A stretch of 64,000 nt of DNA from an uncultured Desulfospira sp. (lineage in GTDB: Bacteria; Desulfobacterota; Desulfobacteria; Desulfobacterales; Desulfobacteraceae), in NCBI GenBank assembly GCA_963663165.1, contig OY760175.1, positions 3,552,001 to 3,616,000 on the forward strand, given 5' to 3'. Position 1 is the stretch's first letter, and each line of letters starts with the position of its first letter. Below, one piece after another: positions 1-64,000 of this stretch. Under the pieces are notes generated by a model. The model made no database searches. It was not told where the DNA came from and saw only the letters and a list, made by a program, of their open reading frames with translations. The position numbers were made by a program, and so were the translations under genes.

Positions 1-2
1 AA

Positions 3-686
3 CGGTTATTTGGCAAGCTCAATAACCTGGCCAAAAATATCTGTAATGATCCCGATTTCATTCGATCTATTGATGATCTTGAATGGCGGACCCTGCTTTT
101 TGATGACCTCCGGAGAAAAATGCGTATTGCAGATCCTTCCGGACGGAACGGCTTGAATGATGATGGATCGAACAAATCCATGAACAGTATCCAAAAAGCC
201 GTAGGCCGATTCCGTTCGAGACTTGATAAAAACACCAAGTACAAAAGAGATCTGCTTTGTCAAAAGTTGGCTAAACAGATCGATAAATACGATGAACGAC
301 TGTTTGCAGATCCCATTGAGGTCGACACTCCGTCCGGAAAAATAACCATCTATCCTCAGCGCACCAACAACCTGTTGGAACAATTTTTTCGGGGGCTGCG
401 CCGTGATCATCGAAGAAAAACCGGTAACAACTCAATGCGGCGGATTTTGCATGCAATGCTGGCTGACACGCCCCTGATAAAAAATTTGGGAAATCCTGAG
501 TATATGCACTTGCTTCTGAATGGGAAGAAAAATCTTGAAGAACTGTTCGCGGACCTCGAAATCGACGGATATGAACCTATTTCTTCAATTTCTCATACCG
601 ACCGGGTACTGCCGGGCTTTAGGAAATTGATAATAATGGATAATCTGCCGGAAAAAATTCAACTGGCTTTGGAGAAATGTTCATGA
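3..686 (+). CDS. Transposase, C-terminal part (gene runs off the left edge)
   Basis: Frame is open from base 3 to TGA at 684-686. Motif PQRTNNLLEQFFRGLRRDHRRKTG resembles the TNNxxE..FR..(K/R)R region around the catalytic Glu of DDE transposases. Family not assigned. Confidence 0.65.
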   Translation, partial: RLFGKLNNLAKNICNDPDFIRSIDDLEWRTLLFDDLRRKMRIADPSGRNGLNDDGSNKSMNSIQKAVGRFRSRLDKNTKYKRDLLCQKLAKQIDKYDERLFADPIEVDTPSGKITIYPQRTNNLLEQFFRGLRRDHRRKTGNNSMRRILHAMLADTPLIKNLGNPEYMHLLLNGKKNLEELFADLEIDGYEPISSISHTDRVLPGFRKLIIMDNLPEKIQLALEKCS

Positions 687-751
687 TTCTACAAAATCCA
701 ACTGAATTTTGTGGTCATAGAATTTACCTGTTGAATCTTTCCACTTATATT

Positions 752-1258
752 CTATCTCAAATTTGATATTCCTTCTTTTCTACTGAACCTGGAAATTCCT
801 AAAACACCAATTCCCAACAAAATTATAGTTGAGGGAATCGGCACAGATGAATAAGTCAAATCAACCTGGCCTATTATATAATCGCCTTCACTTGAGGAGC
901 CTTTGCTAAAGCTTATTAGATTTAATCCATCAATTAGCATTCCAGTCACATCAAAGGTTATATATTGCGGATTAGGAAAATATGCTTGATTAGCCACAAA
1001 ATTCCCTGCAAGAGATCCATTAAAATAGACATTAACGTCAACGTCAGGGCTGTTATAAAGGCCAAATTTAATATCTAAAGTTGCACTAAAAGAATTCGAA
1101 GGTGTCACTGCATTTAGTTCGACTTCAACATTTCCTGCACTGTCACTAACCCCGGTTATACCCAGATCCCCTGTCGACACAATAGCGGCTTCGCTTTTGG
1201 TCATCAAACCCACAGATAACAATGTCAATATTAACCCAATTAGAATTTTTTTCCCCAT
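752..1258 (-). CDS. PEP-CTERM/VPLPA-CTERM-type sorting-signal surface protein
   Basis: Start re-called at MGKKILIG (signal peptide ending SEA-A). C-terminus VPIPSTIILLGIGVLGISRFSRK gives VP(I/L)P motif, TM helix and basic tail. Markedly AT-rich. Confidence 0.8.
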   Translation of the reverse strand: MGKKILIGLILTLLSVGLMTKSEAAIVSTGDLGITGVSDSAGNVEVELNAVTPSNSFSATLDIKFGLYNSPDVDVNVYFNGSLAGNFVANQAYFPNPQYITFDVTGMLIDGLNLISFSKGSSSEGDYIIGQVDLTYSSVPIPSTIILLGIGVLGISRFSRKEGISNLR

Positions 1259-1374
1259 AACATACCCCCATAATGTTGATGTCACTAATAAATGAAATAG
1301 TATACATTGATGACTGTTAACGCACTCTTTATGATAATAAATCCCTTTTTTAGGTTCAAGGCAGCCAAAGGCGG

Positions 1375-4002
1375 TCATTGGGATTCAACCGTACAGCCAA
1401 AATAAACCCGGAACAGCAGCAGGTCCCACTGGTTGACTTCACCATCCAGGGTGAGGTCTCCGCTGGCACCCGGGGCTAAACCGGTAAGGCCCATCAGGCC
1501 GCTGAAAATGGCAACATCCTTTCCGTCCACATCCCCGTCATTGTCCAGGTCGGCATCTGGGCTGCACGGGAAATCCGGGGAATACCCATAGACCCGGGTG
1601 AACCATTCAAGATCTGTGGCGTCAACCAAACCGTCTGAATTAAAATCGGCCCGGTCTATCATATCGGCATCCACAATGGTGCCGGTCAAAATGCCCATGA
1701 GCAGCGAAAGATCCTTGCCGTCAATATCCCAATCCTGGTCCAGGTCGCCGTACCGGGGCGGGTAGAAAGGCCGGTTGCCGCTGTCGGCCGGGTTAAAGCC
1801 GGTATGGTATTCTTCGCCGTCCCAGTATCCGTCCTTGTCGCTGTCCGTATCAAAGGGATCGGTGCCGCTGTCGATTTCCAGGGTATTGGTCAGGCCGTCA
1901 TTGTCCTCGTCGCCTGAAGCGGTAAAGGTGGTAAACGACCAGACAGGCCCTTCAGCCTGAGCCCCGTGGGTGTCCGTTGCAATGATCTGCCAGAAATAGG
2001 TGGTGCCGAATAATAACTGCGCTGGCTCGTAGATTTCAAGGTCCAGGGTGGCCAGGGATTCAAGGGTCTCTTCACTCATCCCCATCAGGACCTCGTACTC
2101 AACCTCATCCCCGTCCGGATCTCCGCCGGTCCACAGCAGTGTCAGATCAACCGACATATTTTCGGCTTCATCCCCGGGTTCCGGATAAGAGGGCACATCA
2201 GGTGCCGCATTCTCGGCCGGGTCGGTATTGTAAAGATATTCATCCAGATCCGTTATTCCGTCACCGTCATAATCCCCGGTGCCGTCACGGTCCAGGGTGC
2301 CGAAATGATCAAGCTCCCACTGGTCGTCCATGCCGTCCCCGTCTGAGTCAATTTCAGAATAGATCACCAGGGTGGCGGTCCGGGAATGGGCTAATTCGCC
2401 GTCCGAGGCCGTGAAGGTCACGGTATAGGATCCGGCCTGGCCGGTTGCCGGGGTCCAGTCAAACAGGCCCTCACCGTCCCCCTTGTCCTGAAAGGATGCC
2501 CCGGCCGGCAGGGTGGACGTTGACAAAGATGGAATGGTGCCGTTGGGGTCACTTGCCTCAACAATAAACGACAACTGCCGTGTTTCGCTGCGTTTTTTGT
2601 CCGGGATGTATTGAAGCACCGGGGCCTGGGCCAGCACTTCCGGATCTTCGAACACGATGGTGTAATAGGTGTCCTCAGGAACATTGGTGTCAAACAGGTA
2701 AAAATGATACTCCCAGGGGTTGTTCTTTTCCCGGGTTTTGCATAGCCAGACATTGTCTTCGGGCATGGCTTTACCGTCGGAACGGATGGCGGACAGGATC
2801 TCCTTGGTGCCGGACAGGGGGTCTGTGAATTTAACCAGCATGGGGCCGTCCGTTTCCGGTACGGTCACGATGTAAGTGGTCTGGGTGCCGCTGGTCCCGC
2901 TTTTCGTCATCGAAGTTGAGGCGGCTCCGCTCTGGTCTGTTACACTGGTCCGGCCCACATTATCCGATTCGTAGACAAGGTAGTCATTGTCGGAGGGATC
3001 TGCGGTTTCCAGGGCCAGAAAATCCCGGATCTCATCCCGGCCATCCAGGTCCACCAGCACATCATGGACCAGAAAATGGGTATTGGCCGCTGAAACCAGG
3101 GAGGTCAGCTCCCCGCCCAGCTCATCGGAGTGGGTATATTCAGCCGTGAATTCCACAAACTCCCCGTAAAGGGAACAGGTCATGATCCACCGGGCCGTGC
3201 CCGCATCATTGGGCGCAATATCGCCAAAGTCCACCAGCAGGCTTTCGCTCTCTTCCTGCCCGTTCACCTCACTGCCATGGATATAAAAATTGATCAAAAG
3301 GCCATGCTCATTTTCCACGATCTTGGGCTGGGCCGATTCAATGGCCAGGGAATGGGCGGTTCCATCGCCGGTGTTGCTCACCCGGACCCCTAAGGAAAAG
3401 GGAATCTCAGCCTCAATTTCATCGGTAAAGGGATCATCGGCGTAAACATAATGGGGAATAAAATAATCCAGAATGAGATCCGGCAACGGCTTGACATAGA
3501 TATAATCCGGGGACACCTCGGTCACATATTCCACACCATTAATGGTGTAGGTTAACTTTGCCCCCACATAATAAAGGGTGCCTGATTCAAACCCCTGGCT
3601 TGCCCCCTGGGCCGGGATAATCAGCCAGTGGATATCGGCCACGGTATCCGCCGCCACAATGCCGGCACCATCAACGTCGTCTATGTTGCTCTTGGTATCC
3701 ACCTTGATGAAAAACAGGGCATTATCATCCTTGGGGTCTGATGAGGCACCCACACTGTTGCCGTCTTCATCGGCAAAGGAAACTTCGATTTTAACATCTT
3801 CTAAGGATACGAGGGTCAGGCCGTTGGTAATCCTCATGTGGGCATCAAAGGCCTGGCGCTCCAGGGTCAGTTCCTGGTCAATCTGGATTTTTACCCGGGC
3901 ACAGACCGATTCATCCCCCATGGCAGTTAAAGGAAAAAACAATCCCGTGGCGGCCAGCACCGCCATCATCACAACTTTGGCAATATATCCATTCTTTTTC
4001 AT
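1375..4002 (-). CDS. Secreted Ca-binding protein with Ig-like domain, TSP3-like Asp repeats and two C-terminal dockerin-like modules
   Basis: 875 aa, Sec signal peptide. DSDGDGMDD, DYDGDGITD and DEDNDGLTN repeats. Paired EF-hand-like loops GDLDQDWDIDGKD/ADFNSDGLVDATD and ADLDNDGDVDGKD/GDLTLDGEVNQWD. Confidence 0.8.
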   Translation of the reverse strand: MKKNGYIAKVVMMAVLAATGLFFPLTAMGDESVCARVKIQIDQELTLERQAFDAHMRITNGLTLVSLEDVKIEVSFADEDGNSVGASSDPKDDNALFFIKVDTKSNIDDVDGAGIVAADTVADIHWLIIPAQGASQGFESGTLYYVGAKLTYTINGVEYVTEVSPDYIYVKPLPDLILDYFIPHYVYADDPFTDEIEAEIPFSLGVRVSNTGDGTAHSLAIESAQPKIVENEHGLLINFYIHGSEVNGQEESESLLVDFGDIAPNDAGTARWIMTCSLYGEFVEFTAEYTHSDELGGELTSLVSAANTHFLVHDVLVDLDGRDEIRDFLALETADPSDNDYLVYESDNVGRTSVTDQSGAASTSMTKSGTSGTQTTYIVTVPETDGPMLVKFTDPLSGTKEILSAIRSDGKAMPEDNVWLCKTREKNNPWEYHFYLFDTNVPEDTYYTIVFEDPEVLAQAPVLQYIPDKKRSETRQLSFIVEASDPNGTIPSLSTSTLPAGASFQDKGDGEGLFDWTPATGQAGSYTVTFTASDGELAHSRTATLVIYSEIDSDGDGMDDQWELDHFGTLDRDGTGDYDGDGITDLDEYLYNTDPAENAAPDVPSYPEPGDEAENMSVDLTLLWTGGDPDGDEVEYEVLMGMSEETLESLATLDLEIYEPAQLLFGTTYFWQIIATDTHGAQAEGPVWSFTTFTASGDEDNDGLTNTLEIDSGTDPFDTDSDKDGYWDGEEYHTGFNPADSGNRPFYPPRYGDLDQDWDIDGKDLSLLMGILTGTIVDADMIDRADFNSDGLVDATDLEWFTRVYGYSPDFPCSPDADLDNDGDVDGKDVAIFSGLMGLTGLAPGASGDLTLDGEVNQWDLLLFRVYFGCTVESQ

Positions 4003-4065
4003 TGTTCTTCCCCAGCCTGTTGTCCCCGTCTATATTTCTTCAAATTGCCGCCCGCCATGTATCCG

Positions 4066-7000
4066 TTAGAATGAAACACTGGCACATCCCCCGGCAGAGC
4101 AGGACAAGGCCCCTAAATCCACACTGCCGTCAAATCCAAGTATGGTTCCTGTCGCACAGTTGCCGGTCACATTTGAAGGCGGAAAAGGCTTTAGGGGAAT
4201 GTCCACAGAGCAGCTGACAGGGCCGAAATTACATGAGCCGTACAGTTTAGCCGACCCCTCGGCTTCCTTTGGACAGCATGTGGTCTTCCCAACACCCATC
4301 AGCGGGCGCCATCCCGGCCCGGCAACACCAACGCAGGCAGCGATACACGCCTCAATGGTAATGACCTCGTCCATTTGCATGGTTTCACAATCACAGCACT
4401 CTTTGGCTTCAAGCTTTCCACTGATCTCAAAACCGGCCAGCCCCATGACCGGCATACACCCGGTAGATCCTTGAAAGCCGGCACTGACACTTCTCGTGCC
4501 AAAGGGATCGATTTTATTGCCGGGGTTGGCATCGGCATACACATAATAATTGATATCAATGTCCGAAAAAGCGCCGAAGCAGGTTTTACCGGCCCGGTAA
4601 TTGCCGACAACCGGACGGTTCCCCAATCCCAACGGATCCGGCTGCAGATACCGGCCGGTTGACGGATCATAATACCTGAAATAATTGTAATGGAGCCCGG
4701 ACTCCTCATCCCTGTAGTGCCCGGGCAGCCGCAGCGGGTTGGTAATGGTAGACCCCGCATCCACCCGGGCCGTCCCATAGACATCATAATCCGCCGACCA
4801 TACCGTTATTCCGTTGATATCCGTCATCTTGACGGGTTTTCCAATCCGGTCGGTATGGTAAAAAAAGCAGTCATCGCCGGTTCTCATAAAGACAGGGTTA
4901 TAAGAGTTCATGGTCCCGGGAACATAACCATAGGTGCGGATAAAATCGCCGTCATCATCACATTCCCCCACCAGCCCTTCATCGGCATAGATGAAAAAGG
5001 TGTTTACCCCGCCAACCTCTTTGCTGATGCGCCGGCCAAAAGGATCATAACCGTATGCGGCAATCTCACCGGCTGAATCGGATTGAATCTTGATCAACCT
5101 GTTTTCATGATCATAGGTGTAGTAGAATTTATCTGTGGCGGTTTCTTTTGAAGCCACATTTCCATTGGCGTCATAGGTGTAGGCGGCACCATCGCCGGCC
5201 GTCAGCTGGTCATTGGTATTATAGGCCCAGGTTCCCGGTGACATCCGGTTGTTCATGCCATCAAAGGTGTATTCGGTGATTCCTCGGGCAGGATCATCCA
5301 CCCGGACCAGGCGATACAGGTTGTCATACGCATAGGAAACCGTTCCGGCCAACGATGATATGGAGGTCACGTTGGCCTGGTTATCCAATTCATAGCCAAG
5401 ATCCATCACCGACGTTCCGCCCGGGTCTTTGGCCGTAATGGCCTTGGCCTGGTTGAAGGCATCGTATTCAAATTCTTTCAGGGTTCCTCCCGGCAGCAGG
5501 ATGCTGGCGGGGCTGGACCATTCATAGGCGTTGTAAGAGACAATCCCCGCATCCGGAATGGAGATGGTGCTGATCCGGTTGTCTTTGGTATGGGTGTAGT
5601 CAACCGTTATTCCGTCGGGGCCGGTAAAGCTTTTGACCAGTCCATTGCCGTAATACGCATACGCATAGGTCTTGGTAAAGGAACCATAATGCACAGTCGC
5701 GGAGGTTTTCTGATGGGCCCGGTCATATGTAAATTCTGCGGACAGGGTTCCGTCACTATAACCGGTCATGTTCCCGCCCATATCCCAGGTAAAGGTCACG
5801 GTTTTAGACGCAGTTGTTTCACCGGCATTGATATAACGGATGGCCGCCAGTTTATTAACGGCATTGTAATCATATGCCGTAACCTGTCCTTTGGCATCGG
5901 TCCGGCTTGCCAAATTTCCGTTCTCATCATAGGTATACGTGGTTTCCTGCCCGCCAGGCCGGGTTTCCTTAACCAGCCGGTTGTTCAAATCGTATTCAAA
6001 GGCAGTGGTGTGTCCGTTGGCATCAGTTAAGCCGGTCATGTTTTTTTGTTCATCATAGGTATAGGAGATACTGGTCCCGCCGGGCCGGATTTCCTTAACC
6101 TTTCTTCCCACAGCGTCATATTCATAGCTGGTGGTCAGGCCGTTCATGTCGGTAACGGCAGTGACATTGCCCGTCTCATCATACTCGGTGGTCCGCTCCC
6201 GGGCGGCTGTGCCGTCAAGGGGTTCATACCGGTCCCTTATTTTCCGGCCCAGGCGGTCATAATCCTGGCCCACTTCCATGGTGGGATACTGTATCACTGA
6301 CGGCTCCCCGGTTCCCGAACCGGAGCAGGCCGGGCATCCCACCGCCGAATCCTGGTCATATTCAAAAGTGGCCTGCTTTCCGGCGGAGGTGCCTTTGGAA
6401 ATCAACCGGCCCAAATTGTCATACCCGAAAACCAGATAGCTCCCCTCAGCATCGGTCTGCTGAAGGACCTTGCCTTCGAAATCGCGCTGATAAACGGTTT
6501 CGTTCCCTAAGGGATCGGTCTGTTTGACCAACCGGTCCTTGATGTCATAGGCAAATTGAACCACACCGCCCAGGGGATCGGTCTGCGTTGTCCGGTTGCC
6601 CACGGCATCGTATGTATAGGTAATCACATTGGGCTCGGATTCATCTTCCGAAGGACCGGTTTCCGTTATCAAATTGCCGGCATTATCGTATTCGTACGTC
6701 CAGGTATTTCCCCGGGGATCGGTTTTGGTCAGGGGCATGCCAAGATAGTTGTGGGTGTAAGTTGTTGTATTCCCTTCCGGATCAGTGCTTGAGGTCATAT
6801 TCCCGTATCCATCGTATGCCATTTCTATGACGCTGTCCGGCACGCTCTCATCTCCCATCACAGTGGTCTGTTTTAACTCATTGCCGTATTCGTCATAGGT
6901 GAACTCGTGGATAATCTCATCATCGGTTCCCGGGGCCTGGACCCGCCGGGTCAGGTTCCTGTCGTCATCATATTCATAGGTGACCACGGTTCCGTTCTTT

Positions 7001-10000
7001 TTGACCCGTCTGACTTTTAATTTGGTGGCCGGATCATACTCGGTTTCTTCCACGGACCCGTCAGGATAGGTCTTTTTGATCAACTGGTTCCATTCATCAA
7101 ATTCATAGATGGTTTTATATCCCCGCTCATCGGTTTTGATCCGTTTCCGGTTCCCGTATACATTTTCCTCAATGGTCGTCCCGTTGAGGTCTGTCCGGGT
7201 CACCCGCCCGAGTTCATCATACCAGATTTCCTTTACCCGGCCGTTGGGATAGGTCACCATGGCGTAAATCTCGTTCTGGGCATCGTTCTGGGCATAGCTG
7301 TAGGATGTCCGGTTGCCCTTGTCGTCGACAATGGCCGAAACCCAGCCAAAGGCATTGTATTCCATTTGCGTGGTCCGCCCGGCCGGGTCGGTCTTTGAAA
7401 TCATCCACCCGTTTTCATCATAGGTATACTGGAATGTATTTTCCAGTACATCCGTGACCTGGGTGAGCCGGCCGTCGGCATCATAATCATAAGAGACCTG
7501 CCGGCCGTAACCGTCTTCGACAAGTTTCACCTGTCCGTCTGCGGTATAGTCATACCAGAGAACGGCATTTCCCTTATTGTCTTCGATATGGGAAAGCCGG
7601 TCCGGATCGGTGCTGTCATACACATAGGTAAAATAGGTCTGATCATGGTTTCCCCTGGTTTTAACCCGTCCCTCAAGATCATAACGGATCCAGTTTTCAA
7701 GCTTATCTTTCCATAAAAAGCCGTCTGCGTCCCTGAAGATATGCTTGACCTTATTAAAGGTGTAGACGGTTCCCAGGGCGTCGGATTTTTCGTATTTCAC
7801 CCCGTCTTTTGAAATGGTGTAGGGAATGGAAGCATTGGCTGAATCATAGTTGAGCCCCAGCACCGACCCCACATTTTTAAAGTGCCATTCCTGGTCATAG
7901 TAATACCGGCGGACCGCCAGTGTCTCCCCCGGAATCTTCAAAAACAGATCAACCTCATCATCCTCGTAATCACCGCTCATCAGGTTGACGTAACTGGCCA
8001 CCTCATCTCTGGCAAACTCTTTGCAGCACTCGTCATCCACTTCGCACACCGCAACGATTCTGCAAATCACACCAATGGGAATTTCTTCCGGCGGGGTGTA
8101 ACTGGTGTCGAAGCCTGTAATGGTAAATCCTGGCCCGCCACTGCTGTCACCGGGCTCCGCCGCAAAATTAAAGCAGTCGCCGTCAATATAGACAAACCGT
8201 ACACACCGGACTTCTTCCCAGACACTGCCATTGGTACATTCAAACAAATACCACAGGCAGGTTTCATCCCCGTAGCTGAAGCAGTCTCCCCCGGCACCCT
8301 CATCGTTTCCGGTGAGGCTGGCAAGACAGGTGACCCGGTAAGGAACCGTTATGGATTCCTTGGCTTCAATGGTGTCCGGGATATTGGCCAGAAGCTCATA
8401 TTTAAAATACTCATTGGACTCGGGCAACGTAAACTCAATCTCTTCAGCCCGGATCAGGCCGTAATTGGTAAACCGGATTTCACCGGTGAGCACATCGCCG
8501 GGTTCCATATCCGGCAGGGTAATGGACGCGGGCTCGGCAATGACAACGGCTGCCGGCACATCGGTCTCGTAAGTGGCGTTTAACACCACCTCGTATTTGT
8601 CTTGAATACTGGTCTCCACCACGGACCACTCCACACTGACCAGGTTGTACCCCATGAACACGTCTTCAGTGGCGGTAATGTCCGGTTTGATCCAGACCCG
8701 CCCAATGACCTGGTCATGGTTATCCGCAGTCAAACGGTATTTATACCGGCCTGTGGGAAGGTCTGAAAAGGTAAGCTCACCGTATTGGTCGGTTTGACCG
8801 CTGTAGGTCTGGCTTGTATCGGCTTCATACGCCAAGGTCAGGTTTGCACCGGCAAGCCCCTGAATCACTTCGTTGTTCTCGTCTTTGGTGCCGGTATAAA
8901 TATCCGACACCTTGAACAGGATATTTCCAATCCCGGAATCGGACACCGTCACCCTAACCGGGATATCAACCGCGGTGTAGTTGGAGCTGGTCACCCTGAC
9001 ATAAAAATCATAGTCCCCTTCAGCAGCACTGCCGTCTATGGGGGCAAAAACAACGGATAAATCCATGCTTTCGCCAACGTCAAGGGCGTCCACTCCCGAG
9101 GGCTGGTTCAGCAGTGCCCAGTCCGGCACCGGGGTATCATCCTGGGTGACCAGTTCAATGGCCAGATCCGTAAGCCGGATAAACCCCTGGTTTTCAAGGG
9201 CCAGATTTTCGGTCACACTGTCATCCAAGGCCACGCTGGTTTCAATGGCGCTGGGGGTATAGGAAAGGATGGGACCCACATCGGTGAGCCCGATATCCAC
9301 GGCAAGGGTTCCCAGGCTTCCGTCCGGCTGTTCATCGCTGACCAGGGTAAGGGTCAAAGACAGGGTCTCTTCGGCCGTGTTATCGGCCCACAGGCTGATG
9401 GTGATGGTCCCGGTTTCCCCGGCACCAAGGCTTGAAAGCCCATCGCCCGTATCCACATGAATGCCCTGGGGGATATCTGATGCTTCAAATGCCAGGTGGG
9501 TGGCCGAAGCCGCCTCACCCGCCGTAAGGGTGACCACGATATCCCGGGTATAGTTCCGGGCCATGGTCAGTTCATAGCTTCCCGGTGTAAAGGTGATCCG
9601 GGCGGTGTTTGGATCCGTGATGGTAAAACTGCCCTGAACAGGGCGGTCCCTTAAGTCCGGATGGATAACGCAGACCTGGTATTCCCCGTATTCGCCCTCA
9701 CTGGGTTCAAAGGGATAGGAAAAGCAGCCGTCACTGCCCGTAAACACATCAACGGTTCTCTCAAACCCGTCCAGGGTAATGACCAGGGTCAACGGGACCT
9801 CGGCCAGGGCTGCCCCGTCATTTCGGTCCACGGCCTGACCGGTGATCACGATATCCTGATCACCCAGGGATTCATCGGGGTCAATGCTTAACAGTTCACC
9901 GGTATAGGCCGTATCCACCAGGGTGATGTCCCGGCCGGTTTGCACCCCGTCCATTTCCACGGCCGGATCTTCTCCCAGGTGGTAATAGACACTGCTGATT

Positions 10001-13000
10001 TCCAGGGTCAGTTCAAGTTCATCCGGCGCATTGGCCGGCACATCAATGGCCATGGCCTGGGATTCAAAGCGGTCGCCGGATGCAATCCGGGCCACGGTCC
10101 GGCCGTTGGCAAGCTTGACCACGCTGCTGCCCAGAACCTGGGTATAAGTTCCCGTGGAAAGGATGTTGCCGTCTTCATCACTGAGGTACAGGGTGATGTC
10201 CAGGGAAGCGCTGCCGTCGGATTCAGCGGTAACGATCTCGATTTCTTCATCCCCGGTATTTTCCAGGGTAAAGGCAATCTGGCCCGTACCGCCCCGGACA
10301 AACTCGTTATTGGTAAAGGACAGCTGGAGCATGCCGATGCCCACGCTGATTTCACTGTTGGTCCCGATTTGGACCAGTTCCCCCTCATTGGGGGTGATCT
10401 CAATTGCCGAATAAAGGGCGGCCGTATCGGGCAGGTCACTGTATCCGCCGACCACCACCGGCACGGTTAAGGACTGTCCGGCCCCAAGGTCAAAGCTTTG
10501 GGACACATGCTCAACCCCTTCCACGGTGACCCTTAAGACGGCATCTGCCACATCAGAAGACCCGCTGTTGGTCACGATGTAGTCAAGCCGGTTCATCAGC
10601 CCGCGTCTCAGGCTTGCATCTTCGCCCAGGGTGGCCGTCATCAGCGGCAGGACAATGCTGCGGCCAAGGCTCTGCTGGCCATCGGTATTTTCGGCAAAAA
10701 CCGTATACCGCCGTTCACTGCCGTCAAATGTCTCATCGGTAAAAACGGATGCCGTCACCAGGGCGGTGTTAAGCTGTACGGCACTGCCCTCGGGTCCCTG
10801 GTAGATATCATAACCCGCGATACTTGACCCGGAATGGGTCCAGGAAATCTCCGGATTGCCATCATCCACCCGGATCACCGTCAAGGTTTCAACGGGCAGC
10901 AGTTCAAAGTCAAGGTAACCCGTCCCGGACGGGACAGACTCGTTACCGGCCTGGTCCACCGCCGTCACCGCGTAACAGTGGTGGCTGGCCGATGGGCTTG
11001 TATCTATAGCTGCGATACCCTCAATTCCTGTATGGACGGACACCAGTCCTTCAACAGAATTAAATACGGTGTTGGCGTCCCCGGCACCCCGGTACAGGGA
11101 ATAGGTAAGGGTCTGTGTTGAAGCGGATACCGATGGGGTCCAGGCCGCCTGTATCCCCTGGGGGGTCAGGGTCAGGGTAAAGTTGGTCGGCGCGTCCGGC
11201 GCTGTGGCGTCAGAGACAACGTTAATGGGGTCACACATATCGCTTTGGGCTGTCTCGCCGTTTTCATGGCGCAGGCTGGCCAGGGCATAGGTATAGGTGC
11301 CTTCTGTTTCAGGCTCGTCTGTGTATTCCGTAACCGCACCCAGGGTTGCCAGCTCGGTCAGTTCCGATTCCCCGGGAGCCATGCGGTAAAGTTTATACCC
11401 GGATGCCAGGTCCACGGCATCCCAGGAAAGCTTTATCTTTCCAAGGGGCAGTCCGGTGCCGGTGAAGTTTTCGGGCACATCCAGGGGCGGCAGGTCTCCC
11501 TGATAAACCTGAAAAGTATTGGCTGCGGTAATTTTGCCGGACAAATTGTCCAGATCATCCACAGCTGAATAGGTAAACTTCAGGGTTTCGGCCTGGGCTT
11601 CTCCGGCATTGGCCGGCAGGGTAAACGCGGCCTGCCAGGTCTGGGCATGGCCGTCCATGGTGCTGATCCGGCTGATGGCGTCAATAGTGACCGGACTTGC
11701 CTGTGTAATGGAAAGGGTATAGGCCAGTGCCGGCGCCTGTCCGTCTTTAACGGCTTCGGTCAGCCCGAGTACAACCGTTATATCAACAGGTTCAACCGGA
11801 TTAGTTCCCTCTTTTTCGTTCTTTACAGGGGCCCCGGGGGTTATCCGGATATCCGCCAGGACCGGGCCGTCCGTGTCAATGGTTACGGAACCGCCTGAAG
11901 CGATACTGTCCCCCCGGTTCCCGGCCTCGTCTTTGGCTGAGAATACGGCATAGGCCGTGCCCGTGGGCGTATCTGAATCAATGACAAACAAGCCGGAGTA
12001 GACCAGGTCGGAATCCTGATCCAGGTCAACGGTCATGGGAACGGCCCCCACCGGGTTAATGCTCAGGAAGGGGGTGGTGGCAAGGGGTTCGCTGACCCTA
12101 AGGGTCAGGTAGACAATCCCGGGTCCCATGCGGCCGGTACCGGCATCATAGGGACCGGTGGGCGAGTATTCAATGGACACAGCCTGAGGGGCCACCCGGT
12201 CCGATCCCCCTGACACCACACTGGACAACGGGCTTTCATTGCCGGCATAGTCCACGGCTGTAACCGCATAATAATATATTCCGTCCTGTCCGGGCAGGTC
12301 TTTATACAAGGTTGCCGTGATCAGGCCCGTATTGAGCAAAGCGGCCTGGCCTACAGTCGTAAATGCTGAATCCGACCGGTAAAGGTGATACCCCGCCACC
12401 GTGGTGTCCAGGGGCTTGCTCCAGCTAAGGGACACAACGCCCGAAGCCTGGGACTGGGCTTTAAGGTGTTTGGGACTTTCAGGAACGGAGCGGTCCAGGG
12501 TTACCGTAATAACGGCACTCAAAGGCCCGGCCCCTTTCCGGTTAACCGCTTGAAAGGTCAGCTCATTGTTTCCGTCCGTCAGGGTCACCGTACCTGAAAA
12601 GCTGCCGTTAAAGGCACTGAGGGTGGCCGCAAGGGTGCCGTTCTGGTAGACTTTCACGGATGTGACGTCTGCTGATACGGTTCCGGCAACCGCCAGTATG
12701 GGATTGCTGGTGGTCAGGCCTGAAACCGGCTGGGTAACATTCGGGGCATCGGGCAAAGAAAGTGCCAGTTCCCCGGTAAAGGTTTTCTGGGATGAATACC
12801 CGGTGGTGGAATGAACCGCCACACGCAATTCAAAATCGCCGTCCGTCAGGCTGCTCACCGGCACAACCCCGCTCAATCCGTCACCGGCCGAGGTATCCTG
12901 GGCCAGCAGGCGCCAGGCGCCATCCGGCAGATCCCTGCCGTAAATATTGGCCATGGCAATGCCGTCTGCATCGGCAGCGGTCACGGCAACGGTTACGGTT

Positions 13001-15258
13001 GCCGTTGTAAAGGTAAATCCGTCACCCAGCGCCGCCCCCTGGGCCGTAACACCGGTGATCACCGGAGACAGCCTTAAGGTGTAGCTTGCTTTTGCCGGCC
13101 AGTAATCCTCATTGCCGTCCTGGATGGCGGTCACGGTAACGGGTCCGCCCTGAAGCACGGTGAAGATATCTGAATCAACCGTGGCAATCGATGTGTTGCT
13201 TGACACAAACCGGACTAAAAGCCCGCTGGTGGCCGTGGCGGTCAGTGCAGAACCAGCAACCGGTTCGGTAAAATTGACGGTTTGACTTTCTTTGGTTCCT
13301 GAAACCGAGGACACCGCCGGATTCAGACCGTCAGAAACATTAACGGCGGCCACGGCAAAATAATACCCTGAAACATCCGAGATGGTGCCCAGGGATGCCT
13401 GGGTACCGGACAGGGTTGTCACAGGCGTCAGGCCGGTGACATCTACAATGGGTGAACTATCTTTGTAAACCGCATAATATTGCAGCAGGCCTGAAGATCC
13501 TGCCGCATCCCAGGTCAGATAGACGTTATCGCCGTCAGCGGTAATAGAGACATTTTCCGGATTGGCAAGCCAGGTGGCACCGGTAACGGAGTTGCCTTGA
13601 CTCTCATTGCCGAACTTGTCCACCGTGGTGATCTTAAAGGGATACCCGGTGGCTGCGGACAGGTCTGTCGTCGTCCAGGATGTCTGGTCTGCGGCCAGCG
13701 TAAGCGGCTCGGTGCTGCCGCCAAAATAAATCAGATAATGGGATAAGAATGATCCCGCCCCTTCAGGGGGATCCCAGGTAAAGGTAAGGCTGGTTTCATC
13801 GCTTTGGACCGCCAGGTTGGAAACCTCTCCCACACCGGACACCGATGTCAGGCCCGAGCGGGCATAGACCGTGGCATTATAATTGCCCATTGCGTCTTTG
13901 GCCACCACGGCAAAATAGCGGATGGCCCCACCGGGCAGACCGGAAAGGGTATACTGCTGAATACCCGCCCCAACTGAGGCAAAGGGGACCATGCCGGTAA
14001 CGTCCGTAAAAAATGCGGTACTCACATAAATATCATATTGCAGCACATCCAGCTGGACCGCCTCTTCATAACTGCTCCAGTCCAGGATCACCGCGCTGTA
14101 TTCGTCAGAAGCGGTTTCTACGGAAAAACCGCTGTCGCTGCCCGTGACCGGGTCCGGCACCGCTGAATCCGGGGTAAGGATGGATGCGGCCCGGGATATG
14201 ATCTCTTGGAACGGTATGGGCTTTTGGTTGCCGGTGAACAGTGACACTTCTCGGGAAATTACCTGGGGACTAAGCACATATGAGGCTGAATACACAACGG
14301 TTTCGTTATAGTTGCCCAGGCCGTCTACGGGCACCACGGCAAAATAATAATCGGTGAAGGCGGTCAGCCCTTCAAGGGTGACAGAGGTACTCTCTGCCGA
14401 GACACTGACCACGGAAAGTCCTTGTGCCGGAACCGTGTCAAAGGGGCCGTCGCTGGTGTAATAGATGTCAAATCGGGTAATATCCGCCTGGGACCACTGG
14501 TCATAGCTTTCCCAATCCAGGGTGACCGTACTGCCGTCACCGGAGACGGTGATCACCGGATCATCCACGATGTCCGGGGGATCGTTTGTAACCGAGACAA
14601 TACTCACCGATCTTGACACCGGCGAGCTTAAGGCGACATCCCTGGGCCCTGCATCAACAAACAGGGTCATTTCCCGGGAAACCACCTCGGGGCAGAGTAC
14701 ATACCCGGCCGCGTATGAGACATCGGGGTCTGAATTGCCCAGACCGTCCACGGGCACCACCACAAAAAAATGATCCGTAAACTCGGGCAGATTTTCAATG
14801 GTAACGGTTGTGGTTTCAGCCGATACGGTGATGGTGTTCAGGCCTTCGGCATTAAGATCGGTAATGGGGCCGTCGGATGAATAATAGATCACAAACTCAA
14901 CAACATCCCCGACAGACCACTGGTCATAGCTGCTCCAGTCCAGAACCGCCGTATCCCCGGTGGGGGACAGGGTAACGTCAAGGTCTTCTATAGGTGCGGG
15001 CGCCGTGCTGTCTACATTTAACAGCCCCACACTCCGGCTTGTGATTTCACGGATTTCATCGGGCCGGCCATTGGGAACAAACAGGGACACCTCTTTGGAA
15101 AAGACCTCATTAATTCCCGGGCCTTTCTCAAATCTGATGATACTGGTTTCCCTGGAAAAAACCTCCTTAATCAGGATGGTTTCATCGGCAAACCCCTGGG
15201 CCGTAAGCCCGTACAAAAGGGCAAAAAAAGCGACTGCGGCAAGAACAAACCGGTGCAT
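4066..15258 (-). CDS. Giant secreted FN3/Ig-like + YD-repeat/RHS core protein with Cys-rich C-terminal tip
   Basis: 3730 aa, signal peptide, many FN3-like repeats (LxW...YxxY...YxVTAVDxAGNES), YD repeats, RHS core ([37 protein letters not shown]...[10 protein letters not shown]). Confidence 0.92.
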   Translation of the reverse strand: [3730 protein letters not shown]

Positions 15259-15297
15259 GGCGGACTCTCCCCCCTAACGATCAGGGTGATTCAGGTT

Positions 15298-16725
15298 TTA
15301 GGGCCGGATCACTTTAACCTGTACGGCAGCATACCCGGTGGAAACCGGCAGCTCCGCTGTCCAACGGATCGTGAGTGGATCTTCACCAACCTGTACTTTA
15401 TCTTCGGCATCTACCTCCACCTCAGTATAAGTAGCATTAAACTTGGGGGTAACCCGGACCTTAACCGTGGACTCCCACTCAACATTCGTGGTCTCAATCA
15501 ACACCGAGGCCGTGGACACCTCATCAAGGACCACATCTGCACCGTTGGTCCCAAAAGAGGCATAGGGGTCATCCGGGCTCTCCACTGTCTGCTCCTCTCC
15601 CTCCGGGCCATAAGTAAAGGAAATAATCTTTACCGTTGGAGCAGTGGACGGCGGCCATATAACCGGTGCGGTATTGTCCTCAAGAGCCAAAAGGCTGGCG
15701 TCAGGCGTAACAGCCAAAGTATTGCTGTTATTTACCCTTTCAATGCGGATACGCCCATCGCCGCCAGTCTGATAGCCGCCGCCGCCGATAGCTTCCACGA
15801 TTCCCGTCCCAGCCAGGGTGGTGGCCACAAGCCTTATGCCGCCGCCACTTCCGCCGCCGGTTTCTGAAGAAGAGTAGTTTCTGCCCGTCCCCCCATCGGC
15901 CTGGATGATGCCGTTAACGGTAAGGGTGCCCTGACAGATAATGAGTATGGCACCGCCTCCGCCTCCGCCTCCATATGGCCTTTCCGGGTCACCACCGCCC
16001 CCGGACCCACCGATCAAAGGGACAAGGGCCGGATTTCCATATGTCTCGGGTCCCCCACCACCTTGTGTTCCATAGCTGCCGGCATAACCACGGTAGGATA
16101 TCCGCCCCCCGCCGCCGGGCCCCAAGCCTGCAGCGCCTGTAGCACTGGCAGAATAGGTACCATCTTCGTCCTGATAGGTACCCATCCCCCCCCTGAAGCC
16201 GCCGGGGCCGGATTCGGCAAGCGTCGGAGAAGCCTGATAGCTCTGCCCGTTCAGGCTCAGGGTGCCGTTAATGGTCACATCTCCGCTGACCAGCCAGACC
16301 ACGGGGGCCCGCTTGGGATGGTTGGAAAAGCTTAACGTCACGCCGGAATCAACGGTAACGCTGGTATACTTAAACACCACCGCCCACTTGTCTCCATCAT
16401 AAATTCCTTTCCCGGCATTGGCCGAGTTGTCGGCACTCCAGATACCATCCTCAGCTTCAGACAGGTCAATCTGTGTATCAGTAGAAATTTGCAGCGCACT
16501 GTCAGAGTAGACACTTACATCCGGAATCGTTATCGCTGCCATGGCCTCAGGCACGGCAAATGCCAGAAACAGAAAGACAGCCAGGCAAAAAAGCCCGGCC
16601 CAGGAACCGCCGGACCTGGCCGGATTCCCCTCCGGTGCTGGTTTGAATTTAACAGAAAAAAAACGGGTTAACAAATAATCCCCGCCCACATATTGTTTTT
16701 GATGATCACCCCTGGACTTGCCCAT
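15298..16725 (-). CDS. Exported glycine-rich protein of unknown function
   Basis: ATG at 16725 preceded by GGAGGG. Hydrophobic segment ending AMA-A. Repeats GGSGGGG, GGGGGGGAILI, GGGSGGGIRL. Confidence 0.75.
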   Translation of the reverse strand: MGKSRGDHQKQYVGGDYLLTRFFSVKFKPAPEGNPARSGGSWAGLFCLAVFLFLAFAVPEAMAAITIPDVSVYSDSALQISTDTQIDLSEAEDGIWSADNSANAGKGIYDGDKWAVVFKYTSVTVDSGVTLSFSNHPKRAPVVWLVSGDVTINGTLSLNGQSYQASPTLAESGPGGFRGGMGTYQDEDGTYSASATGAAGLGPGGGGRISYRGYAGSYGTQGGGGPETYGNPALVPLIGGSGGGGDPERPYGGGGGGGAILIICQGTLTVNGIIQADGGTGRNYSSSETGGGSGGGIRLVATTLAGTGIVEAIGGGGYQTGGDGRIRIERVNNSNTLAVTPDASLLALEDNTAPVIWPPSTAPTVKIISFTYGPEGEEQTVESPDDPYASFGTNGADVVLDEVSTASVLIETTNVEWESTVKVRVTPKFNATYTEVEVDAEDKVQVGEDPLTIRWTAELPVSTGYAAVQVKVIRP

Positions 16726-16832
16726 GTGTCCCTCCAAATTGATATAATGTAGTGCTTTTAGTTTTATAAATTCACGACCCGGCACACCGGATCACATTTT
16801 TTTCAATAAAGAACGGTAACAATATAAATAAA

Positions 16833-16848
16833 AGCAATTTTCGTACCT
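16833..16848 (-). promoter_or_regulatory. Sigma-54 (-24/-12) promoter of the RHS cluster
   Basis: Minus strand reads AGGTACGAAAATTGCT, i.e. GG-N10-GC, close to consensus TGGCACG-N4-TTGC. Confidence 0.7.
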
Positions 16849-16877
16849 GAATCGTACAAAAATATTTATCCTTATTA

Positions 16878-16890
16878 TATCAACAGGTTA
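16878..16890 (+). promoter_or_regulatory. IHF binding site
   Basis: TATCAACAGGTTA matches WATCAANNNNTTR exactly and lies between the sigma-54 site and the enhancer. Confidence 0.6.
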
Positions 16891-16937
16891 TTTATTTAAC
16901 GCAAAATTTCGCCGACGAGGATTATTACTTTTTTTAC

Positions 16938-16982
16938 ACACATTGTGGAAAAAACTTCACAATGTGTCCAAAAAAATTCACA
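16938..16982. promoter_or_regulatory. Putative enhancer (UAS) for a sigma-54 activator
   Basis: Two TGT-N12-ACA sites (16944-16961, 16965-16982). The first sits within the inverted repeat ACACATTGTG-N10-CACAATGTGT. Confidence 0.55.
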
Positions 16983-17222
16983 CTTCGTACTCCCTGGATC
17001 AAAAGATCGCCGGCGATCATCAAAAGGGAAAAAAAGGAGGCCAGCGAAAGGAAACGGGAGACCGGATGGTGCGAAATCTACATACAGAAGTATAGCGGGA
17101 TAGTTTCTACCCCTTGGGATATGCTTCTCTGTGGTGTTTGGCGCAAGTCAAACCTCTGTGCCCCTCGGTGGTTTAAAACAAGAAATCCCGAAGGGTTTGA
17201 AAGGTTCTTATAACCTTTTTAG

Positions 17223-17337
17223 GATGTTAAAATCGATGGCTTCGCCCTCTTTTTTATATATTCACGCAAAGGCGCTAAGGCGCAAAGAATTTCACTGTCC
17301 AAAAAAATTTAATCTTTGCGCCTTTGCGTGATTTTTT
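17223..17337. repeat. Palindromic intergenic repeat, family A (copy 1, inverted)
   Basis: CACGCAAAGGCGCTAAGGCGCAAAG...CTTTGCGCCTTTGCGTG. Reverse complement matches ~53826-53932 and ~62341-62463. Confidence 0.85.
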
Positions 17338-17397
17338 AGTTTTTTTTTGCAATCAGACTGCAAAATATCCGCATCCGAATGAAGAAAAATCACGTTT

Positions 17398-20319
17398 CTA
17401 GGAGCCCAGCTGAGCCGGGCCGCCCAGATACCGGTCGTAGATCTGCCGGACCGCCCGGGCGGCTTCAGCGAATTCATCCTCAGGCACCAGGGATTTTTGT
17501 TCCTGGAGGGCCATGCGGTGGATCCGTTTTCGCATGGTCACATAGGCCTGCTGAAGGATCCCGCTTTCCTCTCCGGAGATCAGCCCTTCCACACTCAAGC
17601 CCTCCAAAAGCCTGACATTGTCTGTCCAGTCCGCCACATCCGGATAGTTGTGGGCGTATTTCAGTGTCAGGTACTGAACCAGGAATTCAATGTCCACGAT
17701 CCCTCCCCGGTCCTGTTTGAGATTAAACAACCCAGGTTCCGGAGACAGGCGCTGCTTTCGCATTTTCTCGCGCATGTCCTTTACTTCCCGGCCAAGGTCC
17801 GGGTCCTTTCGCTCCCGGCAGAGGACGGATTTGCGAATCTCCTGGAACCGGTCCATGAGAAGGGGATCTCCGGCCACCGGCCTTGCCCGGATCAGGGCCT
17901 GGTGTTCCCAGGTCCAGGCCTCTGACACCAGATATTCTTCATAGGCATCAATGTGGGAGACAATCATCCCCGAATCCCCCCCGGGACGCAGCCGCATGTC
18001 GGCCCCGTAAAGGGTGCCGGCCGCCGTGTGCATGGTCAGGATATTGATGATCCGCCTGCCCAGGTTGGCGTAAAACAGGATGGTCTCAATGGAGCGCTTC
18101 CCTCCCGAAGTGACGCCCGGTTCCCCTTTAAACAGAAAAACCAGGTCAAGGTCCGAAGTATATCCCATCTCAAACCCGCCGGCCTTGCCGTAAGCCACAA
18201 TGGCGAACCCCTTTGATTGCGTATTTCCCCCATCCATTCCCTCGGGGACCCCGTATTTTTCAGTAACAATATCCCAGGCAATATCAAGGACCTGTCTTAA
18301 AACGGTCTGGGCAATATAGGTCAGGTGGTCAGACACCTTCATTAAGGGGTAGCCCCCGCTCACATCGGCTGCCGCTACCCGCAAGGTGTTCACCTGCTTA
18401 AAAATATTGAGTTCTTCAAAAATATATTCCAAATCCTGGGAAGCACTTTTTTCCATGCGGGCCGCCATATCTTTTTTTAAGGCTTCAAGCTTGGGCGGCG
18501 CATACAAGGTGGCCGGATGCATGAGCTCGTCCAGCAGTACGGGATGATGGCTTAAAAAACGGATGATCCAGGGACTTTTCCGGGCCAGGGCGATCAGGGT
18601 CTCCAGAGCGCCTTTGTTCTCCAAAAGCAGAGACAAATAGCAGGTCCGTTGTTCAATGGTAATGATCAGGTCAATAAGTTTGCCCAAAATCGCATCGGCA
18701 TTGGGTGTTCCGCCGGCTTTTCGGACCAGCCGCGGCACCAGCCGGGCCAGTTTTTTCCGGCCGTTTTCCGTAAGCCCCCGGGTATGGGGGTGAACCGCCA
18801 GGGTCTGAAGCAGGCTCAACACCCGGTCCGGGTCTTCATAGCCGGACACGGCTTTGATGCCGGAGGTATACTGGGGATCATTGGCATTGAGCCATACCGA
18901 CTGAAGGTCCCGGCTTTCTTTGTCCGGCTGTTCATCTTCTTCGGTGACCAGCAGCTGGGCAAAATGGGCATGAACCCGGGATAGTTCTTGGGACAGGCGT
19001 TGATGAAAGGTTTGAAAGTCCTTAAACCCCGTGGACAGGGCCAGGATAAGCCGGGACTCCCGGGATTCAGGGATATCGTGGGTCTGAAGGTCCCGGTATT
19101 CCTGGAGCCGATTTTCCACCTGCCGCAGGAATATGTAAGCTGTTTTCAGTTCGTCCCGGGTTTTGCCGGGGAGCATCTCCAGGGAAACGAGCAGGTCCAG
19201 AACCTTCAGCACCTTTGGTTCCTGCAAAGAGGGCTCTACCCCGCCCCGGATCAGCTGAAACAGCTGGGCAAAAAACTCAATCTCCCGGATGCCCCCGGCC
19301 CCTAATTTGATATTGTGTTTAAGCTTGGCGTTTTTGACCTGAAGGGCAATGCGCTGTTTCATGTCCCTGAAAGAATCAAAGGAGCCGTAGTCAAAATACC
19401 GCCGGTATATAAACGGGTTGAGCTTTTTTAACACCCGGTACCCGCCGGCCATGTCCCCGGCAACAGGCCTTGCCTTGATCATGGCGTACCGCTCCCATTC
19501 CCGGCCGTGGGCCTGGTAATACTCTTCAAAGGCTGCCGCGCTCATGACAATGGGGCCGCTGTCCCCAAAGGGGCGCAGCCGGGTATCCACCCTGAAAAAA
19601 TTCAGGCCGTCGCCCGAGGAAAACAACTGGATCAGTTTGCGGCAAAGCCGGATAAAAAATTCATTGGCCGAAGATTTTTCATTGCCGGATTCGTCCCGGG
19701 TGACCCCCTCCTTTGGATAGACAAAGATCAGGTCAATGTCTGAAGAAAAATTCAGCTCCCCGGCCCCGAGCTTTCCCATACCCAGGACGATGAGCTCCAT
19801 GGGCCGGCCCGTTTCATCCACGGGGGTCCCGAAGGTTTGGCACAGGCTCCGGTAAAGATGATTCAAACCTGCGGCAATACAGGCCCGGGCCAGGTTGGAA
19901 AGGTCTGCCATGGTCTCTTCAAGGCCGGCCCGCCCATTGGTGTCCCGCCAGGCAATCCGGATGGTTTCATAAAGCTTGAACCGGAGCATGACCTCTTTAA
20001 GGCCGGTTGAACCTGCCAGCCTTTTGTCAAGGCGCTGTGCATAGGTCTGGTCCGAATAGGACCGCTCAAGATCCCCTGAAGATAAAAGGTCATTGAGCAG
20101 GGCCGTATCCCGGATCAGTTGATCGGCGGCAAACTCGCTGAACAGAAACAGCCGGATCAGTTCGGATTTAAGGTCCTGACCCGTCGGCGGGTCAAATGCT
20201 GCCCCATTTTTTTCAAGGCTTTCCTGTAACCGGGAAAGCCGGCCTTCAAGCAATTGATAAAGATCAGGGTCAAGATCGGGAAAAACCGCCTCAATATCTG
20301 CCAGGGTGATGGGATTCAT
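17398..20319 (-). CDS. glnE: Bifunctional glutamine synthetase adenylyltransferase/adenylyl-removing enzyme
   Basis: 973 aa with two nucleotidyltransferase domains (GMGKLGAGELNFSSDIDLIF...RVDTRLRPFG and AYGKAGGFEMGYTSDLDLVF...DMRLRPGG...WEHQALIRAR). Confidence 0.97.
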   Translation of the reverse strand: MNPITLADIEAVFPDLDPDLYQLLEGRLSRLQESLEKNGAAFDPPTGQDLKSELIRLFLFSEFAADQLIRDTALLNDLLSSGDLERSYSDQTYAQRLDKRLAGSTGLKEVMLRFKLYETIRIAWRDTNGRAGLEETMADLSNLARACIAAGLNHLYRSLCQTFGTPVDETGRPMELIVLGMGKLGAGELNFSSDIDLIFVYPKEGVTRDESGNEKSSANEFFIRLCRKLIQLFSSGDGLNFFRVDTRLRPFGDSGPIVMSAAAFEEYYQAHGREWERYAMIKARPVAGDMAGGYRVLKKLNPFIYRRYFDYGSFDSFRDMKQRIALQVKNAKLKHNIKLGAGGIREIEFFAQLFQLIRGGVEPSLQEPKVLKVLDLLVSLEMLPGKTRDELKTAYIFLRQVENRLQEYRDLQTHDIPESRESRLILALSTGFKDFQTFHQRLSQELSRVHAHFAQLLVTEEDEQPDKESRDLQSVWLNANDPQYTSGIKAVSGYEDPDRVLSLLQTLAVHPHTRGLTENGRKKLARLVPRLVRKAGGTPNADAILGKLIDLIITIEQRTCYLSLLLENKGALETLIALARKSPWIIRFLSHHPVLLDELMHPATLYAPPKLEALKKDMAARMEKSASQDLEYIFEELNIFKQVNTLRVAAADVSGGYPLMKVSDHLTYIAQTVLRQVLDIAWDIVTEKYGVPEGMDGGNTQSKGFAIVAYGKAGGFEMGYTSDLDLVFLFKGEPGVTSGGKRSIETILFYANLGRRIINILTMHTAAGTLYGADMRLRPGGDSGMIVSHIDAYEEYLVSEAWTWEHQALIRARPVAGDPLLMDRFQEIRKSVLCRERKDPDLGREVKDMREKMRKQRLSPEPGLFNLKQDRGGIVDIEFLVQYLTLKYAHNYPDVADWTDNVRLLEGLSVEGLISGEESGILQQAYVTMRKRIHRMALQEQKSLVPEDEFAEAARAVRQIYDRYLGGPAQLGS

Positions 20320-20391
20320 TTCTCTGCCTGTTTAATTATGGTTATCATCGGCCCGGATATGCCAGGGGGGTAATTTGTCTTAATTCCGGAA

Positions 20392-20679
20392 TTACGTTAA
20401 AGAACCGTTCAGATATTTGTGTACAATACTTGAAATAAGTGTCTGATAAGGGATACCTTCTTCAATTGCCTTGATCTGGATCTGATGGTAATCCTTTTGA
20501 GAAAGACGAAGATTTATTCTTTTATCTTTTTTCAGTGTATTTCGTGCGGCTTCAATGGCTTTTTTTTTCTCCCGGCCCAAATTTTTAACCGGCTGCCACT
20601 CATCGCGTTCAATTGATTCCATCAGGTCTTTTTCTTCCTGATCAACTGGTTTAAATGAATTTTCATTGAATTTATTCAT
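20392..20679 (-). CDS. Antitoxin, CopG/BrnA-like ribbon-helix-helix protein
   Basis: KDKRINLRLS...KAIEEGIPYQTLISSIVHKY. ATG overlaps the toxin stop (TGATG). Confidence 0.85.
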   Translation of the reverse strand: MNKFNENSFKPVDQEEKDLMESIERDEWQPVKNLGREKKKAIEAARNTLKKDKRINLRLSQKDYHQIQIKAIEEGIPYQTLISSIVHKYLNGSLT

Positions 20680-20948
20680 CACTCTCCTTTCAAGCCGTAT
20701 TTTTTTGTGTATTTCCGGATGGGAAAAGCTGTTTTTAAAAATATTTCATCATCATTTTCTACATAAGGCACAATAACAGCATAGTTGTTGATTTCTAAAA
20801 TATACATTCTTTGATTAGGGTATCCTGGATTTTCCTCAATTCCAATTATCTGGTCTAATTCAATTAAATAGGCAATTTCTTCAAAAGATATTCCACGGTC
20901 ACGCTTTAAAATTTTGTTTTTCTCAGAATTCCAATTCAGATATTTCAT
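20679..20948 (-). CDS. BrnT-like type II toxin
   Basis: WNSEKNKILKRDRGISFEEI...IFLKTAFP, 89 aa, upstream of the RHH antitoxin. Confidence 0.85.
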   Translation of the reverse strand: MKYLNWNSEKNKILKRDRGISFEEIAYLIELDQIIGIEENPGYPNQRMYILEINNYAVIVPYVENDDEIFLKTAFPIRKYTKKYGLKGE

Positions 20949-20949
20949 A

Positions 20950-20983
20950 TGACAAATATAGGCGAACGTCTGCCTTTTGTCAA
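20950..20983 (-). promoter_or_regulatory. Sigma-70 promoter with overlapping operator for the TA operon
   Basis: TTGACA-17 bp-TATATT ending 6 nt before the toxin ATG. Inverted repeat TGACAAA...TTTGTCA spans the promoter. Confidence 0.7.
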
Positions 20984-21176
20984 CACGCTTCAGAAGGATT
21001 GCCAGGGCAATCGCGTGTAAACAAAACGGCCTGTAACCCGGCAGGTTCTTTATGACGGGACCATTGATTCATGGCGTTTATGGGCGGTCAGATTGTCAAA
21101 TATACTTGACAAGAAATAGGTATCATGGATGCCCCCGGAATAAACAATTTGGCAAGGCTGCCCTGGGGAAAGACGG

Positions 21177-21209
21177 CCGGCACCCGCCATGGAGGAAGGC
21201 GGATGCCGG
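21177..21209 (-). terminator. Possible terminator hairpin after the Mo-enzyme operon
   Basis: CCGGCACCCGCC/GGCGGATGCCGG stem just downstream of the stop at 21221. U-tract is weak. Confidence 0.35.
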
Positions 21210-21220
21210 AAAGGCAAGGT

Positions 21221-22435
21221 TTAAAAATGGGGTTTTAACGGCCACTCTTTTTTATAGACAAGTTCCTGTTTCAAGGCGCTCAGCTCCTGCATGCGGTTGA
21301 TCAGGTTCACCCCGGTGAGGACCCCGTCGGCGTATACAGACAGTTTGTAACCGCCTTCCTCTTCCGGGTGGCCCTCAATCCGGGTTTCCACATGGTCCCC
21401 TGTGGGATTGATATCGCCGATCTGGGCATAGGTCCAGTCAAAAAGCGGGCTGATGTGCTGGGGAACGCCACCCGGGTAGGCACACGGGGCCTGGGCCATA
21501 TTTGAACCGGCGGTCCGCCCCTGATAGCAGGCGTTGGCCCAGGTGCCGAGCCACTCCTGGCGGCCGGTCAGCAGGCTGGGTCCCTGGCAGACATCCCCTG
21601 CGGCATACAGGTCCGGGGCAGAGGTCTGCATCTGCCGGTCCACCAGAACCGCTAAGTCCATGGCCACCTGATCCGGATCAAGAAATTGACTGTTGGGCCG
21701 GATGCCGGTGCAGACCGCCACAAAATCCGCCTCTTCCATGACCGCTTCGGGGAAAAAGCAGCACACACCCTCCTCTGAGCCTTCGATGCCCTCAATACTG
21801 CATCCTAAGCGGACATCAATGCCGTGGCTTTCAAAAAAAGTTCTCAGCAATGCCGCGGCTTCAGGGTGGGCCCCCCGGGGCAGCATCTGGGGCGCGGCAT
21901 CCATCAAAATGACGTCAATGTGGCGTTTGGTTAATATTTCCGCCACCTTGACACCCACCAGGGAGGCGCCCAGAACCAGCACCTTCCGGGCCTTTGCCAT
22001 GGCTTTTTCCATGGAAAGCGTACTTTTGGAGGTTCGCAAGGGAAATGCAAAATCAGGGTTATCAAGGCCCGGAATGGGAGGGATGGAGACCCTGGCGCCG
22101 GTGGCCACCAGGCATTTGTCATAATGAAGGATGCCGCCGCTGCCGGTATGAACGACTTTATTTTCCGCATCGATACGCTCAACCGGCGTCCCCAGATGGC
22201 ATTGCACATCATGGTTCTGATAAAAATCACGGCCGTAAGGAAAGCAGTGTTTCCAGGAAAGCATGCCCTTGAGGTAATAAGGGGCCAGCATGGGGTTGAA
22301 AGCCGCTTCTTCAGTATCCGACACCAGATGCAGGGCGCCGTCAAATCCGGCCAGGCGGATGGACCGGACCGCATGGGCCGCGGCACCGCCGTTCCCGGCG
22401 ATCACAATCTGTTTAACCTGTTCGCGGCCCATCAT
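21221..22435 (-). CDS. NAD(P)/FAD-dependent oxidoreductase (pyridine nucleotide-disulfide/NirB-like family)
   Basis: IVIAGNGGAA, LVATGA, VLVLGASLVG, TSAPDLYAAGD motifs. Confidence 0.88.
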   Translation of the reverse strand: MMGREQVKQIVIAGNGGAAAHAVRSIRLAGFDGALHLVSDTEEAAFNPMLAPYYLKGMLSWKHCFPYGRDFYQNHDVQCHLGTPVERIDAENKVVHTGSGGILHYDKCLVATGARVSIPPIPGLDNPDFAFPLRTSKSTLSMEKAMAKARKVLVLGASLVGVKVAEILTKRHIDVILMDAAPQMLPRGAHPEAAALLRTFFESHGIDVRLGCSIEGIEGSEEGVCCFFPEAVMEEADFVAVCTGIRPNSQFLDPDQVAMDLAVLVDRQMQTSAPDLYAAGDVCQGPSLLTGRQEWLGTWANACYQGRTAGSNMAQAPCAYPGGVPQHISPLFDWTYAQIGDINPTGDHVETRIEGHPEEEGGYKLSVYADGVLTGVNLINRMQELSALKQELVYKKEWPLKPHF

Positions 22436-22944
22436 TCAAGCATTCCGGCAGCTTTGGCCAATACTTGTGACGCCTGGGCTGATTTTTCGCTGGAGATGGT
22501 GTCCAGTTCCCCAAATTGCAACGCCCCGGTGGTGCAGGTATGGACACAGGAAGGCAGCAGGCCGTGGGCCACACGGACATGGCACAGGTCGCATTTCACC
22601 ATTTTTCCCTGACTTGTAAACTTGGGAGCGCCAACGGGGCAGGCCAGGGCGCAGCTGCGGCAGCCGATACAAAGGTCCGGGTTGACATCCACTACCCCGT
22701 CTTCCGGGTGGCGGAACAAAGCGCCCGAAGGACAGACCATCAGGCAGGGGGCATCACTGCAATGCATGCAGGCTATGGAAATAGACGCCACCCGGGCCGG
22801 ATAGGTGCCCTCTTCAAAACAGGTTACGGTCCTGAAACCGGTCAGATCCGATTTTTCATCATTCTGGTCCTGGCAGGCCACCACACAGGCCATACAGCCG
22901 GTGCACCGTTTCGCATCAAATGAAAAAGCCAATTGTTTGCTCAT
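22432..22944 (-). CDS. 4Fe-4S electron-transfer subunit (DmsB/NrfC-like)
   Basis: CTGCMACVVAC, CMHCSDAPCLMVCP, CIGCRSCALACP, KCDLC...PSCVHTC. Confidence 0.93.
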   Translation of the reverse strand: MSKQLAFSFDAKRCTGCMACVVACQDQNDEKSDLTGFRTVTCFEEGTYPARVASISIACMHCSDAPCLMVCPSGALFRHPEDGVVDVNPDLCIGCRSCALACPVGAPKFTSQGKMVKCDLCHVRVAHGLLPSCVHTCTTGALQFGELDTISSEKSAQASQVLAKAAGMLE

Positions 22945-22956
22945 AACGTTTTTTCC

Positions 22957-25104
22957 TTACTCTTTCTCGGGCGCTTTTTGTATATCGCAGATCAGTGATT
23001 TAAATCCGGGAAATCCGGATATGGGGTCCAGATAGTCCGGCTCAATCAAAAGGTTCACTTCCACATTGGTCCAGCCATGGTAAATATTGGCTGCCCCCGG
23101 CGCAATGGTCCCCGTCACCTTGGCCCAGACAGTTATGGCATGCCGGGGTGTGGACAGGACGACCTGATCCCCGTCTGATATATTGCGCGCCCTGGCATCA
23201 TCAACATTGATCATCACCGTGGGATTGGGGTGTAACCTGCGGTTCCAGGAATTTCTGAAGGTGCGTGAATGCACATACATGGGAAGCCGGGTCCCGGTCC
23301 CCAGCACCAGGGGAAATTTTTGGGCCATCTCAGGGGTTGAGGCAGGGCTTAAGGCCGGCTCTTTATAAACCGGCAAAGGTTCCATTCCTTCCTGGGCCAG
23401 CCGTGTGGATTCAAATTCCATTTTTCCCGACGGGGTGGCAAATCCGGTCTCCCGGTATTTGTAATATGGCGGCATTTCCAGATTTTCCACGGTGATGCCT
23501 GAAGGGTTTTGTTTAAGCTGGGCCACGGTCAGACCTGAGGGTTCCAGAATCCAGTCCAGACAAGCCTCATAGCCCTGCTGCATTAATTCATCATCCGGTG
23601 CAATCCGTTTGGCCAGTTCAAAAATGATGTCACTGTCGGGCTTGGATTCCCCAATGGGCGAAATGGCAGGCTGGGTAAGAATCACATGGTTGCAGCCGTA
23701 AAACCGCAGCTCACTTCGCTCATAAGAGGTACAGGCCGGCAGGACAATATCCGCAAGTTTGGCCGTATCCGTCATAAACAGATCCACATCAACAAAAAAG
23801 TCCAGTTTGTTGAAGGCTTCCACCAGACGGTCATTGCCCGGCCACATGCGGTGGTTATAGCCAAAGGCCAGGACCGCTTTGATGGGATAGGGATCTTCAT
23901 TCAGAATCTGATCCGGCAGCTGCATGGCCTGGGATTCATGGACACACTCGGCCCAGATGGGGAATTTTTCCTGGCCGATTCTTTCGGGCATGTCCAGGAC
24001 CGATTTGGGGAAAATAAATTCATCCTGCCGGGTTTTATAGCCCGTGTTCACGTGGACCCAGGTTTCCGGCACCACGTAGTTGCCCCCCGGGGCGTCATAA
24101 TTTCCCGTAAGCCCGCACAAACTGATAATGGCCCTATGGTTCTGGACCCCGTTGGTATGGTGAACCGTGGGGCTGGCACTGGTCATGATGCAGGCAGCCC
24201 TGGCCTTGGCATACATGCGGGCGGCCGCCTGGATCAAATGGGCCGGAACCCCCGTAATCTCTTGAGTTTTTTCCAGTGTAAATTCTTTTGCATATTCCTT
24301 ATAGGCGTCAAACCCTTTGGTCCACTGGGCCACGAACTCAGCGTCGTGCAGGTTTTCGCCAATAATCACATTGGCCATGCCAAGAGCCAGGGCCCCGTCC
24401 GTTCCCGGGCGCAACCCTAAGCGCATATCCGTAAAACGGGTCATGTGGGTGACCATGGGGCTGACTTCGATAATTTTTAAACCCTTTTCCCGGGCCGCGA
24501 TAATCCGCTTGGCATTGGGTGTTCCGGCGGTAAAGGTGTTTTTGCTCCAGATCAAAAGGCATTCGGAATTTTTAATGTCCGGTCCGCCCCAGGGCCCATA
24601 GGTCAATTTGGTGGCCACATCGGTAGCGTAGTAACAGGTGCTGGATTCAGTGGCGAAATTCGGGGTTCCAAAGCTGATCCCCAGCCGCTGGGCAAAGGGG
24701 CGCAGCCATTTGGTATACCCCACCCCAAAGGCCACGGACTCAGGCCCGCTCTCGGCTTTGATGTCCAGCAGACGCCGGGCAATCTCATCGTAGGCCGCCT
24801 CCCAGGAAATGGGTTCAAATTGTCCTGACCCCCGGGGACCGGTCCGTTTTAGCGGGGTTCTGATCCGCTCCGGATTGTAGATGTACTGCCGTCCGGCACA
24901 CCCTTTGGCACACAGGGTGCCCTGGTTATGGGGAAATTCCGGCATGCCCTCCACCTTGATCACCTTACCGTCTTTCACATAGGCATTGACGCCGCAGCTG
25001 GTGATCAGGCCTTCACATATGGCACAGATGGTCTTTTTTATTTCAATCCCGGTCTCTTTTCCCGGGATTTTGTTTTTTAACAAACACGCTTGGTCGAACT
25101 GCAT
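22957..25104 (-). CDS. Molybdopterin (Mo/W-bisPGD) oxidoreductase catalytic subunit, cytoplasmic
   Basis: CAICEGLITSC...GTLCAKG FeS motif, LRPGTDGALALG, DLFMTDTAKLADIVLPA, C-terminal MopB domain. No twin-arginine leader. Confidence 0.92.
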   Translation of the reverse strand: MQFDQACLLKNKIPGKETGIEIKKTICAICEGLITSCGVNAYVKDGKVIKVEGMPEFPHNQGTLCAKGCAGRQYIYNPERIRTPLKRTGPRGSGQFEPISWEAAYDEIARRLLDIKAESGPESVAFGVGYTKWLRPFAQRLGISFGTPNFATESSTCYYATDVATKLTYGPWGGPDIKNSECLLIWSKNTFTAGTPNAKRIIAAREKGLKIIEVSPMVTHMTRFTDMRLGLRPGTDGALALGMANVIIGENLHDAEFVAQWTKGFDAYKEYAKEFTLEKTQEITGVPAHLIQAAARMYAKARAACIMTSASPTVHHTNGVQNHRAIISLCGLTGNYDAPGGNYVVPETWVHVNTGYKTRQDEFIFPKSVLDMPERIGQEKFPIWAECVHESQAMQLPDQILNEDPYPIKAVLAFGYNHRMWPGNDRLVEAFNKLDFFVDVDLFMTDTAKLADIVLPACTSYERSELRFYGCNHVILTQPAISPIGESKPDSDIIFELAKRIAPDDELMQQGYEACLDWILEPSGLTVAQLKQNPSGITVENLEMPPYYKYRETGFATPSGKMEFESTRLAQEGMEPLPVYKEPALSPASTPEMAQKFPLVLGTGTRLPMYVHSRTFRNSWNRRLHPNPTVMINVDDARARNISDGDQVVLSTPRHAITVWAKVTGTIAPGAANIYHGWTNVEVNLLIEPDYLDPISGFPGFKSLICDIQKAPEKE

Positions 25105-25117
25105 TCATTTGCCTCCA

Positions 25118-26422
25118 TTAGCCCTTCATTACATTGGGAAGATACAGCACAATATCAGGAAATACCATGATCAGTGCCACCACGATCAACTCCACGATAA
25201 TAAAGGGAATAACACTTTTAAATATCTGTACAAGATCGGCGTCATCCACGGCGCCTTTCAAAACAAAAACATTGAGACCCACCGGGGGGGTCAGCAGACT
25301 GATCTCGATCATGATGATGACCATAATCCCGAACCAGACCCCGTCAACCCCCATTTGCTGGAGGATGGGAAAGGTTAAGGGCAGGGTCAGCAAAATCATG
25401 CTCATGGGTTCTAAAAACATGCCCAACGGAATGTACATCAGCAAAAACAGGATAATGAGCATGGTCGGCGGCGCATTCAGCGCGGTCACAAGATCAATGA
25501 ACCGTGCCGCAAATCCGGCCCGGGCCAGGAACAGGGTAAAAATCTGGGCCCCGATGGAGATGGTCAGGATCATGGAACCGATCTTAACGGTATCCAGCAG
25601 GGCTTCCTTGAATACAGGCCAGGTCAGCTTTCGCCGGAAAAAGGCCATCATCAGTGCACCCAGGCAGCCCATGGCACCGGCTTCGGTAGGGGTGGCAATG
25701 CCGGTATAGATGGCCCCCATCACCGCCACAAACAAAAACAACACCCCCCAGATATTTTTAAGGGATATCAGCGAATCCACCCAGCTGATACCGGTGGCCC
25801 GGGGGCCTAATTCCGGGGTAATCACCGCTCTGAGCATGATCATTAAAATAAAGAGTACTGCCGTCAATACACCGGGCAGAATAGAGCCCACCAGAATGTG
25901 GCCCACAGACTGTTCCGTGGTAATGGCGTAAATAACCGCGATAATACTGGGCGGAATCAAGACCCCCAGGGTCCCGGCCCCGGCAATGGAACCAAGACTT
26001 AAGGCACGGTCGTATTTATACCGGTCCATTTCCGGCAGCGCCACTTTGCTCATGGCCGCCACCATGCCCACACTTGAGCCTGTTGATGCGGCAAAACCGG
26101 CACTGGCAAAGGTGGTGGCCATGGCAAGCCCGCCGGGCAGGCGGCCAAACCATTTGTACCCGGTATCATATAAATTGCTGGTAATCCCGGCGGCAAAGGC
26201 CAGATTTCCCATGAAGATAAACAAAGGGATAACCACCAGACCGTAAGAGTTAACGGAACTTAACGGGAGCAGCGACAGGGAGGCCATGGTGATTTTCGGC
26301 CCGGTGGTGACCAGCAGGCCAACGGTTCCCACCAGGGCCATGCTAAAGGCAATGTGCAGCCCCGAAGCCAGCACTAAAAGCAGCATGACAAACCCGATAA
26401 TTCCAATCCACAACGGATCCAT
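25118..26422 (-). CDS. dctM: TRAP transporter large permease
   Basis: VIPLFIFMG, GTLGVLIPPS, TPTEAGA, LLTPPVGLNVFV. Confidence 0.95.
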   Translation of the reverse strand: MDPLWIGIIGFVMLLLVLASGLHIAFSMALVGTVGLLVTTGPKITMASLSLLPLSSVNSYGLVVIPLFIFMGNLAFAAGITSNLYDTGYKWFGRLPGGLAMATTFASAGFAASTGSSVGMVAAMSKVALPEMDRYKYDRALSLGSIAGAGTLGVLIPPSIIAVIYAITTEQSVGHILVGSILPGVLTAVLFILMIMLRAVITPELGPRATGISWVDSLISLKNIWGVLFLFVAVMGAIYTGIATPTEAGAMGCLGALMMAFFRRKLTWPVFKEALLDTVKIGSMILTISIGAQIFTLFLARAGFAARFIDLVTALNAPPTMLIILFLLMYIPLGMFLEPMSMILLTLPLTFPILQQMGVDGVWFGIMVIIMIEISLLTPPVGLNVFVLKGAVDDADLVQIFKSVIPFIIVELIVVALIMVFPDIVLYLPNVMKG

Positions 26423-26461
26423 TATTCTATATCCTTTTCCAAAGTTTCAGGTTGATGCTTA

Positions 26462-26620
26462 GGGACTCGGAAAAAATAAATGCCACAGATTTTGCGCTGA
26501 ATTTTTATTCGTACTCAAGGCGCGTTTCAGGGAGCATATTGGAATATGAGCCCTGAACCGCAACGAAGAATACGGATAAAAAGGCACGCAAAATGGGGGA
26601 TTTATTTTTTTTTGCGGCCC
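26462..26620. mobile_element. MITE-like palindromic element, family C
   Basis: Imperfect terminal IRs GGGACTCGGAAAAAATAAAT / ATTTATTTTTTTTTGCGGCCC, nested internal IRs, TTA on both flanks. Confidence 0.65.
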
Positions 26621-27072
26621 TTAAATTCGTCATAGAGGCAGATCACAAACTGGATGCATAAAAACAATGCCCCCGCAGCAACAACCCCTTTAATGGGGTA
26701 AATCGGCAGGGGCAGCGCCCCCCAACGCACCTCCTTCATGTCCCAGGATTCCAGAAACGCGATAAAGGTCTGCCGGGTGATCAGGGCGTATACGGGCAGG
26801 GCAAGGAAATAACCGGTGATCCGCAAAATCCGCTGCCGTTCCTGGCTGAAATTGCGGGTAAACAAATCTATTTTGATATGGCCGCCAACCGCCTGGGTAT
26901 AAGACATCCCGCTGAAAACAAACAGGACCAGCAGATAAGAACTGATTTCCACCACTCCCAGAATCGGACGGTTCAGCACATACCGGCAGAAAACCTCGGC
27001 GCACATCAACACCATGATCACCACCAGAACCAGGCCGGAAAGCATGCCAAGCCAGCTAATTATTTTTCTCAT
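26602..27072 (-). CDS. dctQ: TRAP transporter small permease
   Basis: 156 aa, 4 TM, RYVLNRPI...GGHIKIDLF, located between dctP and dctM. Confidence 0.93.
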   Translation of the reverse strand: MRKIISWLGMLSGLVLVVIMVLMCAEVFCRYVLNRPILGVVEISSYLLVLFVFSGMSYTQAVGGHIKIDLFTRNFSQERQRILRITGYFLALPVYALITRQTFIAFLESWDMKEVRWGALPLPIYPIKGVVAAGALFLCIQFVICLYDEFKGRKKK

Positions 27073-27189
27073 TTTTCACACCCGTTATTATTTTGTATCA
27101 AAGTCTCACTAACAAGCTGAAAAGACTATTTTTTTGTCACGGGCCGATGTTTGGCCGGATAACCGAAGACGGTCCATGACCGTTATTTA

Positions 27190-27269
27190 GTACCCCAACG
27201 GAAACCCCGTGTTTGGACGAAAAATTGTCCAGATGCAAGGCGCAGATGGGTGGCTTTTCGTTCAAACAC
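27190..27269. mobile_element. MITE family B, internally deleted copy
   Basis: Matches both ends of the reverse complement of 46698-46842 with the centre missing. Flanked by TATTTA direct repeats. Confidence 0.75.
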
Positions 27270-27347
27270 TATTTAACCTGTTGGCCGCCCGGGCCGGAAC
27301 GGTAGCTGCACCAATTTTCCAGCCCGGGGGTTGGGAAGGTTAAAGAA

Positions 27348-28442
27348 TCACTGCACAGTGAACGGAGTTTTGTACTTGTCCTGGGGTAAATATTTTTCAA
27401 TCAGTCCCCTGTAAACCTGCAGGGTTTGCCTGCCCGGAAGTTTGCGGTTTTCCATTTTCTGAATCCAGTTGTCATAAATTTTGGGAATCAAAACGGATTT
27501 GCAGTCTTCCACCACCGGGTCGGGGAAGGTGTAAAAAGTGCAATGGGCATCCTTGAGCTTACCGGTGATCTTGGTGAACAGCTGATTGGTTAACTCAACA
27601 TAACGGTCCGGAACAGCAGCATTGGTTTCCTCTATGATCTGCTTGATATTGTCGGGCAGGCCATCCCATACGTCCTGGTTCATGTAGTACCCGCCGCTGG
27701 CATAACATCCCATGCGCAGCCCAACGATATTTTTGGCCACTTCCTGGAACTTAAAGGCGGCAATCAAATGGTAGGGGATCCCGGTTACCGCATCAAGGGT
27801 TCCCCGCTCCAGAGCCTCATAAACCTCGGGCAGGGGCATGGCCACAGGGGTTGCGCCCAGCAGCTTCATGGCATCATTCATCAGCCCCATGGCCCGGACC
27901 TTCTTGCCCTTTAAATCCGCAAGGGATTTAATAGGTTCAATGGATGCCATGGCCACCTCTCCGGCAGACAGGGAAATGAGAAATTTAAGATTATTTTTTT
28001 TCATCATTTTTTGAAACGGCGGATAGGTCTCATGCATTTCAGTGCAGGCTTTGTCCATCAGATAGCCGGAATCAGACTGGTACAGCAAATGAAGGCCCCC
28101 GATCAGGGGAAGCTGGGATGGATAATACCCGTCAGCCACGAACTGGATATCAGCGATACCCGATGAAACCGCTGAAAGGGCATCCATGGTTTTCACCAAC
28201 GCCTGGGCAAAATAATACTCAATCTTGACGCTGCCATTGCTTTTTTTCTCGATCTCATCGCCCCACCACCTGACAATCTGTCCTTCATTGGTGGATTCAG
28301 GAAGGTAGCTTGAAAGCTTAAGTACAATCGGTTTTGTTGATTTTGCAGCCGCGTGATCAACATTCAAGAATCCCATTGCTGCCGTCATCATTGCACAGAT
28401 ACCGGTGATGGCGATAATTTTTCCCATAATACGCTTTTTCAT
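27348..28442 (-). CDS. dctP: TRAP transporter substrate-binding protein
   Basis: Start re-called at MKKRIMG (RBS AAGGAG). Signal peptide. DLKGKKVRA...EVYEALERGTLD. Confidence 0.93.
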   Translation of the reverse strand: MKKRIMGKIIAITGICAMMTAAMGFLNVDHAAAKSTKPIVLKLSSYLPESTNEGQIVRWWGDEIEKKSNGSVKIEYYFAQALVKTMDALSAVSSGIADIQFVADGYYPSQLPLIGGLHLLYQSDSGYLMDKACTEMHETYPPFQKMMKKNNLKFLISLSAGEVAMASIEPIKSLADLKGKKVRAMGLMNDAMKLLGATPVAMPLPEVYEALERGTLDAVTGIPYHLIAAFKFQEVAKNIVGLRMGCYASGGYYMNQDVWDGLPDNIKQIIEETNAAVPDRYVELTNQLFTKITGKLKDAHCTFYTFPDPVVEDCKSVLIPKIYDNWIQKMENRKLPGRQTLQVYRGLIEKYLPQDKYKTPFTVQ

Positions 28443-28498
28443 GATCGCTCCTTTTTGAGTTATAAAAAAACATAGCAACCGGCAAAATGCCGTTACCA

Positions 28499-29161
28499 TC
28501 ATTTATTGGTGCTTGAATCCCGCTTTAAATTTTCAAGGTGTTCGCGAATGGCTGTTTCCGCCTTTGATAAATCCTTTTCCATCAATGCCTCCAGCATATG
28601 TTTATGGCCTTCCACGGCGTCCATGAGGCCGTCTTTTTTCAGCCCTGTTATTCTGGAGCGGATCATATCGTTCCTCAAAGACAGGATAATATTCACCAGC
28701 TGCCGGCTGCCGCTGGCCTTGGCCAGCAGTTCATGAAATTCCCCATCCAGACTTACAAAAGCCGGCAAATCACCATCCGCCAGTTTTCTTTCAGCGGTGA
28801 CAACATTTTCTTTGAGGGCATGGATCTGATCTTGTGTAATCCGCTCAATGGCCCATTTTGCCGCGATGGTTTCCAGAGCGCAGCGGATTTCACAAATTTC
28901 TTCAAGCTCCCGGCGGTCCACAGCCCGGACTTTGTACCCCTTCTTGGGCAGTGCGTACAGCATTCCTTCTTTTTCCAGATAATGCAGCGCTTCCCGAACC
29001 GGTGTGCGGGAAATCCCCAGCTGCTTGGACAGGTTCAGCTCTGTCAGGATTTCAGATGGCGGTATATTGCCTTCTATGATCTGGGTTTTTACATAGTCGT
29101 AAACCCGGTCCCGGAGCGAAACCGGGGGTTTGAGCTTAATGGATGTCGATTTTTTCGGCAT
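28499..29161 (-). CDS. GntR family regulator (FCD domain)
   Basis: LSKQLGISRTPVREALHYLEKEG HTH; DGEFH and EGH motifs. Confidence 0.94.
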   Translation of the reverse strand: MPKKSTSIKLKPPVSLRDRVYDYVKTQIIEGNIPPSEILTELNLSKQLGISRTPVREALHYLEKEGMLYALPKKGYKVRAVDRRELEEICEIRCALETIAAKWAIERITQDQIHALKENVVTAERKLADGDLPAFVSLDGEFHELLAKASGSRQLVNIILSLRNDMIRSRITGLKKDGLMDAVEGHKHMLEALMEKDLSKAETAIREHLENLKRDSSTNK

Positions 29162-29233
29162 TGCTTACCCCCCAATAGTTTTTGGTTTACTGCGCATTGT
29201 CTTTGTTGCCTCCCCTGCCGTTAACCTCAACTT

Positions 29234-29273
29234 TTTATGGGTACTTGGGCTCATGTACCCAAGTACCCATAAA
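29234..29273. promoter_or_regulatory. Perfect 16-bp inverted repeat upstream of gntR, likely operator
   Basis: TTTATGGGTACTTGGG-8 bp-CCCAAGTACCCATAAA. A minus-strand TTGACA lies at 29292-29297. Confidence 0.55.
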
Positions 29274-29495
29274 TCACAAAATCAACCATCTTGTCAACTG
29301 TTAATCTTCCAACAGGGGATAAGCGCCAACTCGGGAATATACTAACAAATTTTTTCGGCCAGGCAGACCTATAACGAGTATGGCTTGTGTTAGCAGATAA
29401 AGGCAAACTTGCCAGGGTCTGCTCTGGATGAAATAAAGAAAAAATCCAGAGTAACTATTCAGCTATTTCTGAAAAATAAGCAAAAACCAAGGTCA

Positions 29496-29638
29496 GTAAC
29501 TGTTCATCAGTGCTTCATATTTGTTTTATATGAAAGAATCTGCAAGCTGCTGTAATTCTTTCATGCTTTGTTGTGGGCCGAACCGGATTAACAATCCAAT
29601 CGGCCCGTGGCCGTTAGTCAAGCCTTGGTAGCATACTT
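29496..29638 (+). mobile_element. Element family D, left part with one hairpin unit
   Basis: GTAACTGTTCATCAGTGCTTCAT followed by sequence nearly identical to 48222-48352. Confidence 0.8.
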
Positions 29639-29767
29639 GATGCCGATGTTTCAGCATTCTTCGATAAAATCAATCACGACTGGATGCTGAAGTTCATTGA
29701 GCATCGTGTGACAGATAAAAGAATGCTACGGCTGATCAGGAAATGGCTCAAAGTAGGTATTGTCGAA
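29633..29767 (+). pseudogene. Group II intron reverse transcriptase fragment
   Basis: Translates as ILDADVSAFFDKINHDWMLKFIEHRVTDKRMLRLIRKWLKVGIVE, the typical DADIxxFFDxIxH...LIRKWLKAG block of group II intron RTs. No start codon, stop at 29795-29797. Confidence 0.85.
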
Positions 29768-29891
29768 CAAAAGACAACCCAGACGCAAGTTTCATAGATG
29801 TTAAGATGATTTTTATGAGCAAAGTTAGTCTATGCAATTTTAGAAACCCAAAAAACACCGTATCTTCAAACCTAAGACAAACTTAATCACA

Positions 29892-29910
29892 TGTTCAATA
29901 AAATTGAACA
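29892..29910. promoter_or_regulatory. Palindrome upstream of the tct/ASST operon
   Basis: TGTTCAAT-AAA-ATTGAACA, 65 bp before the tctC start. Confidence 0.5.
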
Positions 29911-29975
29911 CAATTTAAGTTAACCCCCAACAAAGAGAGTTTAGAATTTAATACTTACAACAAGGAGAGTTTGAG

Positions 29976-30914
29976 ATGAAAAAACTAGGTTTATCATTAT
30001 TCCTGGCCCTGGTGATGGCCCTTCCCCTGACCGCAGATGCCTCCGAAAACCCCTACAAAAAACCGGTGAAAGTCATCAGCGGCATGGCACCAGGCAGCGG
30101 ACCGGGCATCAATGATGCCTTTTACGCGGACCTTCTGGCAGAAGAGCTGGGCGTGCCTGTGAAGGTGGTCTATTCCCCGGGCGCCGGAACCATTGTCTCC
30201 CATAACGAGCTTTTGTCAAACCGCGCTGACGGACAGACCATATTGATGAGCTATATTGCCGGTTCTCTCTTAAGTCCGGCCATCAACAAGACCCCCTATA
30301 AAGAAGAAGAGTTTGAAATTATCGGCAACTATGTGGGGAACGTGATCACCGCCGTTGTCCGGGAAGATTCCCCCTATAAAACCCTCCAGGACGCCTTTGA
30401 CCATGCAAAAAAAACAGGGGAGCCGCTTCGTATGAACGTCACCTCCTTTTACGGCATCCCTTTTGTTTCCATGATTGCCGCCACCAACCACTTTGACATC
30501 CCGGCCAAATATACTGAAATCCGAGGGGCCTGTCCCCTGTATCTGGAGCGGGGGGATCTTGACATTCTCCTGGCCTCCCCGTTGGGATGGCTCTCTTATG
30601 CTGAAAAAGGCAGTGTCCGGGCCCTGGCCACCATGACAGCCGGCCCGAGTCTGCCCGGTGTCCCTACCCTTAAAGAGGCCGTAGGCTTTGATGCCTATGG
30701 CGGATTCCAGACCGTCATAGTAAAAAAAGGGATTCCCAGAAACAAATACAACGCCCTGGTGGCTGCCCACGAGCGGGTGATGAAGAGTGAAAAAATGAAA
30801 GAATATTCCGGAAGGACCCACTACATGAACTATTGGGCAACGCCTGAAGACTCTAACAAGCTGCGCCAGGAAGTAAAAAGCTATTTTATATACAATTTTA
30901 AAGATCCCCAATAA
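29976..30914 (+). CDS. tctC: Tripartite tricarboxylate transporter substrate-binding protein
   Basis: Signal peptide. KPVKVISGMAPGSG, PGAGTIV, ADGQTIL, LPGVPTLKEA (Bug/TctC pattern). Confidence 0.85.
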   Translation: MKKLGLSLFLALVMALPLTADASENPYKKPVKVISGMAPGSGPGINDAFYADLLAEELGVPVKVVYSPGAGTIVSHNELLSNRADGQTILMSYIAGSLLSPAINKTPYKEEEFEIIGNYVGNVITAVVREDSPYKTLQDAFDHAKKTGEPLRMNVTSFYGIPFVSMIAATNHFDIPAKYTEIRGACPLYLERGDLDILLASPLGWLSYAEKGSVRALATMTAGPSLPGVPTLKEAVGFDAYGGFQTVIVKKGIPRNKYNALVAAHERVMKSEKMKEYSGRTHYMNYWATPEDSNKLRQEVKSYFIYNFKDPQ

Positions 30915-31016
30915 GGGAGATCTCCCTCCCCCCCCTGCGTCTTGGGTCAAACGGATGGTGTTATCAGCCCCAAGGGGCAGGGGGAATACTATAAAGATTT
31001 TCAGGAAGGCATAATT

Positions 31017-31508
31017 ATGAATAAAAATGAACCCACAAGCGCAAGTGATTATTGCCAGGCAGGGCTTGGATTAACCGGCCTGATCTTGATTGGCCTTTCT
31101 CCCTGGCAGCTGGGCCTCTTTGAAACAGGCGAGGGCTGGTACAGGGGAGATCTTTTAGTGCCTTTTATCAGCCTGGGAATTATGGTTTTAGCCTCCATCC
31201 CAGCCTGGGTGCGGCTGTGGCAAAAGCGGGGCCGAAAGTTTGAGGCAGACAAAGAGGGCCTGATGCTGAGCACCCTCTATATCTTTATCTTTATGCTGAT
31301 ATTTATTGGCGGCCTGATTTTTGTCGGCGTTGTCCCTTCCATTCTTATCCTCATGCCAGTCACCCTCTACCTTTTAGGCCAGAGGAACTGGCTGATCATC
31401 AGCATTTCAACCGCTGTCATCACCACATTGGCATGGCTGTTTTTCATCAAAATCCTGGATCTGTATTTTCCGGATCCCCTGTTATTTGAAATTTTAGGCT
31501 GGGTATAG
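31017..31508 (+). CDS. tctB: Tripartite tricarboxylate transporter small membrane subunit
   Basis: Hydrophobic ~163 aa between tctC and tctA, ending LFFIKILDLYFP. ATG at 31017. Confidence 0.8.
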   Translation: MNKNEPTSASDYCQAGLGLTGLILIGLSPWQLGLFETGEGWYRGDLLVPFISLGIMVLASIPAWVRLWQKRGRKFEADKEGLMLSTLYIFIFMLIFIGGLIFVGVVPSILILMPVTLYLLGQRNWLIISISTAVITTLAWLFFIKILDLYFPDPLLFEILGWV

Positions 31509-31518
31509 GGAGAAGAAT

Positions 31519-33039
31519 ATGAACGTATTTATTGAAGCCCTTCAAGCATCTTTTGCATTGGAAAATGTCCTGTTCATGCTCATCGGCACCCTGTTAGGGG
31601 CCATTGTGGGCATCATACCGGGCCTGGGGGCGCTTGTGGGAATTGTCATTATCCTGCCCATCACCTTTACCCTGGAACCCAATGTGGCCATTTCCATGCT
31701 CCTTGGGGTATATTGTGCCTGTTACTACACCGGCGCCATCCCAGCTGTACTTCTGCGCACCCCCGGCACTCCCCAGTCGCTGATCACCTGCTATGACGGT
31801 TTTCCTTTGACCCAGCAGGGCAAACCGGATCTGGCCATGTCCGCCTGTTTTACCGGCTCCTTTGTGGGCGGTATCATCAGCCTGCTGCTGCTCATCTGCA
31901 TCGCCCCGATTCTGGCAAAAGCAGCCGCCTCCTTCGGGCCTCCGGAGTTCTTTGCTGTGGCGCTTTTCGGCATGTGCTTTGTGGTCATGACCGGCCGGAC
32001 CAACATGGGGCTGAGTGTGGCCCTGGCCGCCCTGGGGATTTTCATCAGCACCATTGGCTATGATGACGCCACCATGTTTCCCAGATACTGCTTCGGCATT
32101 GATGCCATCCAGCGGGGCATCGACCTGGTTCCCCTGGCCATGGGCCTGTTCGGCGTATCCCAGGCCATGAACCTGGCCGGGAAAAAAATCCTGCCCGACG
32201 GCACCTCCCTTTCCAGTGCCAAACGCCTGGATTTCAGCAATATTGTCAAATGCTTCAAATACTGGAAAACCATGGTTTTCAGTGCCTTCTCCGGCACCTT
32301 TGTGGGGCTGATTCCCGGCACTGGCGCTCTGCTGGGATCCCTGCTGGCCTATGAAGGCTCCAAACGGATCACCAGCAAGGAGCCGGAACGGTACGGCACC
32401 GGCACCCCTGAAGGCATTCTTGCCTCCGAAGCCGGCAACAACGCCACCCCGGCAGGCGCCCTGATCCCTTTGCTCACCCTGGGGATTCCAGGCGATGTGG
32501 TCTCCGCCCTTCTTGGGGTGATCTTCATTACCAACGGTATTTTCCCGGGGCCCATGCTGATTTCCAGTGAGCCGGTATTGATCACAGGAATCTATATCTC
32601 CCTGCTCTTTGTCAATGTGGTGGCCTTTGTCATTCTGGCCCTCTGGCTGAGAGCCTGCATCCATGTGGTGCGGGTACCCGGGGATGTCCTGAGCGTGAGT
32701 ATCACCATCCTTGCCTTTTTAGGGGTCTACGCGGTGAATTCCTCGCTCAACGACATCTATATCACCCTTTTCTTTTCAGTACTGGGCTACCTTTTTTTAC
32801 GGCTCAAATGGCAGATTCTGCCACTGATTCTCGGGGTGGTTCTGGGCAATATTATCGAAGTGCGCCTGCGCAACACGTTGGGATTGTCCGACGGGGACAT
32901 CTTTGTGCTGTTCACCCGTCCCCTTTCCTGCTTTTTCATGATCTGCACCATCATGACCATAGTGATCCCCTTTGCCCTGGGCATCCATAAAAAACGCAAA
33001 GCCCGAAAACAGGCCCGACTCAATACCGGCATGATCTGA
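31519..33039 (+). CDS. tctA: Tripartite tricarboxylate transporter large permease
   Basis: GIIPGLG, GAIPAVLLRTPGTP, SEAGNNA...IPLLTLGIPGD. Confidence 0.95.
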   Translation: MNVFIEALQASFALENVLFMLIGTLLGAIVGIIPGLGALVGIVIILPITFTLEPNVAISMLLGVYCACYYTGAIPAVLLRTPGTPQSLITCYDGFPLTQQGKPDLAMSACFTGSFVGGIISLLLLICIAPILAKAAASFGPPEFFAVALFGMCFVVMTGRTNMGLSVALAALGIFISTIGYDDATMFPRYCFGIDAIQRGIDLVPLAMGLFGVSQAMNLAGKKILPDGTSLSSAKRLDFSNIVKCFKYWKTMVFSAFSGTFVGLIPGTGALLGSLLAYEGSKRITSKEPERYGTGTPEGILASEAGNNATPAGALIPLLTLGIPGDVVSALLGVIFITNGIFPGPMLISSEPVLITGIYISLLFVNVVAFVILALWLRACIHVVRVPGDVLSVSITILAFLGVYAVNSSLNDIYITLFFSVLGYLFLRLKWQILPLILGVVLGNIIEVRLRNTLGLSDGDIFVLFTRPLSCFFMICTIMTIVIPFALGIHKKRKARKQARLNTGMI

Positions 33040-33096
33040 TGATTTGCACAAAACAATAAAAACAAAAGCAACACCCTGTTATCCAAGGAGAAAAAA

Positions 33097-34980
33097 TTGA
33101 GCAACAAAGTAACCTATATCCGTGAAGAACACCTGATCCTCCAGCAGGCCCAGGCCGAAGAAAATTTTTTAAAAGAATTTGAAGCCGGGCAGTTTACCTT
33201 GGAAAATCCCCATATTGTATTAAACCCCTACCTGATCAACCCCTTGTGCGCCCTTGTGATGTTTAAAACCCCTGAAGCAACGCGCTCCACCCTCACCATA
33301 AAAGGCAAACGCTTTGCCACAGAAGATATCACCCACACCTTTGGGGCCGGCACCACCCATATTCTGCCGGTGCTGGGATTGTACGAAGATTTTGAAAATA
33401 CCCTTGTCATCACCCTGGAAGACGGCAGCAGTTCCCGGGTAAAGGTCACCACAGGCCCACTGCCGGCCCAGGTGAGCCGCTGCCTGAACATTTTCACCTC
33501 AAAAGATTATCTTAAAGATGATCTCATGTTTTTGAGCACAGCCGGCAAGAACCATCCTGCGGCCTATGATTATAAAGGCGATATTCGCTGGCTTTTGACG
33601 GTCAACACCATGTTTGACCTGAAGCGGGCCAAAAACGGCAACCTGCTCACCGGCTCCTACCGGTTCTGCCGCATGCCCTACAATGCCACCGGCCTTATCG
33701 AACTGGACATGACAGGCAAAATTTACAAGGAGTACCGCCTGCCGGGCAACTACCACCATGACCAGTGGGAAATGGAAGACGGCAACCTGCTGATCCTGAC
33801 CCAGGACTTTCACACCGAAACCGTGGAAGACCAGTGCGTGCTGGTGGATCGCAACACGGGTGATATTTTGAAAACCTGGGACTATAAGGATGTCCTTCCC
33901 CAGAATGTGGCAGGTTCCGGCTCCCAGGATGCCCATGACTGGTTCCACAACAATGCGGTCTGGTACGATAAGAAAACCAACTCCCTCTCCTTTTCCGGCC
34001 GTCACCAGGATGCCATTATCAACCTGGATTATGATTCCGGCCGGCTCAACTGGATCATCGGTGACCCTGAAGGCTGGCCCCAGGAGATGGTGGACAAATA
34101 TTTCTTCACCCCGGTAGGGGATGTGGAAAATTTTGACTGGCAGTATGAGCAGCATGCCTGCCTCATTACCCCCCAGGGGGATGTGATGTGTTTTGACAAC
34201 GGACAGTACCGGGCAAAAGCCAAGGAAAACTATATTAAAAACTGCGATAACTTTTCCCGGGGGGTCCGCTACCGTATTGACACGGACAAAATGGAGATTG
34301 AACAGGTCTGGCAGTATGGAAAGGAAAGGGGCCAGGAATTCTTCTCTCCCTACATCTGTAATGTGGAATACTATGATGACGGCCACTACATGATCCATTC
34401 CGGGGGCATTGGCTTTAAAGACGGCAAGGCTGCGGACAGCCTGGGCGCCTATCTGGATAAAACAGACCCCGGCGTTGAGCTGCGCTCCACAACCGTAGAG
34501 GAAAAAGACGGGGTGGTGATGTATGAACTGCAGACCCAAGGCAACTTCTACCGGGCAGAAAAGCTCCCCCTCTATCATGACGGTGAAAACCACTGTCTGG
34601 GAGCGGGGAAGCTTCTGGGCAAACTGGATGTCACCCCCACCTTTGACACCACTCCCGATGCCCGGGAAACCCAGGGCCAGCCGGATGCCTGGCATGATGT
34701 CCGTATTGAGGAAGATGAAGACCGATTCGTTTTCCACGGCAAATTTGAGCGCGGCACCCTGGCCATGCTCTGCCTGGAAGGCGATGCCGAAGATCGGTCC
34801 TATTTTATCAACACCTCAGCGGTATCCAATCTGGCCATGTGCTCCGGCGCCTTTCTGGAGGACGATGACCGGGATGTTAAAATGAATGTCAGCAAAGAGG
34901 GGCTGAAGGGCAGGTATACGCTCAAGCTCATTATCAATGAGACCAAGTACAACCTGGGCATCTGCGTTTTTGCCGGATAA
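33097..34980 (+). CDS. Aryl-sulfate sulfotransferase (ASST family), paralog 1, no signal peptide
   Basis: TTG start with AAGGAG. NPYLINPLCALV N-domain. YHHD, DWFHNN, SGRHQD, YEQHA and FDNG motifs. Confidence 0.9.
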   Translation: MSNKVTYIREEHLILQQAQAEENFLKEFEAGQFTLENPHIVLNPYLINPLCALVMFKTPEATRSTLTIKGKRFATEDITHTFGAGTTHILPVLGLYEDFENTLVITLEDGSSSRVKVTTGPLPAQVSRCLNIFTSKDYLKDDLMFLSTAGKNHPAAYDYKGDIRWLLTVNTMFDLKRAKNGNLLTGSYRFCRMPYNATGLIELDMTGKIYKEYRLPGNYHHDQWEMEDGNLLILTQDFHTETVEDQCVLVDRNTGDILKTWDYKDVLPQNVAGSGSQDAHDWFHNNAVWYDKKTNSLSFSGRHQDAIINLDYDSGRLNWIIGDPEGWPQEMVDKYFFTPVGDVENFDWQYEQHACLITPQGDVMCFDNGQYRAKAKENYIKNCDNFSRGVRYRIDTDKMEIEQVWQYGKERGQEFFSPYICNVEYYDDGHYMIHSGGIGFKDGKAADSLGAYLDKTDPGVELRSTTVEEKDGVVMYELQTQGNFYRAEKLPLYHDGENHCLGAGKLLGKLDVTPTFDTTPDARETQGQPDAWHDVRIEEDEDRFVFHGKFERGTLAMLCLEGDAEDRSYFINTSAVSNLAMCSGAFLEDDDRDVKMNVSKEGLKGRYTLKLIINETKYNLGICVFAG

Positions 34981-35050
34981 ACAGCAGTGCGGCAGATCGG
35001 TGCTTTCGTCAAATCTGCCATACCCCATACAAACCACCAAAGGAAACCAC

Positions 35051-35968
35051 ATGAAACTATACGACACCATAATCATTGGCGCTGGTCCTGCCGGTATGAC
35101 TGCAGCCATATATGCCAAACGGGCCAACCTTGATCTTCTCCTGTTGGACAAACTGGCCCCGGGCGGCCAGATGCTCAACACCAATGAGATCGAAAATTAT
35201 ACCGGCGCAGGTATCTTGAACGGTGCAGAACTGGCCATCCAAATGTATACCCACACCCAGGAGTTAGGGGTGGAGTTTGACGAAAAAACCGTAGTGGCCA
35301 TTGAAGACAATGGGGCGACCAAAACCCTGGTATGCCTGGAGGACGACACACGGCTTACAGCCAAAAGCGTGATTGTGGCCACCGGTTGCCTTCCCCGTAC
35401 CCTCAATGTGCCCGGGGAAGAAAAGTTTACCGGTAACGGCATTTCCTGGTGCGCCATCTGTGACGGTCCCCAGTACAAAGGCAAGGATGTGGTGGTCATC
35501 GGCGGCGGTAATTCTGCTGTGGAAGAATCCATCTATCTGGCCTCCTTTGCCAACTGCGTTACAATTGTCACCCTGTTTGATCTCACAGCTGACCCTGTGG
35601 CCTGCGACCGCCTCAGAGCCCTTCCCAACGTCACCGTACACCCCTATCAGGATATCCTGGAGTTCACAGGCGATCAAACCCTTGAAGGGGTTAAATTTAA
35701 ATCCACCCAGACAGGGGAAGAGCAATATGTACCCTGTGACGGGGTATTTGAATATATCGGCTTTACCCCAATGACCCAACTGGTCAAGGATCTGGACCTG
35801 TGTGACCGTATGGGCAACATTGAGGTGGACCAAGGAATGCAGACAAAAATCAACGGGATTTTCGGTGCCGGAGATGTGGTAACCAAAGAACTGCGCCAGA
35901 TTGTAACGGCCTGTGCCGATGGTGCCATTGCCGCCCAGAACGCCTTATCTTATGTTAAATCCCTTTAA
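35051..35968 (+). CDS. trxB: Thioredoxin reductase-like flavoprotein
   Basis: IIGAGPAGMTAA, SWCAICDG, GGGNSAVEE, GIFGAGD. Start re-called at ATG 35051. Confidence 0.9.
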   Translation: MKLYDTIIIGAGPAGMTAAIYAKRANLDLLLLDKLAPGGQMLNTNEIENYTGAGILNGAELAIQMYTHTQELGVEFDEKTVVAIEDNGATKTLVCLEDDTRLTAKSVIVATGCLPRTLNVPGEEKFTGNGISWCAICDGPQYKGKDVVVIGGGNSAVEESIYLASFANCVTIVTLFDLTADPVACDRLRALPNVTVHPYQDILEFTGDQTLEGVKFKSTQTGEEQYVPCDGVFEYIGFTPMTQLVKDLDLCDRMGNIEVDQGMQTKINGIFGAGDVVTKELRQIVTACADGAIAAQNALSYVKSL

Positions 35969-36051
35969 CAAACGAATTGAAGAAAGTATCCCGGGCCGGC
36001 CCGGTTGCCGGGACTGCCCGCCCTTTTTTCACAGACACAGGAGACCCTGTC

Positions 36052-36360
36052 ATGATTATTGAAATTACAAGCGAAGAACAATTTAAAGATCTGGTTGGAA
36101 GCGGAAAAGTGCTGCTGGAATTCTATTCCAAAACCTGCGGCCCCTGTAAAATGCTCTCCTTTGTTCTCAAGGACGTGGACAAAACCGTGGAAGACTGCAA
36201 CATTCTCACCATTGATTTTGATGAATTCGAAGACCTCAAGCAAGCCTATAACGTGGCTGGATTCCCTACCATGATCATGCTGAATGATGGTAAGGAAACC
36301 GACCGTCTCCAGGGCCTGAAACAAAAACGGGCCATCATTGAAACCATTCAAGCAGCTTAA
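36052..36360 (+). CDS. Thioredoxin
   Basis: FYSKTCGPCKML, cis-Pro motif GFPT, 102 aa, RBS AGGAG. Confidence 0.92.
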   Translation: MIIEITSEEQFKDLVGSGKVLLEFYSKTCGPCKMLSFVLKDVDKTVEDCNILTIDFDEFEDLKQAYNVAGFPTMIMLNDGKETDRLQGLKQKRAIIETIQAA

Positions 36361-36381
36361 TTTACTATCAGGAGTCCGATA

Positions 36382-38271
36382 ATGAATTACAATCTACCCA
36401 AAGTTCAGTATAAACGCATTGATCATCTGGTCACCCAGCAAAACGAAAATGAAGCAAAATTCATGGCCCGGTTCAAATCCCGGAACAATGGATTTGATGA
36501 TCCCATGATTGTTGAAAACCCCTATCTGATCAATCCCCTGGCCGCCCTGGTTCTGTTCAACACCACAAAAGCCCTTTCGGCAAAAGTCACGGTCAAAGGC
36601 AAAGACAGCACAGCAGATCTCACCCATACCTTTCCTGCAGCAGACAGCCACATTCTTCCCATACTGGGGCTGTACCCCTCACAACCCAACACAGTTGTTA
36701 TTGAACTGGCAGACGGCCAAACCCAGACGCTGACCATCCAGGGCGGAGATCTGCCGGAACTCACCCAGAAGGTGGAAAAAATATTTACCACCCCCGAGTA
36801 CATGGCAGGCTCTTTCATGTTTGTCTCGGCCGCCGGCAAATCCCTGCCCGGCGGCTACGACCACAAGGGCCACTGCCGCTGGACCCTGGCGGAAAACTTT
36901 GTATTTGACATGAAGCGGGCCAGAAACGGGAACCTGCTTTGCGGTTCCTACCGCTACTCCCGGGTGCCCTACCATGCCACGGGCATCTGTGAAATCACCA
37001 TGGCCGGTAAAATCATCAAGGAGTACCGTTTACCCGGCAACTACCACCATGACCAGTTTGAAATGGAAGACGGCAGCCTGCTGGTGCTTACCCAGGATTT
37101 TCACCGGGACACCGTGGAAGATATGCTGGTGAGAATTGACCGGGATTCAGGTGAAATTCTGGACACCTGGGATATCCGGCAACTTTTGCCCATGGATGCG
37201 GCCAAGTCCGGATCCTGGAGTGAACATGACTGGTTCCACTGCAATGCGGTCTGGTACGATAAAAAGACCCATTCCCTCTCCCTTTCCGGCCGCCATCAGG
37301 ATATCATCCTCAACATTGATTACGACACCTCACAGATCAACTGGATGCTGGGGGACCCGGAAGGATGGCCGGAAGAGCTGGTGAGAAAATACTTTTTCAC
37401 CCCGGTGGGCCAGGACGGATTTGACTGGCAGTATGAACAGCATGCCTGCATGATTCTGCCGGACGGGGATGTGATGTGCTTTGACAACGGGCACTGGCGC
37501 GCCAAATCCAAGGAGAATTACCTGAAAAACAAGGATAACTTCTCCAGGGGTGTAAGATACCGCATTGACACCAATGAGATGACCATTGAACAGGTCTGGC
37601 AGTTCGGCAAGGAAAGAGGGCGCCACTTTTACTCCCCCTATATCTGTAATGTGGAGTATTATGATGAAGGCCACTATATGGTTCACTCCGGCGGTATCGG
37701 GTATGTGAACGGTGAAACCACAGAGCATCTGCTGCCCGCATTCCTGGACCCCACCGATCCCACCCATGAGCAGAAGAGCGTCACTGTGGAGATCAAGGAC
37801 GATGTGGTCATGTACGAAATGCATCTGCCCAGCCAGTTCTATAGAGCTGAAAAACTGCCCCTCTACCATGACCAGGACAACCTGTGCATCGGCCAGGGCC
37901 AGGTGGTGGGCTCTCTGGATGTTACCCCGGAATTTGATACCGTACCCGATGCCGATGAAACCAATGAAGCACCGGACGCCTGGAACCAGATCCGCATTGT
38001 TGAAGAAGAGGACCGGTTCACCTTTCACGGCCGGTTTGAAAAGGGCACGCTTTTAATGCTCTGCCTGGAAAATGAAAAGGAAACCCACAACTACTATATT
38101 TCCACCACGGCACGGCCGGCCCTGGCCATGTGTGTGGGATCGTTCATGGAAGCTGATGACCGCGTCATCTCCATGAATGTCAGCAAACTGGGTTTTACCG
38201 GCACCTTTGCAGTAAAATATATCCTCAACGATAAAAAATTCAACACCGGTATCAGCATTACCCTAGAATAA
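36382..38271 (+). CDS. Aryl-sulfate sulfotransferase (ASST family), paralog 2, no signal peptide
   Basis: Full-length homolog of 33097-34980 with YHHD, DWFHCN, SGRHQD, YEQHA motifs. Confidence 0.9.
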   Translation: MNYNLPKVQYKRIDHLVTQQNENEAKFMARFKSRNNGFDDPMIVENPYLINPLAALVLFNTTKALSAKVTVKGKDSTADLTHTFPAADSHILPILGLYPSQPNTVVIELADGQTQTLTIQGGDLPELTQKVEKIFTTPEYMAGSFMFVSAAGKSLPGGYDHKGHCRWTLAENFVFDMKRARNGNLLCGSYRYSRVPYHATGICEITMAGKIIKEYRLPGNYHHDQFEMEDGSLLVLTQDFHRDTVEDMLVRIDRDSGEILDTWDIRQLLPMDAAKSGSWSEHDWFHCNAVWYDKKTHSLSLSGRHQDIILNIDYDTSQINWMLGDPEGWPEELVRKYFFTPVGQDGFDWQYEQHACMILPDGDVMCFDNGHWRAKSKENYLKNKDNFSRGVRYRIDTNEMTIEQVWQFGKERGRHFYSPYICNVEYYDEGHYMVHSGGIGYVNGETTEHLLPAFLDPTDPTHEQKSVTVEIKDDVVMYEMHLPSQFYRAEKLPLYHDQDNLCIGQGQVVGSLDVTPEFDTVPDADETNEAPDAWNQIRIVEEEDRFTFHGRFEKGTLLMLCLENEKETHNYYISTTARPALAMCVGSFMEADDRVISMNVSKLGFTGTFAVKYILNDKKFNTGISITLE

Positions 38272-38343
38272 TCTTTGACGGAAGATGAATTTGAAGATCA
38301 CTATGATTGCCTGTCCCGGCAGATACCGGGGCAGGCAATATGT

Positions 38344-39015
38344 TTAATACCGGAGAGACAATTCCCGCTGTACCACCATTTCCAGGCTGGCTTTATCCAG
38401 AAGCTCAATATTGCGCCTGCTCCTGTCAATAAACCCTTCCTGGCGCAATGCCTTGATCACCTTGGCCACGGTAATCTTGTGCAGGGAAAGAAAGTTGGCC
38501 ATTTCATTCTGGGTGAAGCACTGGGGCAGGATCCATCTGCCTTCACGATACTCACTGAACTCCACCAGCATGGCACAGATCCTGACCGGCGCATTTTCAC
38601 AGGTGAAAAGAGATGCATGTTCCAGCATATTGGACATATTCTGGGCAAGGGCACCCGTGATATCCGCATAGGTTTCAGGGTGCTCTTCAAGCAGTTGCCG
38701 TAAGGCCCTTCTGTCAAGTATATACAAGGTGGCATCGGTCATGGTCCGGATCCGGATCCGGGATTTGTAGATATGGGATTCAGGAAATTCAGACTCCGGC
38801 AGAAGATGCCGAATAAACCCCATGATATTTCCTTTTTTAAAATATAAAAAAGCCCGCTCATCCCCATCAGGGGTTACGGTTCCAAGGCTGCAGATCCCGG
38901 ACTCTAGCACAACCGCAGAGTAGCGGGTGATATCCAGTTCATGCCCTGCAGGAAATTCTTTTTTTTTACCAGCCTTCCTGAACAGCTCCAGATAGTTGCC
39001 TTTTCTCCAGAACAC
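38344..39015 (-). CDS. Crp/Fnr family transcriptional regulator
   Basis: cNMP-like beta domain plus HTH FTQNEMANFLSLHKITVAKVIKALRQEG. Confidence 0.9.
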   Translation of the reverse strand: MFWRKGNYLELFRKAGKKKEFPAGHELDITRYSAVVLESGICSLGTVTPDGDERAFLYFKKGNIMGFIRHLLPESEFPESHIYKSRIRIRTMTDATLYILDRRALRQLLEEHPETYADITGALAQNMSNMLEHASLFTCENAPVRICAMLVEFSEYREGRWILPQCFTQNEMANFLSLHKITVAKVIKALRQEGFIDRSRRNIELLDKASLEMVVQRELSLRY

Positions 39016-39132
39016 AGCCCCCCCAAATTACTATTTTCCAGTACCCATAACATACCTGAAAGCAGGACCTTAAGGCTGGATTAAAAATAGGATAGAAAGA
39101 CGCTTTTTGTCAAGAAAAGTATGCACCGAAGT

Positions 39133-39170
39133 CCTGAATGAGCGAAGATGAGGCACTGCTGAATAGTTAC
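39133..39170 (+). mobile_element. Element family D, isolated right end
   Basis: CCTGAATGAGCGAAGATGAGGCACTGCTGAATAGTTAC matches 48370-48408. Confidence 0.75.
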
Positions 39171-39532
39171 TACTTTTTTATTGTTTCATAACAATAAGCC
39201 GCACGGCCACCTACTGCCTGGTAGTCTTCCGGAGAAAAAACACATATACCGCCTACAGGTTGCGATAGTGATCTTACTTTCAACTCATCATAGGGCATAA
39301 CTTCCATATATTTCTCATTCCAGTCAAAGGGCAGCCCCGGATTCGTAACAACATTATACGTGCTTTGGGGAGACCCGAACGTATATACGCCAATCCAGTC
39401 AACAGGGAACAAGGTGTTGACCAAAGACTCAAGCAGCTGAGGGAACTCTTTGTAGTTATTTGTATAAATCAGGGATTGCTGAATCTCTCTTAGTACTTCA
39501 ACAGCTTTCAGTTTAAGGCGATTAGATATCAA
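39170..39532 (-). pseudogene. Truncated gene, possibly the sensory domain of a regulator
   Basis: 120-aa AT-rich ORF divergent from the ABC operon. Its TAG is formed at the junction with the family D end. Regulator identity is inference only. Confidence 0.45.
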
Positions 39533-39700
39533 TGGTATTTATGCAGCGTTCAACATGTTCAATTTTGCTGAGATCTTTTTAATTCAAAAAAATAACCGTC
39601 CAGGTTACGGGATTTCCCGATACCAGATAGAGACTTGACTTCTGGACCCATTTAGATTCAAATAGATTTCTTATCTGCTTGTTTTTTAAGGCGTATGTAT

Positions 39701-39722
39701 TATATTAAATCGATTTAATATA
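39701..39722. promoter_or_regulatory. Perfect 22-bp palindrome upstream of the ABC operon
   Basis: TATATTAAATCGATTTAATATA, upstream of TTGACA at 39748. Confidence 0.45.
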
Positions 39723-39845
39723 TATATTACATTGTATTATTATTTTCTTGACAATGCGGTCTCTGTCATTCTATTAATGGGTTGCTTTAAAGCGATTTTT
39801 AAAAAATCCCCTAATTTTGAACCCGAAACTGCAAAAGGTGAGAAC

Positions 39846-41432
39846 ATGAATTTTTTTAGACATCTGATATGGCTTGTCTGTTTCCTGACAGCTCTGGCGG
39901 CGGTGCCTGCCTTTGGGGCAGACAATTCCAAAATCATCATTGGCACAAGGTCAGAACCCTCCATTGACCCCCATTTCCTTTATACAGAACCCAACATCGG
40001 CTATGCCAAGCATATTTACGGCCGTCTGGTGGGCAGGGATAATGATTCCCGCAGGGAAGCCGATCTTGCTGTCTCCTGGCGGGCCATTGATGACCTCACC
40101 TGGGAGTTTAAATTAAGAAAAGGCGTCAAGTTCCAGGACGGTTCGGACTTTACAGCCGATGATGTCCTTTTTTCCATCAAGCGTATTCCCAATGTACGCA
40201 ATAATCCGGGACCCTATGCCGGGAACTTAAGGTCCGTTGTTGATGTGCAAAAGGACGGGCCCTATAAAGTTATTATCAAAACCGACAAGCCCAACCCCGT
40301 ATTGCCCACCCAGATGCACAACGTCTCCATTGTCTCCTCAAGTGTGGGTGAAGAAGTTAGAACAGAAGATTTCTCATCCGGGAAAGCGGCCATTGGTACT
40401 GGCCCGTATAAATTTGTGGAATATGTGCCCGGCGATCATCTGACCCTGGAACGGTTTGACGGCTATTGGGGACCCAAACCAAAATTCAAACGGGTGGTGT
40501 TTAAAATTATCAGCAATGATGCTGCCCGGGTGGCAGCCTTGCTGGCCGGAGATGTGGATCTCATCGATTTTGTTCCTCCCACTGAGGTGGCCCACCTGAC
40601 CAAAAATGAAAAGATCAAAATTTTCAAACGTCCGGCAGACCGGGTGATCTTTTTCCACATGGACAGCGTTCGCGATGTCTCTCCTTATGTCACCGATAAA
40701 GATGGAAAACCTCTGGCAGAGAACCCCTTGAAAGACGTGCGGGTGAGAAAGGCCCTCTCTTATGCCATCAACCGAAAAGCCATCTGCAGCCGGGTAATGG
40801 AAGGGTTGTCTGCTCCCGAAAGCCAGCTGGTGCCCACGGGATGGTTTGGCCACAGCCCAAATATTCAGGTGGATCCCTATGACCCTGAAAAGGCTGAAAA
40901 ACTTCTGACACAGGCGGGGTATCCTGACGGCTTTGGAATAACCATCCATGGACCCAACGACAGGTATGTCAACGACTATAAGGTTTGCCAGGCCGTAGCC
41001 CAGATGTTTGCCCGGATCGGTTTGAAGGTCAAAGTGGAAACCATGCCCAAAAGTGTCTACTTTGGCAGCTATGTGCCGCCTGACTCAAAATTCAGTTTTG
41101 CCATGCTGGGCTGGGGAACGTCGGCCACCTGCGAGTCCATTCACGGCCTGACAGGTTTTGTGCATACCTATAATAAGGAAAAGGGTATGGGGGCTTATAA
41201 CCTGGGCTATTCAAACCCTGACGTTGACAGGATAATTGAAGATGCGGTCACTATCGTGGATAGTGCGAAGCGTGAAAAGATGCTGAATAAGGCCATGGAA
41301 ACGGCCATGGCGGATATGGCGGCCATTCCCATGCACACCCAGTATACGGTTTCGGCAGGGCTGAAATCCGTTGATTATACGGTGCGCCCGGATGAGATGA
41401 CCTTGGCCTATAATGCGCGTCCGGCAAAATAA
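39846..41432 (+). CDS. ABC transporter substrate-binding protein, family 5 (Dpp/Opp/Nik)
   Basis: Signal peptide from ATG 39846. TWEFKLRKGVKFQDGSDFTADDV, IGTGPYKF. Confidence 0.95.
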   Translation: MNFFRHLIWLVCFLTALAAVPAFGADNSKIIIGTRSEPSIDPHFLYTEPNIGYAKHIYGRLVGRDNDSRREADLAVSWRAIDDLTWEFKLRKGVKFQDGSDFTADDVLFSIKRIPNVRNNPGPYAGNLRSVVDVQKDGPYKVIIKTDKPNPVLPTQMHNVSIVSSSVGEEVRTEDFSSGKAAIGTGPYKFVEYVPGDHLTLERFDGYWGPKPKFKRVVFKIISNDAARVAALLAGDVDLIDFVPPTEVAHLTKNEKIKIFKRPADRVIFFHMDSVRDVSPYVTDKDGKPLAENPLKDVRVRKALSYAINRKAICSRVMEGLSAPESQLVPTGWFGHSPNIQVDPYDPEKAEKLLTQAGYPDGFGITIHGPNDRYVNDYKVCQAVAQMFARIGLKVKVETMPKSVYFGSYVPPDSKFSFAMLGWGTSATCESIHGLTGFVHTYNKEKGMGAYNLGYSNPDVDRIIEDAVTIVDSAKREKMLNKAMETAMADMAAIPMHTQYTVSAGLKSVDYTVRPDEMTLAYNARPAK

Positions 41433-41443
41433 TTTGTACTAAT

Positions 41444-42421
41444 ATGACCCTGTTCATTGTAAGACGGCTGATTCAGATGGTGATCACCCTGGCGGTGATG
41501 TCACTCATAGTCTTTGTGGGTATCTATGCCGTGGGAGATCCGGTCAGATTGCTCATCAGCCCCGAAGCCAGCCAGCAGGAACGAATCGACGCCACCCGGT
41601 CCCTGGGCCTGGATAAACCTTTGACCGCTCAGTACCTGCACTTTCTCAAAGGGGCGGTCAAAGGGGACTTAGGCAATTCGTACATCCATAATATACCGGC
41701 GCTTAAGCTGATCATGACCCGGCTGCCGGCTACCATGGAGCTTGCGGTATGTGCCATTGTTCTCTCCATCGCTTTTGGTATTCCGTTGGGACTTCTGGCG
41801 GGCATATATCCTGATTCAACCCTGTCCCGTTCTATCATGGTGGGGTCCATTTTCGGATTTAGTCTGCCAACGTTCTGGGTGGGGCTGATGATGGTGCTGA
41901 TCTTTTCTGTTCATCTTGGATGGCTGCCAACCTCCGGCCGTGGCCAGACCGTGGAGGTCATGGGAGTCGCATTCAGCTTCTTCACTCTGGACGGTCTCAA
42001 ACATCTGATGCTGCCGGCCATCAATCTGTCACTGTTTCCCATGGCCCTGGTCACCCGGCTGACCAAAGCGGGTGTAAGCGAAATTTTACAACAGGACTAT
42101 ATTACCATGGCCAGGGCCAAGGGACTGACCGAACTTCGTATTATGGGTGTGCATGTCCTTAAAAACACGCTCATTCCCATCATCACGGTGGTCGGTCTGC
42201 AGTTCGGCGTACTCCTGGCATTTGCCGTTGTCACGGAAAGCGTATTTGCCTGGCCGGGCATGGGAAAGCTGATCATTGACTCAATCAATATGCTGGACCG
42301 TCCTGTGGTGATCTCCTATCTTCTGATCACGGTGGTGCTGTTCATGGGTATTAACTTTTTTGTAGATGTTATTTATTCTGTGCTCGATCCGCGGGTCCGG
42401 CTGGGGGACCGTGAGGCATGA
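41444..42421 (+). CDS. Peptide ABC transporter permease (DppB-like)
   Basis: QDYITMARAKGL, ESVFAWPGMG. Confidence 0.95.
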   Translation: MTLFIVRRLIQMVITLAVMSLIVFVGIYAVGDPVRLLISPEASQQERIDATRSLGLDKPLTAQYLHFLKGAVKGDLGNSYIHNIPALKLIMTRLPATMELAVCAIVLSIAFGIPLGLLAGIYPDSTLSRSIMVGSIFGFSLPTFWVGLMMVLIFSVHLGWLPTSGRGQTVEVMGVAFSFFTLDGLKHLMLPAINLSLFPMALVTRLTKAGVSEILQQDYITMARAKGLTELRIMGVHVLKNTLIPIITVVGLQFGVLLAFAVVTESVFAWPGMGKLIIDSINMLDRPVVISYLLITVVLFMGINFFVDVIYSVLDPRVRLGDREA

Positions 42422-43329
42422 CTCACCTGTTTTCAAAGAAAAAAACAGCATATGCCGATAAAAGCCCCTGGCTTCTTATCTGGGATGATTTTTCCGACAG
42501 CCGGGTAGCGGTGATTTCCCTGGCTGTTTTAGGCATTATTCTGTTACTGGCCCTGGCAGCGCCCTGGCTCTCCATGCAGAATCCTTACGATCTTGCTCAG
42601 ATCAGCATCATGGACTCACGACTTGCACCGGGTGAAACCAGTATGGAGGGGACCACCTTCTGGCTGGGCACCGATGACCAGGGCCGGGATATGGTAAGCG
42701 CCATTTTTTACGGGCTTCGCATCAGCCTCTGGGTGGGTATTGCCTCGGGTGTAATCGCCTTTTTTACCGGGACCTTTATCGGGCTTTTGGGTACCTATGC
42801 CGGCGGGTGGATTGATGCGCTGATTATGCGTGCCGTGGATATCCAGCTGGGATTCCCTCCCATTTTGATATCGCTGATTCTTCTGGCGCTTCTGGGCCGG
42901 GGTACGGACAAGGTTCTGCTGGCCCTGGTGTTGAGCCAGTGGACCTTTTATGCCCGTACCGTGCGAGCCACAGCTCTTGTGGAGCGCCAGAAAGAATACA
43001 TGGAAGCGGCCCGTGGAATGAAGATGCCGGCGGCTGTAATCTTGATGCGCCATCTGATGCCCAACTGTCTGCCTCCGTTGATCGTGGTCTCCACGGTGAA
43101 TGTCGCCAATGCCATCCAGCTGGAGGCCACGCTCTCTTTTCTCGGGGTGGGGCTTCCTGTGACCCAGCCCTCCCTGGGACTGCTCATAGCCAATGGCTTT
43201 CAGTATATCTTAAGCGGCCAGTACTGGATCAGTGTTTATCCGGGTATAGCGCTGCTCATTACTGTGGCCAGTATCAACCTTGTGGCAGACCGTTTGCGTG
43301 ACATACTGGATCCGAGGAATAAAAGATGA
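42418..43329 (+). CDS. Peptide ABC transporter permease (DppC-like)
   Basis: WLGTDDQGRD, EYMEAARGM, EATLSFLGVG. Confidence 0.95.
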   Translation: MTHLFSKKKTAYADKSPWLLIWDDFSDSRVAVISLAVLGIILLLALAAPWLSMQNPYDLAQISIMDSRLAPGETSMEGTTFWLGTDDQGRDMVSAIFYGLRISLWVGIASGVIAFFTGTFIGLLGTYAGGWIDALIMRAVDIQLGFPPILISLILLALLGRGTDKVLLALVLSQWTFYARTVRATALVERQKEYMEAARGMKMPAAVILMRHLMPNCLPPLIVVSTVNVANAIQLEATLSFLGVGLPVTQPSLGLLIANGFQYILSGQYWISVYPGIALLITVASINLVADRLRDILDPRNKR

Positions 43330-44312
43330 CCCGCCAGACAGCAGACTTTGAGATCAGGGACCTTTGCACTCATTTTTTTTTGAAGTCCGGCACGGTCAGG
43401 GCAGTGGACGGTGTCAGCTTTAAAGTGGCCCAGGGCGAAGTTTTCGGGCTTGTGGGGGAGTCAGGGTCCGGAAAGACCATAACGGGGCTTTCCATTCTGG
43501 GGCTTGTACCATCTCCGGGAAAAATCGTGTCAGGGTCTGTCCTCCTTAACGGTGTGGATTTAACCCGGATCCCTTCCTCACAATTGCGAAAGGTCAGGGG
43601 CCGGGATATGTCCATGATTTTTCAGGATGCCATGACAGCGCTCAATCCGGTGCTGCGGGTCGACACCCAGATGGTTGAAGCCATTCAAAACCGAGACAGA
43701 ATTTCTAAAAAAGAGGCGTTGAAACAGGCGGTTAACGCCCTGGAGCGCGTTGGAATCCCGGCCCCTGAGAAGCGTCTTAAATCTTATCCCCACCAGTTTT
43801 CCGGCGGGATGAGACAACGGCTGTGCATCGCCATTGCCATGATCAACCACCCTAAACTTGTGATTGCAGATGAACCCACCACGGCCCTGGATGTTACCAT
43901 CCAGTCCCAGATCCTGCACCAGATCCAAAAGCTTTGCCGGGATCAGGGCAGCAGTGTGATCTGGATCTCCCACGATCTGGCGGTGGTGGCAGGCCTGGCA
44001 GATCAGATCGGGGTGATGTATGCCGGAAAAATTGTGGAGATGGGTCCCGCTGACACGGTGCTGGACAGAAGCCTTCACCCCTATACAGCCGGCCTGATCA
44101 ATTCAGTGCCAAGCGGTGCCAGGCGCGGGCAGCCCCTGGAACAGATTCCGGGAAGCGCGCCCTCCCTTGCCAACCTGCCTGAAGGGTGCGCTTTTAAGGA
44201 GCGCTGCAGCCGGGCAGGAGATCTTTGCAAAAAGACGGTTCCCATGAGGTCCATGGGGGGGAACCACTGGGTGCGGTGTCACTATCCCGGCAATGAAAGG
44301 CAGATCCCATGA
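43326..44312 (+). CDS. Peptide ABC transporter ATP-binding protein (DppD-like)
   Basis: GESGSGKT, FSGGMRQR, IADEPTTALD, C-terminal Cys motif. Confidence 0.96.
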   Translation: MTRQTADFEIRDLCTHFFLKSGTVRAVDGVSFKVAQGEVFGLVGESGSGKTITGLSILGLVPSPGKIVSGSVLLNGVDLTRIPSSQLRKVRGRDMSMIFQDAMTALNPVLRVDTQMVEAIQNRDRISKKEALKQAVNALERVGIPAPEKRLKSYPHQFSGGMRQRLCIAIAMINHPKLVIADEPTTALDVTIQSQILHQIQKLCRDQGSSVIWISHDLAVVAGLADQIGVMYAGKIVEMGPADTVLDRSLHPYTAGLINSVPSGARRGQPLEQIPGSAPSLANLPEGCAFKERCSRAGDLCKKTVPMRSMGGNHWVRCHYPGNERQIP

Positions 44313-45316
44313 CACAGAACCCTGAATCCAGTGCCCTGATGCAGATCCGGCATGTGAGCAAAACATTTACCAAAGAGCCGGACATCATTGCCCGCATGTT
44401 TCAGAAAGCCACAGGCCGGAATTATGAAACGTCGGTCCATGCCGTGGATGATGTCTGCCTTGATATTCTGCCCGGCGAAGTGGTGGGCCTTGCCGGGGAG
44501 TCAGGCTGCGGCAAATCCACTCTGGGCCGTATTACAGCCGGGCTTTTGCCCCCCACCAGCGGTCAGGTTCTGTTAAACAATGAAACGCTTTGCGGTCAAA
44601 AAACCGGGAAGAGGGAACATCAGGGCCTGCAGGTCCAGATGATTTTCCAAAATCCATTTGCCTCTTTAAACCCCAGGATGCGCATCCGGCAAATTATTGG
44701 AGAAGCCCCTTTATACCACGGTATTGTCACCAAAAAAGAGCTGGACGGCTACCTGGATTATCTCATGGCCCAGTGCGGGCTGGATCCCTCTTATAAACAC
44801 AGGTTTCCCCATCAATTCTCCGGGGGGCAGCGCCAGCGTATTGCGATCTGCAGGGCTCTGGCCGTTAAGCCGGCTTTTGTTGTATGCGATGAGATGGTTT
44901 CAGCCCTGGACGCCTCCATACAGGCCCAGATTATCAATTTGTTTAATGAGCTGAAACAGGAACTGAATCTTACCAGCCTTTTTATCAGCCATGACATGGG
45001 TATCGTGGAGCATATCAGCGACAGGGTGGTGATCATGTATCTGGGCCGCATTGTCGAGGCCGCCGGAACCCAAGTGTTATTCAATACCCCGGGACATCCA
45101 TATACCCGAACCCTGATTGATCAGGTTCCCCGGCTGGACCGGCGGCATTTTGATTTTCAGCCGGTGGCAGGTGAGATCCCATCTCCCTTGTCACCGCCTC
45201 CGGGGTGTCATTTCCACCCCCGGTGTTCAAAACGCCGCTCAAAATGTGCCCGGCACCGACCGGAACTCAGGCAGATCTCTTCCGGCCACTGGGTGGCCTG
45301 TCATCTGTTCGACTGA
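44309..45316 (+). CDS. Peptide ABC transporter ATP-binding protein (DppF-like)
   Basis: [25 protein letters not shown]...VACH. Confidence 0.96.
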
Positions 45317-45381
45317 ATCAAACGGCAGCAACTGGAACAGACCTTAATTTCAAATATCATTTATCTTGTGGATACATTGAC

Positions 45382-46650
45382 ATGGAATCTCTTGAAAAAA
45401 AGAAAATTGCCATCACCGGCGGCACATTAATCGACGGCACCGGCGGTGATCCTTTGCCCGATTGTAATATCACCATTGAAGCTGGCTTGATCAAAACCAT
45501 TGGACCGGATCCTGCACCCGGCGATCTATCGGGATATGAGTGCTATGATGCCCGGGGGAAAACGGTGATGCCCGGTCTTATCGATGCGCACACTCACTTA
45601 TGGGGCGTTACTTCCCTTGACACATTGACCTGGACTTTGGATCATCCATGCCTGCGCACTGCCCGGGCCAGCATGGATGTCTGGCGGCTTTTGGACAGCG
45701 GCTTTACCACGGTGCGAGATCCCGGTACTTATATCAGCATATTTCTCAGGGATGCTGTGAACGAAGGGGCTTTGCCCGGCCCCCGGATTCTCTCCGCCGG
45801 AAAGGTGATCACCCAGACCGGAGGCCACGGGGATCCCACCCATAATTTGCCCCAGTCCTGGGTGGAGGAACGGAGTATATGCCGGGTGGCCGACGGGGCC
45901 GACGACTGCCGAAGGGCTGTCAGAGAGCAGATCCGGGAAGGGGCGGATATGATCAAGATCATGACCACGGGCGGTGTCCTGTCTGACCGTGATAACCCGA
46001 AGTTTACCCAGTTCTGCCTGGAGGAGATCCAGGCCATCACCGAAGAGGCCCATGCCCGGGGTTACCTTGTGGCAAGCCACGCCCAGGGCACCAAAGGGAT
46101 AAAAAATGCCCTTCGGGGCGGGGTGGATACCATTGAACACGGTAACGGTCTGGATAACGAAGCCATAACGCTGATGCTTGATACCGGCGCTTTTTTGATT
46201 CCAACCCTGGCCGTGTTCCAGGCGCTGCTTGACGGCGGGCCGCACTGCGGGGTCAAGCCCCGGCACCTTTCAAAGGTGGAAGCCATCAAAGAAATCCACC
46301 AGAAAGCCTTTTTTACGGCCTGGAAAGCCGGGGTGAAGATCGGGCTTGGTACGGACTATCTTTTAACCCCCCAGGTTACAGGAACGGTTATGGGCAGCCA
46401 TGCAAAGGAGTTGGCGCTCTATGTCGAAGCCGGATTATCCCCCATGGATGCCTTGGTATGTGCCACCCAAAATAATGCAGCCGCCCTGGGGCTGGAAAAG
46501 ATCACCGGCACATTGGAACCGGGCAAAAGTGCGGATCTGCTCATTGTCGACGGCGATCCCCTTGGTAATATCACGGTGCTCCAGGATCCGGACAGACTGG
46601 TTCATATTTTCAAGGAAGGCTGTGTGGTGCCCAGATTGCCCCGATTATAA
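45382..46650 (+). CDS. Metal-dependent amidohydrolase (Xaa-Pro dipeptidase-like)
   Basis: MPGLIDAHTH, IKI Lys, SHAQG, IEHG, GTD, GKSADL. Start re-called at ATG 45382. Confidence 0.92.
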   Translation: MESLEKKKIAITGGTLIDGTGGDPLPDCNITIEAGLIKTIGPDPAPGDLSGYECYDARGKTVMPGLIDAHTHLWGVTSLDTLTWTLDHPCLRTARASMDVWRLLDSGFTTVRDPGTYISIFLRDAVNEGALPGPRILSAGKVITQTGGHGDPTHNLPQSWVEERSICRVADGADDCRRAVREQIREGADMIKIMTTGGVLSDRDNPKFTQFCLEEIQAITEEAHARGYLVASHAQGTKGIKNALRGGVDTIEHGNGLDNEAITLMLDTGAFLIPTLAVFQALLDGGPHCGVKPRHLSKVEAIKEIHQKAFFTAWKAGVKIGLGTDYLLTPQVTGTVMGSHAKELALYVEAGLSPMDALVCATQNNAAALGLEKITGTLEPGKSADLLIVDGDPLGNITVLQDPDRLVHIFKEGCVVPRLPRL

Positions 46651-46697
46651 TATCATTTCTATGGGGCTATTGTCGTTAACCCGGGTTAGACTATTTA

Positions 46698-46842
46698 GTG
46701 TTTGAACGAAAAGTCGCCCATCTGCTGCGTTGCAAAAAAATTTGCAATCCTCACAACCCCTATGGTTGCTCCGGTTGCAAATTTTTTTTGCGCCTTGCAT
46801 CTGGGCAACTTTTCGCCCAAACACGGGTTTTCGTTCAGACAC
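46698..46842. mobile_element. MITE family B, full-length copy (145 bp)
   Basis: TIRs GTGTTTGAACGAAAA / TTTTCGTTCAGACAC, internal palindrome, TATTTA direct repeats on both sides. Confidence 0.85.
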
Positions 46843-46888
46843 TATTTAATCAGCAGGCTTTGAATGGTTGGCTGAAATTTATTTTTGA

Positions 46889-47848
46889 TCAGCGGCGAAC
46901 CAGTTGTTTCAGATAGCCAATAACGCTGTCCCGGTCTTCAAGACCCGGTGCCCCCGCTGCCCTGGTGGTGGCAAAATCGTTATTGATATTGTTGATTACA
47001 TTCGCATTGGTTGTGGCAAATCCCACAAACCTACCGGTGCCCGAGTCATTTGGAACCGAACCGTGGGGTGGAATATAGGTCATCAGCAGCCGGTCTGTCC
47101 GGGTTTTGTCCGTTTGGCCTTTTTTCAGTACAATCATGAAGGTTGGGCAGTCCCGGGTGATATGGACCCGGGCATTTTCACAATTTTCCAGGCATTGGAT
47201 CAGGTTTTCCACATGTTGTTTGCGCCACTGTTTTTCCATGGGATCCGTGCATTCCAGTACATAGGTTTCAAGGCAGTCCCGGCAGATATATTGAATCACT
47301 CTGGCGTGTTTGAGATTTTGCATTAAAAAGTGATTCCGTTCCAGATTGATCGCCTCCAGCAGATCCGCCGCGATGGGGTGGTTTCCCAGTGCGTGACGTT
47401 CGCTGTAGCTTGCATGGCCTTTGGCCCGCAGGGAGTGGGTGGGGCGTGAGGAGATGATATGCAGATCTCCCGGGATCCGTTCAGCTGAAAGCATCATCAG
47501 GTCCAGCCGGAAGCGGTCCCGCAAAGGAATCATGGCCGAAGAAAATTTCACCTTCTTTGAGATGTCAACGATTATGGGAATATCATTGGGTGACAAAAAT
47601 GCCTGGTCAAAGATATTCAGTAACTCATCGATTTTTTCCAGTGTCAGGTTGAACGCAATGGAAAGCGCCAGGGTTTTGCCCCTTGAAACATTGACAATAT
47701 TTCCAAGTTCAAGATCCCGGATATAAGTATTCGAAAGGCCTGAAATTCCGGCAATCTGATTTCGGGGCATTTGGCTGCTTTCCAGAAGAACCTTTATTTT
47801 ATCCGAACGTAGTTTCAATATCTGATTAATTTTTTCTTCAGATGTCAT
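46889..47848 (-). CDS. XRE-type HTH protein with uncharacterised C-terminal domain
   Basis: RNQIAGISGLSNTYIRDLELG N-terminal HTH. Confidence 0.7.
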   Translation of the reverse strand: MTSEEKINQILKLRSDKIKVLLESSQMPRNQIAGISGLSNTYIRDLELGNIVNVSRGKTLALSIAFNLTLEKIDELLNIFDQAFLSPNDIPIIVDISKKVKFSSAMIPLRDRFRLDLMMLSAERIPGDLHIISSRPTHSLRAKGHASYSERHALGNHPIAADLLEAINLERNHFLMQNLKHARVIQYICRDCLETYVLECTDPMEKQWRKQHVENLIQCLENCENARVHITRDCPTFMIVLKKGQTDKTRTDRLLMTYIPPHGSVPNDSGTGRFVGFATTNANVINNINNDFATTRAAGAPGLEDRDSVIGYLKQLVRR

Positions 47849-48009
47849 CTTCAATCATCTTTCAAACATGTTATCCGGCTTTCTTGACCTCTGGCAAAGA
47901 AATATACCGTTGATTTTTCCAGGAAAAACTGGGCAAAATTAACAAAAATATTAAGCCTTGTAAATATGTTCAATTTTCCTGAAGCCACCGTTCTAATCAT
48001 CCTTTTTCT

Positions 48010-48408
48010 GTAACTGTTCATCAGTGCTTCATAGTTGTTTTTATATGAAAGTCTCACTAACATCCTGCGAAGACTTTCATTTTTTGTTGTGGACGATTCT
48101 TGGTTGGATAATCCAAGCCGTCCGTGACGGTTATATGAAAGTCTCACTAACGTCCTGAGAAGACTTTCATTATTCGTTGTGGGCGGTTCTTGGTTGGATA
48201 ACCAAGGCGGCCCGTGGCCGTTTATATGAAAGAATCTGCAAACTGCTGTAATTCTTTCATGCTTTGTTGTGGGCCGAACCGGATTAACAATCCAATCGGC
48301 CCGGTTTCTTCCCTTTAGGGTATGGCCGTTAGTCAGGACTTCGTAGCATACTTTTGCTATGTGAGAAGGCCTTAAATGAGCGAAGATGGGGCACTGCTGA
48401 ACAGTTAC
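48010..48408. mobile_element. Element family D, complete (399 bp) with three ~90-bp double-hairpin units
   Basis: TIRs GTAACTGTTCATCAGTGC / GCACTGCTGAACAGTTAC. Units start at 48041, 48131 and 48222. Confidence 0.85.
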
Positions 48409-48627
48409 AAAAAAATTGAGTTTCACACGAATTACTCATGATTCGCGAACAATCAACGCATATTGAAGTGATAAATGAACCTTTGGGCATCAAGGTTGTA
48501 AGAATGTCCCGGGTGTCCCCCGGATTATGGGTTAAAAAATGGTCCAAATACAAGGCGGGCCAAAAGACAAGCAAGATGCATTATTTATTTTTGTGCAATG
48601 CCTTAAGGCCTGAATGAAAGGTAAAAA

Positions 48628-49776
48628 GTGAAAATACTTGTTTTCAGTTCATACAAAAGTGCCTGGAACAGTGTTCGCCCGGAAGCTGAAATTTTTATTG
48701 AAATCGCTAAATTGGGGCATAGTGTCTGTATTGCAACCCAGGCTGATTCAGAATATGTAAACCGTTTTATGGAACATAATATTCGGATTATCGATTGCTA
48801 CCCTGAACACAAAATCTGTTTTAAAACGATCAGGCAACTGCGCCGGGAACTTACGCAGGGGGACTATGATATCTGCTATGCCACAAATTCAAGGACCATC
48901 CCCAATGCCGCTTTTGCCTGTATGGGAAAACCGGTCAAACTGGTTGGGTACCGGGGAACAACCAAGGGATTGTACCGGCATGACCCGTCTTCTTATTTAA
49001 CGCTTTTACACCCACGCATAGATGCTGTAAGTTGCCAGGCCGAAGCCGTTAGAAAACACGTTTTAAAAAAGGTCTGGAAGGGCAAAAAGAATGTTGTCAC
49101 CATTCACAAAGGCCAGGAACCCGGCTGGTTTAATAACGAAAAAGCCGACTTAAGTGAATTCGGCATTGATTCAGATGCCTTTGTTGTAACTTGTGTGGCA
49201 AATGCACGCCCCAGTAAAGGAATAGGCGTTCTCATTGAAAGTACAAAATATCTGGCACAAGCCGATAACCTGCATTTGCTTCTGGTGGGCCGCGACATTG
49301 ACCGGGAACCTTATTTGAGCGCCGTTAAAACAAGCCCGATGAGCCAGCGTATACATATTACGGGATATCGATCAAATGCCCCGGCTTTCATTGCATCTTC
49401 AACTGTGTGTGTACAACCTTCAATCAGGGGGGAGGGTTTATCCAAAACAGTGCCCGAAGCCATGGCCCAGTCAGTTCCCAGCATCGTAACAACAGCCGGG
49501 GGATTGTCCGAGTTGATTGATGAGGCAAAAACCGGTTTTGTAGTACCAGCCGGAGACCCCCAAGCAATTGCCCAAAAGATATTGAAACTTTACCACAATA
49601 AAGCTCTGGCCCCCAAAATGGGAAAGGCCGCCCTTTTACATTTGAAAAAAAATTTCAGTTTAAAAAATAATGTTCAAGGGCATCTGGACCTTTTCAATTC
49701 TTTGCTTTCGGGTGAAAAAGGCCCCGAATACGGTTGTGAGGATTGCCGTTTTTTCTGCAGCGCAGCAGATGGATGA
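48628..49776 (+). CDS. Glycosyltransferase family 4 (GT-B)
   Basis: GTG start. PSKGIGVLI, PSIRGEGLSKTVPEAMA, TGFVVPAGD. Confidence 0.92.
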   Translation: MKILVFSSYKSAWNSVRPEAEIFIEIAKLGHSVCIATQADSEYVNRFMEHNIRIIDCYPEHKICFKTIRQLRRELTQGDYDICYATNSRTIPNAAFACMGKPVKLVGYRGTTKGLYRHDPSSYLTLLHPRIDAVSCQAEAVRKHVLKKVWKGKKNVVTIHKGQEPGWFNNEKADLSEFGIDSDAFVVTCVANARPSKGIGVLIESTKYLAQADNLHLLLVGRDIDREPYLSAVKTSPMSQRIHITGYRSNAPAFIASSTVCVQPSIRGEGLSKTVPEAMAQSVPSIVTTAGGLSELIDEAKTGFVVPAGDPQAIAQKILKLYHNKALAPKMGKAALLHLKKNFSLKNNVQGHLDLFNSLLSGEKGPEYGCEDCRFFCSAADG

Positions 49777-49788
49777 TCTTTCGTTCAA
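49732..49788. mobile_element. MITE family B fragment overlapping the 3' end of the glycosyltransferase
   Basis: GGTTGTGAGGATTGC...GCAGCAGATGG...TTTCGTTCAA matches the reverse complement of ~46702-46760. Confidence 0.7.
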
Positions 49789-49794
49789 CCGGAT

Positions 49795-52242
49795 TTATAG
49801 CTCAATGGTCAGTTCTATCTCATGGGAGGCCCCATCTCTTTTCATGGCAAATCCCAGCTTCTTTCCCAAGGCAATCATCTGTTTGTTTTCAGACAGAACC
49901 AGGCCAAACACCTTTTTGAGGTTATATTTTTTGGCTGCCACCAGGCACTGCTGGAGCAGGGCTGCCCCGATCCCCTTGCCCTGGGAATGGTCGGCAAGGA
50001 CAATGGCAAATTCACCGGACTGCCGGTCCGGCAAAAAAATAATCCGGGCCATGCCCACCATGGTTTTCCCTTCATCCATGACAGCGGCTAAAGCCACCTC
50101 CCGGTCATAATCCACCTGGGTGAATTTGATGAGCATCTGGTTGGAGAGCCGTTTAATGGGGGAAAAAAAGCGCAGATAAATTGTCTGTGGCGAAAGGGCG
50201 GAAAACAGCTCAATTACGTTAGAGCCGTCTTCGGGCCGGATGGGCCGGACCAGAAAAGCTTTACCGTCTGTGGTCCGGCACCGGGCTTCCTGCCATGCCG
50301 GATAGGAGGAAATAATCAAATGGTCAGGGGACGCATTGTCCGAGGGGGCAATCACCACCCTGGCGTCCATCCCGACAAGCTCTCCCTGCCGGACTTTGAC
50401 CGGGTTGACCTCAATCTCCCGGATCTGGGGGAAATCGGTCACCAGGCGGGACAGGCGGATCAAAATCTCCCGGGGCAGTTCCGGATCCACCGGCGTCATA
50501 TTTTCAAACCCGTCAAGGGCCTTGGCCACCTTGGTGTCCCGGATGATCTGATCGGCCAGGGCATGGTTTAAGGGGGGCAGTCCCATGGCAAGATCCCTGT
50601 AAATTTTTGTCATGGCCCCTCCGGTGCCGAACCCCAGTACCGGTCCGAATTTCTCATCTTTCCTGGCCTCAAAAACCAGGTTAACACCGGCTGGTTCCAG
50701 GGTCCGGGAAAGTTCAGTCCGGTTTACCGGAATCCCGTAGGCAGCCAGCAGGTCTGCGGCCTTGATTGGGGTCAACAGAGTGGGACCGCTGCCGAGGCTG
50801 CCTTGAATAATCTGTTCGGCCGATGCCCGGTCAATGGCCAGGCGGATGTCCTTTCTGACAGGGATCTCATGGAGCCGTTCCACATTTTTGCCGTATTGGA
50901 AAAGGTTGGCAAAGGCCTGGACTGCCCGCTCCGCCGTTTGATAAGCTGCGATCCCGGCCTTGTTGAAAATGACCCTGGCCCGTTCAGTACCGGCCCCGCC
51001 GATCCAGGCGGTCAGCACGGGCATCTGGAGGGTTTTCAGATAATCGGCCAGAGACCTGGCCAGGGCAGCCGGGTCAAGGGTTCCCACAGGGGCACAGATC
51101 AAAAGAACCCCATCCACATCAGGGGCATTACAGCAGGTTCGCACCGCCCGGATATATTGCTCCAGGCTGGCGTCCCCCAGGACATCCACGGGATTTGCCC
51201 TGCTCCAGTTCGGGTTCAGATGCCCATCCAGTTCCTCAATGGTCTGATCTGAAAAGCTGGCCGGTTCAAGACCATAATCGGCCAGCCGGTCCACGGCCAG
51301 GACCCCGTGAGCGCCTGCATTGGTGATGATGGCCAGCCGGCTTCCCTTGGGTTTGCTCTGTTTGGCCAAAAAAGAAACACAGTCAAACAATTCTTCGAAA
51401 TCATCCACCCTTAGGATTCCGGCCCGCTTGAAGGCGGTGTCATAGAGCGCGTCCTCACCGGCCATGGCCCCGATGTGGGAAGCTGCCGCCCGTTCTCCTG
51501 CCGGGCACCGGCCGGCTTTAAGCGCCACAATGGGCTTCACCCTGGATACGGCCCTGGCAGCACTCATGAAATTGCGGATATGGGGAATGCTTTCAATGTA
51601 CAGGGCAATGCTGTCCACCCCCTGTTGGCTGCCGAGAAAATCGATCATGTCGGCAAAATCCACATCCAGCATGGATCCCAGATCTACAAAATGGCTGAAC
51701 CCTAAATTTTCCCTCATGGCCATGTCCAGCACACAGGTCAGAACCGATCCGCTCTGGGAAAGAAAGGCGGTTTTCCCGGCAAATGGGAACTGCTGCAATA
51801 AACTGGCATTCAGGTTCTGTTTGGTGTTCACAAGCCCCAGGCTGTTGGGGCCGATAACCCGGATTCCGGTCTTCCGGGCGGCCTTCCATATGGATTCTTC
51901 CATCTGCAGGCCGGCCTTTGAGGTTTCCCGGCCCCCGGATGAAAGCATCACTGCCCCGGCCAGGCCCTTTTGGCCGCAGGATTCAACCAGCGCAGCAACA
52001 CTTTCCATGGGGGTGGTGATCACGGCCATATCAACCGGATCTTCAATGTCCGTGACCTTTGAAAATGCAGGAAGCCCCATGACATCTTTAACCCCCGGGT
52101 TTACCGGGAAAACCTTGCCCTTGAAATTGCCGGTGATCAGGTTATGGATCACGGTTTTTCCCACGCTGCCTTCCGGTTCGCCTGCCCCGATAACAGCAAT
52201 GGAACCGGGATTGAAAACCCTGGATAAATTCATGGTACTCAT
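49795..52242 (-). CDS. Pat/YfiQ-type protein: acetate-CoA ligase-like domains + C-terminal GNAT acetyltransferase
   Basis: SIAVIGA, IGPNSLG, SQSGS, NPVDVLGDA, RPIRPED...RFFS...VDYDREVAL...QGKGIG. Start re-called at ATG 52242. Confidence 0.92.
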   Translation of the reverse strand: MSTMNLSRVFNPGSIAVIGAGEPEGSVGKTVIHNLITGNFKGKVFPVNPGVKDVMGLPAFSKVTDIEDPVDMAVITTPMESVAALVESCGQKGLAGAVMLSSGGRETSKAGLQMEESIWKAARKTGIRVIGPNSLGLVNTKQNLNASLLQQFPFAGKTAFLSQSGSVLTCVLDMAMRENLGFSHFVDLGSMLDVDFADMIDFLGSQQGVDSIALYIESIPHIRNFMSAARAVSRVKPIVALKAGRCPAGERAAASHIGAMAGEDALYDTAFKRAGILRVDDFEELFDCVSFLAKQSKPKGSRLAIITNAGAHGVLAVDRLADYGLEPASFSDQTIEELDGHLNPNWSRANPVDVLGDASLEQYIRAVRTCCNAPDVDGVLLICAPVGTLDPAALARSLADYLKTLQMPVLTAWIGGAGTERARVIFNKAGIAAYQTAERAVQAFANLFQYGKNVERLHEIPVRKDIRLAIDRASAEQIIQGSLGSGPTLLTPIKAADLLAAYGIPVNRTELSRTLEPAGVNLVFEARKDEKFGPVLGFGTGGAMTKIYRDLAMGLPPLNHALADQIIRDTKVAKALDGFENMTPVDPELPREILIRLSRLVTDFPQIREIEVNPVKVRQGELVGMDARVVIAPSDNASPDHLIISSYPAWQEARCRTTDGKAFLVRPIRPEDGSNVIELFSALSPQTIYLRFFSPIKRLSNQMLIKFTQVDYDREVALAAVMDEGKTMVGMARIIFLPDRQSGEFAIVLADHSQGKGIGAALLQQCLVAAKKYNLKKVFGLVLSENKQMIALGKKLGFAMKRDGASHEIELTIEL

Positions 52243-52631
52243 GGCACCCCCTATGATATTCAGTTTCGTACAGTCTGCCGCAAATGAGTTGAACCGATTT
52301 TTCCTGCGCTTGCCCTTAATCTTGCTCTTGCTCAAAGTTATGATATAGAGCAAGAACAGGAGGAAGATTAAGAACGCCACTCAATCCCCATTCATTTGCG
52401 ATGAACTATACCCCCTATTGCCGTATGCCTCCCAACCAATGGATAGAGCAAGTTAAATGCCACAGGAGATAAATAAACCGTTCAAGAAAGACACCAGGAC
52501 AGGGAAACCGGTTTTAAATCAGAAATCGTCAGGATGCTAAGGCCAAATTATTTTTTAATTTGATAAAATAACGTTAAAGGAAAAGCGTCGGCTGTTTTTC
52601 CAGGATGTAAACATAACCGACGCCCAACGGT

Positions 52632-53465
52632 TCACTTGCTGTGCTTTTTTAAAATTTCCGCCAGCCGCCCCTGGCTTTTCAGCCGGTCAATCCCGGCATT
52701 GATGAGCTTTAATAACTCGTTGCTGAAAACGCAATTTTTCGTCATCACATAATAGAAACCCTCGCTGGGCTCTCCGGGCATAGGCGCAGATCCGATGTCA
52801 CTGGTCAGCAGCGGGGTCCCTAACAGGGAATACCCTTTGAGGACCTCGTATCTTGCCAGAACAACGCTGCACCGTTCCATCTTAAGCATCTGGATCAGTG
52901 CATTAAAATTGTCGGCAACGTTTTTCATGTCCTCGTTTTCTATTCCAAAATTTTTGTAGTTAAACCCGAGCCTGCCGCAGACCGGCCCATGTTCCAGCAA
53001 CTGTTCAGGCCTTGTTATGGCAAGTCCTTCAGGAAATTTTGATTTCAGATAAAAATAACTGGGGGTAATGCTGTATGCCCGGCGGGATACCAGATAGGTT
53101 GCCTTTCTTTGTTCATTGACGGATGTGGGCAGAATCAGCTGTATTTTCTCTCCCGATGCCAGGTTGGCCAGGACCCTTTTCCATGGAAACACCCTGAATT
53201 CATACTTAAGGCCGTATGGGGACAAAATTTCGTCTAATACGTCAATGGAGTACCCCACCATTTTTTTGGTCTTTATCCCGTTTTCCCGGTAAAAATATTC
53301 GTAGGGCGGCCACTCGCTTGAATCTTCGTCAATCCCGACATAAATCGTTGTGCCGCGTTTAAGGGTTGATAAAGTGTTACCGGTATCCGTATACCCCCTG
53401 CCACCGGGAAAAAGAGAAAGCATCAGTACGGCCAAAACAGCAAAAGAAAACACGGTTGTTCTCAT
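52632..53465 (-). CDS. Periplasmic substrate-binding protein, family 3-like (orphan)
   Basis: Signal peptide, WPPYEY...GYSID...PWKR...INAGIDRLKSQG. Confidence 0.88.
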   Translation of the reverse strand: MRTTVFSFAVLAVLMLSLFPGGRGYTDTGNTLSTLKRGTTIYVGIDEDSSEWPPYEYFYRENGIKTKKMVGYSIDVLDEILSPYGLKYEFRVFPWKRVLANLASGEKIQLILPTSVNEQRKATYLVSRRAYSITPSYFYLKSKFPEGLAITRPEQLLEHGPVCGRLGFNYKNFGIENEDMKNVADNFNALIQMLKMERCSVVLARYEVLKGYSLLGTPLLTSDIGSAPMPGEPSEGFYYVMTKNCVFSNELLKLINAGIDRLKSQGRLAEILKKHSK

Positions 53466-53631
53466 GATATGTTTCTCCCGTTGATAACTTATCCCGAAAG
53501 GTAAGCCAGATTATCCACTTTTGATTTTCGTCGTTTATTGATTATACCCTGAATCTATTTTAATTCAAGACTCGGATTCGAGCCGGACAGGGCAAGTGTG
53601 TTTTACTGGGCTGCAGTTTGTCCAATAAAAT

Positions 53632-54018
53632 GGACTTGGGACATGGGATATGGGACTTGGGGATTGCAGCATCCGTGGCCTACCCAAGTTCGGTGGGGTA
53701 CGCTTTTATGCCACCAGTTGCTGTGAGCCAGTTTGATTTAAAGTTCGAAAACAACATGTTATACGAATTATACGAAAAACGGTGGGCAACGCTTCGCTGC
53801 TGCGTGTTTGCCCTACCGAGTTGCTCTCGCGAAGGCACAAAGGCGCAAAGATTAATTCCCTTGGGCAACGGTATTCTTTGCGCCTTAGCGTGAGAATATA
53901 AAGAAGAGGGCAAAGCCCTCGATTTTAGCATCTCAGAGCGATCGGCAAGCATTACGTGTTTGCTTTATAAATTTGAGAAACCCTTACCTACCCAAGTCCC
54001 ACATCCCAAGTCTCAAGT
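53632..54018. repeat. Composite intergenic repeat: inverted heptamer arrays, REP-like hairpins and family A copy 2
   Basis: GGACTTG/GGACATG/GGATATG heptamers at left, complementary CCCAAGT/CCCACAT heptamers at right. 53781-54018 is homologous to 62297-62530. Confidence 0.8.
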
Positions 54019-54028
54019 CTATAAAATC

Positions 54029-54733
54029 TCACAGCCCATACTCCTCACAGACCTTGATGATCAAACAGACATGCTCCTCCATGGCTTTGACCGAGCGTTC
54101 CGGGTCATGGTCCCGGATGGACTCATAAATCTGCTGATGCTGCTGGTCAATTAACTGGTTAATCCCTAAGCCGTCTAATTTTACTTTATAAGAAACCGTC
54201 ATGGCATAAGTCTGGACATCATAGAAGCTTTTCATCAGGTGAATGTGGACAATGTTTTTGCTGGCATAGGCAATGTTCATGTGAAAACCGATATCCGTCA
54301 GTATGGGGTCATTCTTAACGATCCGGTCATGGGCCATCTGATCAAGTTTTTCCTTGATCTTAAGAACATCCTTATCCGTGGCCCGTTTTGCCGCAAGCTC
54401 CGCACTTTTAAGCTCCAGTGCGAGCCGGACCTCCATACAGTCGGCAATGGTGAAATCCTCCGTGTTCAGAACCTGAAGCAGCGGCTTTTTTTCAATGTCC
54501 GAATAGGGCTTCTGGACAAAGGTTCCCACCCCGCGCCGGCTGACAATCAATCCCTGGTTCATCAGTTTTTGAATGGCACTGCGCACCGTGGGCCGCCCGA
54601 CCTTAAACAGTGCGGCCATATCCCGCTCGGAAGACAGGCGTTCCCCCGGTGCAAGATCGCCCCGGTAAATCATATCCCGCAGTTGTTCATACACCCGGTC
54701 GGATACATTTCGATGTTTAATGGGCTCGATCAC
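54029..54733 (-). CDS. FadR/GntR family regulator (LldR/PdhR-like)
   Basis: LSSERDMAALFKVGRPTVRSA...RRGVGTFV, FCD domain. Confidence 0.94.
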   Translation of the reverse strand: MIEPIKHRNVSDRVYEQLRDMIYRGDLAPGERLSSERDMAALFKVGRPTVRSAIQKLMNQGLIVSRRGVGTFVQKPYSDIEKKPLLQVLNTEDFTIADCMEVRLALELKSAELAAKRATDKDVLKIKEKLDQMAHDRIVKNDPILTDIGFHMNIAYASKNIVHIHLMKSFYDVQTYAMTVSYKVKLDGLGINQLIDQQHQQIYESIRDHDPERSVKAMEEHVCLIIKVCEEYGL

Positions 54734-54771
54734 CTTTCGGGCCTCCTTGTGGCAGGTTGTCGCGTTTCATG

Positions 54772-54782
54772 TGGTAATACCA
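54772..54782. promoter_or_regulatory. FadR-subfamily operator
   Basis: TGGTAATACCA fits the TGGT-N3-ACCA core of LldR/PdhR-type sites. Confidence 0.55.
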
Positions 54783-54959
54783 GTTATCCAGAAGATGTTG
54801 ATCAGATCAAACCATATAATGTTAACTCTCATTCGTCAAGCCCGGATATCTCTATAATTTTATACAAAATTGCTTGATTTTAATTTGATTAAAGTATACA
54901 TGGGGGTTCGTATTGGTGGATAGATAACAGAACCACAGAGAAAGGAACCGGGTGTTTTG

Positions 54960-56252
54960 ATGATGGATGATTTGTACATTCAGACGGTTAATGGACGCAT
55001 TCCTTTAAACCTTCCGGCCTCCTGGCAGGTTCTGACTGTGGCCGATTTTCAAGAGCCCGAAACCCGGCCGGATCCGGCGGTCTGCTTTGACCGGGCAATG
55101 AACGCCCCCGTCGGGTGTCCCTTTCTGGAAGACCAGATCACACCGGATGCCGAAATCTGTATTCTTATCGAAGACCTGACCCGGAAATCCCCCAAAAAAC
55201 TGATCCTGGAAAAATTGCTGGAACGGCTTTCCCGGATCGGTGTCCCCAATGACAACATCAGTATCGTTATTGCCCTTGGCACCCATAAGGGGCTTTCGGA
55301 AAAAGAGTTTGAAGACGCTTTTGGCAAAGAAATTGTTGCCGCATATACCTTTTACAACCACGACTGCCATGCCGGAGACCTGATACCGGTAGGCCATCTT
55401 GAATCCGGGGCAACGGTAAAAATAAACCCCCAGGCATACCGGGCTGATTTCAGGATCGGTATCGGCTCCATTTTTCCCCATCCCCTCAACGGATTTGGCG
55501 GCGGCGCAAAAATTCTGTTTCCGGGCATCGCCGATATCGGATCTATTACCGAACACCACCTTAAGCACAGCTTCAGGGGAAACTCGTATATGGGCAACCT
55601 TGAGGCCAATGCCTTTTACGATGAAGTTATTGCCATGGCCGGCGCCGGCCGCCTGGATTTCATCATCAACAGTGTTCTGGACCACCGGGACCACCTTCAC
55701 GACATGGTATGCGGCCATTTTATAGACGCCCATATTGCTGGCACAAAGCTGTGCCGGAACATTATTTCCAAACCCTTTCCGGCCAAGTCCGATGTCACCG
55801 TCATTTCCGCCTTTCCCTATACCCAGGGTCCCCAGATCATGAAACCCCTGGCACCGGCCGACATGATTACCCGAAAAGGCGGTGCCATTATTTTATATGC
55901 CGATTGCAGCGATGCCTTTCCCGAAACCTATTATAAAGCCTGTGAACAATTCAGATCTGCCCATGAGGGGCAGCTGAAAAAAAATGTACTGGCATATTTT
56001 GACGCCAACCACCCGATCATGCCCGGCGCGCCCCCGGAACTGAACATGTCCATGGCCCAGGTCATGCTGGCACTCAATGACTATGAGGTGATTCTGGTGG
56101 CAAAGGATATCCCGGCGCAGCAGATAAAACGGCTGGGGTTTACCCCTGCAAAAGACGTAAATGAGGCGGTTGCCCTGTGCCAGCAGCGGCACACCAGCCC
56201 CAGTGTAAATATTGTACCATCCGGCGGGGTGCTGTTACCCGTTGTTCCTTAA
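54960..56252 (+). CDS. larA: Nickel-pincer racemase/epimerase, lactate racemase family
   Basis: DLTR, ALGTH, PHPLNGFGGGAK, EHH and QIMK cover the D/R/H/H/K/H/K active-site set of LarA. Substrate not determinable. Confidence 0.88.
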   Translation: MMDDLYIQTVNGRIPLNLPASWQVLTVADFQEPETRPDPAVCFDRAMNAPVGCPFLEDQITPDAEICILIEDLTRKSPKKLILEKLLERLSRIGVPNDNISIVIALGTHKGLSEKEFEDAFGKEIVAAYTFYNHDCHAGDLIPVGHLESGATVKINPQAYRADFRIGIGSIFPHPLNGFGGGAKILFPGIADIGSITEHHLKHSFRGNSYMGNLEANAFYDEVIAMAGAGRLDFIINSVLDHRDHLHDMVCGHFIDAHIAGTKLCRNIISKPFPAKSDVTVISAFPYTQGPQIMKPLAPADMITRKGGAIILYADCSDAFPETYYKACEQFRSAHEGQLKKNVLAYFDANHPIMPGAPPELNMSMAQVMLALNDYEVILVAKDIPAQQIKRLGFTPAKDVNEAVALCQQRHTSPSVNIVPSGGVLLPVVP

Positions 56253-56339
56253 AGGACGTTGAACTTTGCAGACCAAACCGGCCTGCATTGGAAATTTATA
56301 ACCCCCCCGAAACCATCGGGGCAACATTGAGAGGAAAAA

Positions 56340-57374
56340 ATGAAAAGATCGCTCACTGTCAGTATCATCGTTTGTTTCATCTGTTGTTTGTGCAGCACCG
56401 GTTTTGCCAGAACCCTTAAAATGGGATTTGTGGCACCGCCAAGCCACCCGGAAGTTAAAGCCGCGGGTGTTTTTGCCGAGTACGTCAAAAAGAAAACCAA
56501 CGGGGAAATCACCATTGATATCTTTCCCATGGGCCAGCTGGGCGGGGAACGCTCCATGGTAGAGCAGGTACAGGGCGGCACCCTGGATATGATGGCCTGC
56601 ACCACGGCGGTTCTGTCCAACTTTGTCCCTGAAGTTCTCCTGTTTGACCTGCCCTTTCTGTGGCCGTCACGGGGTGTGGCCTACTCGGTGCTGTGGGATT
56701 CTGAATTCTACAAAATCTTTGCCGACCGTTTTCCCAAAAAAGGCTTTGTTGCCTTAGGGTTTGGTGAAAACGAGATGCGCGACCTGACCAATGTCAAGCA
56801 AGAGGTCCGCAAGCCTGAAGATGTCAAGGGGATGAAAATCCGCGTCATGGAAGCCCCGGTCTATCTGGAAACCTGGCAGACATTAGGGGCAAGCCCGGTT
56901 CCCATGCCCTTCCCTGAAATCTACAATGCCCTGCAGCAGGGCGTTATCGATGCCCAGGAAAACCCGATTTTAACTTCCGTTCTCATGAAATTCACGGAAG
57001 TGTGCCCCTACGCCACCATCACCAACTATACCCTTACGGAAACCGTCAGAATTGTGAACATTGACGTATGGGAAAGCCTTACCCCGGAACAGCAGGAAAT
57101 TTTCAAGGAAGGGGCTGACATGATGACCCGCCTGAACCGGGAAGGCGGCATGAAAATGCTGACCGAAATCCTGGCCAAACTCGAATCCGAAGGCAAGGTA
57201 AAAGTCACCCGGCTGAGCAAGGAAGAGAGAGCCGCATTCCGTGAAGCGGTTCAGCCCGTGTATGACAAATTTGAAGAAAAAGTCGGAAAAATCCCCAATA
57301 AGGAAGAATACGGCCGTTTTGCCGGCATGACTTACCTTAAAATGATCCAGGAAAAAATCAAGCAATACCAATAA
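56340..57374 (+). CDS. dctP: TRAP transporter substrate-binding protein
   Basis: GQLGGER, KGMKIRVM, EIYNALQQGVIDAQENP. Confidence 0.96.
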   Translation: MKRSLTVSIIVCFICCLCSTGFARTLKMGFVAPPSHPEVKAAGVFAEYVKKKTNGEITIDIFPMGQLGGERSMVEQVQGGTLDMMACTTAVLSNFVPEVLLFDLPFLWPSRGVAYSVLWDSEFYKIFADRFPKKGFVALGFGENEMRDLTNVKQEVRKPEDVKGMKIRVMEAPVYLETWQTLGASPVPMPFPEIYNALQQGVIDAQENPILTSVLMKFTEVCPYATITNYTLTETVRIVNIDVWESLTPEQQEIFKEGADMMTRLNREGGMKMLTEILAKLESEGKVKVTRLSKEERAAFREAVQPVYDKFEEKVGKIPNKEEYGRFAGMTYLKMIQEKIKQYQ

Positions 57375-57384
57375 GCCAACCGCT

Positions 57385-57422
57385 TCCGGCCGGCCGGATA
57401 TCCGTGCCGGCCGGATTTTTTT
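57385..57422 (+). terminator. GC hairpin + U tract after dctP (internal terminator/stabiliser)
   Basis: TCCGGCCGGCCGGA-TA-TCCGTGCCGGCCGGA followed by a T run. Confidence 0.65.
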
Positions 57423-57451
57423 ACCCCTAACCTTAAAATTGATGCCATCAA

Positions 57452-57961
57452 ATGAAAAAGTTCATCGGAACCCTGAATAAAATTGAGGAGATCGCTGTCG
57501 GGTATGCCCTGCTTTCCCTTGCCGTGATCGCAACCATCCACGTGTTTTTAAGATATACCTTTGGCATTGCCTATGACTGGATTGACGAAGGATCACGGTA
57601 CATGACCATCCTGATCACCTTTGTGGGGGCGGATGTCTGTGTCCGGTACGGTACCCACTTCAGCATGGATGCCGTAATTCAATATTCGCCCAACCGGGTC
57701 AAGCATTTTCTCAAGCTGCTGGCCAACCTGATTTCGGCATCCATCATGGGGGTAACCTTTTACTACTCCTGGGTTCAGATCGGCAAACTGCACCGTTTTG
57801 AGGCCACGACCCCATCTTTTCAGATTCCCATGTACATCCCTTACCTGCCCATCGGTATTTTCACCATCGTCATTGCGCTCCGGTTTTTAGCGGCAGCCAT
57901 TAGAAACGGCCGTGACTTAATTAACAATACACCTTATAAAACCGAAGGGGGGATGCATTAA
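57452..57961 (+). CDS. dctQ: TRAP transporter small permease
   Basis: VFLRY...WIDEGSRY...GTHFSMD. Confidence 0.93.
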   Translation: MKKFIGTLNKIEEIAVGYALLSLAVIATIHVFLRYTFGIAYDWIDEGSRYMTILITFVGADVCVRYGTHFSMDAVIQYSPNRVKHFLKLLANLISASIMGVTFYYSWVQIGKLHRFEATTPSFQIPMYIPYLPIGIFTIVIALRFLAAAIRNGRDLINNTPYKTEGGMH

Positions 57962-57963
57962 CC

Positions 57964-59241
57964 ATGATTGCTTTTATGGGAATTCTGTTTCTGGTGCTGC
58001 TGGTTATTTCCACCCCCATCGCCATCATCCTGCTGACCGTTACCGGGGCAACCCTGTTCTTTTTTCTGCACATTCCGCTCCAGGCACTGGTGCAGCAGCT
58101 TTTCAACGGCATGGACAACTTCATTCTTCTGGCCATCCCGTTTTTCATCCTTGCCGGCAACATCATGGCCCGGGGCTCTATCTCCAAAATGCTGGTGGAG
58201 GTCATGCAGCTTCTGGTGGGCTGGCTGCCTGGGGGCATGGCCATTGCGTCGGTTCTGGCCTGTATCTTTTTTGCCGCCATTTCAGGGTCAAGCCCTGCCA
58301 CGGTGATTGCCATCGGCTCCATCATGATCCCGGCCCTGGTACAGCATGGGTATGATGAAGACTTCAGCATCGGTCTTCTGACTTCGTCGGGGTCCATGGG
58401 CATTTTGATCCCGCCGTCCATTCCCATGGTATTGTATGCCCTGGTCATGAACGTCTCTGTCGGCCGTATGTTTATGGCCGGTCTGCTGCCCGGTGTGGTC
58501 ATCGGCGGCATTCTGGTGATATATTCCGTAATCCTGGCCAAAAAACACGGCTGGAAAACGGAAAGAACTTACGCGCCCGGTGAAAAACTCAAGCTGTTAA
58601 AAAACGCCTCCTGGGGGATTGCCATGCCGGCCATCGTGCTTGGCGGTATCTACTCCGGGGTGTTTACGCCGACTGAGGCGGCAGCGGTTTCGGTGGTGTA
58701 TGCGCTGTTGGTGGAGCTGTTCATTTACCGGAACATGTCATTGAAAAAACTTAACGAGGTCCTGGTTGAATCCGTGGCCCTGTCTTCGGCCCTGCTGTTC
58801 ATCATTGCCTGTGCCATGACCTTTATCTGGCTTTTGACCCGTGAAAAAATGCCGGTGGCCGCAGCTGATTTCATCATGACCCACATTCAGAACAAATATG
58901 TGTTCCTGTTTGCCATCAACATTTTTCTGCTGCTGGTGGGCTGTGTCATGGATATTGTATCGGCCATCATCGTTATCTCACCCATTTTAATGATTGCCCT
59001 GCAAAAATTTGACATCGACCTGATCCATTACGGCATCATGATGATCGTGAATGTGGAATTCGGATTTTTAACCTTTCCCTTTGGGCTGAACCTGTTTGTG
59101 GCCATGGGGATCACAGGAAAATCCCTGACCCGGATCGGCAAAGCGGTCTTTCCGTTTCTCCTGCTCATGTTTATCGGGCTTTTGCTGATCACCTATATTC
59201 CGGGAATCTCGCTTTGGATCCCCAATCTGTTAATGAATTAA
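57964..59241 (+). CDS. dctM: TRAP transporter large permease
   Basis: LLAIPFFILAG, ISGSSPAT, ILIPPSIP, FTPTEAAA. Confidence 0.96.
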   Translation: MIAFMGILFLVLLVISTPIAIILLTVTGATLFFFLHIPLQALVQQLFNGMDNFILLAIPFFILAGNIMARGSISKMLVEVMQLLVGWLPGGMAIASVLACIFFAAISGSSPATVIAIGSIMIPALVQHGYDEDFSIGLLTSSGSMGILIPPSIPMVLYALVMNVSVGRMFMAGLLPGVVIGGILVIYSVILAKKHGWKTERTYAPGEKLKLLKNASWGIAMPAIVLGGIYSGVFTPTEAAAVSVVYALLVELFIYRNMSLKKLNEVLVESVALSSALLFIIACAMTFIWLLTREKMPVAAADFIMTHIQNKYVFLFAINIFLLLVGCVMDIVSAIIVISPILMIALQKFDIDLIHYGIMMIVNVEFGFLTFPFGLNLFVAMGITGKSLTRIGKAVFPFLLLMFIGLLLITYIPGISLWIPNLLMN

Positions 59242-59318
59242 CCGTCTACTTTACAAGGTGGCCCATAGATAAAAGTGAGCCATCATGATGCAACCCGATT
59301 TGACAGGACAATAGTCAA

Positions 59319-62249
59319 ATGACGAACAATAAAGAGAACACATCCCAGGCCCTGGTAAATGATTTGGAAAAAGTGATCCACGGTGAAGTCCGTGCGGATC
59401 AGCTGACCCGCAGGATTTACGCCACCGATGCCTCGGATTTTTGCAAGGTGCCAGTGGGGGTGGTCATCCCCAAAGATGCCGATGATGTCTGTGCCGCCAT
59501 AGAGACAGCGGCCCGGCACCATATCCCGGTGATTCCCCGGGGCGGCGGTTCCAGTCTGTCCGGCCAGACCGTGGGCACCGGACTGGTCATTGACCATTCC
59601 AAGTACATGAACCGCATTCTGGAAATCAACCCGGAAGAACAATGGGTCAAAGTTCAGCCCGGTGTGGTGCTGGACACCCTTAATGCGGCCCTTGCCCCCC
59701 ATAACCTGATGGTGGGGCCGGACCCCTCATCCAGTGCCGTGGCCACCATGGCCGGTATGGCCGGCAACAACTCTACCGGGTCCCATTCCTTCAGGTACGG
59801 CATGATGGCCGATCATATCCTGGAAATGGAAGTGATCCTGTCCGACGGCAGCAAGGTGCTGTTTAACGGCAAGGATCCGGCCACGGTTAACTTTCTGGCC
59901 GGGCAGGACAGCCTGGAAGCCGCCCTGTACCGAGAAATCCCGTCTTTGCTGGACCAGTACCGGGAAGATATTCTCAACGGTTACCCCAACACCTGGCGCA
60001 ATGTGGCCGGTTACGGATTAAACCGGCTCCTGACCGCACAGACCAACAATGCCCCCTTCAGCTTGGCCCCCCTGATCGCCGGCAGTGAGGGCACCCTGGG
60101 CCTTATCTCCCAACTCAAACTGGCCGTTGTGGAACGGCCCCGGGTGATTAATCTGCTGATCCTTCACTACCCCTCAATGGAACAGGCCCTGGAGATGGTG
60201 CCGTCCATTCTGGAACATCAACCGGCCGCCGTGGAGCTGATGACCTCTCCGTCTATTATGCTGGCCGACGGCCATGCCGGGTTCCGGCTCCTGCTGCGCA
60301 AATTTGTCCAGGGAAATCCCGGGGCCATCCTCATCGTGGAGTTTGGCGAGTCCTCACAGGCAAAAGTGGATTCAGGCATCGGCAAGCTGCGCTCCTGGCT
60401 GGACGGCCAGGGCTATAAAGAACCGGTCACCCTGTGCGATACCCCTGAAAAAATCGGCACCGTGTGGCAGGTCCGCAAGGCCATTATCGGCCTTCTGGTC
60501 AGCAAACCCGGGGATAACAAACCCATTTGGATCATCGACGATGCCACCGTTCCCGTGGATCAGTTGAATGATTATACCCGGGATGTGCAGGCCGCAGGAA
60601 AAAAAGTCGGCATCGATATCAACTTTGATGCCCATGCATCTGCCGGCTGCCTTCATATGGGCCTGGAACTGAACATGAAGACCCAAAAGGGCCTTTCCCA
60701 CCTGGAGCTGCTCTCCAAAGAGATCATGGACATTGCCATTGCCCATGGCGGCACCACCACCGGTGAACACGGCGAGGGACTGGCCCGCAGCTATTTTACC
60801 GAAAAACTTTACGGCAAAAGGCTTTATGAGGCCTTTAAATCCGTAAAATCTGCCTTTGACCCCGACCACCGGCTCAACCCCAACAAGATCATCAACCCCA
60901 TAGAACCCTGGGATAAGGAATGGCTGCGCTATTCCCCGGATTACAAAACACCCCTGAACCCGGAGCAGACCTTCATGGACTTTGGGGATTACGGCGGGTT
61001 TGCCGGATTGGTGGAGATGTGCAACGGCATGGGGGTCTGCAGGTCCATGGAAAACGGCACCATGTGCCCCTCCTACCGGGCCACCAGAGAGGAGCTTCAC
61101 ACCCCCCGGGGCCGGTCCAACATCCTTCGGGCGGCCATCAGCGGAGAATTAGGGGAAAAAGGCCTTTTGGACAAAATGGTCTACCAGGCCATGGAGCTAT
61201 GCCTGGAGTGCAAGGCCTGCCGGAATGAATGCGCCTCCAAAGTGGATGTGGCCAAGCTCAAGTATGAATTTTTAGCCCAATACCAGGAAGCCCACGGGGT
61301 CCCCCTGCGCAGCAGAATGTTCGGGGCCATGGCCCTGGCCGATTCCCTGGGCAGCAAGGTTCCGGCCCTGGCCAATGCCCTGTACAAAAACAAATTATTC
61401 CGCAAGCTGCTGGACAGCGCCGTTAAAATTGATGCCCGGCGGGAACTGCCCCTGATAGCCGGCGAGACCTTTCAGCAATGGTTTTACCGGCGCCCGGCCA
61501 GGCCTTCAGCGCCCAACGGGCCGGTTATTTTGTGGGATGACTGCCATTTAAGCTATCATGAACCCCAAATCGGCGTGGCCGCTGTGACCGTTCTGGAGGC
61601 CGCCGGATTTGAGGTCATCCTGGTCAAGAAAAGACAGTGCTGCGGGCGGCCCATGATTTCCAAAGGCCTGCTCAAAAAAGCGGCGGCCAATGCCCGGCAC
61701 AATATCAAGCTGCTCAGCGCTGACAAGTTCAAAGACATTCCCATGGTGGGCATTGAGCCCAGCTGTATTGCCTGTTTTAGAGATGAGTATCCCGACCTGG
61801 TCAAGAGCGAAGAGGCCGGGCAGGTGGCCAAAAGATCATTTTTCTTTGAAGAATTCATAATGGATCTGGCCTCTCAGGGAAAACTGGCCCTTCCCTTTCA
61901 TGAAACCGGGAATCCCAAGGCGGTTCATGTCCATACCCACTGTTATCAGAAATCCCTTGGAACGGCCCCCAAGGTAGTTGAGATGCTTAAACTGATCCCG
62001 GGAACCACCGTCACCGAGATCGGCAGCGGCTGCTGCGGCATGGCCGGGGCTTTTGGATATGAAAAGGAACATTACGAGATCTCCATGGCCATAGGCGAGC
62101 AATCCCTGTTCCCCGCGGTCCGCAGCGCCCCGGAAGGCGCTGTTATTGCGGCTGCCGGCACCTCATGCAGAACCCAGATCAAGGACGGGACAAGCACAAA
62201 AGCCCTTCATCCCATTGAGGTCCTGGCCCGGGCAGTCTCTTCACACTAG
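59319..62249 (+). CDS. FAD-linked 2-hydroxyacid dehydrogenase fused to FeS/CCG domains (GlcD+GlcF/YdiJ-like)
   Basis: YATDAS, PRGGGSSLSGQ, GSEGTLG, HASAGCLH, GEHGEG, CNGMGVC...MCPSY, CLECKAC, two CCG motifs. Confidence 0.93.
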   Translation: MTNNKENTSQALVNDLEKVIHGEVRADQLTRRIYATDASDFCKVPVGVVIPKDADDVCAAIETAARHHIPVIPRGGGSSLSGQTVGTGLVIDHSKYMNRILEINPEEQWVKVQPGVVLDTLNAALAPHNLMVGPDPSSSAVATMAGMAGNNSTGSHSFRYGMMADHILEMEVILSDGSKVLFNGKDPATVNFLAGQDSLEAALYREIPSLLDQYREDILNGYPNTWRNVAGYGLNRLLTAQTNNAPFSLAPLIAGSEGTLGLISQLKLAVVERPRVINLLILHYPSMEQALEMVPSILEHQPAAVELMTSPSIMLADGHAGFRLLLRKFVQGNPGAILIVEFGESSQAKVDSGIGKLRSWLDGQGYKEPVTLCDTPEKIGTVWQVRKAIIGLLVSKPGDNKPIWIIDDATVPVDQLNDYTRDVQAAGKKVGIDINFDAHASAGCLHMGLELNMKTQKGLSHLELLSKEIMDIAIAHGGTTTGEHGEGLARSYFTEKLYGKRLYEAFKSVKSAFDPDHRLNPNKIINPIEPWDKEWLRYSPDYKTPLNPEQTFMDFGDYGGFAGLVEMCNGMGVCRSMENGTMCPSYRATREELHTPRGRSNILRAAISGELGEKGLLDKMVYQAMELCLECKACRNECASKVDVAKLKYEFLAQYQEAHGVPLRSRMFGAMALADSLGSKVPALANALYKNKLFRKLLDSAVKIDARRELPLIAGETFQQWFYRRPARPSAPNGPVILWDDCHLSYHEPQIGVAAVTVLEAAGFEVILVKKRQCCGRPMISKGLLKKAAANARHNIKLLSADKFKDIPMVGIEPSCIACFRDEYPDLVKSEEAGQVAKRSFFFEEFIMDLASQGKLALPFHETGNPKAVHVHTHCYQKSLGTAPKVVEMLKLIPGTTVTEIGSGCCGMAGAFGYEKEHYEISMAIGEQSLFPAVRSAPEGAVIAAAGTSCRTQIKDGTSTKALHPIEVLARAVSSH

Positions 62250-62296
62250 ATTCAGAACAATGACCCCCTCTCCTTTGCCCTGGTCAACCGGCACGG

Positions 62297-62530
62297 GGGG
62301 GGGGCAACGCTACACTTTTGCCCACCGAGCTTCCCTTTAAAAAAAATCTCACAAAGGCGCAACGGCGCAAAGCTTAACTTCCCTTGGACAATAGTATTCT
62401 TTGCGCCTTAGCGCCTTTGCGTGAGAATATAAAAAAAGAGGGCGAAGCCCCCGATTTTAGGATGACAGAGCAAGGAGAAAAGCATTCCATACATTGAGAA
62501 CCCCTTGCTACCCCATATCCCAAGTCTCAA
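62297..62530. repeat. Composite intergenic repeat containing family A copy 3
   Basis: Same order of blocks as 53781-54018 (GGGCAACGC...TTTGCCC, GGCGCAAAG...CTTTGCGCC, GAGAA..CCCTT...CCCAAGTCTCAA). Confidence 0.8.
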
Positions 62531-62753
62531 CAATATACATCATCATCCATACCCGCATATAAAACAGTTGGCAGATTAAATGCGATCACCCTGGCGTCCA
62601 TTAGTGGCCCACTTGATCAGTGGCGCAGTTGTCTGATATGAAGGCATCTGTATATATTTTTTTTCAACACCAGAACCCAAAAGGCAACCGCAATGACACA
62701 GATCTTGAGAAATCCGTGCCTGCCGTTTATGGAGATAAAAAAAGGGGCTTTTC

Positions 62754-63596
62754 ATGAAACTGACAGATAAAATTCATCTTTTAAAACTGGCTTTCCACAT
62801 TCAGCTTCCTGCCGGAAAAACCGTGGAGCGGTACGTGAACTGTGTGGTTGTTTTCGGCAAAAAGATCACCCTGATTGACACCGGCACCAAGGGGTGCGAA
62901 ACAATTATTTCAACCTATATCAAGGCGAACGGCCGGGATATTTCAGACCTTGATACCATTATCCTGTCCCATGCTCATCCGGACCATATCGGGTCGGCGG
63001 CCATCTTAAAAAAACAGGCCGGCTGCCGGGTTCTGGCCCATGCAATTGAAACCGAATGGATTGAAAACATTGAGCTGCAGAACAGGCAGCGCCCGGTACC
63101 TGGATTCTTCAGTCTGGTGGACCAGCCTGTCGCTGTTGATGCCCCCCTGGAACACGGGCAGGTGTTACAGGCTGATGACGACATCCACCTTGAAATCATT
63201 CACAACCCAGGACACTCCAAAGGCTCGGTCAACATTCTGTTCAAAGAAGATAAAATTTTATTCACGGCAGACAGTGTCCCTGTGGTCAATGATATCCCCA
63301 GCTATGACAGTTTCACAGACCTGGTGTCAGGCCTTGAGTCAATCAGAAACAACCCGGGTTACGACACGCTTTTAACGTCCTGGAGCAATGCGCTTTGGGG
63401 CCGGGATAAGATTGCAGCCTTCCTGGATGAAGGCGCACAATATCTTGAAACGCTCGATAAAACGGTAAAACGCTGGTATGCAGGGAAAGAACCGGAACCC
63501 CTGTCCTTTTGCCGAAAGGTGATCCACACCTTGAATCTGCCCCCATTTTATGTCAACCCCATTGTTGACCAGGCGTTTAAAGGACATCAGCCATGA
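62754..63596 (+). CDS. MBL-fold metallo-hydrolase
   Basis: LIDTG, SHAHPDHIG, PGHSKG, FTAD. Confidence 0.92.
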   Translation: MKLTDKIHLLKLAFHIQLPAGKTVERYVNCVVVFGKKITLIDTGTKGCETIISTYIKANGRDISDLDTIILSHAHPDHIGSAAILKKQAGCRVLAHAIETEWIENIELQNRQRPVPGFFSLVDQPVAVDAPLEHGQVLQADDDIHLEIIHNPGHSKGSVNILFKEDKILFTADSVPVVNDIPSYDSFTDLVSGLESIRNNPGYDTLLTSWSNALWGRDKIAAFLDEGAQYLETLDKTVKRWYAGKEPEPLSFCRKVIHTLNLPPFYVNPIVDQAFKGHQP

Positions 63597-63886
63597 AAAA
63601 AGTCATATTTGCCGCCTTTATTGAAGAAATCCTGGACCCGGAGATGTATCACCGGTATATCAGCCAGGTGCCCCCGATCATTGAAGCACACAATGGCACA
63701 TATATTGCCCGAAGCAGCCGGATCACCCCGCTCTGCGGCAGTCCTCCCCAACGGACCATCCTCATCGGGTTTGATTCCATGGACCAGGCAAAGGCCTGCT
63801 TCTCGTCACCGGAATATCGAAAAATAAAGCACCTGCGCGACAACAGCACAACATCAACTGCATTTTTCATTGAAAATCAGACGTGA
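63593..63886 (+). CDS. DUF1330 family protein
   Basis: Y...VPPIIEAHNGTYIAR...FDSMDQAKACFSSPEY...LR. ATGA overlap with the upstream gene. Confidence 0.85.
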   Translation: MKKVIFAAFIEEILDPEMYHRYISQVPPIIEAHNGTYIARSSRITPLCGSPPQRTILIGFDSMDQAKACFSSPEYRKIKHLRDNSTTSTAFFIENQT

Positions 63887-63923
63887 TGTTGTATGACGGG
63901 TGCAGCAGACACACCATACAGCA

Positions 63924-63981
63924 ATAATCAAGGTTTGACCCCACCTAGGGCTATAATCAAGGTTTGACCCCACCTACGGCT
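63924..63981. repeat. Direct tandem duplication, 2 x 29 bp
   Basis: ATAATCAAGGTTTGACCCCACCTAGGGCT then ATAATCAAGGTTTGACCCCACCTACGGCT. Confidence 0.85.
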
Positions 63982-64000
63982 GTTACCCGGCAGGGAACAT

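Follow-up and report, generated by a model that had tools for sequence, protein, structure and literature searches.

An operon in the window (the whole 64,000-nucleotide stretch of DNA that was analysed) encodes two signal-less aryl-sulfate sulfotransferases, ASST1 and ASST2, an importer, and a thioredoxin reductase and thioredoxin (TrxB and Trx) whose genes, by sequence comparison, are not chance neighbours of ASST, as the trxB-trx-ASST linkage proved conserved whether the survey started from ASST or from TrxB. The reading we favour, to which we give somewhat less than an even chance and which leans on analogy, is that the operon may be a cytoplasmic module for utilization of aryl sulfates (phenolic sulfate esters), in which a sulfuryl group would pass from His353 to Cys582 of the sulfotransferase and thioredoxin would free it as sulfite. 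If true, the module may let many anaerobes convert organic sulfate esters directly to sulfite.

Organization of the operon

The initial annotation had described an operon tctCBA-ASST1-trxB-trx-ASST2 with a convergent Crp/Fnr gene, and both the gene order and the position of the regulator gene on the minus strand were confirmed by ORF positions and Pfam families (Table 1). Gaps between the operon genes are 10–83 nt and AGGAG-like sites lie upstream of six of the seven starts; the exception is tctB, where no Shine-Dalgarno-like site precedes 30942 and translation probably begins downstream of the TTG that opens the ORF. The starts of trxB and trx were set by homologue alignment within ORFs spanning 34937–35968 and 35977–36360 respectively. 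The only strong hairpin found for the operon is likely to be a bidirectional terminator that closes it. TctC begins with a signal-like hydrophobic stretch (MKKLGLSLFLALVMALPLTADA) and gave only weak matches to solved structures (BugD and other TctC), while tblastn of the whole 6.74 Mb genome returned one TctC match and one TctA match, the TctA of the operon being the only one found. Matches of the Crp/Fnr regulator to solved Crp/Fnr proteins were also weak only, and its ORF cluster is represented in 31 of the 81 sources compared (80 loci plus the window).

Table 1. Genes and sequence features of the ASST-trx operon
Feature	Position	Strand	Pfam match or remark
TctC, periplasmic solute-binding protein of tripartite tricarboxylate (TTT) importer	29976..30914	+	PF03401 5.9e-17
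TctB, small membrane subunit	30942..31508	+	PF07331 2.4e-08
TctA, large membrane subunit	31519..33039	+	PF01970 9.3e-121
ASST1, 627 aa, TTG start, three-domain, signal-less	33097..34980	+	PF05935 3.4e-106, PF17425
ASST1 His353	34153..34155		catalytic
ASST1 Cys355	34159..34161		
ASST1 Cys582 loop	34822..34866		
ASST1 Cys582 codon	34840..34842		
TrxB, low-molecular-weight thioredoxin reductase, 305 aa	35051..35968	+	PF07992 1.7e-48
TrxB redox motif	35450..35461		CAIC
TrxB altered nucleotide-site motif	within 35561..35602		TLFD-LTAD
Trx, thioredoxin, 102 aa	36052..36360	+	PF00085 3.9e-21
Trx active site	within 36121..36156		K-T-C-G-P-C
ASST2, 629 aa, signal-less ASST1 paralogue	36382..38271	+	PF05935 7.1e-104
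ASST2 His354	within 37429..37455		
ASST2 Cys584	38131..38133		loop Cys
Hairpin, 14-bp stem	38306..38339	.	between convergent ASST2 and Crp stops
Crp/Fnr-family regulator, cNMP-binding-like domain + HTH	38344..39015	-	PF13545 1.7e-12, PF00027 9.6e-05

ASST1 and ASST2 share 60% identity. Both had been said to lack a signal peptide, and this holds because too few in-frame codons (18 for ASST1 and seven for ASST2) separate the start from the preceding stop and both N-termini are hydrophilic; signal-less enzymes in an operon with tctCBA support the proposal of cytoplasmic ASSTs accompanied by an importer. The full catalytic motif set attributed to both proteins is present in every residue: His353 of ASST1 aligns with His436 of the Escherichia coli ASST (the residue mutated in PDB 4p04), and H220/H221, H284, N286, R302 and H303 (ASST1 numbering) are invariant in a clade set of 132 distinct members with 47–78% identity to ASST1.

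Thioredoxin genes linked to ASST

In a forward survey of 80 species-level genome loci with a related ASST, trxB and/or trx lay within 5 kb of the ASST gene in 62; four loci had at least 2.5 kb of flank on both sides and no trxB or trx, and 14 had a short flank. From the names in the sequence records the ASST loci span Desulfovibrionaceae, Desulfobulbaceae, Desulfobacteraceae, relatives of Desulfopila and Desulfofustis, and Clostridia. The reciprocal survey took 80 metagenomic TrxB relatives, 37 of which carry the subtype signature T-x-[FL]-[DNA]-LT[AS]DP. An ASST gene lies beside 30 of these 37, the contigs of the remaining seven ending no more than 602 nt beyond trxB, and beside none of the other 43 in the stretches fetched. 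The conservation of trx genes next to signal-less ASSTs, which the initial annotation had proposed to survey and whose lack it would have taken as a refutation, was thus found from both sides, and no published report of the linkage was found in the literature searched. It is extremely improbable that this neighbourhood has no functional meaning and that the trx genes merely came along as general stress genes: nothing favours this beyond the truism that gene order by itself is never proof of function, and it has to contend with linkage in both directions over several orders and into Clostridia and with a distinct TrxB subtype whose ASST neighbour is absent from the other TrxBs. In one genome (L201, of the family of G002) an ASST of the subclade resembling Dh_ASST_6 of Desulfitobacterium hafniense is followed by a second, unrelated pair, one Trx-like (CHVC) and one TrxB-like, which points to an independent recruitment.

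To judge from its sequence the operon trxB-trx pair is a second, specialised system, because a canonical trx-trxB pair (WCGPC, HRRDELR) lies elsewhere in the genome (C1:3106203-3107440) and the linked TrxB has TLF..A in place of HRR..R. The NADPH motif (HRRxxxR) is missing from the linked TrxB, in which the segment given in Table 1 aligns with HRRDELRA of the housekeeping TrxB; the altered motif is kept in other ASST-linked TrxBs and the enzyme probably uses NADH. Its score against TIGR01292 is 324.7 bits, below the cut-off of 343.45, and that of the linked Trx against TIGR01068 is 73.7 bits, below the cut-off of 96.8. The active site of this Trx has Thr for the Trp of canonical WCGPC, and [TS]CGPC was found in 54 of 62 linked Trx sequences.

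The family of the adjacent importer varies by locus (TTT, CitMHS/DASS (Na_sulph_symp) or MFS) while the ASST-trx module stays, consistent with a module that acts on an anion brought in from outside. Among the loci compared, no gene for sulfite handling recurs as a fixed neighbour. L042 has a TauE/SafE-family gene and L071 a TusA-DsrE gene, in both cases as a single representative of an ORF cluster. We consider it very unlikely that Trx serves some other step of the pathway, such as reduction of an aglycone, quinone or disulfide-bearing substrate, or feeds another enzyme while the ASST only removes or moves sulfate. Recurrent enzymes at some loci would suit this (an alkylsulfatase-like MBL protein in 8/80, an SDR in 5/80 and a nitroreductase/ferredoxin gene in L022), but no extra enzyme is constant and the ASST genes are the only invariable partners of the linked TrxB and Trx.

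Conserved cysteines and the proposed route to sulfite

The initial annotation gave a key role to the Cys two residues after the last His (YEQHAC). Both proteins do have the motif, its Cys being C355 in ASST1 and C356 in ASST2, but the role did not survive comparison: 29 of the 132 clade members, trx-linked ones among them, have Ala, Asn, Ser or Val instead, Ala occurs there in 6 of 65 tabulated trx-linked ASSTs, and HAAR stands in this region in the subclade that shares residue numbering with the D. hafniense enzyme that was crystallised and is active. Cys355 was rejected as the key residue on these grounds, and a Cys at this position appears dispensable.

A better candidate is Cys582, predicted to lie on a mobile loop at the entrance of the pocket. 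It is the sole invariant Cys across the clade (132/132) and one of only five invariant residues in the C-terminal domain. As no partner Cys is constant among the 132 members, and L205 has no Cys at 355, 365 or 421, a conserved regulatory disulfide is argued against. In an AF2 model of ASST1 pLDDT falls below 50 at 576–587, and Cys582 maps onto the pocket-entrance loop which, according to the available part of the report, could not be resolved in the crystal structure of the D. hafniense ASST (bioRxiv 10.64898/2026.10.08.757636). All nine residue numbers in that part match a 626-aa homologue (L206) that has Cys at 583.

On the reading that we favour, the TTT system would import an anionic sulfate ester and its sulfuryl group would be taken up, as the invariant residues suggest, by His353 of ASST1 or the equivalent of ASST2; a sulfuryl-carrying His has been shown for homologues (E. 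coli His436, D. hafniense His350). The group would then move to Cys582, and not to a phenol, giving an enzyme S-sulfocysteine. By analogy with PAPS/APS reductase, the operon Trx would attack this thiosulfonate and let out sulfite, and the operon TrxB, probably with NADH, would re-reduce Trx. The sulfite would go to DsrAB, sparing the ATP cost of sulfate activation. The suggestion that the host might be a sulfate reducer was borne out, DsrA and AprA scoring above curated cut-offs and indicating a dissimilatory sulfate reducer. Six other carriers were checked whose records have no Desulfobacterota name or were drawn from a Clostridia-class sample: DsrA exceeds its cut-off in three and AsrC in two, no DsrA or AprA being found in the two AsrC carriers. 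The trx-linked carrier G389 (1.7 Mb, possibly incomplete) has neither DsrA nor AsrC, which we count against the sulfite reading. The association of the module with sulfite reducers is confounded by phylogeny and habitat.

The main rival, allowed for in the initial annotation as mere maintenance of reduced enzymes and rather unlikely in our estimate, is that the ASSTs are ordinary sulfotransferases or net sulfatases acting on imported esters and that Trx/TrxB only keeps Cys582 of the loop reduced, or clears accidental self-sulfonation or a mixed disulfide or sulfenate jamming the lid, as a cytoplasmic mirror of DsbL/DsbI serving the periplasmic ASST. Periplasmic ASSTs also travel with private thiol-disulfide oxidoreductases, DsbL/DsbI or astA-dsbA, according to the available part of one source (PMC13426309), and D. 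hafniense ASTs of this clade transfer sulfate to phenols efficiently in vitro with no thioredoxin present, so that the known reaction does not depend on it, as far as the available parts of the sources go (bioRxiv 10.64898/2026.10.08.757636; PMC13426309). Cys582 is also present in all 16 ASSTs without a nearby trx gene whose sequences cover the position, so that its conservation does not track linkage within the locus, and most members have a further Cys near the active site (at 355 in 103/132 and at 421 in 113/132). Against such a maintenance role, a canonical Trx system already exists in the genome, and the changed nucleotide site, the fixed arrangement and two recruitments from different Trx lineages suggest a stoichiometric electron donor rather than a chaperone.

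That Trx itself or another thiol accepts the sulfuryl group directly from the sulfohistidine, Trx-S-SO3 then yielding oxidised Trx and sulfite while Cys582 only gates or positions the partner, seems quite unlikely. It draws on the same linkage evidence as transfer through Cys582, on the altered active-site lead-in of the linked Trx and on the promiscuity of ASSTs towards acceptors noted in the available part of PMC13426309. A prediction of the ASST1–Trx complex, which counts equally for the favoured route through Cys582, also gave weak support (score 0.60 versus 0.00 for the best of three controls). Of 157 solved complexes 116 reach the mark that it passed, as do 2 of 215 mismatched pairs; only 18 of the 157, and both passing mismatches, score 0.60 or less, and because the prediction was given alignments made for this analysis these benchmark counts hold only roughly. 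Contact agreement between runs was at least 97% and partner pLDDT at least 88, no interface being reported. Thioredoxin–target complexes are well represented among solved structures, a caveat on this score. Direct transfer leaves the invariance of a single loop Cys unexplained, and the D. hafniense pocket is narrow (about 4.2 x 4.8 x 3.0 Å, bottleneck radius 0.94 Å, in the available part of bioRxiv 10.64898/2026.10.08.757636), so that a protein thiol would reach His353 with difficulty.

Comparison with known systems

ASTB/Dh_ASST_6 of D. hafniense (a PAPS-independent AST, EC 2.8.2.22) resembles ASST1, as far as the available parts of its reports go, in length (about 626 aa), in having no signal peptide, in its N-terminal beta-sandwich, six-bladed propeller and C-terminal beta-sandwich, and in an unresolved or low-confidence loop around 576–590 bearing a conserved Cys; its His220, His283, Asn285, Arg301, His350, Tyr416 and Ile417 correspond to His221, His284, Asn286, Arg302, His353, Tyr419 and Ile420 of ASST1. 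Sequences of its subclade are 47–49% identical to ASST1 and, unlike ASST1, have Ala two residues after the last His. In those parts (bioRxiv 10.64898/2026.10.08.757636; PMC13426309) it features solely as a biocatalyst used in vitro, neither a function in the cell nor a redox partner is described, and the word ‘thioredoxin’ has 0 occurrences.

The propeller fold of ASST1 matches that of the periplasmic ASST of E. coli CFT073 (PDB 3ELQ, 3ETS, 3ETT, 4P04-07; Foldseek E 4e-26, TM 0.55–0.61, identity about 20% over the Foldseek alignment), and both would work by a ping-pong mechanism with a sulfohistidine formed at the aligned His. The E. coli enzyme is a dimer with a Cys418–Cys424 disulfide, DsbL/DsbI being the oxidants. 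The alignment with ASST1 has a gap at its disulfide loop; the available part of one source describes one essential disulfide, served by DsbL/DsbI (PMC13426309). Each enzyme has a private thiol-disulfide oxidoreductase pair, but here these belong to the thioredoxin and thioredoxin reductase families, and the E. coli ASST is exported whereas ASST1 and ASST2 are signal-less. It is also shorter (571-aa chains) and appears to lack the C-terminal domain bearing the Cys loop.

In PAPS/APS reductase (CysH) one conserved Cys, carried by a flexible segment at the C-terminus, takes the sulfuryl group, forming S-sulfocysteine, and thioredoxin frees sulfite. The proposed ASST route would use the same chemistry, Cys-S-sulfo resolved by Trx, with an aryl sulfate as donor via sulfohistidine instead of a sulfonucleotide, and would feed respiration where CysH serves assimilation. 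The ASSTs have no sequence or fold relation to CysH, and no PAPS_reduct domain appeared in the Pfam scan. Bilophila and Desulfovibrio respire organosulfonates by converting taurine or isethionate to sulfite for Dsr, bypassing ATP-dependent sulfate activation. The proposed module would share this logic of organic sulfur delivering sulfite straight to Dsr, but it would act on an O-sulfate ester with ASST and thioredoxin, whereas organosulfonate respiration acts on C–S sulfonates with glycyl-radical or ThDP enzymes.

Organisation of the operon and properties of its sulfotransferases

ORF listing and Pfam/NCBIfam scans bore out the layout given in the initial annotation, in which the operon tctCBA-ASST1-trxB-trx-ASST2 faces a convergent Crp/Fnr-family gene. 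The seven genes are co-directional with gaps of 10-83 nt between them, and six of their starts have a Shine-Dalgarno-like site in front. The TctC, TctB and TctA domains of the TTT importer are all present in this single operon, each over its Pfam cut-off, and the N-terminus of TctC is signal-like. The window lies within a single-contig genome of 6.74 Mb in which this is the sole TctA/TctC (tblastn, E ≤ 1e-5), and therefore the transporter may have come together with the module. Matches to an Fnr/Crp box (TTGAT-N4-ATCAA with up to two mismatches) were near chance (51 against 36 ± 6 expected), one two-mismatch site lying upstream of the operon at 29521; assignment of the regulator as CprK-like was rejected, as it gave only weak matches to assorted Crp/Fnr structures.

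Features of the sulfotransferase operon and its convergent neighbour
Feature	Position	Strand	Evidence or remark
TctC	29976-30914	+	PF03401 over cut-off (Pfam)
TctB	30942-31508	+	PF07331 over cut-off (Pfam)
TctA	31519-33039	+	PF01970 over cut-off (Pfam)
ASST1	33097-34980	+	ORF listing and Pfam/NCBIfam scans
Thioredoxin reductase (TrxB)	ORF from 34937, homologue-aligned start 35051, end 35968	+	
Thioredoxin (Trx)	homologue-aligned start 36052, end 36360	+	
ASST2	36382-38271	+	ORF listing and Pfam/NCBIfam scans
Hairpin, 14-bp stem	38306-38339		between convergent stops; sole strong hairpin
Crp/Fnr-family gene	38344-39015	-	convergent with operon

Several other loci were recorded in the window. Directly upstream of the ASST operon and divergent from it is a transporter-linked molybdoenzyme operon (21221-29161, minus strand) encoding a GntR/FCD regulator, a TRAP transporter (DctP, DctQ, DctM), then a molybdopterin oxidoreductase (715 aa, Fdh-alpha/PhsA-like, below all equivalog cut-offs), a 4Fe-4S subunit and an FAD/NAD reductase. 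A 120-aa ORF (39170-39532, minus strand) without any Pfam or NCBIfam match separates the Crp/Fnr gene from a peptide ABC transporter operon of the Opp/Dpp type, which includes an Xaa-Pro dipeptidase (39732-46650). Further away, a locus at 54029-62249 probably serves the utilisation of 2-hydroxy acids; it has an LldR-type regulator, a homologue of the LarA-family nickel-pincer racemase, a TRAP transporter and a YdiJ/GlpC-like dehydrogenase of 976 aa. At 4066-15258 (minus strand) a 3730-aa RHS/YD-repeat protein with RHS core and Rhs-associated core domains is encoded, followed downstream (752-4002, minus strand) by two ORFs, one of 875 aa that falls in no family and one of 208 aa whose C-terminus is weakly PEP-CTERM-like.

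ASST1 and ASST2 are 60% identical, and both exceed the Pfam cut-offs (24.2 bits in each case) for the catalytic domain PF05935 (355.9 and 348.2 bits, respectively) and the N-terminal Ig-like domain (62.2 and 60.6 bits). With only 18 (ASST1) and 7 (ASST2) in-frame codons ahead of the start and a hydrophilic N-terminus in each, neither protein can accommodate a signal peptide, in agreement with what had been noted from the sequence. H353 of ASST1 (whose numbering is used unless stated) aligns with E. coli ASST His436 (His in 3elq, Asn in the H436N mutant 4p04), and with H220, H221, H284, N286, R302 and H303 it is invariant in 132 distinct clade members spanning 47-78% identity to ASST1; the His/His-x-Asn/Arg-His active-site set and catalytic His claimed for these enzymes are thus retained. 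The AF2 model of ASST1 (pLDDT 82.1, pTM 0.82) is predicted to have a six-bladed beta-propeller fold, and Foldseek placed E. coli ASST chains at the top (E 4e-26, TM 0.55-0.61) followed by Cpz4.

The crystallised Desulfitobacterium hafniense enzyme Dh_ASST_6 is described in the accessible text of the preprint as a 626-residue monomer with an N-terminal domain, a six-bladed propeller and a C-terminal beta-sandwich, with His350 as the sulfo carrier, and PAPS-independent aryl sulfate:phenol sulfotransfer is shown there for a D. hafniense clade member (bioRxiv 10.64898/2026.10.08.757636). A 626-aa homologue (L206) from the family of G002, a carrier genome, has 9/9 residues named for Dh_ASST_6 at exactly the published numbers, and the window's enzymes therefore share this architecture; ASST1 aligns full-length with homologues from that family, L206 included. 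With beta strands running through 505-626 of the AF2 model, ASST1 is predicted to carry a C-terminal beta-sandwich domain and a mobile loop at the pocket entrance of the Dh_ASST_6 type. In its own locus (L206:3-4800) the L206 gene is flanked on one side by an MFS transporter and on the other by a further gene, Arylsulfotran_2-type by eye, with no trx gene in the 1.5-kb flanks. In one MAG only a few kb separate a distant ASST with a typical signal peptide (L068:6925-8256, 26% identity) from a trx-linked cytoplasmic one, and therefore exported and cytoplasmic kinds coexist in one genome.

A second thioredoxin system and its linkage to ASST

The linked Trx scores 75.4 bits against PF00085 (cut-off 23.5) and 73.7 bits against TIGR01068, below the cut-off of 96.8. 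It contains TCGPC, and in a comparison of 62 linked Trx sequences, among them the window's, 52 have Thr in place of the Trp of WCGPC (K-[TS]-CGPC in 54/62). The linked TrxB (PF07992, 166 bits; TIGR01292, 324.7 bits, below the cut-off of 343.45) has the redox motif CAIC, and among solved structures it best matches ordinary bacterial TrxRs, for instance 5uwy (2.5e-73). An FFTR- or DTR-type enzyme was rejected on the weaker matches to 6gna (1.8e-33) and 5j60 (8.4e-43), which we take to be a ferredoxin-dependent FFTR and a DTR, respectively. A separate canonical pair (WCGPC, HRRDELR) is encoded at C1:3106203-3107440 of the same genome, and the linked proteins form a specialised second thioredoxin system. 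In pairwise alignment TLFD-LTA of the linked TrxB stands opposite HRRDELRA of the housekeeping TrxB; the HRRxxxR motif is presumably the NADPH 2'-phosphate site that sets NADPH specificity, and we infer that the linked TrxB may use NADH.

The survey of ASST-trxB-trx synteny proposed in the initial annotation showed that the linkage is kept in both directions. In a set of 80 genome loci, taken at species level, that hold a close relative of ASST1 or ASST2, trxB and/or trx lie within 5 kb of the ASST in 62; four (L021, L052, L073, L074) show neither gene in flanks of 2.5 kb or more on each side, and in the other 14 the sequence ends early on at least one side of the ASST. By their record names the loci include Maridesulfovibrio, Desulfovibrio, Mailhella, Desulfobulbus, Desulfoprunum, Desulfofustis, Desulfopila, Desulfosediminicola, Desulfotignum, Desulfobacula and two Cellulosilyticaceae MAGs, the best ASST homologues bearing Desulfobacterota names. 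In the reciprocal direction, 37 of 80 metagenomic relatives of the linked TrxB have the signature T-x-[FL]-[DNA]-LT[AS]DP (51-69% identity to the linked TrxB) and an ASST was present in the fetched stretch of 30 of these, the contig after trxB being at most 602 nt in the remaining seven. None of the 43 other TrxBs (46-53% identity) lies beside an ASST, although 26 of them are flanked by 2.5 kb or more in either direction. This pattern of gene neighbourhoods indicates that the thioredoxin genes beside ASST are not passengers. In two TrxB loci without ASST (L140, L123) trxB lies between uvrA-hprK-lgt and whiA, and uvrA-hprK-lgt-trxB-whiA is a typical housekeeping trxB context in Firmicutes. These two, the annotated loci among the nearest non-ASST-linked metagenomic relatives, showed no glycine-reductase context.

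Clade members occur in 26/61 sampled genomes of the family of G002, often in two to four copies. Some copies have the window-type linked TrxB/Trx and others are followed by a Trx-like protein (CHVC) and a TrxB-like protein about 38% identical to the window's, so that a second, different redox pair beside the same ASST clade looks like independent recruitment. One such arrangement (L201:1477-4858) has a Dh_ASST_6-like ASST, then a 109-aa thioredoxin-like protein (CHVC) and a TrxB-like gene (CATC, VLHDQGILD), with a LysR regulator upstream on the opposite strand.

Gene content was compared by clustering ORFs from the window and the 80 loci and running cluster representatives against Pfam. A Crp/Fnr regulator cluster is found in 31/81 sources. 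The importer family varies (CitMHS-like in 25 loci, Na_sulph_symp/CitMHS-like in 13, MFS in seven, TTT in the window and L007), and this exchange of importers around an unchanging set of enzymes is consistent with an anionic substrate that is imported and acted on in the cytoplasm. A Phenol_MetA_deg outer-membrane channel and an alkylsulfatase-like metallo-beta-lactamase (Alkyl_sulf_dimr) each recur in 8/80 loci (examples at L005:10914-11831 and L007:11930-13216), a hint of aromatic uptake and a second sulfate-ester enzyme. No constant sulfite-handling neighbour was seen among 80 representative neighbour ORFs (TauE/SafE once, TusA-DsrE once).

The invariant cysteine and a proposed sulfite-releasing route

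The initial annotation had singled out the Cys two residues after the catalytic His (C355). It is present in both window ASSTs, yet across the 132 clade members this position is C in 103, A in 19, N in five, S in three and V in two, and the claim that it is the key residue fails. Ala stands there in 6/65 tabulated trx-linked ASSTs, Ala, Asn and Val all occur in metagenomic trx-linked ASSTs, and the motif of the Dh_ASST_6-like subclade is HAAR. Cys582 (Cys584 in ASST2; motif A-[ML]-C-x-G) is found in 132/132 members. It is the sole invariant Cys, and only four other positions of the C-terminal domain are likewise invariant. The AF2 model of ASST1 has three stretches where pLDDT falls below 50, residues 576-587 being one of them, and the corresponding Cys of L206 is residue 583, mid-way in 576-590, a segment not resolved in the Dh_ASST_6 crystal. 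From the alignment and the model Cys582 emerged as the better candidate; the words 'cys' and 'cysteine' do not occur in the Dh_ASST_6 preprint, supplements aside (bioRxiv 10.64898/2026.10.08.757636). A conserved regulatory disulfide of Cys582 with Cys355, Cys365 or Cys421 was not supported, no partner being constant and one member lacking all three.

PAPS/APS reductase has a mobile C-terminal Cys that forms an S-sulfocysteine, which thioredoxin resolves to sulfite. A lone invariant lid Cys with a private Trx system has the same arrangement and on this ground we propose, tentatively and with more doubt than conviction, an aryl-sulfate respiration in which imported aryl sulfate would sulfurylate His353 (a step known in homologues), the sulfo group would pass to Cys582 on the mobile C-terminal lid, the linked Trx would release it as sulfite and the oxidised Trx would be re-reduced by the linked, NADH-type TrxB. 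This would be an ATP-free entry to dissimilatory sulfite reduction, also in organisms with Asr or Dsr that have no sulfate-activation enzymes; in the host the sulfite would enter DsrAB and the ATP for sulfate activation would be spared. An ASST1-Trx complex was predicted with 'weak support', at a score of 0.60 against 0.00 for the best of three controls. The mark is reached by 116/157 solved complexes and 2/215 mismatches; only 18/157 solved complexes, and both passing mismatches, score 0.60 or less. As own alignments were supplied for ASST1-Trx, these counts apply approximately. The runs share at least 97% of contacts, with a partner pLDDT of at least 88.

The chief alternative is a private Trx system that only keeps or repairs the exposed lid Cys, as a cytoplasmic mirror of DsbL/DsbI. 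Several observations count against sulfite release. Characterised members of the clade transfer sulfate efficiently to phenols without thioredoxin, according to the accessible text of both sources (bioRxiv 10.64898/2026.10.08.757636; PMC13426309). Cys582 is present in 16/16 unlinked ASSTs covering the position, and is thus equally invariant without a trx neighbour, although many genomes with an unlinked ASST may carry the trx pair beside a different ASST gene (L069 and L073 are two loci of the same MAG). The lack of a constant sulfite-handling neighbour also counts against it. Of the initial interpretation, then, the linkage and the host physiology hold and the named Cys does not, so it is partly supported.

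Carriers, physiological meaning and relation to known systems

That the host is a dissimilatory sulfate reducer, a possibility raised in the initial annotation, follows from DsrA and AprA scoring above curated cut-offs. Sulfite-reductase markers were also sought in six carriers without a Desulfobacterota name or from the Clostridia class sample. DsrA is over cut-off in G002, G003 and G005; G001 and G004 have AsrC over cut-off, DsrA and AprA being looked for and not found, and to these two free sulfate would therefore be useless as an electron acceptor. The sixth, G389 (1.7 Mb, perhaps incomplete), has a trx-linked ASST and neither DsrA nor AsrC was found in it, making it a possible counter-example to sulfite release. 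In the Clostridia class sample the full-length clade occurs in 2/399 scored genomes (G001 and G389; two further genomes unscored), too few carriers for statistics on ASST and sulfite reductase; phylogeny and habitat, moreover, are confounders of the link between ASST and sulfite reducers.

For decades ASSTs have drawn attention as biocatalysts and for their association with virulence. According to a 2026 review, what ASTs do physiologically and which substrates they use in nature are still poorly understood, and the word 'thioredoxin' does not occur in its accessible text (PMC13426309). No report tying ASST to a cytoplasmic thioredoxin system, or of an invariant loop Cys of ASST, was found in the searched literature, which did not cover subscription journals. 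Judged by title and opening of the abstract, the listed papers naming arylsulfate sulfotransferase with thioredoxin mostly concern periplasmic Dsb or thioredoxin-fold oxidoreductases; a single paper combining ASST with thioredoxin reductase concerns envelope biogenesis, and a single one joining arylsulfate sulfotransferase with sulfate reduction is bioinformatic work on Sutterella. An importer, a cytoplasmic ASST and a specialised Trx system as a conserved module make the open question of role experimentally definable, and the invariant Cys, placed on a lid not resolved in the crystallised enzyme, is part of the same testable question; we offer this as a concrete hypothesis, open to experiment, on the physiological role that ASSTs have long lacked and would gain if aryl-sulfate respiration is true. 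Were sulfite the product, sulfate esters (phenolic conjugates in guts, sulfated aromatics in marine sediments) would become direct electron acceptors for sulfidogenic bacteria, providing an ATP-free shortcut in sulfur-cycle energetics, and gut sulfide production would be tied to host phase-II conjugates; loci named Desulfovibrio piger and Mailhella in their records carry the module. For enzyme engineers, the disordered loop would then bear a functional residue.

The proposed route differs from that of marine Desulfatiglans, for which single-cell genomics led to the proposal, in the accessible text, that sulfate is freed from esters by hydrolytic sulfatases (PMC6129605). It differs also from the enterobacterial periplasmic ASST/Dsb system, where a signal peptide and an adjacent DsbL/DsbI or DsbA are found; the window ASSTs have neither, their neighbours being Trx and TrxB of cytoplasmic type. 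In common with PAPS/APS reductase (CysH) they have one conserved Cys (Cys582) in a C-terminal segment that is flexible. The PAPS_reduct domain PF01507 is absent from all operon proteins by Pfam, and the comparison concerns mechanism alone.
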